Origin: Bigelowiella natans CCMP2755
Lineage: Eukaryota > Protista > Cercozoa
Length of the DNA stretch: 64,000 nt
Direction: 5' to 3'
Assembly (NCBI GenBank): GCA_000320545.1
Contig: ADNK01003301.1
Span: 1 to 64,000 of the forward strand
Shown here: piece by piece, positions 1-64,000 of the stretch
How positions within the stretch are numbered: the stretch's first letter is position 1
How the letters are laid out: every line of letters begins with the position of its first letter
Position numbers and translations under genes: made by a program
Notes under the pieces: model-generated
The model's database searches: none
Told to the model about the DNA's origin: nothing
The model's input: only the letters and a program-made list of their open reading frames with translations

Positions 1-46
<46 letters not shown>

Positions 47-163
47 GGGGAGAGGTTACTATTTTTCGAATTCATTGTTAAGCCTCTGCTTTTCTTCCAC
101 GTTATAGCGCATGTGAGCCTCTTATTAACATCGCCATCGTCACTCCACTCACACACACAACAG

Positions 164-341
164 GAGAAGAAGATGAACGAAGGAGAGACGGCGTGGGAAC
201 GGCGTATGCGAGAGAGAAAGCAGGTGCTACATTTTGCGCGCGCGCACACATACAGACCATGCTTCAAGTGATGTTGGTAGTACGTGCAAACCATCGTATG
301 ATGAAGAGACGGTTTGGGAAATGAGCGGTATGAGCATTATT

Positions 342-382
<41 letters not shown>

Positions 383-579
383 GTTATATGTATATATCTG
401 AATCAATCACTAGAAGATAAACCCCGACGACTTTCACCCCCCCGCGCTACAGCTAACTTAAATTCAAGCTGTGTGTACCCGAGAGAGCGGAATAGGCTAT
501 AACAATCTATCTTTTTCGTTTCAATATCCATCATACACTGATCTTCTTGCATTGCATTATCATCACCTGATTGCTCTCC

Positions 580-617
<38 letters not shown>

Positions 618-1855
618 TCTCGCTACCTCCTCTTCCCCCCCCCCTCCCCCCCCCCCCAGAGGAAAGAGCAGAGGAAAAAGGCTGCTGCTGCGCGCGAGGG
701 GACTGGGGGAAAAGGGGGATACGATGACGACGGTAACAGTCTGATACTCAAGCCGTAGAGATGGGAGAGATAGGAAAGAAAAATACAACAAAATTACGCA
801 AGAATCTCTTGGGAAAGAGAATTGCTCATACGCCCCTGAAGGCGGCGTGTTTTTGTCAGTATCTTGCTTAGAGCCTACTATCGATAGAGCTCTGTGTACA
901 AATCATCTTCTGTTCTATTCCTTTCGCCTCCTCCTCCTCCCCCCCCCCCCCCTCCATCTTCCTCGCTGTGCGACGGCGGCGGCCCTAACTAACCGCATCA
1001 TCCTTTCCCACGTTTTGTATCCCTCCCCCCTCCTTGCTGGATAAAGGGTACGATGATGACGAAGAAGCGATCCAAGAGCATCTGCAGGTCACCAGAGAAA
1101 TGGCATCAGAGATGTTACAGCATCAATGGCGTTAGCTGCAGGGTGATGATGAAAGTACTGATGATTGTTGTTCTTATTGTTCTTTGGCGCTCGTCGTTGT
1201 AACTAGGGGGATCCGTTCTTTGCGGGATTCCTGTCCGAATCGAAGAATAAGGCGAGAAAGACGAAGAGGAGAGATGCGGAGGAGGAGGGAGAGGAGGAAG
1301 CTACTGCTGCTGCTGCTGTTGGTGGTGGCGGGGAAGATACGGATGATAAGATAAGGGCTACTGAGATGCAGAGGGAGAGGCAAAGAGCTGCAATGGAACT
1401 ACTCACGATGGACGAAGATGTCTGTGACCTCTCTCTCTCTCTCTCACTCTTTTCAACGCACACCACACACATGCATGTATGCGCATGACGACACACACAC
1501 ACACAAACGCATATACACAAAGTGCAAAGAGGGAAACAAAACCAAAAAGAAGGTATCACAGGACCAATGACGACGATGCAGTGATATTGACGAAGGAATG
1601 TGCATCCTGATAGGATGATGAGGCCAAGGGGTACTCACTCCGCGAGTTGGAGAGGGCCTTCGAGGAAGAACAGCAAAAGGGCGGGGGAGGAGGCAAGAAG
1701 CAGAAAAAGAAGAAGAAGAAGAAGAAAAAGAAGGGCAACAAGAGCGAGGGGGATGGTGATGGTGGCGACGATAGCTATGGCGGTGATGATGCTGCTGCTC
1801 TCATGAGGAGCAGAAAGGACGAGTTTGAGATGGACGTTCAAGACCCAAGATTTAA

Positions 1856-1888
<33 letters not shown>

Positions 1889-2143
1889 CCAATTGTCATC
1901 GTAATGCTAGTCGTTTATATAAACATATGAGACATATTTATATTGTTTAAATAATGATGGTGATGATGATTGTGAAGGTCGAAATGTAAAAAAGTATTTG
2001 ACGAAGAAGAAGAAGAGGAAGAGGAGGAGGAAGAGAGATATTGTCATCGATTTGTTTACGTTTTGTTTCGTCGCCTCCAGATCTGTACAACAACCCTCTA
2101 TTTGCCATCGACCCCACATCTCCACACTTCAAGAAGACGAAGG

Positions 2144-2193
<50 letters not shown>

Positions 2194-2343
2194 GTGTGTA
2201 CGTTTACTCTATTTCTTGTAAGATAATAATGACGATGATGATGATGATGATGACGATGACGACGATACTGATATTCTAAGCAGCCATGGCAGCTTCGCTC
2301 GACGATTGATTGCGTGCGTGTGCGTGTACGTGTACGTGTACGT

Positions 2344-2388
<45 letters not shown>

Positions 2389-3014
2389 GACGATTTTGAT
2401 GGGATTTATCGGTCATCAATGCCAGGTACGCAGCAGCTCATTGAAGAGCGTAGAAAACGTTTCATCCAAAAGTCCACACAAGATACTGCACAGGCCAACA
2501 AAGCAGCGAAGCAATCCGAAAGCAGCAAGGACAATGCTGAGAAGACAGTGACGAAGAAGAATAAGAAGAAATCGTTGCGTGACCCTGCACTGCTCTCCAT
2601 TATCGGCCGTGTGAAGGTGATATTATGGTGCGTGTGGTTGTAGGGAGGAGCTCAGAAAGTAACACGAGAGGAGATATGCTGGGAAGGGGGGTTGAGTAAT
2701 TCGTGTTTTCTTTGCAAGTGCGAGGGAGGTGCCATATGGATAAACTATCGACACGTGTACTACTACTACCGCGTCTGATTGTTGTTGGTGTTCCATTCAA
2801 ATTGCTAGGCATCAGCAGCAAGAGCGCGAAAAAAGGAGGAGATCAGAGAGACCAAGAATAATAATAAGAAGAAGATGAAGAAGAAGAAGACGAAGGACGG
2901 TGTGGGAGCTAGTAATAGCGGTAGCAGTAGTCATCATGACCCCGACGGAGAGGCGCAACAGCTAGCAAACAGCTCTGCGAAGAAGATGAAAGGGAAGACG
3001 GCGGCCTCAAAGAA

Positions 3015-3045
<31 letters not shown>

Positions 3046-3063
3046 AAATCCCTAAATGAATGA
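164..3063 (+). CDS. ESF1: Pre-rRNA processing protein ESF1, 3' part (5' end lies before the window), multi-exon
   Basis: Spliced pieces give ETAWERRMRERK, AAMELLTMDED, FEMDVQDPRFK|DLYNNPLFAIDPTSPHFKKTKG (NUC153-type motif), LRDPALLSIIGRVK and a Lys-rich tail ending at TGA 3063. GT-AG introns are microsatellite-filled. Confidence 0.85.
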
Positions 3064-3504
3064 TGCATGATGAGAGGTTGGATTGCAGCATGCTGTTGCA
3101 ATGAACACGGTGTACATCGATGTACATCCAGCATCTATTTAAGAATGTATTCTGCTGCTTGATTGTTTGTGTTTGTGAGTATGTAGTACTGGTCTATGCA
3201 TATAGTAATACACGCGCAAGCAGAAGCATCAATCGGCTCGGCTGCCGTGCGATGGTGGGTGCTTCATAGCAGCACTTGCATTTACTGAGCTAAGTATACA
3301 ACCAAAGTGGACTTCTGGTAGTGTATACAGCACGATTGCTTCCTCTAACACTAGGGTAATGAACGATATGAGACAATTGCATTGCAATGAATGTTTGAAT
3401 TCTTTCAACGGGCCATCCAAGCGCAGCTTCAACGATACAGCCAACTGAATTAACAAGACCATCGCCGACTTTTGCAAAAAGATTAACACGTGACATATTT
3501 TACA

Positions 3505-3578
3505 GCATTGCAAAGCTACATTGCATAAGGATGGCAATTGAAAAAAACCAATATGTATTCATATTACATTCGTCTCAT
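3505..3578 (+). repeat. Copy of ~60-65 bp dispersed element
   Basis: Matches approximate consensus GCTTTACATAGCTACATTAGGATGACCATTGAAAAA-TTTAA-CATTCCATTACATCCGTCTCAT built from the copies in this window. Confidence 0.75.
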
Positions 3579-3893
3579 ATGTGACATAAGCGGCTATAGC
3601 ATGCGCTGGCGGGCGCAGGCTGACTACATGCAGCGCTTACGATGCAAGTATACATGGTGTAAACCATTGAATATTAGCAAGGTGCACGCTATATGGTAGC
3701 CTGATATACATACATCGTAAAAATGCTGCCTATACGTGCTCAGAATTTTCGTAACCAAGGTGGTGGCCAGCTAGTTGTCATAGCATCGGAGATAATACTG
3801 CGGACAGTAGGCATTGCATTTTGTATTTTTTGCTGTTAATCCTATTCCCATTGGATCACAACTCATCGCTATGCTAGTTATCATTCCGATCGA

Positions 3894-5288
3894 TCATCCG
3901 CCAAATCCTTTCTTCTTGCTGCCTGCTGGTCCGCTTTTCTTCCTCCTTGTGTCGCCACCACCACCATCCTTTTTCCTCCTCCGTCCCCCGCGGATCAACG
4001 AATTGTCGTCTACGTCGTTGTTTAGATGTGCCCTTCTTCTTTGTTCCACCTGATAGGCAGTAGAGCGCGGGCGCCAGTTAACAGGTTGTGTGTCCCCCCC
4101 CCCCGCCTTCTCTTCGGTCTTCGGGGCCTCTTCCGCTGAGGAAGTAGGCAACTTACCGATTGCATCCTTGAATGCGGAAGTGAGTCCCCACGAAACCCAT
4201 ATTTGCATGACCCATTTTGTGTCATCGGCATCCTCGGCTTGATGAATAGAGCGAGGGTCGGAGAGGCCATCAGATGTGGACGGAAAGAAAACAAGCGCCT
4301 TTCCCTTCTCAGGCCGACTAGCTATACCTAGTCTCTCAAATGACGTCCGTCCGGCCGAGGCGACCTCATTCAAATACACTAATATCGTCGCTCGTCGCTG
4401 GAAGCGATTCATCCTTGCCATCTCGACCGGAAATCCGTCCTCATGAAGGAGAAAATGCTGGCCTTTCTCATAACGAGCTACCTGCAGCTGCTCGAAGACG
4501 AATTTTCCTGGTGGAGGCAGCTTCCCGGGAGAGGACCATTCAGCATCAGGCAGAAGAGCAGAAGCCTTTTCGTGAATCATATCCGTTATATCCCTCAGTT
4601 TGGGGTGAAGGGTCATCAGCGTTTCATCGATAATGAGAGATGAGCTTGTTCGGCGCTGCTGCGACACGTCGGCCGAGCCTCCATCACCGAAGTAGTTGCC
4701 GCCGACAGGCGAAATCTTAAGCCTTCCTGTTTCTTCAGCAGCTTCGATTAGATTGTCACAGTCTTCGGGAGAGAAAAAGTTATCAACCGTAAGAACGGGT
4801 GGTTCCAAATTAAGCAGTCGCACGCCTTGGTGATGATCGATATCAACCTTCACGTAATCGGAGCTTAGCACCTTGATGACAGCGTCTCGGGCTTCATCGG
4901 TCATATCAGCGATGAGTTCTCCCTGAGGTTTGCATGGTTTGATGGATCTCAAAATGGGAAGCTGGTCGTCGGTTGTAGCGCTGCATCGTGATGTCATCAT
5001 CATCATCGTTGCAGGCCTCCTGCGTGGAGGTCTACTGCCCTGGTGTAGCTGGAAGATGCCTCCTCCCGTCTTGCTTACGGCTATCATGGAACCCACGCTG
5101 GCAGAGCGAATTTTGTGAGTGAAAAGAGGGCAGTAGTCTTGGAAATGGAAAATTGCGACTATTGCAATTGACAGAACGAGCAGAGGGGGGGTGGCAAGCA
5201 AGCGGCACATTCGGAATCGTCGAAGAAGTACGATGTTGGCCTTCTCCTCTCCGCCAATCGTCCGCTGCTGCCGAACCAGTCCGTACAT
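3894..5288 (-). CDS. Prolyl 4-hydroxylase-like 2OG-Fe(II) oxygenase, intronless, with probable bipartite plastid leader
   Basis: PPVLTVDNFFSPEDC, RTSSS, QVARYEKGQHFLLHEDGF (HxD), RRATILVYLN, PEKGKALVFF, SIHQA (distal His), KWVMQIW. Hydrophobic LLVLSIAIVAIFHF is followed by a Ser/Arg-rich segment. Confidence 0.85.
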   Translation of the reverse strand: MYGLVRQQRTIGGEEKANIVLLRRFRMCRLLATPPLLVLSIAIVAIFHFQDYCPLFTHKIRSASVGSMIAVSKTGGGIFQLHQGSRPPRRRPATMMMMTSRCSATTDDQLPILRSIKPCKPQGELIADMTDEARDAVIKVLSSDYVKVDIDHHQGVRLLNLEPPVLTVDNFFSPEDCDNLIEAAEETGRLKISPVGGNYFGDGGSADVSQQRRTSSSLIIDETLMTLHPKLRDITDMIHEKASALLPDAEWSSPGKLPPPGKFVFEQLQVARYEKGQHFLLHEDGFPVEMARMNRFQRRATILVYLNEVASAGRTSFERLGIASRPEKGKALVFFPSTSDGLSDPRSIHQAEDADDTKWVMQIWVSWGLTSAFKDAIGKLPTSSAEEAPKTEEKAGGGDTQPVNWRPRSTAYQVEQRRRAHLNNDVDDNSLIRGGRRRKKDGGGGDTRRKKSGPAGSKKKGFGG

Positions 5289-5840
5289 ATCCGATTACTT
5301 TGTATTCCTTTAGGTACCTGTATCTCACGGATCGATCTCAGCAGATGTGCCCGCAGCGAGGGGGGGGCGGTCCCTTCATCATACTCTCCTCTCCTCCAAT
5401 TGAAACACAGTCGATTCCAGGAGAAAGAAACCAACCGGCAAATTTATAGACTATGCGCATTTTACCTTGTCGCAGACCTAAGAAGGATATAAAAAACGGA
5501 AACATAGGCGGGAAAACCGGCGTTCCGAACCGCTTCAGCACCCCTTTCCCATCCGGCCGAAATCGGCCTGCGCTTCGATGGGAGGCCACCCTCCCACGCC
5601 CCACGCCTTTTTTCGAAAGTGGCCGAAATTCACTTGAAATCGAGGTTTTTGTTAAGTCGCAGTTCATAATTGTAGGAGATTTTCCAATTTTCTCAGCACT
5701 TTTCGACCACAAAGGTCTGAACCATCCAGCCCCCTCCTCAGGTGTGCGTGCTGGTCGTTCCTTCCACCCCTCGCTGCTCCCCCCCTCGAATACAGCTTTC
5801 CAAAAAGATATAGAGTCCGACTATAGTTTCCATCCTTCCG

Positions 5841-6271
5841 ATGAGTGGATCTGTGGCGACGAAGCTCTTCCGGCAGATTCGGTCGAAAGCCCGCGAAATC
5901 GATAGGCTTCTCATGCAAGTGGACACCCACTTCCCAGCCAAGGAATGCTCCTCACAGATGCTTTTCAACGAGAGCCTCAAACGATGGCTGAGAGCACCGA
6001 AGAAGCCGGCTACATCGCAACCATCGAGTGGGGAGGATCTTGATGCAGTGCTCAGCATGCCTGTTTCCGACAGTGTGAGGGAGCTCATCGGTGATGAAGG
6101 CGAGAGCAAGGAAATGGACCTCTCCCTTGGCTTCGAGATGATAAGGGAAATGTCAAGACATCTTACTGGGCTTCAAATAGTAATCAAATCACCTGCAAAG
6201 CGCGACCTCATATCTAAGCTGTGATGGTTTTTCTGAGTGCTGTATGCGTAATGTACATTAAATGAAAAAAT

Positions 6272-6310
<39 letters not shown>

Positions 6311-7798
6311 CTAATCATTGCACATATATCCCCTTCAACCCAAAAGGTGCTGGAGTGGTGCGAGCTGGTCAAGCAAAGCCTCAGCGCGGACAACATAACC
6401 GACCACGACATCGTCGGCATCGAGAGGGTAACTACTACTATTACTACTACCACTACTATTACTACGACGCCTCTTTCTTTCAATGCTGCACGGAAACAAC
6501 CTAGCATCACCAATTTAATTACGTTGCATTCGTGCGTACTTGTGATATATAATATTCCTCCACAGGGGGCAATGCTTGTCGACCGGGTGTCGCTCCTTCT
6601 CGATGAGGATGAAGGAAACAGCGAGCTGGACTTTCCCGAAGATGTCACTGCAGAGAACCAGCCGCTTTTCGGACCTGAATATCAAACTGAAGGTAGGCAG
6701 GTGGCCGGCCGGTGGGGGGAGGAGGGGGAGATGAATAAGACCAATCAGGAAGAACAATCGAATAGACTACTTTGCGGCTGGGGAACTCTGCGACGACGAT
6801 TGACAACCCATGACTGCGAGAGAAGAAAGAGAGTTGTATTCAATGCTGCTCTGATTTTTTTAAAAATGTATTTTATTAAAAAAAGGCCTGCATCCATACG
6901 ACCGGGCTACGATAGATGAGTTGGATGATATTGCGGACGAGGTTAAGACGAGGATCAGAAACAGGTTCACTATGGCGACCGCCCATCCCTTTATCCATGT
7001 CCACAGCGCACAAAGCAAAGCAAACACCCTGATGGAGGAGCGTATAATTTGTGCCGATTTTATTTAGTACCGACTTTGTCGTCAAATTTTGGTCAATTCG
7101 CTCTCACCACCACCCTCATCAGCACGTGCAGCACTTTTCGAAAATCAAAACGACGATGATGAAAAACAGGCCGACGAGAGAATTTGGACACGTATTATTT
7201 GACGATTGCTGGTGTATTGTTGTAATTTGTTGTTTCGAGCAGGAAAGAGGAAGGGGGTCACGAGCCTTCTCAAGTTGAGGTTTTGCACGAGGTAACAATC
7301 AAAATAGTTCTGTCCTCTCCTCGTCATTTCGTGTGTGTGTACATGCAATATGTGTATTCATTTGTGTGCTTCTCCCTCTCTCTCGCTCTTTCTCTCTATG
7401 TGCGTGCGTGCGTGCATGCATGCATGTTTGTGTGGAGAAAGCGTTGATATTTTAATGAGTAGTGGATATGTTCCCATATAAATAAGGTCAATTCAGTCCT
7501 TTTCGACCAAATCGGTTTCTTTGGCGCACCCTCCCCTGAATGGTGAGTAGCAAACAGAGAATTCTCTCTCCCATGTACTAAATTAGAATACAAATTGGAG
7601 AGAGGAAAGGAGCACCGAGCAGCACTTCTTGTACAAAAGTAGAGATATAAACACACATGTGCTGTGGTTCTTGTCGTCGTCGTCGTCGTCGTCATCGTCG
7701 TCACCAGGTTTGATAGCTCTCGCAACCAGCTGCGAGGCGTATTAAAGGCAAGGTATGGTGTGATCGATCGCTGTCGTAGTAGTAGTAGTAGTAGTAGT

Positions 7799-7834
<36 letters not shown>

Positions 7835-8018
7835 CTGCTCTACAAATGATGCACATGCACAGCAGCAGGCTGCTTATTATTTCCCCACCGACTGGCCTCT
7901 TTCTTTCCTTCTTTATTCTCTCCCCTCCCTCTCCCTCCGTCATACCACTCCTTCTTTATTCTCTCTTCTTCTCATACTCGCACCTTGCTCCTCTTCTCAT
8001 CACCCCCACCCCCCCCCG

Positions 8019-8063
<45 letters not shown>

Positions 8064-8152
8064 ACAATAGACGAGGATCTCCAATTCCTCTCTGCATCCT
8101 CCATGCTGCCGTTTCAACACGTGTTGGGTAATAGCTGCAACAACGAAAACGA

Positions 8153-8185
<33 letters not shown>

Positions 8186-8977
8186 CGACGACGACGATAA
8201 TGATGATGATGACGAAGGGAAGGAAAAATGCCTATGTTTCTGAGGACAGCAGCACCTCAAAAAAACAATCGCACAAGAGCACCTAAAGGGCACCGATCGC
8301 CTCTGTCTCTAGGACGTGTCGCATACGCAGAACAAAATTCATCGAAGCAACTTCGACAACGACTCGCGCACACGCAAAGTACAAATTTGCACACACACAC
8401 ACACACACACACGCACTTCTTCCGCACTGCTGTTTTCCCTTCTTCTGTTGATGCAGACTAAACGTCCGAGGCGTGAGGATTCCTTCTTACTTCTTGCTAC
8501 GAGTCGCATTTGGTGATGTTGCCGATGAAGCATCAGCAGATGGTGAAAGCGGAGGCCTGAGGTAGTGTATTAATACAATATAAACCATGCACGACGCCCA
8601 AATAACAACAGTTAGTTGTTGCGTGTGTGGGTACCTACCTTCCCTGAGCTTCTTTACTCCTCCATTCGGTGAAAAGGGGAGGATTTCATCATAATCCACC
8701 ATCATCATTATCATCATCATCATCATCGTTATCATCATCCACACATACGTGACATTTCACCCGATAATAAAGCAGCTCCTTGGCAGTATTTTGCTTCGTC
8801 TTTCGTTTCTCTTCTTCTGCTTCATTCAGCTTCGTCACTTATTGTTGTTGTTATTGTTGTTGTTGTTGTTGTTGTTGTTGTCGCTGTTTCTGCCCCTCCC
8901 TCCACCCATAGGATCGACCAGAAAGCCAACAGCGTTGATATTGGTGGGTGGCAATCACCAATCAGAATATAAATATA

Positions 8978-9031
<54 letters not shown>

Positions 9032-9462
9032 TTCTCGTCGTTCTGTTCTGATGAACCGATGGTACGCCTCCCATCAGGAACACGCGAGGATATACGCAAG
9101 AGCGCTGAGATTGAAGTTTATTGGAATGGGGACGACAAGTGGTAGCTCGTAGTACTCATAGTCGTAGTCGTTTTTCTAAGCTCAGTAAGGCAGTTTTTGT
9201 GCTTTTGGTTCCGTTTGCGTGCCATCCTGTGCCCTCATCCATCCGTCTTTTTAACCAGCACCACCAACTCTTGATGTATGTATTGACTCTTTTGTTGCTT
9301 TCGCCGTTATTTTGCAGGTACCCTGCGGAGGTCGATTCTATCGAAGGGGACGTTATCACAGTCAACTATTGGTTGTAGCATAACAGTCTTATCAATTTTA
9401 TTCTGACCCCTCCCCCCCTCCTTTTATAGCTTCTCGCCGACCCCATTCCTATGCATGTATGT

Positions 9463-9499
<37 letters not shown>

Positions 9500-9650
9500 A
9501 ATGTTTGAGGGGCTGCTGCTACAAGTGTGTATGGATGATGATGATGATGATGATGATGATGCGTGTTGGGGGTAGGGATAACGACAATCGGCACCGACGG
9601 CTGCTGATGGAAAATATGAATAAGGTTTCTGCTGTGTATAAATACTGAGT

Positions 9651-9694
<44 letters not shown>

Positions 9695-10122
9695 CCTATT
9701 TCGAAAGTATGCAGTTGAGCGCAAGAGATGCAAGCACACGACTTTCTTTCCATATTTGTCTTCGCCGTCGTTGACATATCGCTTGATTGTCGTTTGCTGA
9801 CTACTCCTAAACTTGATATTCATCAAATTGTTAAATATCCTTTGCATCGATTTTTCCAGCTTCCCGATCTTCATAAGGACACGCTCGTTTTTCGTCTCCT
9901 CGTGGACCGTGCATGTACACACACACAGCAGATGATACGCATATACAACTACATCAAAAATGCAGCATAAGACCCCCTCTCTAATGGCACCATGAGAAAG
10001 TCTTCTGGTGAAATGAGAACAAAAAGACAACTGATTTTTTAGCTTTGCTCCATCAATGCTAGCGATGATCAGTTATTGAGTTTCAGTGAGGAGATAAACT
10101 TGTAGTTGAGAACATGCATGCA

Positions 10123-10153
<31 letters not shown>

Positions 10154-10250
10154 TTTACTACTGTTGCACTCATTCAGCCGATGTTCGAGAGCTGGCAGTG
10201 GGGCGGCGCGTCGAGGTGTTCTGGGCGCAGGATAACACGTGGTACACAGG

Positions 10251-10281
<31 letters not shown>

Positions 10282-11011
10282 TCTCGCTTTTATCTTGTCA
10301 CAATAATCAGGAGAGTGTTGAGTTTGGGGGTGAACATTGAAGGGGAGACAAGGGGGGGGGGGTTGGAGAGACGTAAGAGGGAAATACTAGCTCAACGAAG
10401 ATGAAGAAGTTCATTTTGGCATCCGTTCACGTCCCACCCACCCCCCCCCCCCCCTCCCCTTCGATCCTAGGGACTGTAAAGTGGGTCGACACTGCCAACG
10501 GAAACGTGCACGTGAGGTATGAACGAAAGTAGCACTAAAGAAGATATTGTTGCCTTATTACCACGCTCTTCCTGCGAGCGGTAGTGGTTAAGATGGTGAT
10601 GATAATGATGATAATGATGATAATGATGATGATGATTGTGATGATAATGACGACGATGATGATGATGCTGAAGAAGAGGAAAGGGAGGCGGAAAGGAGGG
10701 AATAGAACCAACCGCAACCGTGCGATTTGTGCGAGTTTAGACCGTCATCTTTGCCATGAAAGATAAAGCGAAGTATAATCCAATCCCATGCCTCTTTGTC
10801 TTTTCTTCTTCTCCTTCCCACGATAAAAATCGTCTCTCCTTCCCACGTTTGCCCTCATCAATCAGATACGATGACGGCGATGAAAGAAACACGGTGCTGC
10901 AGCAGCTACGAGAGTAGAAGAAGTGTTGAGTAAATGTTGAGTAAATATCATCGATACGAGAGTAGAAGAAGTGTTGAGTAAATGTTGAGTAAATATCATC
11001 GATACATGATG

Positions 11012-11048
<37 letters not shown>

Positions 11049-11293
11049 ATATATATGTACATGAATATCATGTATATACATATTATAGAACACACTTTGT
11101 TGCAAGCATATGCTTACTATTTTGTCATCTATTGTTTGCACTCCCCCTCCCTCTCCTTCCACCTTTTCTCCTCCTCCTGCTGCTGCTTCTGCTTTGGATG
11201 CTGCACATCTGTTATTTAGACATTGTCCATTGGCCTCTTCGGCGCCCCCCCTGCACGGCACCTCCGTGAGGATGAGAACAAGGCTTCTCCGCC

Positions 11294-11337
<44 letters not shown>

Positions 11338-11822
11338 AGAGAGAGAGAGGACTAGAGAGAGAGAGAGAGAGGACTAGAGAGAGGGAGAGAGAAAGAGAGC
11401 AGCATTGTCGTCGTTTACGTTTTAATGACTTATCGTATCGTCGTCTCGGTCGTGGCGGGGTGTGCTTTCGTTGTGCTTAAGTGTTCTTATTCGGTGCATG
11501 TACATATGAGAAGGATGAGAAGAAATGAGGGGGGGAAGGGGAAAGGGGGATGAGAAAGGACTGTGGTGTGTGCTCCTCCATGCTTTCACATGATGAGAAC
11601 TAGGGCAAAGGCGTCATCAGCGTTTGTCTTTTGTTCTTCTGTATGATGCAAGGACGACGGGGGAGCTGAGAGGAGTGCCAATGCGGAAGAGGGGAAAAAC
11701 CTCGTATTTCGCCTGTTTGATAGGCCTTTCAGCGACGAGTCAGGTGGGTGCTATTAGGCGATGGTTTTTGATTACAAAACATCGGCTGCTTTTAGTACTG
11801 TTGATTACTGATGGTCCTCCTC

Positions 11823-11855
<33 letters not shown>

Positions 11856-12233
11856 CTTTTCTTCTTCTTCTTCTTCTTCTTCTTCTTCTTCTTTCTCGCC
11901 TTGTGTGGCTTTAGATGCTACGAGCTGTTTCGTGGACCCTCATAAGAGCGGCAAGGTGTGTGCTCAGATGCAAGGGGGGGGTGGGGGGGGTTAGGGTTTG
12001 GGGGGGACTGCTTCCGGAGGGGGGGGGGTTCTAAATTTTTGACGATGTGGTTACGATTTGATCCCTACGTGCCAGAGCCGGTTATTGAGTCGTCGTGGTT
12101 TGTGTGTCGTTCATCATCTCTTCTAATGTCGATGCAGGTCTTTTGCCACGCTGAAATGTCGTCGCTTTTGCGCGAGAATGGTATCCAGTCATCCAAGTTT
12201 AGGGTAAGATCTATAAATACGCACATGCACATA

Positions 12234-12310
<77 letters not shown>

Positions 12311-12986
12311 ATACTATCGTATGTCACCCTTCCCCTGATCTGTGTTGTCCTCGCGTGTGGATTTGTACGTGTGTTTGTTCGTGGATGATCGATCAGTCCC
12401 ACCTCTCTCCGGTGCAAAACCCTGCTGTGTGGGTGAGTATGCTGAAGCACATGGTAATAGTAGTTGTAGTACTATTACTACTATCTTTTGCTAGCTGCTA
12501 GTAGTAGTATCCTTCTATTTTACACTCTGTTCGAATGCACCGCCCCCCCTGTCCCGCCTTTAACCCCCTCACGTAAATGTCTTCTTCTTCTTCTTCTTCT
12601 TCTTCTTCTTCTTCTTCCCCTTTCTGGTGCGTAGCTGAGAATGGCTGGGGCGACTGAGCGGCAGGAGCATAAGAACATGTGGAGCAACCAGCTCGTAGAT
12701 CTGAAGAAACTCGAACAGTAGTATATGCTGATATTTTCATATCTCTTTAACAATCACACGACAAGTCCACGTGCATCTTCCCTTTCGTTTGCTGAGAAAT
12801 CGGAACCCCCGTCGTCATCTCAGGTATTCTCCAACATCGTGGGCGCCGCCCCCTGTTCCATCCGCTGTGGCCGCACCCACTGCAGTTGCTGCTGCTGCTA
12901 CTGCAGAAACGCCGTCAGATGAAACAGAGCCCTCAGCAGCGAATGAGGGAGATGAAGGAAAAGGGGGGAATGAAGGCAGGCCTTGA
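5841..12986 (+). CDS. Transglutaminase-like (Transglut_core2; SirB1/FBXO21-type) protein with two inserted Tudor-like domains, 24 exons, ~628 aa
   Basis: Hand-built phase-consistent GT-AG exons: 5841-6179, 6347-6427, 6566-6692, 6886-6964, 7243-7291, 7487-7542, 7708-7752, 8071-8127, 8457-8561, 8912-8943, 9078-9141, 9318-9371, 9576-9624, 9860-9908, 10178-10249, 10471-10516, 10866-10893, 11220-11294, 11653-11743, 11915-11955, 12138-12203, 12397-12432, 12635-12717, 12824-12986 (1887 nt). Translation includes ELDDIADEVKTRI, EVNSVLFDQIGFFGAPSPEWFDSSRNQLRGVLKARRGSPIPLCILHAAVSTRVGLNVRGVRIPSYFLLRV, FVDPHKSGK and HLSPVQNPAVWLRM. Confidence 0.8.
10908..11005 (+). repeat. Intronic tandem duplication, 2 x 48 bp
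   Basis: acgagagtagaagaagtgttgagtaaatgttgagtaaatatcatcgat occurs twice, head to tail. Confidence 0.9.
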
Positions 12987-13565
12987 CCGTTGAATGGACG
13001 TGGCTTATCGTCGTCGTCGTTGTCGTTGCTGTTGTCAAACGACAAGAGCTCATCTTCCCAAGTGCCAAAGGACAGAGAAAAGTAGTTGAAAATGTTGGGG
13101 AAACATCCTTCATTGTTGTTCAAAGTAATGAGTGAGTTGATCATCTTTCCAGCACACGTACTACGAAGAGTGACTAAAAATTAGTCGGATCGGACGGAAA
13201 GATATGTAGTTAACAAGATGAGAGTAATATCACATTGATGCATTCACGACGATGTAAAATCTGACAAGTTGCTGAATCATCAACTACTATAAAAATATTT
13301 TTGGCAAACAGCATAACCCGTGATTCATCGGAGTTATTATTATTGGTGCTTTTCGCAATGTTAATTATAGATCCATATCATAAAGTGGATTCGCAGCAGC
13401 CATACATGATCGAAGACATATAGCATACTATATGATGATTAGCAAAGCACTACCACTGCATGCGCAGGAGAGAATTATATACGTGTGTGATGAATAACTC
13501 ACATAAGTATCTTATAGGCGCTTTAGCTTGTATTGCCGGCGACAACAATATGCATACTATAAGCA

Positions 13566-13700
13566 GCATTGCACAGCTGCATAAGGGTGACCATTGAAAA
13601 TTTTAATCTCTTCATTACATCCGTCTCATATATTATAGCTCTGCATAGCGCATTAGGCTGACTAATGAAAAAATGTAATCTTTTCATTACACCAGTCTCA
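13566..13700 (+). repeat. Two tandem copies of the ~60-65 bp dispersed element
   Basis: 13566-13629 (..gaccattgaaaattttaatctcttcattacatccgtctcat) and 13638-13700 (..ctaatgaaaaaatgtaatcttttcattacaccagtctca). Confidence 0.8.
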
Positions 13701-14056
13701 CATATGTCTAGGTATAGCCTAGCAGTGTTTTTTCTGCGCATCTATGTTAGCATAGGGGCGAAGTAGTACTACATGAAGCGACTATATATCACATGCAAAG
13801 CAAATAATTTCCAGCAGTGTATAAAGCAAGAATGACAAAAGTATTTACTTATCTCAATAATGTACAATAGAATGCACCATTATCTTCCCCCAAGAAGAAA
13901 CAAACAAAGTCAAGTTCATTTAAATTTCATTGTCTGATCGCCTGAATCTCCTTTCGAAGAAGGAATTTGCGTGAAACTGTAGTTCTTCAATCTTCAAACA
14001 ATGCCTCCTGCCCTCTCCAATTTGAACCCACTTCACACTCCAAGTGTATAATATTA

Positions 14057-14335
14057 TTATTCATCATCTGGTAGTTCATTCCATTTTTTCAGTGCTTCTT
14101 CATATTCTTTTTTAGCAACTTCTGCTTTTTGTTCATATTTTTTCTTTTTGCTTTCGTTTATTGTTTTCCAACTAGCTCCACCCTGACTGACCATCTCAGT
14201 CACATTGTATTTACCATCATTCGTTTTCCGGAAATCGGTCATAAAATGGAAGAAAGCCGACCTGTGATATCGGAACCAAATTGAATGGGACAACAACATT
14301 AGTAATAATAGTAATAATAATAATAATGACATATG

Positions 14336-14386
<51 letters not shown>

Positions 14387-15304
14387 CATACAAGAATTGT
14401 ATACTTCACCTACGAATAGGATGTGTCTCTATGGCTTAGTAAAATCTTACTACTTACATCGGCTTCTTTGGCTTTTGCCCTGCCTTGCTATTGCTTTGTT
14501 TCTCTTTGTAAGCCTCCATTGCAGACTCATGCTCTGCTTTGAGTTTCGCAGCGTTCTTTTCGTAGGGGGCCTTATCAGCATCACTCATGGTACCCCAAAC
14601 CTTTCCTGCCTCTTGAAGAAGGGACTTCGCATCATACTGAGTGTCGATATTATACGTCTTAATCTTGTGTGTGATGTGAGGAAGTATGGGTCATGGCTTG
14701 TGAAATGGTAATAATCTCAGTAACTAACCTTGGCTTTATTTTCCTCTCTGAACTTATCGAGGAAAAGCAAAAATGCCGACTTGGGTTTCTTGGGCTTATC
14801 TGCCAACAATCATTGTCATCTATTCCCCAATTTAAGGAATAACTTAAGTAATCTAAGTAATCTAGATAAAATGAAACCTGGATCTTTGGCCATTTTCTTG
14901 AGTTTTTTCTTGTCTGACTCCTTAGCCTTTCCCTTCGAATTAGCAGCACTCTTTTTCTTTTCGGGAGTTGAGTTTTTCCTTGTAGTCTTCTCCTTGGCAG
15001 GAGCTTTCTCCTCTGCTGATTTCTTGTTGGCACCACCCTTTAGCATTAAATTATGAAATTTCCAGCAACGCTCTGACACAACCTCTTCCCCTTGGCTGAC
15101 AAGGGGTGAACAAGATAGTTTGCTTCGTGATATTTTTGCTGAAACCCCATCGGCGTGCTTCCGGGATGGAGGGAGACCGAGGACTGCGAGAGTGGCGATT
15201 AAGATAATGCCTACAATGATTGAGCGTCTCCCAGGAGGGGCTAATCTTGTGTTCCTCCTCCTTGGAGGATACCCAAGCGAGCGCGCCAAGGGTCTTTCCT
15301 CCAT
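14057..15304 (-). CDS. Double HMG-box protein with N-terminal signal peptide and transit-peptide-like leader, 4 exons
   Basis: Exons 15304-14878, 14799-14729, 14636-14458, 14261-14057. Box 1: KDPDKPKKPKSAFLLFLDKFR..AGKVWGTMSDADKAPYEKNAAKLKAEHESAMEAY. Box 2: KPKKPMSAFFHFMTDFR..GGASWKTINESKKKKYEQKAEVAKKEYEEALKKW. Leader contains IIVGIILIATLAVLGL. Confidence 0.88.
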
Positions 15305-16765
15305 TTTATTGGACACACAGAATCTTTTTCAGACATACTGGAAGATATTGGGGTCACCGATATTTTCCAATCTACGAAGATTCATAGAGAACGACAAAGA
15401 AGATTCACTTCCGAAAACAGTTTAGCCAATCAACTTCTACTCCATGTCGCCTTGACGCGCTGCGGAAATGCCTTCGCGCGCTCGGAGACTGACCGAAATT
15501 TTATTTCGGCACCCATATTCAATCTTTCTCGGTGGAATTATTTTTGCGTCAGCACACGCGATAATGCGGCAATCGACCAGATTTAACTAATAGCCTGCAT
15601 TCCTCTCGTTTTTTGCTATTTTGAGGAGTAGTTGGTTGGCAGTCCGACGAAATTCGCTCGATGATGTGATCAACAAAAAGTGATACAAACGACAAGGAAA
15701 TATTCTTGACGTATGATAAAATGAATGGTTTTTCGCTCTAAATTGCTCCAGTGAAAGAGAATTAAGATCTTACACGCATCTGTTCAAATCTGTTCGACGG
15801 GTACGGCACCCCCTCCCTCCCATACTTAAAAAGAAGTACTGCCCATATCATCGCGCACCTCCCTGTTCATAATGGGAGGTTGATGACTTCATTTTTGTAA
15901 TGTAAATTAACGGTGCAATTTGCCGTTGAGGGACACTGCAATTGCACACTCCAAGTCGGGGTGCCACGGTGGTACTTTTCCCACGTTGTGCAGCAGCATC
16001 CGAGAAAAACTCATTTTGAGTTTCTGCGGATGCAATGACAGTCCCTCTCAGATATTACTTTGATATCGACATTGAAATGTCTTCCGAAAAGAAGAATTCG
16101 ACCATTTTGAGGAAACCATCCGATGACGTTTTTTTCGATCTTTCTCTCCCCGAGAAGATGCGATGGTTTCTCTTTCTTCATAAAACATCGAGTACCGTTT
16201 GCTCATGTGTTGAAGAATATGCAAGGGAGTACTTGGGATGGTAGCTGGGTATGGGATCGGGAATGATATCTTAATGGGATCGCATAATTGATCATTTGTG
16301 AATCTTCTTCAGTATTCCTCATTCACGCAATTTAACTTGGGAATGAGCGGATATTCTCCGAACAATCTAAGAACAAGAATGACAAGCAAGGTTGTGTACT
16401 ATAGATTTTAAATTTGGTGGGAAAGTATATTCTGAGGGCTTTGGAATACTAGAAAACTTAAGAGTCGATTATGATGACATCACTCACTCAAGATACCGGG
16501 GATGAAGCGGCTAATTCAAACATGGAATGAAATTTAAGTGATGGAACTGATTAACTCTTTCTTCCTTTTAGTCCGACGTCTCCATCAGCTTACCAGTCCA
16601 TGTACAGGACACGAAAGCCTACTCCCGCATGTAGATCAACTCTCACACACTGCCTCCATATCATTGATATCAACGTGTCTTTCTATCCTCAGCTCCAATG
16701 AACAATACACCTCGAAGCCAGTATCCGCGAGCCTGGATAATAGGCAATCATTAGAGCAATTTACC

Positions 16766-18309
16766 ATGCTTGTTTACGTTATGGTGGGGCTCTCGGGTTT
16801 CTGCATATTGCTTGGGCTGCTTTCAATGGGATTCCGAGCAGGGTATGGTTGGAGTAGTTTCAGTAGCTTATTAACTGCTGCTGCTGCTGCTGCTGATGAT
16901 GATGATCCGTACTCTATTTATCTAGCAATGTCATGAAATTGTGCTTTGGTTGCTCTTCTCCATCGAATTGCATTACATTTTAATTATTCCAAACGCACAT
17001 CACCAGTAGCGTCCTCAAACCCTACCGTCCGTTGCAGGTACATGATACTGGTGCTGCTCATCTGCATCGGCAGTTTCTTCCTTATTCTATATCTCGCTCA
17101 ATGGATCATCGCACACCCAGACAACGACCCTCAAATGAGGAAGATATCAGATTACATCCGTGAGGGTGCCCAAGGTACAGCATCAACCGAGCAGATGCCC
17201 CTCTTGACAGTTACTTATCAAAATAATTTCTGCTGCCTTTTCCTTCTTCTTCACACTTATCATCGTTCATTCATCTATTAGGGTTCCTTACGGTCCAGTA
17301 CAACACTATCCTTTGGATGGCTGGTGCCGTGGCAGTGGTGATCTTTGGTATCTACCTGTTCCGAGCCTCCACGACGAAGGAGGTCTCTAAGACCACACTT
17401 GCGATCCTGACGTCGCTATCGTTCGGTCTGGGTTGCTTTTGTTCCGCACTCGCTGGCTACATTGGCGTCTGGTCCTCTGTGCGCGTGAACATCCGTGTGG
17501 CAATGGCAGCTGGAAAGCGGGATTACATAAATTGTTTCTTGCTCTGTTTCCGGGGCGGGGCGCTCTCAGCCTGCCTTTCCGCGTCCATGTGTATCCTCGG
17601 AATTTGCATGCTTTACCTACTTGTTCACATTATCTTCGTCGACTTCTCTGGAATGCCAGTCCACGAAGTTCCGGTGCTGCTCGCTGGCTATGGCTTCGGA
17701 GCATCGTTCGTGGCGCTTTTCATGCAGCTCGGGGGAGGCATCTACACCAAGGCTGCTGACGTGGGTGCGGATATGTGCGGGAAGATCGACCAAAACCTGC
17801 CGGAAGACGATCCAAGGAATCCGGCTGTCATTGCGGACCTTGTTGGAGATAATGTCGGGGACTGTGCAGGATCCATGGTATTACGTACTGTACAGCAGCA
17901 TGATGATGATGAGGAGGAGGAGGAGGAGGCAATGGATGAGTACGACCCAAAAAAAGGATGAGACAAAACACAACAATATAACGATGCACATCTGCATAAT
18001 TGCACGTTATTGTTATTGTTGTTGTTGCTACGGTGGTAGTGGTAGTGGTAGTCCTGGTGTCATTATATGCTCTGACATCTTAAATTCTTCTCAGGCCGAT
18101 GTATTCGAGAGCATTGCCGCTGAGATCATCGGAACCATGATTCTGGGAGCTAGTCTAGGCCACGAAGCAAAAGTGGAGAACTTGGAGGCTTTCATCTTCT
18201 TTCCACTCATCATTCATGCCTTTGACTTAGTTGTAAGCGGTGTCGGTATTATGGCAGTGCAATCGCGCGGTCGGTCGGAGCCTCCTCTCACTACAATGCT
18301 CAGAGGGTA

Positions 18310-18352
<43 letters not shown>

Positions 18353-19684
18353 ACTCTCTTCTCTTTTTCACACACATACATATTAAGAGAGAGTGAGAAA
18401 GAGAAAAAGAGAGAGAGAAAGCGAAAGGCTCACGCACAAACTCTATCACAACAAAGGTACACGGTGGCGATGGTACTCGCAATCATCGGCTTCGTCGCAA
18501 CGACACGCTGGATGCTCTACACCGAGGTTGCTCCCAACGCTTGGTGGCACTTTTCTGGCTGCGGTATCTGTGGGATTGTGACGTCCTACCTCCTCGTCCT
18601 CATCACTAAGTACTACACGGACTACGAAAACTCTCCTGTAATAGGCATTGCGCGCGCGAGCAAGTCGGGTCATGGGACCAACATAATTGCGGGGGTTGCC
18701 GTTGGAATGGAGTCGACTGGTCTGCCAATTGCTGTAATCTCAGTGGCTCTCATGATCTCCTATACACTCGGAAAGACCTCGGGACTCCCAGGAAACGCTG
18801 CTGGCGTGTTCGGTACTGCAGTGGCAACTATGGGCATGCTCTGTACCGCCGTCTTTGTGCTCTCCATGAACAACTTCGGACCCATCGCTGACAATGGCGG
18901 AGGAATCGTCGAGATGAGCGGCCAGGGCGAGGAGATTCGCGAGATCACGGATATGCTTGACGCAGTTGGAAACGTCACTAAGGCTGCTTCCAAAGGCTAC
19001 GCAGTCGGCGGATCAGCTCTCGCCTGCTTCGTGCTCTTCCAGGCCTTCCTCGACGAGATCAGCATCCTCATCAACAAGCCCTTCCAGAACATTGACATTG
19101 CCAATGTCGAGGTGGTGATAGGCGGGATGCTGGGCGTGATGACGATCTTCCTCTTCACTGGATGGTCGATGGCCGCTGTGGGATCCACCGCCGAAAAAGT
19201 CGTGCAGGAGGTGCGGAGGCAGTTCCAAGCCATGCCTGGTATCATGGCCACCCCTCAGACACAACAGCCCGACTACACAACATGTGTCGCTATTGTGACA
19301 AAAGGAGCCCTCGGAGCGATGGTAAAACCCGCGTTACTTGCGTTGGCTATGCCTGTCGTTGTCGGCTTTAGCTTCCGTGCCATCGGTTCTTACACCAACC
19401 AGCCCTTGCTTGGATTAGAAGTAGTGGCAGGCTTCATGATGTTCGGCAGCATTACCGGCCTAATGATGGCTATCTTCCTCGACAATAGTGGAGGTGCATG
19501 GGACAACGCAAAAAAACTAGTGGAAAAGTCTGGGCAGAAGGGCTCCGAGCAACACAAGGCCGCCGTGACGGGAGACACGGTCGGAGATCCTTTCAAAGAC
19601 ACTTCTGGTCCCTCCCTCCACGTCATCATTACAACGATGTCGACGACGATACTGGTCTTGGGACCCCTTTTCGCATCTTATTAA
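16766..19684 (+). CDS. Membrane H+-translocating pyrophosphatase, K+-independent (type II/AVP2-like), 5 exons
   Basis: GGGIYTKAADVGADMCGKID, PEDDPRNPAVIADLVGDNVGD, GPIADNGGGIVEM, DNSGGAWDNAKK, GDTVGDPFKDTSGPS. GNVTKA has Lys where K+-dependent enzymes have GNTTAA. Exons approx. 16766-16842, 17038-17173, 17282-17877, 18094-18306, 18457-19684. Confidence 0.95.
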
Positions 19685-21269
19685 TACAAGTATTGATTTG
19701 CTGGTGATGAAGTGTATCAACTTTAGTGTTGGTGATGATGATGACGAACATAATAGTTCATATGAGTACATCAACCCGATATCATATGTTTGAATCTTTC
19801 AATGCAATCGGAATTCATTTTTAGTTTAAAAAAAATATTCAGGAGATGGATGAAGGAAATTAATGTATGAAGTTTCCTCACATGTCTTTGACTATGCCAT
19901 ACATCTAAACATGTAGCAGCTACAATGTGTGCATGGCGCCCCAACTCTAGACTGGCGTGTGCGGCACCATGTTGATCATTGCTACTGTGCGTCGGCGTCA
20001 TCAAACGAAATCTTGCAAAAACAACTTAGCAGCCCTGTTAGCTAGACAGCGAATGGAATGAGCGGCTTGCGTGTTGAATTGAATGTGACACTTTTCACCG
20101 CACATGCGAGCAATCTGCCCACATCATGGCAAAGCTAAGCGAGCACATGCTGTCAGCATGCTAGCATGCTAGCGTGCATGCTTGCTAGCTTGCCAGCCAG
20201 CATGCTTTTCATTCTCGCCTTGTTGTTGGTTTCCACCTCTCTAGCTCTCTCCCTCCTTCTCTCCCAATCTGTGCTAGCAATGCCAATGACCACATGCAAT
20301 CGATCAACTGTTCTGTCACTCACTAGCTCGCCCCAAAGGGTCGCGTGCTTGTGCATGCAAGCCTCCCTTCTCACTGCTGCCACTGGACTGGATGGCTAGC
20401 TAGCTGGCACGTCAGCAAGGCTGAAGGTGTGCTGCAGTGGTGGATGCCACCTGCAAGCACTGCAAACAAGTTGGATGCGGCCCAAGCAGGTGGACAAGGC
20501 TAGAAGGGGTGCACATTGAGCGCGCACACCACACAGGTCTGAAGGTCAGCCCACGGGGCCAGCTTGCTAGCTTGGGTGAACAAGGTTGCTTGTCAATGCT
20601 GTTGAACAGGCAAGCTAGCAAGGCAAATGGCGACGATGCAGTGCTCCAAACACACAGGTGGAGATGGCCTAGTTTTTGAAGTCTCTGAAAGAAAGAAAGA
20701 AACTTGATGATGGACTACATTTCCAAAATGTGAATGTTGCACTTGCAAAGTGCTAGAGCACAAAGTGCAATGCCTCGAGCTAAACACAGCTTTGAAGTCA
20801 ATTCCCCTCCGACTGTGAGCATCATTGATGATGACTCCCACTTTTCGAGTTTTTTTTGCAGGAGTTTGCACCGAATTGTCATTATTAGGAGTGAGCTTCG
20901 ACAAAAAAAAACATGTCATACAAGATGCAGACAATGTGACGCATGTTAGCTTGTAGAATATTTTTTTTTGGTTCGAGCTTCGACAAAAAGCTCATTAAAG
21001 CAAACATTCAAAACACTCCACTTGAACAATGTTCAACACTGCCGAAATTAAGACATGTCAAATTTGCCTCAACAACAAACAACATTTACATGAACTAACC
21101 AGATCCATGATTAGCCGTTTAGGCAATTTATTCCAAAAAAGTTTGTTGAATGTAACTAACCAGATCTTTATTGTTATCCCTACTACTATTAATAGTCTTA
21201 GACCTAATCTTACATGTAGTAGTAGTTCATGACGGACGACGACCTGTAACGCACACCTCGACACTAGAC

Positions 21270-21815
21270 ATGCCAACGGAAATGGATACTACTAAATCTA
21301 CACAGGACGTGATGAATGTTGGCCACACGCCAGCGGTCGCTGAATCGAAGGAATCACCGTCTTGTGGGTTCGATGAAAAGTCACCTTGGATCCGTGTAGG
21401 ATGTTCAGTTAACGGTGTCCCAAACATGTGTGGAGGGCTAAATTGTTTGCTCATTCCATGCTCTGGAATTTTCTGTGGATGTCCTGTTTTCCACATGCAA
21501 ATACCTTACATGAACAACAAATTGCCAAACCCAAATAAGGAACCTATTCTGGGTTGCTGCAGCTGCGAAGATATTGATGAGTACAATTGTCCGACTTGTT
21601 GGGTTCCATCGCCTGTGTCTCTTCCATGCTGCCTGCTGTGCTTCGTTCCTGTAGCCATTTTGAGTGTCTGCTCTGACAAGTTCGAAGCTGGTCCATGCTG
21701 TTATTTTTGTTTTTTCGCTGGAGTTCTTCCTTCATCTAAAAGTTGCTGTTACCTTCCGTGTGCTCTCATGGATCAATTACCGAATAAATGGATTTCAATG
21801 AAAGACGAGTGGTAG
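21270..21815 (+). CDS. Cysteine-rich hypothetical protein (181 aa, 22 Cys), intronless
   Basis: ATG 21270 to TAG 21815. Non-repetitive, protein-like composition with CC and CxxC clusters. No family recognised. Confidence 0.55.
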   Translation: MPTEMDTTKSTQDVMNVGHTPAVAESKESPSCGFDEKSPWIRVGCSVNGVPNMCGGLNCLLIPCSGIFCGCPVFHMQIPYMNNKLPNPNKEPILGCCSCEDIDEYNCPTCWVPSPVSLPCCLLCFVPVAILSVCSDKFEAGPCCYFCFFAGVLPSSKSCCYLPCALMDQLPNKWISMKDEW

Positions 21816-22097
21816 TTTCTGTGAAGGTTCCACGGACGCGAATGATAATATCCCTAAACATAGAAGTGGTTCATGATTGCATGGTGGACACACCCTCACG
21901 ACATTGCAACCTGAGGAGCCTCTTGATAAGCTACTCAACACGGAGTAGTGCTAAATCTAATGTATTTTTCGAAAATCGACCTCCGACCTCTCCATTTCAC
22001 ACGCTGATTTTAACCAAAATGATTCAGCTAGAACGTCTGACCCCTTCATTGATGCTTGAAATGAAACAACTATTGGCACAGTATGTATCATTATATT

Positions 22098-22249
22098 ATG
22101 AGACGGATGTGATGAACTCAATTGATTTTTTTCAACAGCCATCCTAATGTAGCTTTACAAAGCATATGTACATTATATATTTGTATATATATATATGAGA
22201 CGGATGTAATGGAATGTTTAAATTTTTTCAATGGTCATCCTAATGTAGC

Positions 22250-22288
<39 letters not shown>

Positions 22289-22352
22289 AGAGACGGATGC
22301 AATGATTAATTTAAATTTTATCAATGATCATCTTAATGTAGCTATGTAAAGC
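22098..22352 (-). repeat. Three tandem copies of the ~60-65 bp element separated by (TA)n tracts
   Basis: Copies at 22098-22163, 22195-22250 and 22290-22352, each reading gagacggatg...catc(c/t)taatgtagct on the + strand. Confidence 0.88.
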
Positions 22353-22688
22353 AGCGGCCACAGCGTACATACCGTGATTCATCGCATCCATGTGATGGCG
22401 ATTCTGGGCAGTTTGATAGTGTCCGAGGAGGGTGTGTAGTATCAGTGTCTAGCCGAGCCGTTTCAAAGGCACCGGTCTGGTGTCATCACCCAGCTATTCT
22501 AGTATTGTTGTCGCAGAAAGCAGCAAATGCTGCCTGATGCATGTACACATGTGTGTGCGTCGAATGTAGACGAAAATTTGGGTATGTGGGCATGCAGCTT
22601 CATGCTGTCACGAGGATCGAATGTGTGACATTGCCGATTCGGCACGCTCCGCGACTTGTGGCATCATTTTTCGCATATGGCGGATAGT

Positions 22689-22945
22689 AACACGTGGTGC
22701 TGCCACCACTGTTGCAGTCCGTGGCAGGATGTCCAATGCCGATCGCGCGCAGTTGCTAGCGCAGAGTGGGCACTTGTTCAAATGAATTATGTGTTGCTTT
22801 GTGAATGTTGAGCGCATGCGCAGAAACAGTCAAGAATGCGATCGGAATGTTCATGCAGAACATTCCCAGATCTTGCGCGGCTGGCCAATGGCAATTTGAA
22901 TTGCCCCAACCGCTAGTTGCAACAGTGGTGGCAGCACCACGTGTT
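22689..22945. mobile_element. MITE-like non-autonomous element, 257 bp, with perfect 28-bp terminal inverted repeats
   Basis: aacacgtggtgctgccaccactgttgca (22689-22716) is the exact reverse complement of tgcaacagtggtggcagcaccacgtgtt (22918-22945). No coding capacity and no clear target-site duplication. Confidence 0.65.
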
Positions 22946-23551
22946 GCAGGATGACATGCGGACCATTTGTTGATGAGCTGCCCTGAGCATATCTAGATAT
23001 GCTCAACAACGCTTGGCAATCAATTGACTGCCTTCATGGCCGGCGGAGAGCTAGAGATGACGAAACCAAGCGACTGTCTAGCTAGCGCTAGGGAAGGGAA
23101 ACAAAACTAGAAAATAGGGCGCGTGCAGCATGCACGATGCGCACGCCATTTTCTTCATTTAATTTCGTGCACGAATGTGTGCATGTGCAATTTCTAGATT
23201 TGAGCGCTCTAGCGCTGCATGGCAGCCGATGCATTCTAACAGTTGCACAGCTGTCATTGGGATTTGTTATATTCGATCTAGTATACACGCGAAATGAATA
23301 TTGCGAATGTTGTGCATATTGCCCGTGCGTCCTGCCATTATTTTAGTCGTTCATATCCTCTCACGATGGCCATGTTGCAGAGCTACGACAATCTCATCGT
23401 CATGCATAAAATTATTAGACACTTTTCTTATTATTATAGCGTTGTAACGAAGCACAACAACCACGTCTCTTAACATTTAAGCGAGTTGCATTCATAGATG
23501 GCCTACTTCTAGGCTTAAATATGCCTCAGACTGCTTCCATGACGATCTCTA

Positions 23552-26480
23552 TTATGCAACCGACTTCACAGAATCAATGATTTCTCTCTCCAAATTTGGA
23601 GGGACAAAATCATATGAGTGAAGTTGCATCTGGTACTGGGCTCTTCCCTTTGATATGGACCTCAGTGTGGAGACGTACTGGAACATCTCCGAGAGAGGAA
23701 CTAGAGCCGACACTTGCTTAACGTTACCACGATCTCCCATCTCGAGGACTTGTCCACGTCTGGAGTTGATATCACCGATAACATCTCCCATGTGTTCTTC
23801 AGGGGTAGTGACATCGACCTTCATAATAGGCTCGCTAAGACGTGCCTTAGCCTTCATCATACCTTCTCTGAATGCAGCACGAGCAGCAATTTCGAAAGCC
23901 ATAACAGAGGAGTCTACATCGTGATATGCGCCATCAAGAAGGGTAGCTTTAAATCCGAGGACAGGGAACCCTGCAAGAGGTCCTCGAGTGGTCTCAGACT
24001 CAATACCTTTAACGACACCAGGAATGTACTCCTTAGGCACGGTACCTCCCTTGATTTCCGAAACGAACTGGAATCCCTCAGAGGATTCGTCATCTTCAGC
24101 TGGCGTCCAGGGTTCGAAGTCCACGACGATGCGTGCGTACTGGCCAGATCCTCCAGATTGCTTCTTGTGTGTGTAGTCGATGTTAGCCTTCTTCGTGATA
24201 GCCTCGCGGTAAGCGACCTGAGGAGCGCCGACATTGCACTCTACGTTGAACTCACGGCGCATACGATCCACAATGATGTCAAGGTGCAGCTCTCCCATAC
24301 CCTCAATAACAGTCTGACCCGATTGTTCATCACGAGAGTATCTGAAGGAAGGATCTTCTTGTGCCAGTTTGTAAAGAGCGTTGGCCATCTTTTCCTGGTC
24401 ACCCTTGGACTTAGGTTCAACAGCGATCTTAATGACAGGTTCAGGGAAGTCCATCTTTTCAAGAATCACAGGGTTCTCAGCGTCGCAGAGAGTTTCTCCA
24501 GTGGTAGTATCCTTCATTCCAACAAGCGCAACGATGTCGCCGGCACGGGCCTCAGGGATTTCCTCTCGGCTGTTTGCATGCATCAAAACCATACGAGACA
24601 CGCGCTCCTTTTTACCCTTAACAGAGTTAATGATCTGGTCGCCTTGCTTGAGAACACCGGAGTAGATGCGTGCGAAGGTAAGTGTTCCCACATAAGGGTC
24701 AGTAGCAATCTTGAACGCGAGCGCCGAGAAAGGTTCGTCGTCGCTGCTGATACGCTGTGTCTCCTCCCCGTCCTTCGTCTCACCCTTGATGGCTTCTACA
24801 TCGATAGGAGCAGGTAGGAAGTCCACAACTGCGTCTAGCAATGGCTGTACACCCTTGTTCTTGAAAGCAGTTCCGAGCATGACGGGCACGAATTCGAAGT
24901 TGAGGGTACCTTTACGAATAAGCTTTTTCAAGGTCGCCTCGTCAGGTTCCTCGCCCTCCAAATATTGTTCCATAGCATCGTCGTCCATTTCGACAGCAGC
25001 CTCGATCATTTTTTCACGGTACTCATCAGCCTTCTCCTTGAGGTCGTCAGGAATTTCAGTCTCCTCGAAGCTAGCTCCCAGACTCTCGTCGTTCCAGACA
25101 ATTGCCTTCATCTTAACAAGGTCGATTACACCCTTGAAGTCGGATTCAGTGCCAATTGGTAACTGCATAGCGACAGGTCGTGCCCCAAGCTGCTTCTCAA
25201 TCGACTCAAGGCAGTAGTAAAAGTCAGCACCAACTCGGTCCATCTTGTTGCAAAAACAGATCCTTGGCACCTTATATCTGAAATATGATAGATACCAATC
25301 AAAACAACGAAAACAGGTAGGATCATCAATATGTATTGTGGTGTGAGAAGGCGTTGATGTAGGACGGTGCTGCCATCGAAAATAAGCTGAAAAATCCGGC
25401 CACTCACTCCCTGCTATGTACACACCTGTCAGCCTGGCGCCAAACAGTCTCAGATTGTGGTTCAACACCAGAAACACCGTCGAAGACAGCAACTGCACCA
25501 TCAAGAACGCGGAGGGATCGCTCAACCTCTAGGGTAAAGTCGACGTGTCCGGGCGTATCGATGATGTTGATACGGTGATCTTTCCAGAAAGTGGTAGTGG
25601 CAGCTGATGTAATAGTGATTCCACGTTCCTAATTGTATGATACAGAAAAACTATGGATCAATCGATGAAAATATGAATTATGTGTCTGGTGAGTGAGAAT
25701 GCACATGCCGTTGAACTGTGATAGTCATCGAGTTGAGTAGAATGTTGTTAAGGATATAATGTTTATTACAAACATTTATATACCTGCTCTTGTACCATCC
25801 AGTCCATAGTCGCACCACCATCATGAACTTCACCGATTTTATACGACTTTCCGGTGTAATATAGGATTCGCTCTGTTGTTGTGGTCTTGCCAGCGTCGAT
25901 GTGAGCCATGATCCCGATGTTACGATACATATCCAAAGGAATTTCTCTGAAAAACATATGCAACAAGGAATGCGCCGTAGGTCAGCTCTTGACTGAAAAT
26001 TCTGACCCGATTACTTATTAAATACGCGCCCTCTACACTAACACCCATACCGGATCCACTTCATTTATACCTTTTTCCTGCTTCAGCTGCAGCAGCATTT
26101 ACCACAGTCGATCTTGGAGCATTATTGAGGATTTGTCGAGAAATTTTGGGAGCCTGATCTCTCTTGCGCTCAAGCATCACCTTCTGACAGAAAAGAAGAC
26201 ACATCGTCCGTCAGAATTGAGTATGCAATTTCTTTCCATCATCTATTCTCGCATCAACTTTAAGACGTGTGTGCGTATGTGTGCACGTTTGTGTGGGGAA
26301 GGGATACAAATATAACATTTTGTAACTAGGGTTCTTCTACTGCTTACTCGTGGTGGAAGCACAGAGCGAGAGAATACGGAAGGGGGTGCGCGTACGGAGA
26401 TCTTAGGTTGGGTGCTTACGACAGGAGCAGCCACATCTATGATTATCAATTGCACACTGTTAATTCTTTATTTATTCACA

Positions 26481-26514
<34 letters not shown>

Positions 26515-26674
26515 TGACGGAACCTGCGGTAATTCCGGAGTATGTAAAAGCAAAGACTCCGATCAAACCAACTGCCAACACAGCATTCAGGGCAAGACTC
26601 CAGCTCAAGCGCCTGGAACGCCTCGATCCTACTGATCCCTCCAGCCCGAAACTTGTATAATTTGTAGTCTGCAT
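23552..26674 (-). CDS. fusA: Plastid-targeted translation elongation factor G, multi-exon
   Basis: [74 protein letters not shown]. Leader [24 protein letters not shown] is followed by Ser/Arg/Pro-rich exons. Confidence 0.96.
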
Positions 26675-27367
26675 CCCTTCACTGTGAATACCAAACGACG
26701 ACGTTCATCATCCGTACCGTAAATGACACATCGCACTTAACAAAAGGAAAGAAATTTCGTGAAATGTTTCGCAACAACGAAAAATGGATAGTAACAAATA
26801 TCCACATACAAAATATCATCGACAATCGCCCAGAAGCGCGTTTGAAATGCTAAAATCCGAACAAGGGCATTTTGTGGTGGTAGGGGGGTAGAATCACCTG
26901 CAACTCGTGTGGTCGTACAGAATTTAAGACTTATCTAGAAGTGCTACGACCTTGTGTTTGGCCCTTTTCAAAGTTACGTTGGGGAAAACTGGTATAAACT
27001 TAAGGACGTTTTAATCGTGAATCGATGGCATTTTGGAAAACAGTGAACCATACAAAGTGCTTTGCGACTCAGCTGTCGGCCCATTGAAGGAAATAAAAAA
27101 GCGGTAGGGTTAGTGTCAAGATACTGACGGATATTAATCGGGTACTGACCGGACAGGATGACTTTGTTGCCGCTTCTCATGCTTGCGTATCCAGACCCAC
27201 GTAATTTTAGTGAATAATCTCTGGATGCTCTCTCGATATCCATGTGACTATTGGTAGTGTCCGACAGTGTCCGAACAGATTTTCTGAGATAGTCCCCAGA
27301 GTTTCTCCACATTGGCTCTCCTACCACCGAATCTCAAAAAAGGGTTGCTAGACCTTATCGTAGAAAA

Positions 27368-28619
27368 ATGGCGTTTTCGGGATCATTCGCTTGGTCTGCA
27401 GCTGCGAAGACATTGCTCAGGTACGCATTGACAGTTGGGATACAATTGGAAGCTTTGTTTTTTGGATCATAAAGACCTATGCACGTAGAGTCTTCTCCTG
27501 GTTCACCAAAATGCATTCGTGTTTGTATTTTGTTACATAAGGAGTGCAAGGCGAGGTCTGGCAAATCCTTATGCAGCGATAACCAAACTGTCTGGAACAG
27601 TACGTCCTCGAATGGCACCCATTTTTACGATCAGCTCGGCAACTGTCGGGATCTTTGCCGCTTCTGAGTACATGATGGCCAGTAACGCGAGTAACAACAA
27701 GATGCTACCATCGACGACTGGCGACAGCATTCGTGCGTACTTGGGGTTATCGACGGCATACGCAAAATGGTCACATTGTTGAAGACACAAGCATGCAATG
27801 ATTACAATCAGATATTTCAAAATATCATTGTAGTAAGGCACATGTTTATGCGAAACAATCTTGGTTAGAGTACCATAGATGATGCGCCGTTATATTTGCA
27901 TCAGGGAAAAAGCCCCAAGGCAGAATGTTATCATTCAGGGAAAACCATTCAAAGTGACCGCAGAAAAATCAGCCGACAATTTGTACGTTACAATTGTCGA
28001 TTTGTTCGGGTAATAACAATAAGCATATAAATATATTCTTCACTTCAACTCAACCGAACTGTGGAACTGTTTCTACCAGGGAAAAAGCATTTGATCCATG
28101 CGTGCCATTCTGCAACGCATGTATAACCAAAGATGGGCATATATTTGTCTCTGGGACGATTGGAATTCATCCTGGTACCGCTACTCTCGTCGAGGGAGGT
28201 ATTGGAGCGGAAACTACAGGTCATTTACTACAAACATTCACCTGCACAATACAATATTTTTCACCCCACCCTTTAAATTGCATCTGTACTATGATATAGC
28301 GATTATGGTACTAATCGAAGCTGCTCTAAAATCTTGCGGAGCGTCAATGGACGACTTAACGAATGTCAACGGTAAGATAAAAAGGTCCAACTTACCAGCG
28401 ATTGGTGATGAATGTGAAAACATACATAGTCGATTATAATGTTATTTTTCAGTGTTTCTAAAAGATAACAATGGCCCAAGATTCAGAGAAATGAATCGCG
28501 CATACATAAAGTATTTTAAGGGAACCCCGTTGCCAGCACGGATCACAGTAGGTTGTGGTAACTTAGCGCTCGGGGCCAACGTTGAAATTCAGGCGACTGC
28601 GTACCGCAAGTCATCATAA
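27368..28619 (+). CDS. RidA/YjgF/UK114 family enamine-imine deaminase, possibly with organellar (mitochondrial-like) N-terminal extension
   Basis: Core exons from 28080: PFCNACITKDGHIFVSGTIGIHP..LVEGGIGAET|AIMVLIEAALKSCGASMDDLTNVN|VFLKD..FREMNRAYIKYF..LPARITVG..LALGANVEIQATA, stop at 28619. The 5' exons (MAFSGSFAWSAAAKTLLR|SARRGL..) are tentative; an alternative ATG lies at 27879. Confidence 0.85.
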
Positions 28620-29542
28620 CCACCCCCACTAAATTGTACCATCAGCGTGGCGTACTGGTGAATCGTATATCCGCGTTTAATGCATGGAGAGAGTTGTGAC
28701 ACGCATGCGTGCATGTGCTGCGCACATATAACAGAGACATAGTTTTATTTGTTTCTATTATCATCGTTGTGAGCGGAACGGATTCGTCCATGCGTTGCGT
28801 TCGCAGCCACAGGTGTTCGGCTCTATCTTCTGACGACCAATGTGGCCTATGAAAACTGCTACAGTCTATGCCAGCGCTATGACAGCAAAGCTAATGTGTT
28901 GTCTTTTTGCGTTGCTTGCAGCGCGACGCAGAGCGCTGCGAAGGATGGGATCTGGTGATATAGTGAGATCGACTTTGGCACCTTGTGCTGTCGCCCTAGC
29001 TGCGCAGTGCGTGCGTACCTTGTGGAAGGCAAAGACCATGTGCTACTTGCACGCCTTGCGCATGTTCACTGCCATAAACTCAGCTTGCATTTTGCATGTG
29101 CATGCGAACCACAATTGCATTGTCCTATAGTCCTTGTATGCACGATGCGTGCCATCTATGGGGTAGGCAATCTTGGAAAATTCATGTTGCCCTTATGACA
29201 ATGTGAGGAAGCAGACGTATAGACGCCGCCACATGTGACACATGTGGTGTCATCAAAGACATGCATCATCATCTCCTTCAATGTGAGGCATGCGAACACC
29301 AACAGCTCATCAGATCCCGAAACCAATTGAATGCCATCATGAATCGAAACGACGACACGAAATATAACAACGAACTGAAGCTGGAAAAGAAGCACGGACC
29401 GCTGCGCGCGCACCGCTAGACCTAAAGACCACACGACATCGACGACAAGGTACATGCAGATGCTTTCAAATGCATGATATAATGAAACACATGATGGACG
29501 AGACAAGTGGACACAACCCAAGCGCTGTATATAGCCGCCGCT

Positions 29543-29603
29543 GCTTTGCACAGCTACAATTGGGATAACCGCTGAAAAGATTCAATCACTTCATTTCGTC
29601 TCA
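29543..29603 (+). repeat. Degenerate copy of the ~60-65 bp element
   Basis: gctttgcacagctacaattgggataaccgctgaaaagattcaatcacttcatttcgtctca. Confidence 0.7.
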
Positions 29604-29766
29604 CAATTGTTCACTCGATAGCTTAGATCTCACAGTGCCGCGCAAGCGCGCGCTAAACCACAAGATGTTGGTGAACCTCAATCATGAATTTTTCGACTGT
29701 AATTGACAAATTGTAAAATTACGGGATGCATTCATGTTCTATGTGCAACAATTTGCATCATGTTTC

Positions 29767-32700
29767 CTATTTCTTCTTATGGCTCTTTTTCTTTCCATTC
29801 TTCTTTTTCTTCACTCTGCCATTCTCCTTGTTTGTCTTCGCGCTGGCGTTCTTCTCTTTACCGACCTTGCTCTTCTTGGCAGCAGATTTAGGACTGCTCT
29901 TATTGCCGTTGTCAGCAGAATTTCCGGCAAAGCTGATCTTTCGTTTCTGTCCCTTTTTTGTTTGGTTAGGTGTCTTTTTTTTCTTCTTGCTACTTTTTTT
30001 TTCTACAGCATCATCGCGTTCATGGTTCACTTTGACTGCAACATCATCATTTTTGCTATCACGATTATCATGAACATCGTCGTCGCCGTTTCCTTCATCA
30101 TCATCGTCCCAGTTGCTTTCCATCTCCCCAAATCCTTCCAACCCTTCCCCGTCCTCCTCTTCGCCATCACCATTGTTGACATTTTCGAGGGGATCCTTAG
30201 TGACTCGCACCAGAATCGCATCATTTTCGTCCGAATGGTCGTTATCATGATCATCTTCATCATCGCCGTCATCTTCATCACTGCTCTCTACTTCTGCCGG
30301 AAGAGCACCACCGCCGAGCAGATATTCATTCTTCCCACCATCGTTGATGGCTCTAGAGTCTGGTAACTCCTGAAGAATGGACGTCGATGCGAGCATATAG
30401 TCCAACAGGTATGTTCGCTGTAATAGCTTGTCTAGACGCTTGAGGTGCCTTTCAGAGTACCTAGGAGGAGAGTGCTCTTTGTTATATAATACCATTTTAG
30501 TTCTTTATAATCACGTGATCATTGCATTAATTTACACCTAATCCTTACACCCATACATACTTATCCCCCCCGCTGGAACCTGATAATATGTTGCGCGGCT
30601 TCACGGAGGGGCTGTCGTATTTCTGATGACACCGTCGTGTTTGCTCCGTCCAACAGTGCGTGCTCACGAAGGAGTCGAGAGAGCACAAAATGCGCCACGG
30701 GAACGTAGTCAGTGTGCGTATTCCACTCGCGCGACCAAAGTACTATGCGAGCCCTTTCTTCAATTGTGCAATCTCCTAGAGCCTCACGTAACACCTCATC
30801 CGTGCTTGCGTGCCGGTAAAGGTGGCGAAAGATTTTAAACAGTTGTCGGGAATGTGAAAGCTTGAGCGCGATGCGAATAGCTTTTGCCCATTCCTTGTTC
30901 CGGAGGCAATTACGCAACTCTTGCTCTTTGAGGATATTATGCTCTCTCTCCATGCGTTCAGCCTCCTCTTCCTCCTCGGTTGCATCATGCCAGAACACGA
31001 TTCGAGAGTCCTCGCCACCGGTCACGATGCTTCCGCCATCACCCCAACATCGCAGCGCCCAGATTTTGTCCTATGAGAGTAGGCGATGGTGGTCGAAACA
31101 GCATAGAAAATCACGATCAACCCATTGAAGAGGAGGAGAACATCGAGACAGAGAGATAGGGGGTACGAAAATCTTATTTTTTCTCCCTTCTTCTTCACCT
31201 TCAAACTCTATTTTCTACTAACACCGCCGTATCCGCTTTCTACCTCATGCGCCTCCTCCGCAAAGGTGTTAATGCATTCGTTTGTCTTTATGGTCCATAG
31301 TTTGACCGCTGCATCGGAGCTGGCACTAAGGAGTTGAGTTCCTGCGTTGATAAAACAAACCTGCGTTACAGATGCCTCATGTCCCTGGAAGGTCCTTAGG
31401 CACGCGAAGTCTCCGTCTACAGCCCAGATCTTGATAGTTTGATCACCAGAGCTTGAGCAAACTACACGGTCAACAGGAGAGAATACCACAGACCACACGC
31501 CACGCTTATGGCCTTTGAGTGTAGCCAGAGGTGAGGTAAGATCATTCGCTTTCCATAGCTTCACAGTGCGGTCCGAAGAGCCGGTTGCTACCAGATTGTC
31601 ATCAGCTGAGACCGCAAGTCCGTTGATGTCCTTCAAGTGTGCAACCACGCCATCTGCTGACTTCTTGAGCTCTTCGATTCCACCTGAGTCATCTGTGGAG
31701 GAGTGTGATGCCTCCTTGCCTTCTATCATCATCATCATCATCTTGTTCTTCTTCTTCTTCCTTCTTAGTAGCCTGCCATAGTCCCACCGCTTCAATGTTG
31801 TATCACGTGATGTTGAGAAAAAATATGCATGTTGAGGGAGGCGGCAGCATGCAACAGCACCAATACCCTTCGTGTGACCCGATACTACTCCTACACACAC
31901 CGGTGGATGCAATATTCTCACTGTTGAAGAACCACCTAAGAGATACGAGAAAACATCAAGATGATAAATCAAGAAAACTCGGAGGTCTCCTACTTTGATA
32001 AAATGGTGCATGTGTATGAATACCTGGCACGTTGGCCTTCTCGATCGTTACAGTTCCAGCTTCGTTGAGCCGCCACAGCCTGATAGTAGTATCTTTTGAC
32101 CCAGAGAGTAGAAAGCGGTTGTCGGCGGAGATGCAGAGAGAAATCACGGTATCGTTATGCCCAACTAGTAGACGAGCGTTGAGGGTTTTCACATCATAAA
32201 CCCGAATAACAGGAGAGTTAGTTGCGACAAATACTGCATCGCCTTCCACATTCTCTGTGAATCCACTCGCTCTCTCCGTGCCGTCATTGTCCTCATCGGA
32301 ATTCTCATCCCTCTCCTTGTACTTTTGGCCGTCGACTCTCCTTTTTTCTTCGTCTTCATCGCCGTTATTCCCCGACCCCACCGCTTTCAGGATGGTGGAT
32401 AATGGTGCCCATGCGATGTCCAGTATCTCATCATTATGGCCAATGACAATCCGCGATTGATGAAATCCCATAAGGCTATGGAACCGAATATTGTGCTCCT
32501 GGGTCGAAGTCACCACTGCCCCTCCTCCTTCGACAGCATCGGCGAGAAACATCTGGAGTATGTGCGTCTTGGCTTTCTCCTGTTTGTTGTTTTGCCCCTC
32601 GCCATCCATTCTGACATTGCTGTTATTGTCACTATTCTTATCGTGTTTGTCGAGGCTTTTGCTGAACTCCATCGTCATCTTTTTCGTGTTCCATATCTTA

Positions 32701-33739
32701 AGGACCCCCTTCTCACCTCCAGTTGCAATATAACACTCGCCAAGCTTGGATCCTTCAAACAGGACGCTTGGTGGTAACGATATAACACCTTCCAGCTCCT
32801 CGTATACGGGTGTAGTGCGCAGCAAGGAGTAGTCGGACGTGTCCCACGTGTTGATTACCTTATCTCGACCTACTGTGAACATCCTCTTACCATCATAGCT
32901 GAAGGCCAAGCCCGTTGCGCTTTGAACGTGATCATCCAGTGTTCTAACACGGCGCGAATATAGTTCGGAAACCCGTATCTCACCACCTTCGGAGAGGGAA
33001 ACAACCTCCATTCTGGTACTTGTGAAATGAGGTCGGAATAAGAGTCTAGTCACTGTTCCTTGATGTCCTGTGAAACGATGCGTGCAGTGACCAGTGGCTA
33101 TATCCCAAACCCTAACGCTGCGATCGGTACTGCCTGTGGCAACAAGTGTTCCAGTGGGATCTGTCTCCATTGACAGCACCGGAAGTTGGTGGCCCTTCCA
33201 CGACTTAATCTTTTTGCCTTCATTGCTTAAGTCCCAAGTCGTTAGTAGAAGACTCTGGGCGCTAGTGATAAGAGTCTTGCCCTTCGGATCCACAGCAAAT
33301 GTGATAAAATTGTCGCTTTCGCCTGCCTCAATTTTGAGTGTGACTTGCCTGAGTAGTTGAGTTATTCTCTCAGCTATAAAACAATTAAGTTTTAGACTTA
33401 CACAACACTCACCCATCATCAATGTTGGAGATCGCAACGTCTCCATTACACCAGCAGAATAACCGAGACTGATCTTTTTGAGCTATACAAATTTTGCCTC
33501 CGGTGTAGCATGCCTGGATCGAACGATCCGTTTGGTAGGTTTTAGAAAGACGATTTCTCATGTGAGTGCGATGGGTTCCAGCGATGAGAATTTGTTCAGC
33601 TCAGAGCACAAACAGCGCACCTACATCCATTGCCATATGAAGATTATGGTATGAGATTAGGAACTCACAAACTACGATGACCTATGATCCAAGTTTACTC
33701 GCCAGGGGAGTCAGTAACTCCACGAGGGGTCATCGTCAT
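29767..33739 (-). CDS. TBL3: U3 snoRNP WD40 protein UTP13/TBL3, multi-exon
   Basis: LSKTYQTDRSIQACYTGG N-terminus, many WD repeats (GHNDEILD, GHKRGVWSVVFSPVD) and Utp13 C-domain EQELRNCL..WSREWNTHT..YSERHLKRLDKLLQRTYLLDYML, then an acidic and Lys-rich tail. Confidence 0.93.
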
Positions 33740-34375
33740 TATTCATTCTCCAGGCTCATCTTGCCCGTTCTGTCCTCCGAACAACAAAAGGTACGACAAT
33801 GAACAAGGAATTTGCGATGTTCATTTACTGATATATGGAGCATGAACATGTCGCACTTACCAAAAGACATTCCATAAAACAAGAAAATCAGACTCGAAGG
33901 CATTTGCAAAGGCAAGATCGTCTTTCACAGGAGGTGAAGTTGAGCAGTTCCTGATGCAATAATTCAATTCGGGGAATTCATCGGAGGTTAAACAAACTTA
34001 ATTTAGCGGCTAAGGCCGTACCTTGTGACTCCAAGAACGAAAAGTTTCAATAAAGTTCATTAAATCCCGGTATTGAACATAATAATTGAAAAATCGAGGG
34101 CATTATTTACATAACTAAAGGCTTTACAGCTAATATGGACATTTTCTCTGGGTAGTGAGTGTTTGAATAACCTGAAAATCTCTCGGTGAGCATGCGCCTC
34201 CCCCACCGCCCCCAATACCTTTTTCTTTAAATGACAGACGGTGAAATCATGGGACTTTACCTTTAGAATTGATTCCTAATCAGTTTCAACACTTTCCCAT
34301 GTTGTACAGAGAATTTTAAACATCATCTGACATGCAGATCGTTGTTTCTCAGCCACACAAGTAGCTCCAGCCATC

Positions 34376-35209
34376 ATGGACTCTAAGAAAGAAATGGAGG
34401 TGATCGAACCCAAAGAAATCTCCAAGAAGAAAAAGTTCGTTTCCGACGGTGTTTTTTACGCTGAGTTAAATGAATTTCTCTCTCGTGAGCTTGGAGAGGA
34501 TGGATATTCAGGAGTTGAGGTGCGAGGTCCTGCTCGCCGCAGAGAAATCATCATTAAGGCAACCCGCACCCAGCATGTTATCGGAGAAAATGGAAGGCGC
34601 ATCCGGGAGCTTACCTCCCTAATTGAGAAGCGTTTTGGCTTTGCTGATGGTCAAGTCAAGCTTTTCGCTGAGAAGGTGAGGAACCGTGGACTGTGCGCTA
34701 TCGCTCAGGCAGAATCGCTTTGTTACAAACTCATGGAAGGTATGGCTGTGAGACGGGCGTGCTACGGAGTTCTTCGTTTTATCATGGAAAGTGACGCTAA
34801 GGGATGTGAAATCATCGTTTCGGGTAAATTGCGTGCACAACGTGCTAAAAGTATGAAATTCAAGGACGGATACATGATCACATCTGGTGACGCTGCAATC
34901 CACTACATTGACGAGGCTGTCCGCAGTATCAAGATGAAACAGGGTGTTTTGGGAATTAAGGTGAAAATCATGCTTCCGTATGACGCTACAGGCAAAGTTG
35001 GATGCAAAGTTACACAGCCTGATGTTGTGACTGTCCTTGAACCTAAAGCGGAGAAACCACTGGATATCCCACCCAAAACCGGATATTCTGAAGATATGAG
35101 AAAGAAGGATCCAACACCTATGGAACAACCTGATGCTGGTATGTCTCAACCAATGTCTCAGCCAGCTGATATGTCACAAGGACAAATGGCACAACCTGTT
35201 CACGGTTAG
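34376..35209 (+). CDS. RPS3: 40S ribosomal protein S3 (uS3)
   Basis: [57 protein letters not shown]. Uninterrupted CDS with an M/S/Q/P-rich C-terminal extension. Confidence 0.98.
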
Positions 35210-35404
35210 CTGCTAAATGTATTAGTTTACAAGTTATCATCATCAATGATATGAATTCATCAACCAGATAAGTATCTTGCGATATAGCTGCAACAACATA
35301 AAAGTTAGAAATAGGATTACTTTTCTATAATATCTTCTCTCTCCCCCCCCCCCCCTCTCTCTCTCTCTCTCTGTGCGTGCGTGTGTGTGTGTGTGCGTGT
35401 GCGC

Positions 35405-35505
<101 letters not shown>

Positions 35506-35692
35506 TATATATCCACATACATACTCATTGAGATGCACAAAATCTTGCGATAGCGCGGTCAGAGCTACGCTATTACCTGTCACGAACACAAGCGACGTTG
35601 CATCATTGTGATGCATGTCGGACTGCTGCAGCTCTTGAGCGCTGCAAACATCGCATGCCCGCATGGCATCACGGGATCGGCACGTGCACATC

Positions 35693-35750
35693 AGACGAAG
35701 CGATTAAATCTTTTCAATGATTTCATCCTGATGCACAACTGTGTGCAACA
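35693..35750 (-). repeat. Highly degenerate copy of the ~60-65 bp element
   Basis: agacgaagcgattaaatcttttcaatgatttcatcctgatgc aligns loosely with the minus-strand copies at 22.1-22.3 kb. Confidence 0.45.
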
Positions 35751-36466
35751 AAACAGCGCTAGAGCGTCTACGCACGGCACTCGCTCATGCTAGCATGCAT
35801 CACATCTACGTATACGTATGTACGTGGACATGCTAGCATGCGTGAGACAATGCATCGATGCATGCGATCGCGATGCGATGCGCAATGAATGCGAAGTCAT
35901 GTTCGTGCAATTCATGTTTTCATGCAATGGTCACATCTAAACAGCTAGCATGCCAACATCTGTGTAGCAATATCGGGATGGCATGCACGCACGAACTCAT
36001 CTAGCTAGCTTGTGACAACATGCACATGCTAGCATGACATGCGTGCACACATGTGAACATGCAATTCTGATTCAAATTTGTTGCAAAATGTGCAGAATTG
36101 AATGCATGCATGCGACACGTGCGCTACGCATGTGCGTACGTGTGGACTACATGTTTGACTACATGCTTGCAAATCATGGCATGCTTGTGCTACAGCGAGC
36201 TTGTCAACCAGAGCGTGCACTGTGCACAGCTACTGGCTGAATGAATGTTTTGCATGTGAATGCATGAACATAGGGCATCTTTACACTGCGACATGATCCT
36301 AAGTTGACAATTTGTTGTCGCTGTCTCTAAGTAGCGTCCTGCTGCCTCGTCTCCTCCCCAAAAATTGTGACAAAAAGTAGTTCGTCCACCTCTCATGGTC
36401 ACCGGTCCCCATGCTGGACAACAAAACTTCAGTTAAAACGTTTTTTTGTTGAACAATTTGAAACTC

Positions 36467-38032
36467 ATGGGTTTCATGTTCTTTTTAGTCTGCATCCTAA
36501 TGCAGTGTATTGACGCTTCGGATTCGTTTGTATTTGGAACTGCATCGGCCTCATGGCAATACGAAGGCAAGCAGCATGTTGGAGGAAGGGGTCCTTCAAT
36601 TTGGGAAGATTACTGTGGGGGTGTAACACCTGCTGGAAACCCCAATTGTAATGGAGGGCTTGCGCCTGGGGCGATCGCTGTTGATCAATACAACTTAAGC
36701 AGGCTTCAAAATGACATTACTCTCATGCAGGATTTGGGTACCACAGCCTACCGCTTGTCTCTATCTTGGTCACGAATTATGCCCACTGGACGCTTTCCTG
36801 TAGCTCAAGTTGGAATTTCACATTATAAGAAAGTACTTCGCATGCTCAATGAAGCTGGCATTGAGCCATGGGTTACCCTTTTCCATTTCGATCTTCCCGC
36901 GGTTCTTGAACGAGAGGATAATGGCTGGCTTAACCGGACTATGGCTGATAGATTTGAAAGTTATGCTCAAATCTGCTTTCAAGAGTTTGGCCCACTTGTG
37001 AACAAATGGATAACAATTAATGAAGCCCACACAATTGCAACTGCTGGATATTTATATGGAAATGCAGCTCCTGGGCGGTGTTCTAATAGATCTTTTTGTG
37101 CACAGGGGAATGGCACCACAGAACCTTACATCGTTGCTCATAATTTACTAAGAGCTCATGCAAAGGCAGTTGATATTTTTCGAAAAATGCAAAAAAACGC
37201 ACCGGAACTTATCAGAAAAGACAGCAGCATAACCATGGTCATATCAGGGGATTGGACAGAGCCATGGGACAAAGAAAACCAAAGAGATGTAGAGGCAGCG
37301 CAGAGGCGGCAGGAGTTTCAGATTGGTTGGTTTGGTGACCCAGTATTCTTCGGTGATTACCCTGAAAGTATGAAGCTTGGAGTTGGAGGTGGAAGGCTCC
37401 CTGAATTTACTAATGAAGAAAAAAAGATGCTGAGAGGGTCAATAGATTATTTCGCCCTAAATCACTACACCAGTCGATATGGACAAGCCCCACATAGCAA
37501 AGAGTGCATTAAGAGAAACGGCAGTGGTGCAAATTTAACAGGGGGCATGGGATGGGACGAAGACCAATGCTGTGTCGCACTCACAGAAAACAGTTCAGGT
37601 AAACAAATTGGAGCTCGTCCAGCTGGATCAGACTGGCTGTACTCTGTTCCCTGGGGATTTCGCCGTTTACTTAGCTGGGTAGGAAAACGTTATCCTGGAT
37701 ATCATTTGGTTGTGACAGAAAATGGTTGTGTCGATCCTTTACCTGTACTACTACCAGAATCCTCAAAGAGAGCGTTGAATGACACATTCAGGATAAACTA
37801 TTTCCGTGAATATTTAAAAGCTTTGACAGAAGCGAAATTTATAGATAATGTAGACGTCCGAGGGTATTTTATTTGGAGTTTACTTGATAACGTAGAATGG
37901 GGAGATGGATTTCGAGACCATTTCGGTTTACATTCTGTGGACTACCCTTCATTGATTCGCAAACCAAAAGAGAGCGCAATTTGGATATCTAATTACATTC
38001 TAAATTGGCACAATATAACTTCAAATCAATAA
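36467..38032 (+). CDS. Glycoside hydrolase family 1 (beta-glucosidase-like), secreted, intronless
   Basis: FVFGTASASWQYEG, AYRLSLSWSRIMP, TLFHFDLP, WITINEA (acid/base Glu), VVTENG (nucleophile), YFIWSLLDNVEWGDG. Signal peptide MGFMFFLVCILMQCIDA. Confidence 0.95.
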   Translation: MGFMFFLVCILMQCIDASDSFVFGTASASWQYEGKQHVGGRGPSIWEDYCGGVTPAGNPNCNGGLAPGAIAVDQYNLSRLQNDITLMQDLGTTAYRLSLSWSRIMPTGRFPVAQVGISHYKKVLRMLNEAGIEPWVTLFHFDLPAVLEREDNGWLNRTMADRFESYAQICFQEFGPLVNKWITINEAHTIATAGYLYGNAAPGRCSNRSFCAQGNGTTEPYIVAHNLLRAHAKAVDIFRKMQKNAPELIRKDSSITMVISGDWTEPWDKENQRDVEAAQRRQEFQIGWFGDPVFFGDYPESMKLGVGGGRLPEFTNEEKKMLRGSIDYFALNHYTSRYGQAPHSKECIKRNGSGANLTGGMGWDEDQCCVALTENSSGKQIGARPAGSDWLYSVPWGFRRLLSWVGKRYPGYHLVVTENGCVDPLPVLLPESSKRALNDTFRINYFREYLKALTEAKFIDNVDVRGYFIWSLLDNVEWGDGFRDHFGLHSVDYPSLIRKPKESAIWISNYILNWHNITSNQ

Positions 38033-38900
38033 TAATTGTCTTAGAAGGTTTTTAATGATAAATTGGAACATTTTAGTAAACCTATGGTAGCTTCAATAAA
38101 CAAACAAGACGGAAGTAAATGTAGATTTAAACTGAGAACTTGAGTAGTACATTGTTGATAAGATAGTATAATGGGATTGTGGAAAAATAGCATTTTCTTG
38201 GTTACCGCTCGTGAATTCTATGGTGATGAGTTTCTCTTTGAGGTTCGAGGAGGTAACACGGTGCACAGTGGACGAGTATAGCTTTACATAGAGCTAGCTA
38301 TAGCCAGCTACTTGTTTTACTATGTTGCATCGCTTCTGCCGCACATTGTACTACACGTACTACAGTATGCCAATCGCGTGCACATTGCGCGCACATGCAA
38401 TGATGTCGACTGTGGCATCTTATCTAGCTGATCACATAGATGGGCGCGAGGTCTAATCATCCACATGTATGCGTTGTGTGACCCTGCATGTCAGCGGTGT
38501 GCTGGACAATCCCTTGTCCCTTCAGCACTGCATGGTTTGCTAAATGTGGCGTTTGTTGCCAAGTTGTGCGCCATCACATATAAATAGCAAACAACAAACG
38601 CAAACTAGCGCTGACTGTACACAAAGCGCTGTTGCAAAATAACAGAAGCTCGCTAGCTCGCACCGCTGTTGCATGGTGGTGGCGAAGTGGGACATATCGC
38701 ACATGCGTCGTGGCCACATGCACATTTACTACGCTCTCATGTGTGCTTATTTAGCTAGGTAGGAACACATATAGACATGTATGTGCAAAGGCCGAAGGTA
38801 CGTGAAGGCTGCGTCATATATGTACAAAGATTGTTTTGATCGTGATTTCACATTGTTTACTTTTTTGAATACACTTAATTGTATATTCATGCTTAATCAA

Positions 38901-41900
38901 TTATTTGTGACAACTTAATGCATGATCCGACAAGATTTCCTCTACGAGGTCCTTGCAACGCTGCTGGGCTATAAGCTGTGCCTTCAAGCGTAATTCACGT
39001 ATAAGAGCCATATGATTTTTCTCACTGTAACACCATCTGCCACGAGAATCTTCCTTAGGGAGATCTACCGTTCTTCTCTTACTTTGACACATATCATTGC
39101 GTGATTTTTGTTTTTTAAGCGGCGAGTTAGAAGAGCAACGACGCACCGAGATTCCTACAATAGCTGCGAGAAATGCTAGGTCCTTTATTCCTACCCTGAG
39201 GCTTCCAATGGGCGATCTTCCTTTTAAAGAAAGCAACAAAGGCGATGTTTCGATACCTTCAGCGTTCGCTGCTGCCGCGCATATCTGCGAAACTTCTAGT
39301 TCGGAGAGAGGAAATGCAGTCGCCGGCCTTACATTAATTTTGCTTGCAGCACTAGGTAGATGTCCTCCTTCAACTACAACAGCACCCTTCTGCTGATACT
39401 TGCAACTAGCGCTGAGAATATCTTGCTTGTGCTGTTTCTTCTCACTCTGATTTTTGTTGTTGCGAGCTTGTTTTGTCTTGAATGCTATTCTTCCTGTTGT
39501 TTTGATTATTTGTGGTAACGGCACTGGCTTAATGACTATCTTCTTAGCAGTCGATGCTTCTGTTGTTGTTGTTTCTCCATCATAAGATTTATTGTCACTG
39601 AGTAGATTTGGACTCTCTGCGATGAGATACCAAGACCGAAACCGCCTAGATCCACCTTCAGCATAGACCCAAGGTCCCTTTTTCTCTTTATCGCTTATTT
39701 GAATCATTGTAGAAAACAATTTGTCTGTATCTATTGGAATCCAGCCTGCCGCTGTGTCTCCATCATCATCATCATCATCATCATGATCCGGGTCTCTAGA
39801 GCGGTGGTGCTCATTATTATTGTGCCATACCATCCCAGGAGGAGGAAGCAACCACAGGGCAGAAGAAGAAGAGGTGGAGGATGACCCGCTTGAACGACTG
39901 TACGGGAGGGGCACCTTGAATGATGGGTCACATGCCCAAGTATAGCCGTCAGTTGGTAACAATGCGTCAGACCAGCCAATATCATGATACAAGCGTTGTT
40001 GCCGGAAAATCTCAACACGCTTATAGTAATCTCTTAGTACTCCCAACGCTTCTGTTTGGGTGACGCCGTCATCGTAGCCATAATTAACAACATCTTCCTT
40101 AGTGTCCATGTTTCTATCAGTACTTCCCCAATAAGTCATCCAGCGCACCCATTTACGAACTCTTAAATATTTATGTGTCTGTGGTTGTTTGGGACTTCTA
40201 CTACTACTACTACTACTTTCACCACGGATCAGATAGTCCTCGCTATAAAAGGAGCTGTCACCACCCTCATCACTACTACCACCACCACCACCACCACCAT
40301 ACCTTCCTCCTCCTACTTCATTTTCAATATTATTATTGTGGTCACCATTACTATCCTTTTTGCATTCATTCGTTCCAGTTGTATTACTTCTTTCACCCTT
40401 GTTCTTATCGGTGATGGACGATGAAGAAACACAAGCATTTCTTCGCAAATAGATCCAACCATCCTTGCCACTTGTATTCACAAGGTCCACTCGCCATCCA
40501 TGCACTCCATCAACAGGATGTGCCCCCCATCTCATTCCTGGTACTGCTCCCTGCTTTTCCGCACACTGACGGGTTGTGAGGTGAAATAATGGTGGAAGAT
40601 ACTTATGGTACGACTTATGATGAAAGCAGTGCTGCTGCTGATAGGAAGAAGCCATTGATGCTGGCCATCGATGCCACCCAAGGGGTTCCCATGTAGTAGT
40701 AGTAGTAGTAGTAGTAGTAGTCTCTTGTTGCTTGTTGTCCTTTGCTGTCGTTTTCTTGCTACTACCAGTATTATTGTTGCGGTGGACATTTCTCAGAAGG
40801 ACTTGAAACTCTAGGATGACAGCATGTTTACCCCCTTGCTGCCGCGTTTTCTTGCCTCGATTATTCATGATCATCATCGTTGGGGGAGGTCCTGCACGTG
40901 GTGCCCCCAGATAGTTAGTGCTCAGGATGGCACCTTGTACCTCAAGGAAACATAGGCATTTCCAAGCTGCGACACAGCGGCTGACAGTCTCACAGAAGGA
41001 TGCAACTCCAAAAGGAGGAGAAGAAGAGAGTAGTATATCAGAGGATGGGGGGCGGGCGCATATTTTTGTATCTAGCATCTTTCTTATGGCCGCTGCGATT
41101 TGCTTGTACAGCAGCAGCTGTTGCGTTGGTTGCGAGCTATTGGCGCCCACAGGACTACTCTTCCTCCTCCCTCTCCTCCTACTACTACTACGATTAGCGC
41201 CGACAGCATCATTGTAGAGAGACAGGATGGAGGCGGCAAGAGCATTAGCATTATCATCACGTTCTCCTTCAATAGCTGCAATTTCTGGATTTTCAGAGTG
41301 GTAGTAGTAGTGATAGTACTGATGGTAGTAATGCGAGTCGCCGTTGTAGTAGCAGCCATATCCATCGTCACCGAACATTCTACGAGCTACAACAGGTATC
41401 TGTTGGTGTGCCCAGAGCAATGTTCCATGCTTCTCGATAGTATCAATTGTTGCTGCCCTCATCATGGTTTTGTCAACTAAGGGAAGGGATTTTGCTATGG
41501 CTGCTTTGAGTTTCAGCTGCTCTTCCATCCACACTAAATGTATGATCTGCATATAACTACTAGTTTGAACTTCTTTATGATGATACTGATGATGCAGGAA
41601 ATCAACCTTATTACCTTGAATATTAGCACCTTCATCACCATCACTAGTACGATTTCTCTTGACATCAGAGCTTTTGATATTTTCAGCATCCATTGTTTGC
41701 TTAGAGGATGATGTTGAGGCGGGGGAGGCGGTGTCTGTGAAAGAAATATGATGATTGGGAGGACCATCATCAATGCCCCTGCTGCAGGAGGAGAAAAGGC
41801 TGCTGCTGCTGCTGCTGTTGCTGCTGTGACTAGCTAATTTGTTTGTAAGCATCAAGTAATAACGGGGGGATTTAGGTAATGTGTCTTTCGTCCATATCCA

Positions 41901-42760
41901 TTCTGAGTAAAACTTGGAAGATGCATTTTCGTCACCGTCTTGTAACAAGGATGCCAAAATTCTATAAAGCGCTTTGTAGTCATTCAAATTCAGTGCTGCA
42001 GTTTGCGAGATGGACGACGATGACTCCTCCTCGTCCTCCTCCCCCTCCAGAGAGGAAGTTGCCCAGGTTATCAGTTGCAAAATGGATGGTTCAACATCAT
42101 TATTATGATGAGCGGTGGTGCTCCTCTTTATCGTGATAAATCTAATCACTGCTTTCCAGTATTTGTTCTGTACCAGATTCATAAAATGACTACTGCTCAT
42201 ATAGTGCTTGCAGTAAAAATTGTATTCACTGTGTAAGTAGTCATAGTTTTTGTCTTCGATTGCGGGAAAATTACCACCCCAAATGTGACGGCTGCGATGG
42301 AGACGACGACGATAATAATAACTTTGATGATACACGATTCTCCACGGCCTCCCTGATCTAAACGGTCGAGGTCTTACATGGAAGTTCCATGATCCTTCTT
42401 CCAAGAGTCTCACAAGTTGTGTTTGCTCTAGTCTAGTGTTAGTTGATAATGCTGATGACAAGGACGGTGACGACGACGACGACGATGATGATAATGATGG
42501 CGACGCGTTTGTGCGTGATCGTACGATAATATTCAAGCAATGATGATCCTGTCCGAATAAGAAGTGGAATGGTAGAGATGGTGCACACGTTGAGGAGGAG
42601 GAGGAGGAGGAGGAGGAGGAGGAGGATGTGCTTGTTGCTTTGGGAGTAGTACTAGCAGTGGTAGCAGTGACTTTGAAGTGCCAGAGTAGGTTCCAAAATA
42701 CCCTAGATTGCCTATTCCAGATCGTTGGCAATATATCCCTCCATCCCCACCCTCCAGATG

Positions 42761-42794
<34 letters not shown>

Positions 42795-45700
42795 GATATA
42801 CTGATTATAAGTCGTCCTTGCTTCTACTTGTGCTTTCGGGTCCATTGAAAGACCACGGCAGAACTCTGCAAGCATCTGCGGGCTGAGTAGCTCCACAGTG
42901 CGTATTTGAACATCGTTCTCATTTGTAATGGACCCCCGCCAGACGTCTCGTGTTCCCTCACCTATTGTTGGTGATCCTGTGGACGACGATAACGACGAAC
43001 TAGGAGGAGGAGGATGTTGATGAGGCCCTGATCTCCCTTCTCCTCCTCCTCTTTTTGTGGGGAGTGCAATCTTGAGATAAGGCTTAACTGGTGCTTGACA
43101 AGCTGGACAACATGAGCTGATAATTCTCTCAGGCCAACCCATTACAATTTCCTCCCCAGATAGGGATCGCCCACACGCATCGCATCTTGCACATGTTATC
43201 ATCCACAAGGGTATTGCAGGTGGTGACGGTGGTGGCGATTTAGTTGTTTTCTTGTAGTGTTTCTTCTTTCCATGCTTAGCTGCATTGGGCGCAGTAGTAG
43301 TAGTAGTAGTGGTAGTTGTAGATGTATTGGTAGTATCCATGGGCGCAGATAGAGCAGCCTTTATAAGAGTCTCATAAAGGCTGGGAGGAGGAGAAGGATG
43401 TAAGAAATTGACTACATACAATATGAGCCGCATCTCCATCTCAGCGCTGCAACGACTGCAAAAGGCTAGTAACGCCTCACATGCTCCGGCAGAAGGCACC
43501 CCACCACCCTTCAATATGCTTCTAAACACATCCAGTACCACAGCGACACTCCGCCGCACTATATTTCTTACTTCACTTTGATGTGCGCTATTATTTGTTC
43601 CCCCCCCTCCCAGTTTCCCTTTGTACAACCCTCCTTCTCTTCCTCCTCCTACATTCTTACCTATCATCGACTCTCTGTTATTTGTGGTGATAAGATCAGT
43701 AATCGCTCTGTAATTATTGAGCAGGAATACGTGGACCCAAATAGTTTGTACTGTATTGATCATTGTCTCGACCAAGCAATCTCCTCCTTGAGTATCCTCC
43801 TCATCCTTTTCGTCTGTAATAGTAGTAGTAGTAGTAGTAGTAGTAGTAATGTTTGATGTCGTCCTGGAGGCACTGGGGCTTCTTCTTCTTGCTGATGCTG
43901 CTCCTCTGCCTCCTCCTCCTGCTCTTGCTGCAGCAGTCACAGCTTGTTCATCGACATAATAGCCGGTTTTGTTGTTTTCTACACCCTTCTTTCTTGCCAA
44001 AAGATGATGACGATGACGGTGAAGATGACGATGAAGATTCCTTCTCTCACTGCTACCTGTAGCAGCATTTTGTAGCGAACGAATAAGAGTTTGGCCAAGG
44101 TACTTCTTCTTCTGCACTCTTCGTGTCTTTGATAAGGACGATGAGCAAGAGGACGATACCGACGCCATGGAGGAGGTTTTTAAGTGAGGCGAGAGCAGTT
44201 GGCGCTCGCTGTGATTTATTGTTGTTGCAATGCTAGTGAAATGATGAAGACCACCGTAGTGTCTTTTTGAGAAAAATACTCTGAGTTTATACGCTTCTTG
44301 GGCAACAAGACGTCCAATGGCTTCGACACCATCAATGGAAATGCTGGGGTAATATTTTCTGTAAGCTTTTGCAAGTGTTGTGGTTGTTGTTGATGCTGCA
44401 GCTGCGGCTGCTGCTTGTGGCGGCGGCGGTGGTGATGATATCAAAGCAGTAGGTCCATTCTTCTTCTTGCTGCTGCTGCTGACACCGTATTTGCTATTAT
44501 CTCCAACTACTATTGTTTCTTCTATAAATGCTCTTGCTGCTGCTGGTAAAGTTTCTACTAACCGAGAAGAAGACGATGACGACGAAGAGAAACCCCTCCA
44601 CAAAGCACTTTTATTGGAGGAGGAGAAGGAGGAGGATAAAGAATTTCCATATTGGGCTGTTGTTGGTGGCTCTGGAAAGTCTAGGAAAGGGTCATTTGCG
44701 AGTGTAAAGCTAGCTTCCATGTCCCATAATTTAGGGTCAAGTTTTCGCACCTTCTTCTTCTTTTTTTGACAAAAATGTTCTCGCTTGTGCCACCATTTTT
44801 CTACCATCGCCCCTCCTCCTCCTCCTCCTCCTCCCCCCTTCCTTGGACGAGCATCAGCCCAATCAGAGGGATTCGGACGCGTAAGGTGCCACTTTGCTGG
44901 TTCCCAGTCCACCACACCTTTGACAATGCTGCTGCTGCTGCTGGTAAATTCGGTCAGAATCTGCCTCCTCCTCCTCCTGCTGCTGCCCATTCCATTTTTA
45001 TCATTACTAATGCTATTACTTCTATTACTACAAGACGACGTTGCTGATGATATATTGGCGGCCGTGTGCGCAAGGAGTGATTCTATCCATCGATACATTA
45101 TCAAGGGTGCTGGGCCGCTATCATGTGTCCAGGCAATTTCTTTTTCTCCTTCTTCTTCTTTCTTGAAGGTCGGAATCACAGTTGCAAATGATGCCTTGTT
45201 TGACGATGCCAAGCCTCCTGACACAACTGAAGTCACAAGCTGTGCAAAGGCCTGAGTCTCTGCGATGCGAACACTCAAGAGCATATCGTTTTTATTATTG
45301 CAAGCTGAGCCATCATCATCCTCAGAACCACCCGCTACAAAAGCTGACCGATTGAACAGGGATCCAAAGTCAGCCAACCGTAGAAAGTCGTCGTCGTTAT
45401 CATGATCGTCGCTTGTGATGGGTCCAGGTAACATAGAGTAACGTAGTGGACTAAGAAGCTCCACCATAGCCTGCAAGCACGCAAAGGCAATACGTCTCGC
45501 CACACTTGTATAATCCTCTTTCCCCTCTTCTTTCATATGAGAAGACTGATGTTCCGATTGCTCTGGTTTCTTTCTCTCTTTTAGGGAGAAGGACAGTGCC
45601 AAACTCATCTTTGCACTCATCTTCCTCTCTTCCGTTGTTGTTGTTGTTCTCGTTTTTGTCGTTTTCTTATCGCCATCATCGTTGTGATTGCTGTCGTCGT

Positions 45701-46159
45701 TGCTACCCACACTGGACAAAATCTCATCTAGAGCAATAAGCAAGCGCGTACGTGTTCCTTTGCCAAAACAAGCTGGTAAAGAAATAGAGGATGAGTCGAG
45801 TGCAGCAGGCCTCAAAGCACCAGTGTCTAAATCAACTAACAGCACATCCGAAGGTATAGCCAGAGCAGAGGCACTACTACGGGTAAGACCGAAGATAAAC
45901 GGTATCATTGAACACGAAAACAGCGAAATCGTACGTGGCAGAAGCGGAATAAATGTATGGGCCCATTTGAGTGGTGTTATCAATGAGCGAAGAGCGAGGG
46001 CAGCAGGACCAAGCTTGGCGACGTTTGAAGAGATGAGAATGATTTTTGACTCAGAGAGTATCGCCTCTAGGATAAGGACCAAACGACTAGCAGAAAGGAC
46101 TTTAAAGAACTCGATCGATTTTGCAATGTGAGCTATATTTATTTCAGGTGGGTAAAAAC

Positions 46160-46197
<38 letters not shown>

Positions 46198-48727
46198 ATT
46201 CTCCTTTTATTCTTCTTTCCTCCTTCAACGCCGATACTGCCATTAGTAGTGCAAGTACTCGAGATGGATGATGATGGACACCCTTTCATGCTTTTGTAGC
46301 TATCGTTATTTGGTGTGCTTATTGCCGTCGCAATTCCTCCCTCCTCTCCACCCACCTTCTTCTTCATCTTCTTCTTCTTCTCCTCCTCAATAGAAGACGA
46401 CTCAAGGCTGATAGTAAGCATAGTAGGAATAGGAGCTGGAAGTAGAAAAAGGTGGTACAAGTAAGCTTCAATGGGAGCAGGAAGAGAGGTGGCGGGGGCA
46501 CTAAGGATGTTAAGCACAAAATCATTGAGAATATCTTCGAGCAAGGTTGTAAGCGGAAAACGTGACAAGAGCACAGCGTATGTTGGATACATCTTCCTCT
46601 CTATTCCATCAAGATAAGATGATTTCGAGTCAGAGCCGTAGTTGTCCTCCTCCCCCTCCTCCTCCTCGAAGCGCTCCTCGTGCTGTTTGGTGGTAAAAGT
46701 TCTGCTACGGTGGGATGGTAGTGTTGATGATGATGGCACCATGAGACCTACACCATAAATCTCACTCCGATCCATATTTGTTCCAACAAATGTAAAGGCT
46801 TGCGAATGGCCATTACCACAACATTTTCTTCTACTCTGTCCTTCTTTCCTCTTCTTCCCTCCAATAGAGATGGGCTTCACACCATCTGGAAAGCACATAG
46901 TCTGAATTGTGTACAAAAGGTTAGTATTATCCTCATCGGAACAGCTGTTTCTTCTTTGTCTTCTTGATGATGATGACGACGACCTGCTATCATCATCATC
47001 GCCATTACCACCACGATCACGGTGAAAAAGAGGAGGAGGATAATCCTCTATCACACGCGAGCGATACAGCAGAGTCCTTCTTCGCCGTCGTCGTTTTTCC
47101 GTTCCTGCAAGTGTTCCTTTTCCCTTCTTGTAACAAAGGAAAATATCATTGGAGGACGACGTCTTAATCAGCGCCCCCATCGCCAAATTTGTTTCTAAAA
47201 CAGTATAAGTTGGGGGACAGGAAGCTTTTTCCCTAACCAGGAGAATATCAGTGATGGGAGGGAGGTCATTGCTACGAGAGACAACAAGAGCAAGGTTCTT
47301 TCTCATTCCTGGTATCTTACCAGGTACTAACTCCTCGTGTGTCTGCAACGGTGGAATACAAACCACTTTCGCGCTGCTGCTGCTACTGCTACTGCTACTG
47401 CTACTGATACCTCCTTTCAAAATCACAATGCGTATATCCGTTATAGGAGGAATACTAGGAGAAGAAACAACAACGGGTGATGCTTCATCTTTCGTTTCAT
47501 AGCTAGTAGCACCCATGCTCATTGTCCGTTGGCCACGCTTGTTATCATCCATACTAGAAGCAGAAGATGGATCCCTCGAAGCAATAATAATTGTTGATTT
47601 TCCTGCCAGTCTACACGGATCCAAAAGCTTCCGGTGGAAATCCCATTGTTTTCGTACTTCCGTTGTAAGTGATGATGATGATGATGGGGAGGAGGAGGAT
47701 GATGATGAGGAGGAGGAAGGATGGCAGTAGAAGCTATCTCCACTAGACCCATTCTCATAACTCCACCAAAGAGGCAAACCTTCTAGTACAGCCATCCACC
47801 CGGAAGGAATACCCACCCTTCCTTTGTTATCTTGAATAAGCTGTAAAGCATATATTGGACCCAGCTCCTCCAGTGACTTATTATTATTATCTCTGCTGCT
47901 GCAATCAATCTTGCGCTTATCGCTTGCATTACCGATGATTCCACTGCTGCTACCACTACTACTATCATCAGTACCAGCAGCATCGCGAATAATAGGCTCA
48001 CAAGCTATGAGCAGAAACCGATCAAGCAAAGGAGATAAGCCCTTCCATCGTGCTGCAGGCGTGTCCTCAAGAACCTGAAAGAATAAGAATAATAGGAGGA
48101 GGAGGAAGAAGAAGACGACGACGAAGAGAGAAAGTTTTGATGATGCACGAGTGGTGGATAATACCAAGAACAGATTATAGTTGATCATCATCATGAGATG
48201 ACAATGATCATGCTGGTGTTGATATATAGGGAGCAAACAGTGGTGGAGACAAAAGAGTATTCTATGACTATATTTGCCATCGTTTTCTATGGTAAATCTC
48301 GTTCATTAATGCCACTTGCATTCTCCCCATATATCATCATCATCATTATCATCATCATCATCATTTCTCTATCTATAGCATGTGTATGGTTTGTTTGTTT
48401 ATCATAAATAAATCACAGAAAACAGGCATAATAATTGCTGTAACACCCCTCCACGCCTTCGCTCCCTCTCGTCATGGAAAGTAGCTGTTGTTTCATTATC
48501 ATCACGATGATTTTTTTCCGAGTTAGCAGTGCTGCTCTGTTGCTGCTGTTGCTGCTGGCGTTTCTTCGATGGATGTATAGTCGTCGTCGTCGTCGTCGTC
48601 GTCATCGTCGTCGTCGGGGAATATTCACCATCCGATAGCAACACGTTACAAGAAGAAGAAGAAGATGGTGGGGTCATGGGCTGTATCTTGATCTCGTTAT
48701 CATCAAATTCACTACTACTGCTACTAT

Positions 48728-48763
<36 letters not shown>

Positions 48764-50600
48764 ATGTTGCTTCTTTCACCTCTAGCATTCTCTTGTGCTG
48801 CTTCCGAAGCTCAAAGATTCCATTATCATTGTTAGATAGTAATTCTGCCTCGTCATCATCACCGTCACAATCTTCGTGACCAGATCGTCTTTGTGCTGGT
48901 GCTAGTGGTGGTTCTTCCACTGGAGAGTTTGAAGACTGCGATGCAACTTCGCAAAGGATGATTTCATTTGGCTTGGTGCTATTATCATCACTGTTAGTGG
49001 TGTTGTTGACACCACCTTTTGAAGCGTAATTGAAATTCTTTTTTCTAGGTGAGATAGGAGGAAGGTCGGTAGCAATTGAGGTCCGTTGCTCCTCCATCTC
49101 CTCCTCCTCCTCCTCCTCCTCCTCCTCCTCCTCCTCCTCCTTCTGCCGATAACGATGAATGCGACGACGATGGTTCCTTAGTATTCCGTTGCTGTTGCTG
49201 CCCTCCTTATTCTTGATAGTAATGAAGGAAGAGATGGGGGAGTAGCAAGACTGTGGTGGAGCTGTAGCTGTAGCTGCTGCTGCTGTTGCTGCTGCTGGTG
49301 GTGGTGCTTTTGAACCACCCCTGTGACGACTAATACTACTGCTACCTCCCCCATCTCTTCTTTCTTGACCTCCTGTGGGTGTGTATAATGCAGCAAGATC
49401 GCATGGATCTAATGAGGAAGAGCGAGAAGGAAGAGGGGAGGATGACGACGATGACGAAACCTGAAGAACAATACAGCAAGTATAAACCAGCGAGGATTAT
49501 TACGAATAAAATATCAATTTAAGAAGTTTTTGTTTAATGCACTATTTCCATTCCTGTCTCAAAAGAAATCGTAACTAAATCATTCAACGTTGCCATTAAC
49601 TTGTGTTTGTGCTGTTGCTTCTTGCTCATTGAACAAATGGTGCTACTACTACTATTACCTTTATTTACGAAGCTAAAACATATAAAGTTGTTCATAGTGA
49701 CGATCGAAATGCATCAGTGTTGCTTATTATCCCCTCCCTCTTACCTCTTCAGCAACAATGCCTTGGAATGTTGCGCGTGTCTTTTTTCTTTCGTTTCTCT
49801 CTTTCCCTTTGTTGGTGCCATCATAGGTCTGTGAGCCTTTGTGGCTACGCTGCTCGATAGAACTAAACGATTGAGGCGGGCTCATGCCATCAATCCATTT
49901 TTGGAACGTGCTCTTCGTCTGCTCGTTGCAATGAGCTAGTAAAGATTTCTTAATCCCTTTTCCTACTGTGAGAATCTTGTTTTTTTTTTTTTTTCTATTG
50001 CCACCTTTTCTTCCTGGCCTTAAATGAGAAGATGATAAAGAAGAATCATTACTGCAACAACCATGAGCTGTTTTCTTATTTATAATCACCTGATATGAAG
50101 ATCGTTAAATATTGACCGATCTTGTTTCTGTAGATTTTCGGTGGGATAATAACGTTGCTTTGCCTTCGTTTCAGCGGTACCACCATTAATTGTCTTCCTG
50201 GTAGTAGATGCGAGTGTCGACCATGCGTTATCCTTTCGTTTAGCTGAGACGGGTGATTCGGAACGACTGTTACTGCTAGTGGCACTCGGTCCGCCACATT
50301 GAAATGTCTCATCTTCCTCCTCCTCCCCCCCCTGCTGCTGCCGTGATTGCTCCCTCCCAATGTCATATTTGTTCCTAGTGTTAAATCTTGCTCTTGCCTG
50401 CTGTCGAGAAATGGAACTTAAGAAGGATTCTATTTCCTTCTGCTTCCCCTTTTCCTTCTTCTTCTTCTCACCATTTTTTGTTCTCCTTCTCCTACTTGAG
50501 TGCTCACTTTTACCACTACTCGAGACACGTATCCCCTCTTCGTTGAACTCGTCAGTTTCATGCTCGTCTGAGGAAGATGAAGAAGGGGGCCTGGACAAGG
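38901..50600 (-). CDS. Giant DENND4/Crag-like Rab GEF (MABP-uDENN-cDENN-dDENN-PPR-like-Cys cluster) with C-terminal DysF-like domains; 5' end unresolved
   Basis: Terminal exon 48074-38901 (9174 nt). MABP-like PITDILLV..CPPTYTVL..IFLCYKK; MCFPDGV; FTFVGTN; ILSESKIILISS..PLKWAHTFIPLLP..IPFIFG..VLLVDLD; ETQAFAQLV; CDAC..IVMGW..CPAC..LLSP..VFWNLLWHF. In-frame upstream exons at ~49460-48450 and ~50089-49745. Confidence 0.8.
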
Positions 50601-51475
50601 AAATTCTATTGGTAAGAATGAAACAAATTGCGGCCTTGTGAACTACTGCCTGCTTCTTTATAAAAACGGTGAGACATCTTTCTTACAACACAAACACATA
50701 GTCATTATTACTACGACCTCATCGAAAGACGCAGCTCACGTGTACGTTCAAGCTTTTGTCGGAGAAAATGCTGCTGTGTTCTTTCATGGTTTTGTAGGAG
50801 AAGATGCTGCTGCTGCTGCTGCTGCATTTGTCTACTCTTCCCCGTTGTCCCAAGTTTTCGATTGGTCGTACAAAAAACAACATTTCGTCCTTGCCGCCGC
50901 AATGTAGAACTCTGCAATCGTAGAAGAAAGAAAGGTATTCATTGTTCGCATGACGTCACAATTGCCTTTCTCTGCTATTCCCTGGCGTTTAGCTAGTACT
51001 ATCTGACGGGTGCATACATTTTTCGGCTGGCAAGTAAGTTTTACCATCGTAAAAACATCATAGGCGAAGGCGATCATGCGAATTTTTGAATTTAGATACC
51101 GTTTCCTCCTCTGACGAGCCATCACTGCAAAGAATATCCCGTGGCTTCCTCTGGCGAATCAGCAACCAGAGTCATTCATTATTCACAGTAGGTCCGATAT
51201 ATAATGTTACGGCTTGTTATTCAATCATACCCGAAAGTGATTTGACCCACTACTCATTGCCAACGACAGATAAGACACGTCTTATCTCATTCACAGCTTG
51301 GAACGGAAATAGCGATCGAGCGTGTGAGCGATGACGGGAGCACCTCGCACCTAATGAGACAGGCGATTTACTGAGCTGAGTGGTTCGATCGTAGCCTAGT
51401 GGTGGTCGTTTCTACAACTAACAGTGCTTTCTTTCTTGTTCTTTGTTGTTCGACCAACTGCGTTTCCATCAACAC

Positions 51476-51518
<43 letters not shown>

Positions 51519-52219
51519 GTGATCAGCACCATGCTTGTTGTTGTTCTTCTTCTTCTTCCTTCCTCCTCCTCCTCCTTCTCTGTTGCTCTATACTGTGTAT
51601 GGAATAAACTAATAAATGCTACGACTGCTTCTTCTGCTAGATTCTTATTATGAAAATTACCATTAAAAAAGGACTAGATCTACCGAAGATCCTGCACACC
51701 ATAAAATACGACAAGGAGAAGCAAAAGAGAAAATAATAAAACGTTTAGACTACAGCGTGACTAGATCTACTCATTATTACGTAGGATTAACCATGTGTAC
51801 TCGTATTGTTATTGGTTGTCGTAGAGGACGAAAAGGAGAAATAAAATCTTGTCGTTAAAATGAAAATCCCTTTGGAGAAGTTTGTTTTTTTTTTACCGTT
51901 TGTGTTGTGTCGCAGAGGTGAAATACTCAGTATTTGCTTCAGAGGACAATGGTTCTTCTGGCCATAAACAACAGTGTTAGTTTTCCACAATGGCCTCGTG
52001 GAAGGAACAACAACGTGTTGATTGAGAAAGTGGCTACGATGATGATGATAACAATAAAAGCTTAGGGGTTGCCGATGCGCAGCAATAGTCGGCAAGGCTT
52101 ATGTCGTGTGTGGACAGCTCTAACCCTTGCCATGTTCATTGGCTACATCCAGGTTTCCTTTTGCTTTTTTATCGTTTATGCGCCCACTCATTGATTGCAT
52201 TGCTAAATGTTCATTATAG

Positions 52220-55200
52220 AGGCCGAGGGTGCTTACAAGGGATGATAATGAAAATCATAAAAGCCAAAAACTGTACAGCTATCTCGAGAAATCTGACCGG
52301 CATCAACAAATGTTTTTGAAGAAAATTTTCATTCCTATGTTGGGTAAAGTTGAAGAAGCCAGAAGACCCGACCCATCACACCTCTGGGACGACGTTGGGA
52401 GGCCCTCTTCTTCTACAACCAATGCATTTTTATCGATTGACGAGCAGCTTAAGTGTGTCGAAGCTCTATTCCAAAGGGGTTCAATCTTTGGTAAATCCGC
52501 GTGCATCTCCAGTCGAACCGGACAGCACTCTATATTGAGCATGGACCGGAGCTTTAGTTACCGCCAGCAAATCGTTCAACAGGTTTCCTCGTCTGCTCCT
52601 AATCCACAGAAACGGTATTCAGCAATCTTCAATGTCACTACGCCAAGGACTGTTTTCCATCACTCTCTTAGCAGTCTCTACAGGTTACAAATAACATGAG
52701 ATTAGACAGAGAAGAGAGTTGCGAAATTAAAATGAAGTTAATGAGTTCTTGTGGTGCAGTAGGGAAAAGTAGTGGGAACCTTTTAGTAATTTATGGATCG
52801 ATTGATGATATTTATGGATTCGTTGATGAAGTTATTCCATTGAATAGGAGCCAATTTGGCTTGGATGCAGATATGATGACGCTCTCCAACGAAGTCCAGA
52901 AATTGGCGATGGCATATAACGGCTTGCGAAACTTAGCAAAAGCTTTATTTTTCCATAATATTCTGTTGTCTTTGCCGTCTGTGGTGCACATGAATTTCAA
53001 GAATGATCCCGATGGAGGATGCTATTACTCAGATGTGTGTGAACAAACACAATAGTAGGCTCTATCTGCGATCTAGTAGAATAGCACGATCGATATTATT
53101 GATACTGTATAATTTTGTAGTAGTGGTGCTCACTCACTCACTCAATGGGTGGCCGAGTATGACATAGTTGTACTTATTATTATTGTGTTCTCGCCTAAAT
53201 AATTATTCATTTTTTCTTAGGAACGAACGTTGTGATATCATTGCTGACATGATACTTTTAATTTTTATAACTTTGAGAGCGACCAATGTGAATTTGCTAT
53301 TCATGTTCCCCCATCTTTCCTGCCTTGAAATGTATCTACGAATTAGATCATTTTTAGATTATTGTGATTGATGATTTCGTTTTTTTTATTTTTATATATC
53401 AGGATATACAAATTCTGCTCGATGAAAGATACAGCCTCATGGTGAATGATATCGAGGATCGTTTGCGTAGATTAGGAGGGAGAAATAATGTAAATGATGA
53501 AGATGGTGATAGTAAACGTAGTAGTGGCAATAACAAGGAAGCTAATTCCGCAACTTCCAACACGATGCAACGGTTTTTTAATTCTTATCCAGGGATGTGG
53601 TAATAATACCAACATAACTAACACTAAAACAAAATTAGCGAATACACTGTGAACATACCAAGAATATGAATAGTTATATATTGTATTGCGACAAATTCAA
53701 GGGTTTGCATGAAAACATGTTTCAAATTGCATTTCTGTTAAATATTGGAAGATAAGAGATTTTAATGTCCTGTAGTCGATAGATCAGCACATATGGTAAA
53801 TAAAGTGTTATTTATTTTGATCCAAAGAAAGTCATAACTTTCTTACTGTGACGGTAATTACTATTACTCATTAAAAATAACATCATTGAATAACACGATT
53901 TTAATCATTCATCACCAAAATAATAATTACCACAATTGCTAAAATGTTGGTTTATTGCTTCTTCCTCTTTTTGCAACAAAATTATTACTTTCAGGTATAA
54001 ATTTCGGTTCATAAATGTACCCATGACGCATATAAACACCGAGCGTTTGGCCTCTATGAACACTCCTCCACTTTCTCCTCTAAATATTGGAATATCGAAG
54101 ACCACAAAATTAGAGCAGCCTCTTCCTTCTGGAAATACCAAAACAATTTACAATACTGGCGTTACGAAGAAGAATGTTAATGCGGGCTCCTCCTCCATCT
54201 CCTCCTCCTCTCTATTTTTTACTCCTAAAATGATAGATGGTGTTCGTGAGGAGGTAGCTCGGTTTATTCATCATCTCAAAACCGTGCTCTTCCCCTCCTA
54301 TCAGGTTGTTGTTGTCACAGTAGAAATAGTGAAGTTAGTCGTATCACCAGACCATGTAGTAGATACAACTTACAGCAGGGATAATGATGATGATGATGAT
54401 GATGATGATGATTACAACGACGATGAACGATAGCATTCTAATAGTGTAGAAGCTTTTAATAATGTGGAAATATCTAGCATTATAATTATTATCATCAGCA
54501 TATTAGCAATTAAATTTTCGTGGCTGGACTTCCAGAGTATGATTAAATCTTTCTTTCTCCTCTTCCTCTCCTTACTCTTCAAAAAGGTTGAAAATAGAGG
54601 TATATGTCCAGGGGATGAGGTAGAAATTGAGTGCTACTATTACGATTCTTCATCAAGCATAAGCAAGCGAAGAAGAAGGAAAAAGAATAATAACAAATCC
54701 AGCTGCTTTCTCCGTCACAACATCACGTGGGGTCTTCATCTTCTCCCAGATTCTTCATCTTCGAGCGCCCCGTTGAATAATAGTGGAGATAGTAGTACTA
54801 GTAGGGGCGGTAGCTCTAGCAGCATCAATGGCGTAGTTAAAAATGATAATACAACACAAGTATTGACAACTTCTCCGACAGAAAGGAAAGATGAAAAACT
54901 TGTCTTCAAGGGAGGAGGAGGCATGACGACGATAAATACACAGACACCGTTGTTGTCGTCATCACTTCTGCAAATATCTCCTTCTTCGTCATTTTCCTTT
55001 AAATTTTCGGAATTAAAAGGAGCTCGAGTGAAGGTGAGCACATGATGACGGCATTAATTTTATTACACTAGTTATTCATCATGCTTCCTAAATTCTATCT
55101 GTGATGTGTATTATCGCATATTGTATGAATTCCTAAATTTTATCTGTGATATGTATTATCGCATATTGGTTACTATGTTACCGATGCTAAGAAACAAGGT

Positions 55201-55623
55201 GTGTGTGTGTAATCATCGGCGCCTATTGTCTGGGTATATGATTGACTATTATTACTTTTATTTCTCTCCAATGAGGAAGCAATATAATCGGTTCATAATC
55301 TTCGTTCTTGTCACCATCAGGAATCACGTATTTGCGAGTGGGGGGGGAGGAAAATTAAGGCTACGGTTCCGTAAAAATATTATTACAAAAAAGAAGATGA
55401 GGCACACACCAATAAATTTGTGCTACGACATACAATTATTTAGAAACATAGCTGCTGCTGCTGCAAGGAGGGTAAAGGGGAGAAGTGTAAATATGTGTCA
55501 CATGTTCCAACAACAACCCCTCGTAGTTCCTTTCTCTCATCATCACCATGCATGTTTTTCACTCGTCGATTCTTCTTCTGTCTACTATTTTTTCATTGTA
55601 CGACTAATCGGCATAGATCATAA

Positions 55624-55659
<36 letters not shown>

Positions 55660-56205
55660 TACTAGTAATAATGATAATCAGGTGCTAGGAATTCGTGCTA
55701 GACTACACCCTGGGTCACAGGCAGAAAAAATATTCTTTGATGTTTTGAAGAAATTCGCATTTGCTTCTCTTAAGAGGAGAAGAGGCAGCGATTCTGGAAA
55801 AAGAGGACAAGGAAGAAAAAGAGGAGGAGGTGCATCGGTCAGTTACTTTTCATTCTGCTGTATTTTTTGTCAACTACAATACCATAGGAGAAACAATACT
55901 AGATGTACATTGAATATATCAGGTTGCGCCCTCCTCGCACTGTTTTGGCATTAAAGAACAGCGCGAATACTATTCAATCTTGAATTGCCTAAAAAAGAAG
56001 CAACCAGTCTCTTTCAAGCAATTGTACTCTGTTCTGGTGTATAATGCCTATTTGAGGGCTGAAGACATCCAGTAATTTTCGATTCGATGAGAGGATAACG
56101 ATTATTAGATGTTATCGAGTTACTCTTGCACACATTAACTTTCCCCAAAATGACTAATCATCATGTATTAAAATAGCAAACAGATGTTAGCACTGTTATG
56201 TATAC

Positions 56206-56263
<58 letters not shown>

Positions 56264-57220
56264 TGTATGGCATGTAAATATTAATAGTTCTGATATGAAA
56301 GAGCAGGTCTCACTTTTGATAGAAAAGTAATGTAATATCGAACAATGAGAGTGATTCAAAGTTTGATAATATTTTTACATTTTACAATTTTGTAAGAGAG
56401 AGTGAATGCTGATGTTAAAGTTACGTTATGATAATGGTTGCGATGGTTATTGATGTAAATAATGCAAAACAATATTATTATATGATAAAGGAATCGCAGA
56501 ATCGATGAATGGTACGAGCAAGAACTCGCTCGTTTAACGTCAGATCTTCAGGTGCTGCTGCCTGACTGCCTGCCTTTTAGTTCGTGGCATACATAGAATT
56601 AGAATAACAGTGATGATTGCCAATTCGCTTATCATGTATTAAAAAGGAAGCAGCTTGATAATAATAATAATAACGATAATAATATTAATATAATCGACAA
56701 CTATCAACCTCAACTAGTAAAGCCGACTTTAAGTCTTTAAGACCACATCATCATGTGTGCATGATATCATGTATCGTCTTACTCGATTTAAGTCTTTAAG
56801 ACCACAGCATCATGTGTGCATGATATCATGTATCGTCTTACTCGACACCACTAACGAAAATTTACCTGATTTTTGTCTCGTTGTTGTTAATGCTGGCGTG
56901 TTCGCTCAAAAAAGTTTTACTACTACCACTGCTACTACTACTACTATTTTTTAATTGCAAATTGAAGAGTATTCAACATCATAATACTTCTCACCTTCCA
57001 GCCTCCTCTCAAGACATTGGAAAAACAGGCACAGTACATGTGCAGCAAAAGCCTTGTTGCTCATAGGGAGAGGGTAATATTAGTAGTAGTAGTAGTAATG
57101 CTTTGTCATATCCTCTTAGTCGTCGTCGTCGTCGTCTTGAACAAGCAACAAAACAACATATAATACACAGCTTTATCAACCTACTACCGATCTTTCCCTC
57201 CATTTTCTGCTCGAAAGAAT

Positions 57221-57260
<40 letters not shown>

Positions 57261-57488
57261 TTGTGTGTCTCGGTAGTATTTATTCATTACTATGAGTAAA
57301 TCGTGCAGCAGCAACATCCGAGATGAAATAATTCCAATTAGGGATTCTTTTGCGGTGATATTGTGGCCATTACGGGTTTAAAGAATACCACTCATTTCAA
57401 TGGTTGTTCGCATGCAGTACGTACTTATATGTGCATATCCCAGAAGAGATAATAAACACTTGTATATTTATCCCCGCCGGGATTCAAA

Positions 57489-57531
<43 letters not shown>

Positions 57532-57737
57532 TTATATTGCGAATACATTATAATAAACAGAATGTTCACGTAAAATCGCTATCAAATAGTACTATTGAGG
57601 CAGTAATATCTAGCCACACAAATATTTTCATTTAATCCTTGAGTATATATCTACAAACATATTTTTCATTTAATCCGTGACTGATCGTTTTTGCCAAAGA
57701 ATTTCTGTCGCTTTGTTGAGAATAAATGGCTGGCTGG

Positions 57738-57774
<37 letters not shown>

Positions 57775-58282
57775 GCACTAACAACATTTGTATTATGACA
57801 ATACATAGGTGTGATCGGAATAGTATTTGCCGATTTTAACACGGCAATGGGTACGTATAAGGTGTGGACAAATCTCAGACCTGAGAAGCCCTATGAACTA
57901 TCCGAGGATAATCTCATACCAGTGCACCTCAGCAACCACAAATTACGCAAAAGATTGCAAAGTCGCTTGCGAAAATCAATGTTGAAGTGGAATAATGAGG
58001 AAATTTCTACTAATAATGCGAAGTCACGCGAAGATAAGAAAGATGACGACAATGGTTCTTTTTCGAGAAATCTCATCTGTAAGCTGCCGTCGTTCATCGT
58101 CGTTTACTATTATAAAGTATCTATCTAGAAACATATGAAGTCGTTGCTATCATCCGTTTGTTCATGCATATATAATACGTCACAAAATAACAAACCCTTG
58201 AGCGACAGCGACAGTATTTAAACCTACGATTTCTGAAAATGGATGCGTATGTATTCTTACATCCCTGGGTCTCCCCCCACCC

Positions 58283-58353
<71 letters not shown>

Positions 58354-59337
58354 CGTGTGACTGTATATGTGGGTGGGTAGTTTGTGAAGGAAAGATAAGA
58401 GGAAGTTTAGCAACATAGAGCAAAGGGGGAGAGAACGCAGAATTTAACTTTATTAGTTTATTCACCCAACATAATATTTTACACAACCAACTGCATAATA
58501 TTTAGCTAACAATGTAATCATATATATAATGCATGTAATAGTAAAAAATACCTCTTGAATAGCCGTCCGATCTGCAGATAAAGATGATAATATTTTAATG
58601 TATCAACAGCCCTCCGATACAATGAAGAGGACGCTGTCAGGCGCTCGTTATGTACTTTTGTTCAATATCATCGAGCTGCGATTTTGAGGGAAGTCAGACG
58701 AAATGCAGCTGCTCGCAGTATTGCTCGCGGTGTAAGTGATGGAACAATTCGTAACCATGGTACGAGTATCGTCCTCAGTCCAGAAGCTGAAGACTTTGAG
58801 AGAGAGTATTACAAAGAACATCAACGGTGGAAAGATGCAAAGCTACGGCTGGATGTCTCTTACAGATCTGAATTTCTTTGTGATATCATATCGCGGCGCA
58901 CTGTAGCTTGGCTTCGGGAACATCTACAAGACATAAAATGTGACGTAATAGCTGCGAAAGCTGCACGACGTCTCAAAGTTGCAAGTGCAGTGCACTTAAA
59001 AGAGACTTTGAACACGAGGGCAGCAACGTCCTCGTCTCCTCCAACGAGTAACAATGGGAAAAGATTTCCTTTTCGAAATCAACGCAATGAGAAGAAAATT
59101 GGGGGGAAATGTATGGAGAGCTACTCAAATTCGTCAGAGCCTGAAAGAAAGATATCCCAAGAAGACGACCAGGAAATAAAATCAACAATGTTTGCAAAAA
59201 GGGGAATAAGCATTTCTAGAACCAAAAATTGTCCATCAGTCCCCACCAATGACGAAGGCAATGAGTGGCTAAATTTAATGGCTCAGATAGAACATCTCAA
59301 GATCAGACGGAAAAAAAAAATGACAAATAAAGCTTAA
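52220..59337 (+). CDS. Hypothetical multi-exon protein(s), possible GOLD-like beta segment; exon structure unresolved
   Basis: Protein-like open blocks flanked by AG/GT at ~52220-52680, 53403-53600, 53996-54250, 54587-55033, 55321-, 55682-, 56492-56551, 57809- and 58684-59337 (stop TAA). Could be more than one gene. Confidence 0.4.
55085..55168 (+). repeat. Intronic tandem duplication, 2 x ~44 bp
   Basis: ttcctaaatt(c/t)tatctgtgat(g/a)tgtattatcgcatattg occurs twice. Confidence 0.85.
56724..56845 (+). repeat. Intronic tandem duplication, 2 x ~59 bp
   Basis: tttaagtctttaagaccaca(t/g)catcatgtgtgcatgatatcatgtatcgtcttactcga occurs twice. Confidence 0.9.
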
Positions 59338-60257
59338 AATCATGTACAGCGTGATGATTGAACATTTACCAATCTAGCAATGGGCGATCTAAGCGATGCG
59401 TTGCAAGTTGGTCATGTTTGTAATACACATGACGAGAAATGTTGCATTAACTACAGACCTGAGGTCAAACTAAACAAATATTGCAAATTCAAATTTTTCT
59501 GTGCCTTAACCCAGCTCAGAGCTAGCCAGCTAGCCAGATGCGCATTACTAGACATAGCAAGATGTCTACATAGATGCTTGGTGCTACAGCTGCGATGTGT
59601 TTCAAATTTCAATAATGATGGTGACTTTGAAATCAATTTCCAACACAGTGCAACATGTCTAGATGTGACTAGTGCGCGCATGCATGTATACGTCTAGCTA
59701 GCTAGTTAGATGGACAATCGTATGTCGATATAGACTGAAGCAGCAGCATGCAGCAGCATCGCAGCAGAGCCTACTGATGCACGCAAATGTGAATTGCAAG
59801 GCTGCAGGAGGCACATCAGAAGGCATTTTTGATGGGTCGTTTGGAGCGATTTCAAGCACCTCGCGTGCATGCTAGCGGTGCCTCACGGGCGCCAAAATGC
59901 CAAAATCATTTTGCGAGCTCACAATGACCAAATGAAAATTTTCACCAGAGGATCAGTCATGAAAATGATTTTTGGCAAAACTGATCTGTGGCCTTAATTC
60001 ATCAATCTAGCAATGCAATCATCTAGTCATCATAGCTGATAGCCACCATCCAAAATTGTAGACATGCCTATGGTCATAAGATATAAAAAAAATGAACTAG
60101 TGAACGTGAAGACCGGAACCGATATAATGCAGCTGTAGAGCTAAACAAACAATACATTTTGTGCATGGCGTCAGCTGTGGCGCACTGGCGCACAATCATG
60201 TAATTGGCATCGCGATCCCGCTACAGGTAGCATAGCGGTATACTGTGTTGAGTTAGT

Positions 60258-61153
60258 CTACAACATCGCTAGAACAAAGGAAAGCACCACAGCACTAATT
60301 CCACCGATTGTAGCATAACGTAAATTTTCTAGCTGATATTTCTTAGATTTAGAAATCCCGAGATTGGTGTTTTTGCGTTCTTTTGCTTCAGGAGTACGTC
60401 CCGGTAGAAATCCTTGCTTGATCCAGTAAATATTTCCATATGAAGCATAGATTTCCTCACCGATCGAAATATTACGTTTTGCCCGAATAACAGCCTAATT
60501 AAGTTTGAATTTGAGATACCGCACAAATTTAAATTTAAACAAATCTCACTTTCTGCTTCTTCGGCAAAGCTTCGAACTTTGCGTTTATAGACTCTGGGTC
60601 TCCATTATCATTTACATAGCGCCCAAAAGAATGCACGTGATTTTTGGCATTGATGCTTACTTTTGAATCCAAGGCTGCGCGATAATGATAGTGAAATTTA
60701 GAATTGGATAATAATTTTGATCGGACCATTTCACTTACTAAAAATGTAGGAAGTATCAGTGTTTCCATGTAATAGTTGATCGACTGTACAAAGAGTACCT
60801 GAAACATAAAGAATCTTGTATGAGAGATGAAGAAATAAAATGGGACAGAGTGCCTAATACCTTCATACTCGCACACAATTTCGCCCTTCTGAAATTCAGC
60901 CTTTGAGAATAAGCCGTTTCCTAGCAATTGATGACTATTGAGCTGTTTCAATGATGTTCAATTCGTCAAAATTCTCACAATCACCTGCGCCTTTGATATT
61001 GGAAGGCTGCACTACCAGAGAAGAGTTCTCAGGAAGCTTCTCGGCAAGTTTAACATCTGCATCAAAGTGACCGGCTTCTTGAACCCTGCCCCTTGGCAGA
61101 TGCAAGTGCATGATACGGAATGATTCGAGAAATGAATGTCTATACGGTCTCAT
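60258..61153 (-). CDS. Small SET-domain lysine methyltransferase with C-terminal hydrophobic anchor, 5 exons
   Basis: Exons ~61153-60985, 60920-60861, 60798-60739, ~60674-60549, 60494-60258 give VVQPSNIKGAGNGLFSKAEFQKGEIVCEYEG..SYIFTLD..GRYVND..NAKF..VIRAKRNISIGEEIYASYGNIYW..YATIGGISAVVLSFVLAML*. Start codon uncertain. Confidence 0.85.
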
Positions 61154-61682
61154 TATTTTCTTTCTTATAGGTTAGGTGGATGGTTGACTGTTTCCTCCTC
61201 CCTTCCTCCCTCCTCCTTCTTATTCTCCAGTTGGCTTCTCGTGTTCCACACTTATTTACCATAGTTTACTATCTACGACAACTTTGTATGGTTGTCGCAT
61301 ATTCAAATCATCGAAAATCAAACACCTGATACTTCTTCTGCAAGCACGTTGAGATTATCCGTAAATGCCGGGAGTTATTAGGATTGAAAGGGGTACATGT
61401 ACTGCTGTATTTCGGGTATTTTTACGTCGGATAGATCTAGACTAGATTTAATAAAGGAAATCCATGGAAATGTAGATCTACTACAGGTACTACTGTGCTG
61501 ACTAGTCTAGATCTAGTAGATGATTATTATTATTATGATGTTGTGTTTCCTGGATCTAGATTCTAGTATACTAGCTACACATGTGTCGCTCATTCATTTT
61601 TCACCCGATAAAATATTTACTTATTTATTTAATTTATTTATTTGCTCAGAATTATCGGATTCCAAACCACGTGCTTGCTCAG

Positions 61683-63000
61683 ATGATGAGCGACGAGCAG
61701 TGAGTGAGTGCCTGCCCTACACGATGATGATGATGATGATGATACTGCCAACTTCCTGGATTTGGGGCTGTGAGGCGGGTAAGTCCCTTCGCTACGTGCA
61801 GGATTAGCAAAACCAATAAGTTGGTTGATCCCAAAGCACAGGTACGATGTCACGTTAGTCTACGGTATAGCAAAATAAAGCTAAGACAGCTCTTGCTTAA
61901 TAAAACTGATCCCAAATTTTTAAAATTCCCCCCACCATTCAGAATAAATTCATGGATGAAAAGATGAAAAAGCGTGTAAGCATCCGAGATATGCACTTGG
62001 TTTGTAAAAGTGCTACTATTGTCGGGTGTTATTAGATAGTTCAGTAAACGAGTAGAAGCGCCGCCAGTGTAGAAGAAAGAAGAAACCGTATAGGATTATG
62101 GCAATGTTTCTGCTTTTGTCGCAATAGAATTTCAACAATCTGCTGTCGCTTTAAACGTTTGCAGGCCAGAGCAAAGGATCGAGTTAAACTTCTCAGAAAC
62201 GAAATGCTTTCCTTAATGGTGAATATGTTTGGATAGCGAATCGACCAATTGTGAGAACGATAATTATTGTCATAATCAGAGAGAAAATAACACACAACGG
62301 GTGATCCAGAAGGCAGTTGACATATTAGGGGAATTTAATAACTCTGGAAGAGGACAATTTTTCACACCTCGAGAATACCATCAATTATACTCGATGGTAA
62401 CCGAAGCGCTCGATCATTTAGAATCCTACATTGCCAAGACTTTCTCAAAGAATAACAAATGCAAATTTGGAGTTCTAGATTTGTACGAGGTAGTAATGTG
62501 GCAGTAGAAGTAGTAGTGGTAGTTGTAGTTGTGCTGGTGGGAAAAGTGGTAGAAAGTAGAAGAAGAAGAAGAAGAGGAGGAGGAGAAGAAGATTAGAGAA
62601 AAAGTAATTTTATTCTGATGGATGAAAACCTGCTATATAATGATCTTATCATACCGTGTCATACAGCATGTGCAGCACTCTGGACAGATAATTCCACGAC
62701 TTTTCCTTATGATTGCGGTCGGATCAGTTGCCATTACGCAAATGCGTGCACCAGCAAAAGACATCCTTTTTGACTTAGTTGAGATATGCAGTGGAGTTCA
62801 GCACCCGATGCGGGGGTTGTTTCTTCGGAATTACCTCTCACGAACAACGCAGAGTAAGCTACCAGATAAGGGATCGCAGTATGAAGGGTAGTAGTACACT
62901 GTGCAAAAAGATATTTTGTTTTCCCGTTAAGTGAGCTCAAACACGATAATGATACAATATACTGCTACTACCACTACTATTACTCCTCCTCCTCCTCCTC

Positions 63001-63034
<34 letters not shown>

Positions 63035-64000
63035 ACGCCGCTGATTGCTGCAAATGCCCTTATGATGTAACTATAGTTTAAATTAGTAGTCTCTGATAAT
63101 GAGATGAAAGTCGTCATTAGTATTGTTTAATGTGAAATCGTCAACACATATGACGATAACTATTTATGGTCTTTACTGGTAGTCTTGGAGGAAACGTGCG
63201 GGATGCTATCGAATTTGTTCTTCGTAATTTTGTGGAGATGATTAAGTTGTGGGTCAGGATGAGGGAAAAAAATAGAAATTCTTCTTCCATATCGTCGTCT
63301 TCTCTGTATTTTTCGGAGCAAAGTCGAATGGTGCCATCGTCGTCATCATCGTTGTCATCTTCACATTTAGTGCTAGACACTTTTGATGCCAACGAGGAGG
63401 AACGAAGTAATCTTAAAGAGTTGGTAGGTGCACCATTGAATAACCTGAGTCATATCAGTGGTCTAGATCTTGATCTCTACCGCCAAGTCGTGCTACCTAG
63501 AATACTCGAGCAAACGGTGAATTGCAAGGACGTTATGGCACAGGAATACCTCATGGAGGCCATAATTAAGGTACTCTAACTTAGCGATCAAGGGGGTAGA
63601 TTGTGCCAAAGAAACAAAATCTTAAATTACCCCAGTTTCACGGCTCAATACCATTTGATGTGACTTTTCTATACTTCCTCCATATCTCTTTGTGCCTGTT
63701 GCAATGAGTAAATGTTTTTTATACGAATAGGCATTCGCTGCAGATTTTCACCTAAGCTCTCTGCAGATGTTTCTTGAGACTTTGGTCCACTTACAGCAAG
63801 AAGTCAATTCAAGTCAAATTCTTATGTCCATGATGCATCGTCTTTCTACTTCAGCCGACGCTCTGAAGCTGGCCGAATCTGACTCTTTTCCACTGATTCA
63901 TCATTACAGTTCGGACGTAGTGCGATTATTATTACAGACAAGTATGAAAAAAAAGAAGCTGCTGCTTGATGGTAGCATCACACTGCTCTTTTCTATTCTA
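61683..64000 (+). CDS. VPS35: Retromer subunit VPS35, 5' part (runs off the window), multi-exon, divergent
   Basis: [14 protein letters not shown]|[76 protein letters not shown]. Start position approximate. Confidence 0.92.

Follow-up and report, generated by a model that had tools for sequence, protein, structure and literature searches.

The window analysed here comprises 64,000 nucleotides of contig ADNK01003301.1 from Bigelowiella natans CCMP2755, and mapping of the transcript-derived protein P0001 onto it places a gene of 24 coding exons at 5841-12986 on the forward strand (Table 1). All 23 introns are of the GT..AG type, 22 of the 24 exons measure 28–130 nt and the 1914-nt coding sequence yields 637 amino acids followed by a stop codon. 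A first-pass annotation had proposed 24 GT-AG exons, most of 28–130 nt, joined in consistent phase into a protein of 628 residues; P0001 and the spliced contigs agree on that exon structure, while the proposed length falls nine residues short of the spliced product.

Assembled contigs show splicing through the whole insert described below in seven of eight sequencing runs, from six studies, the runs being only presumed to be RNA; the eighth consisted of raw reads, of which about 6% were read, and its almost complete lack of depth on the gene makes it uninformative on expression. Contigs of 2334 nt and 1885 nt have exactly the lengths predicted by the 24-exon model for their spans, and joints skipping exons 10–19 are absent from the contig joints listed, contigs being prone to drop rare isoforms.

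Table 1. Features of the locus, by position in the window
Feature	Position	Strand	Remarks
Transcribed span	5710..13290	+	spliced contigs; at least 131 nt 5' UTR, 304 nt 3' UTR
CDS exons 1-6	5841-6179, 6347-6427, 6566-6692, 6886-6964, 7243-7291, 7487-7542	+	
CDS exons 7-12	7708-7752, 8071-8127, 8457-8561, 8912-8943, 9078-9141, 9318-9371	+	
CDS exons 13-18	9576-9624, 9860-9914, 10178-10249, 10471-10516, 10866-10893, 11220-11294	+	
CDS exons 19-24	11653-11743, 11915-11955, 12138-12203, 12397-12453, 12635-12717, 12824-12986	+	
N-terminal helical bundle, aa 1-125	5841..6382	+	basic amphipathic first helix, weakly LYR-like
SirB1/Transglut_core2 N-terminal half, aa 136-295	6413..8508	+	Pro263 inferred nucleophile site, Tyr289 His site
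Variable linker, aa 296-326	8509..9085	+	partly low pLDDT
Intron 10	8944..9077	+	phase 1, 15 codons upstream of unit 1 pocket Trp
Tudor unit 1, aa 327-393	9086..9901	+	pocket W339, Y346, Y362, D364, D366; R368
Intron 14	9915..10177	+	phase 1, 15 codons upstream of unit 2 pocket Trp
Tudor unit 2, aa 401-493	10186..11718	+	pocket W413, Y420, Y438, D440, D442; R444
SirB1/Transglut_core2 C-terminal half and closing helices, aa 505-589	11923..12839	+	Asp509 kept; Arg, Asn (551, 555) lost
Ala/Glu-rich tail, aa 590-637	12840..12983	+	unconserved, low model confidence

The protein matches Pfam Transglut_core2 (PF13369) in two stretches with 75.2 bits (cut-off 23.5), and a profile built from insert-less relatives matches residues 191-297 and 499-580 at the adjoining profile positions 120-229 and 230-310, the C-terminal half of an ortholog matching the Transglut_core2 profile at 101-151. 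Both halves therefore occur in order and the domain is split by an insert, as had been proposed, although this insert measures 213 residues (R293 to F507, between PSYFLLR and FVDP) rather than the estimated 230 or so. It occupies one hairpin loop, which is 6–13 residues long in 31 of 32 relatives. The same loop bears an unrelated 176-residue insert in protein P0155 and one of 48 residues in P0089, which identifies it as a repeated insertion site. The query protein scores 15.9 bits on the SirB1 equivalog model, for which the cut-off is 391, it has no profile match to TPR_9 or a C-terminal TPR and none at E ≤ 1 to F-box or YccV-like domains, and sequence search found no solved structure of a SirB1/Transglut_core2 core. 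The function of the Transglut_core2 family is given as unknown in the accessible part of PMC10318531.

The Cys-His-Asp triad is incomplete in this core. Pro263 stands at the site that we take, from motif spacing, to be that of the nucleophilic cysteine, Tyr289 replaces the histidine and only Asp509 is present, this last residue being kept in four of the five family rows. Insert-less rows conserve His289 (31/32), Arg551 (32/32) and Asn555 (31/32), and all three positions are lost in each of the five family rows that cover them. The proposal of a non-catalytic core is thus supported, as far as these tools reach, by the loss of the inferred cysteine site and of the histidine. The change from PGHF to PSYF, noted earlier as a departure from the family, is indeed present but is not tied to the insertion, since the insert-less relative P0029 also has tyrosine at the histidine site and the family is in any case recorded as inactive.

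Within the insert lie two units whose mutual similarity exceeds chance (local score 67; shuffled sequences 25.7 ± 5.2, with 0 of 2000 reaching 67), and the first-pass annotation had likewise held them to be related. Their Tudor/Agenet likeness also stands: the barrels of the predicted model align to the solved Tudor structures 7DE9, 6WAU, 7YTA and 8YE8, and the orthologs P0003 and P0004 each pass the Agenet cut-off in two stretches. Of the profile pattern expected of the query itself, two Transglut_core2 stretches flanking Tudor matches, the former was found, and the Tudor match stands at 23.1 bits, below the Pfam cut-off of 28. The best PDB sequence match is the RDM15 Tudor 7DE9 (E 1.6e-7), and a BAHCC1 tandem Tudor-H4K20me1 complex was the only Foldseek match at E ≤ 0.001 among at least 500. 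The LVFRL sequence, previously read as a motif in its own right, corresponds in the alignment to the strand that closes each barrel and is preceded in unit 2 by a variable loop. Introns 10 and 14 have matching position and phase in the two units; introns 12 and 16 lie at equal distance from the pocket tryptophan but two codons apart in the alignment and are therefore not counted as shared. Across four full-length orthologs, invariant positions number 30 of 67 in unit 1 and 25 of 58 in the core of unit 2, compared with 34/158 and 13/84 in the two core halves, 30/125 in the N-terminus and 0/33 in residues 294-326. The Tudor units are the best-conserved part of the protein and the transglutaminase-like core is its least conserved folded part.

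An AlphaFold model of the whole protein reached pLDDT 80.3 and pTM 0.77 (a model from three sequences was poor, pLDDT 43.7), and in it the two halves are predicted to form one transglutaminase-like fold, though partly by construction because the input alignment already pairs them. Alignments to single chains of TglA, PNGase, NAT and menin each extend over both halves, that to TglA (9CRN) with Z 9.9 and rmsd 2.9 over 132 residues; menin (3RE2) is closest, with Z 11.5 and rmsd 3.8 over 209 largely helical residues at 8% identity, in a range where helical matches of Z up to about 13 can reflect a common arrangement. A menin profile found no match in the query protein. The accessible part of PMC13256885 describes menin as a scaffold protein, with a peptide pocket and a thumb that is transglutaminase-like. 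In the ESM Atlas the whole protein retrieved only Transglut_core2 clusters (0.75–0.78), and residues 1–150 had no usable match.

The search for orthologs yielded relatives both with and without the insert. Four other full-length proteins, two of them named as chlorarachniophyte, have the same architecture and order, and the nearest insert-less relative is protein P0029 of Chlorokybus atmophyticus (96/95, insert columns left out). In a first tree of 37 rows the family joined P0029 at only 86/86 and was not recovered as a single group; a second, of 18 rows over a longer region, gave 96/95 for the former grouping and 88/85 for the family. Two metagenome scans returned 136 and 51 pattern matches and no confirmed relatives. 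Insertion into the domain and duplication of the unit, both proposed earlier, find support, within the reach of these tools, in the insert-less relatives and the relatedness of the units. The ancestor would have been an already eroded eukaryotic SirB1 protein, whose permissive loop a mobile Tudor module may have entered, with duplication of that module probably preceding the divergence of the sampled chlorarachniophytes. In the literature searched no description of this architecture was found; it is a lineage-restricted combination of known parts, new as an architecture and with a narrow known distribution.

All ten Tudor units of the five orthologs carry a Trp-Tyr-Tyr-Asp-Asp pocket, a composition (W/Y/Y(F)/D/D) that RDM15 and BAHCC1 use for mono-methyl-lysine according to PMC8184781 and PMC12219854. 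The methyl-Lys/Arg cage proposed earlier is thus retained as a Tudor pocket, but as one of the three-aromatic, two-aspartate mono-methyl-lysine type instead of a generic cage. Since the same pattern occurs in 68 of the 131 other Tudor-bearing proteins fetched, its presence alone does not prove methyl reading.

We consider it somewhat favoured, at a probability of about 55%, that this 637-residue protein, with its dead split SirB1 core and two Tudor barrels, is a non-catalytic adaptor whose pockets would accept mono- (perhaps di-) methyl-lysine on a partner protein. The halves are predicted to refold into one menin-like domain from whose hairpin loop the Tudor pair would hang; the Trp and two Tyr would surround the methyl group and the two Asp would hold those ammonium protons that remain, in the manner of RDM15 and BAHCC1. 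The dead core and N-terminal bundle may bring in another partner, the nucleus or cytosol being the most likely site. A point against this reading is that no simple nuclear localization signal is conserved among the orthologs.

Alternatively, and rather less probably, the Tudor pair has another ligand, be it nucleic acid, methyl-arginine or a protein without modification, and an invariant arginine reshapes or closes the pockets. This arginine, which could fill or block the pocket, stands at +6, the position of Glu647 in RDM15, in 12 of 12 units; among the 68 other barrels that share the pocket, 2 have Arg there and 44 have Glu. On the adaptor reading, because that glutamate grips H3R2 in RDM15, the target is probably not H3K4me1, and the arginine would point to another site, perhaps with an acidic neighbour. 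Tandem Tudor selectivity for peptides can vanish on nucleosomes, and the tandem Tudors of PHF20L1 bind DNA and no longer select for methylation once on nucleosomes (PMC13285377, accessible part). Weak PDB sequence matches include the SMN Tudor (E 0.036), but SMN-type methyl-arginine cages are built of four aromatics and have no Asp pair. With net charges of −6 and −2, the units suit nucleic acid poorly; neither unit varies at any of the five pocket residues, and mono-methyl-lysine readers head both the sequence and the Foldseek matches.

An organellar role appears unlikely, in which an N-terminal bundle of LYR origin would target the protein to mitochondria and attach it there to acyl carrier protein or to a complex of respiration or translation, with the Tudors reading non-histone methyl-lysine. 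All five orthologs open, near the Met, with a basic, amphipathic helix, and P0029, the sister of the family, has an LYR triplet and weak matches to Complex1_LYR_2 (E 0.03) and Complex1_LYR (E 0.33). However, LYR profiles match neither the query nor the three orthologs scanned, the triplet varies within the family (LFR, LCR, LAR), and residues 1–125 of the model contain six helices, compared with the three of the LYR bundle, where LYRM proteins combine the motif with a downstream Phe (PMC11293456, accessible part). Searching the PDB at E ≤ 10 with a profile built from seven N-termini retrieved no LYRM chain, and the 50 listed fold matches contain none either; the N-terminal region resembles DinB-type bundles at Z of about 7, which denotes a common arrangement. 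No signal peptide is evident by eye. An LYR-like label considered for protein P0118 was dropped, its full-length cluster mate P0163 starting F-box-like by eye. More speculative still, the protein would be dedicated to reading organellar protein methylation: a double mono-methyl-lysine reader peculiar to protists, its Tudors forming a new, arginine-switched subtype carried by a menin-like dead transglutaminase, with an N-terminus of LYR origin that takes it to the mitochondrion.

It is very improbable that the core retains enzymatic activity through a non-standard nucleophile and is directed by the Tudor pair to methylated substrates. Asp509 and Cys267, the latter on the core helix of the query, could be cited in its favour, but position 267 is Gly, Gly, Ser and Cys in the other four orthologs, the histidine is gone throughout the family, the core is poorly conserved and FBXO21, with the same domain, is listed as inactive in the accessible part of PMC10318531. 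A gene-modelling artefact joining a SirB1 gene to a nested or adjacent Tudor gene has a negligible probability: reference model P0006 has a different splicing pattern in the region of unit 1 and a few low-depth contigs retain introns, but single contigs of exactly predicted length, from six studies, cross both halves and the insert, ruling out separate genes, and the four other proteins have the same order.

The adaptor reading describes a domain turned chassis, its polar core residues eroding while the inserted reader pair became the most conserved part. It also marks out a small mobile Tudor subtype whose specificity switch is open to test, and offers menin as a guide to the structure of the Transglut_core2 family. 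The reference gene model, which had deleted one pocket, is corrected; the reach of the finding is limited by the narrow known distribution and putative function.

Among known systems, the RDM15 Tudor (7DE9) shares the three-aromatic, two-Asp pocket and aligns over 58 of 58 barrel residues at rmsd 1.8, but the arginine here replaces the Glu647 that binds H3R2, so that the RDM15-type H3K4me1 arrangement is absent. The BAHCC1 tandem Tudor (8YE8; Z 8.8, rmsd 3.8, 123 aligned) has the same kind of pocket, yet only its second Tudor is described, in the accessible part of the source, as holding the mark, whereas here both units have the full pocket; the host protein is unrelated to either. The likeness to menin is one of fold only, menin having no Tudor and its TPR palm being undetected here. 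With SirB1/YchA and the Transglut_core2 family the protein shares structural Gly, Pro and hydrophobic positions, and likewise Pro at the inferred nucleophile site, but it differs in the 213-residue tandem Tudor insert and in the erosion of the His, Arg, Asn and Asn/Tyr/Ser loop residues. P0029 has similar N-terminal and closing helices and Tyr at the His site, with a 13-residue loop in place of the Tudor pair and a clearer LYR triplet. FBXO21 is likewise a eukaryotic, inactive Transglut_core2 domain fused to other modules, but its accessory domains follow the core, whereas here they lie inside it.

The SirB1/Transglut_core2 domain of P0001, the transcript-derived 637-aa protein of the 24-exon gene, is almost certainly divided by two tandem Tudor units. 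Its Pfam Transglut_core2 match (75.2 bits) falls into two stretches, and a profile of nine insert-less relatives matches aa 191–297 and 499–580 at adjoining profile positions, a two-part match found in all five full-length family members, which bears out the split proposed in the first-pass annotation. The motifs had been placed about 230 aa apart; the R293-to-F507 loop is in fact 213 aa long in P0001, 183–214 aa in three orthologs, and 6–13 aa in 31/32 insert-less sequences (48 aa in the other). This hairpin loop tolerates insertions, since P0155, a relative, carries there an unrelated 176-aa insert (about aa 185–360) that matches Cyclin_D1_bind at 29.2 bits (cut-off 22), is not matched by the Tudor profile and is independent of the Tudor insert.

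The architecture occurs in five distinct full-length proteins: P0001, P0002 from Lotharella globosa (given the automatic name 'Tudor domain-containing protein'), P0003 from Amorphochlora amoebiformis, P0160, and P0004 (34% identical); a relative lacking the insert, as had also been sought, is P0029 of Chlorokybus atmophyticus. Searching 1.84 billion representatives gave 1408 matches, and among the best 150 of these core and insert were both matched only by the five family proteins or their fragments, the remainder matching one part only. The literature searched, with most subscription papers outside its reach, describes neither a Transglut_core2-Tudor combination, which had gone unrecognised at the first pass too, nor a Bigelowiella natans Tudor/transglutaminase protein; in available excerpts, related terms yield no description of the architecture (one match concerns Arl13), and SirB1 with transglutaminase receives passing mentions only. 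Because databases already contain both domain calls for P0003, the architecture is not hidden but latent in existing annotation; the protein is a real, conserved, new combination of known parts.

We consider, with a probability of roughly 0.55, that the protein is a non-catalytic adaptor that would read low-state methyl-lysine in the nucleus or cytosol, the binding being putative. The two units are related and Tudor-like, as first claimed: their mutual likeness exceeds chance, the RDM15 Tudor is the top PDB sequence match, and Foldseek gives a single match at E<=0.001, to the BAHCC1 tandem Tudor with H4K20me1. Across four full-length proteins they are the most conserved part, with 45% and 43% invariant positions vs 15–24% in other folded parts. 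According to the portions available, RDM15 reads H3K4me1 through W616, Y623, Y641, D643 and D645 and holds H3R2 through E647 (PMC8184781), and the BAHCC1 pocket comprises W1990, Y1998, F2020, D2022 and D2024 (PMC12219854). All five pocket residues are kept in 10/10 units of five orthologs, and the pattern recurs in 68 of 131 other Tudor-bearing proteins fetched. The position of E647, however, is Arg in 10/10 units, and in those 68 proteins is Glu in 44 and Arg in 2. A ligand other than methyl-lysine is somewhat unlikely; tandem Tudors are described as binding DNA in the accessible part of PMC13285377.

Single units of the same Arg-bearing subtype occur in P0129 (aa 214–282), an Amorphochlora LRR protein, and P0116 (aa 164–231), both otherwise unrelated to the family, and a branch with SH-aLRT 93, drawn from just 66 columns, separates the 12 units from the 40 best other barrels. 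An exon-bounded duplication is suggested by introns 10 and 14, which share codon and phase within the two units, a shared position arising in 4.2% of 100,000 shuffled exon orders (post hoc).

A mitochondrial LYR-type reader is unlikely. Residues 1–125 are a predicted helical bundle with a basic, amphipathic first helix, and no simple NLS is conserved. LYR profiles (LYRM as defined in the portion available of PMC11293456) score only P0029 among seven N-termini, weakly (E 0.03 and 0.33).

His289, Arg551 and Asn555, nearly invariant in insert-less sequences, are missing from every family member, and the Asn/Tyr/Asn/Ser loop residues at 239–250 are mostly lost, the structural Gly and Pro being kept. 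The putative nucleophile site, which we place by motif spacing, is Pro in the query and in 32/32 insert-less sequences. Judged by these residues the core is not catalytic, as had been thought probable, and a residual enzyme is very improbable; the part available of PMC10318531 gives Transglut_core2 function as unknown and FBXO21 as inactive. With insert columns excluded, the family groups with P0029 at 96/95 (18-row tree) and 86/86 (37-row tree). Since P0029 has a 13-aa loop in place of the insert and Tyr at the His site, core erosion probably preceded insertion, although P0029 may once have had the insert and lost it.

That the whole architecture is an artefact is scarcely credible. The gene region holds no long ORF; P0001, retrieved with exon 1, maps to 24 exons and 23 introns, all GT..AG, so the predicted exons and single joined protein stand, its predicted length of 628 aa does not. 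Transcripts agree at the junctions: introns are absent from contigs in 7/8 runs (six studies), contigs of 2334 and 1885 nt have exactly the predicted spliced lengths, and the spacing across exons 10–18 is exactly the predicted 473 nt. No insert-skipping joint, the suggested loss of exons 10–19 included, is among those listed for these contigs, which can miss rare forms. The Bigelowiella natans reference model P0006 (626 aa, in the 90% cluster of P0001) diverges at aa 360–379 and therefore lacks Y362, D364 and D366; exons 12–13 are mis-spliced in it, removing these three unit-1 pocket residues. In exon 21, contigs from 4/4 runs show two nucleotide differences relative to the window, and there lie both amino-acid differences of P0001 from the window, Leu517 and Thr522 (as in most orthologs) against Phe and Met in the window and P0006, reflecting an assembly error or a strain difference.

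Some low-depth contigs carry intron sequence, as would be expected of unspliced precursor or of retained introns. Most introns contain microsatellites, and a ~48-nt tandem duplication is directly visible in intron 17. The oxygenase ORF lies head-to-head with the gene, a few hundred bases from its transcript start, and the neighbours from the HMG box to DENN have long open frames whereas this gene is intron-dense.

Features of the gene and its neighbours (window positions)
Feature	Position	Strand	Source
2OG-Fe(II) oxygenase, uninterrupted ORF	3894-5294	-	
Intron sequence in low-depth contigs	7056-7239, 7842-7987, 9115-9341, 11402-11673		
Exons 12–13	9318-9624		
Tandem duplication in intron 17	about 10908-11005		
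Exon 21	12138-12203		
HMG box	14057-14338	-	Pfam
H+-pyrophosphatase	17531-19684	+	Pfam
EF-G	23552-25528	-	Pfam
WD40/Utp13	29767-33482	-	Pfam
Ribosomal S3	34331-35209	+	Pfam
Glycosyl hydrolase 1	36437-38032	+	Pfam
DENN, 3133-aa stop-free frame	38901-48302	-	Pfam

AlphaFold2 gave no usable model from 3 sequences and, from 38, one with pLDDT 80.3 and pTM 0.77, for which fold comparison with 48,161 chains returned 9 at Z 8 or more. All 58 RDM15 residues align to aa 398–493 of this predicted model, so that LVFRL, rightly assigned to the Tudor units, becomes the closing strand of an RDM15-type barrel. The two halves are predicted to reassemble into one domain, as proposed for checking, in a model that leans on the alignment: single transglutaminase-like chains cover both. 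The foremost of them, menin, has Z 11.5 and an rmsd of 3.8 over 209 aligned residues; TglA likewise matches across both halves (Z 9.9, rmsd 2.9, 132 aligned).
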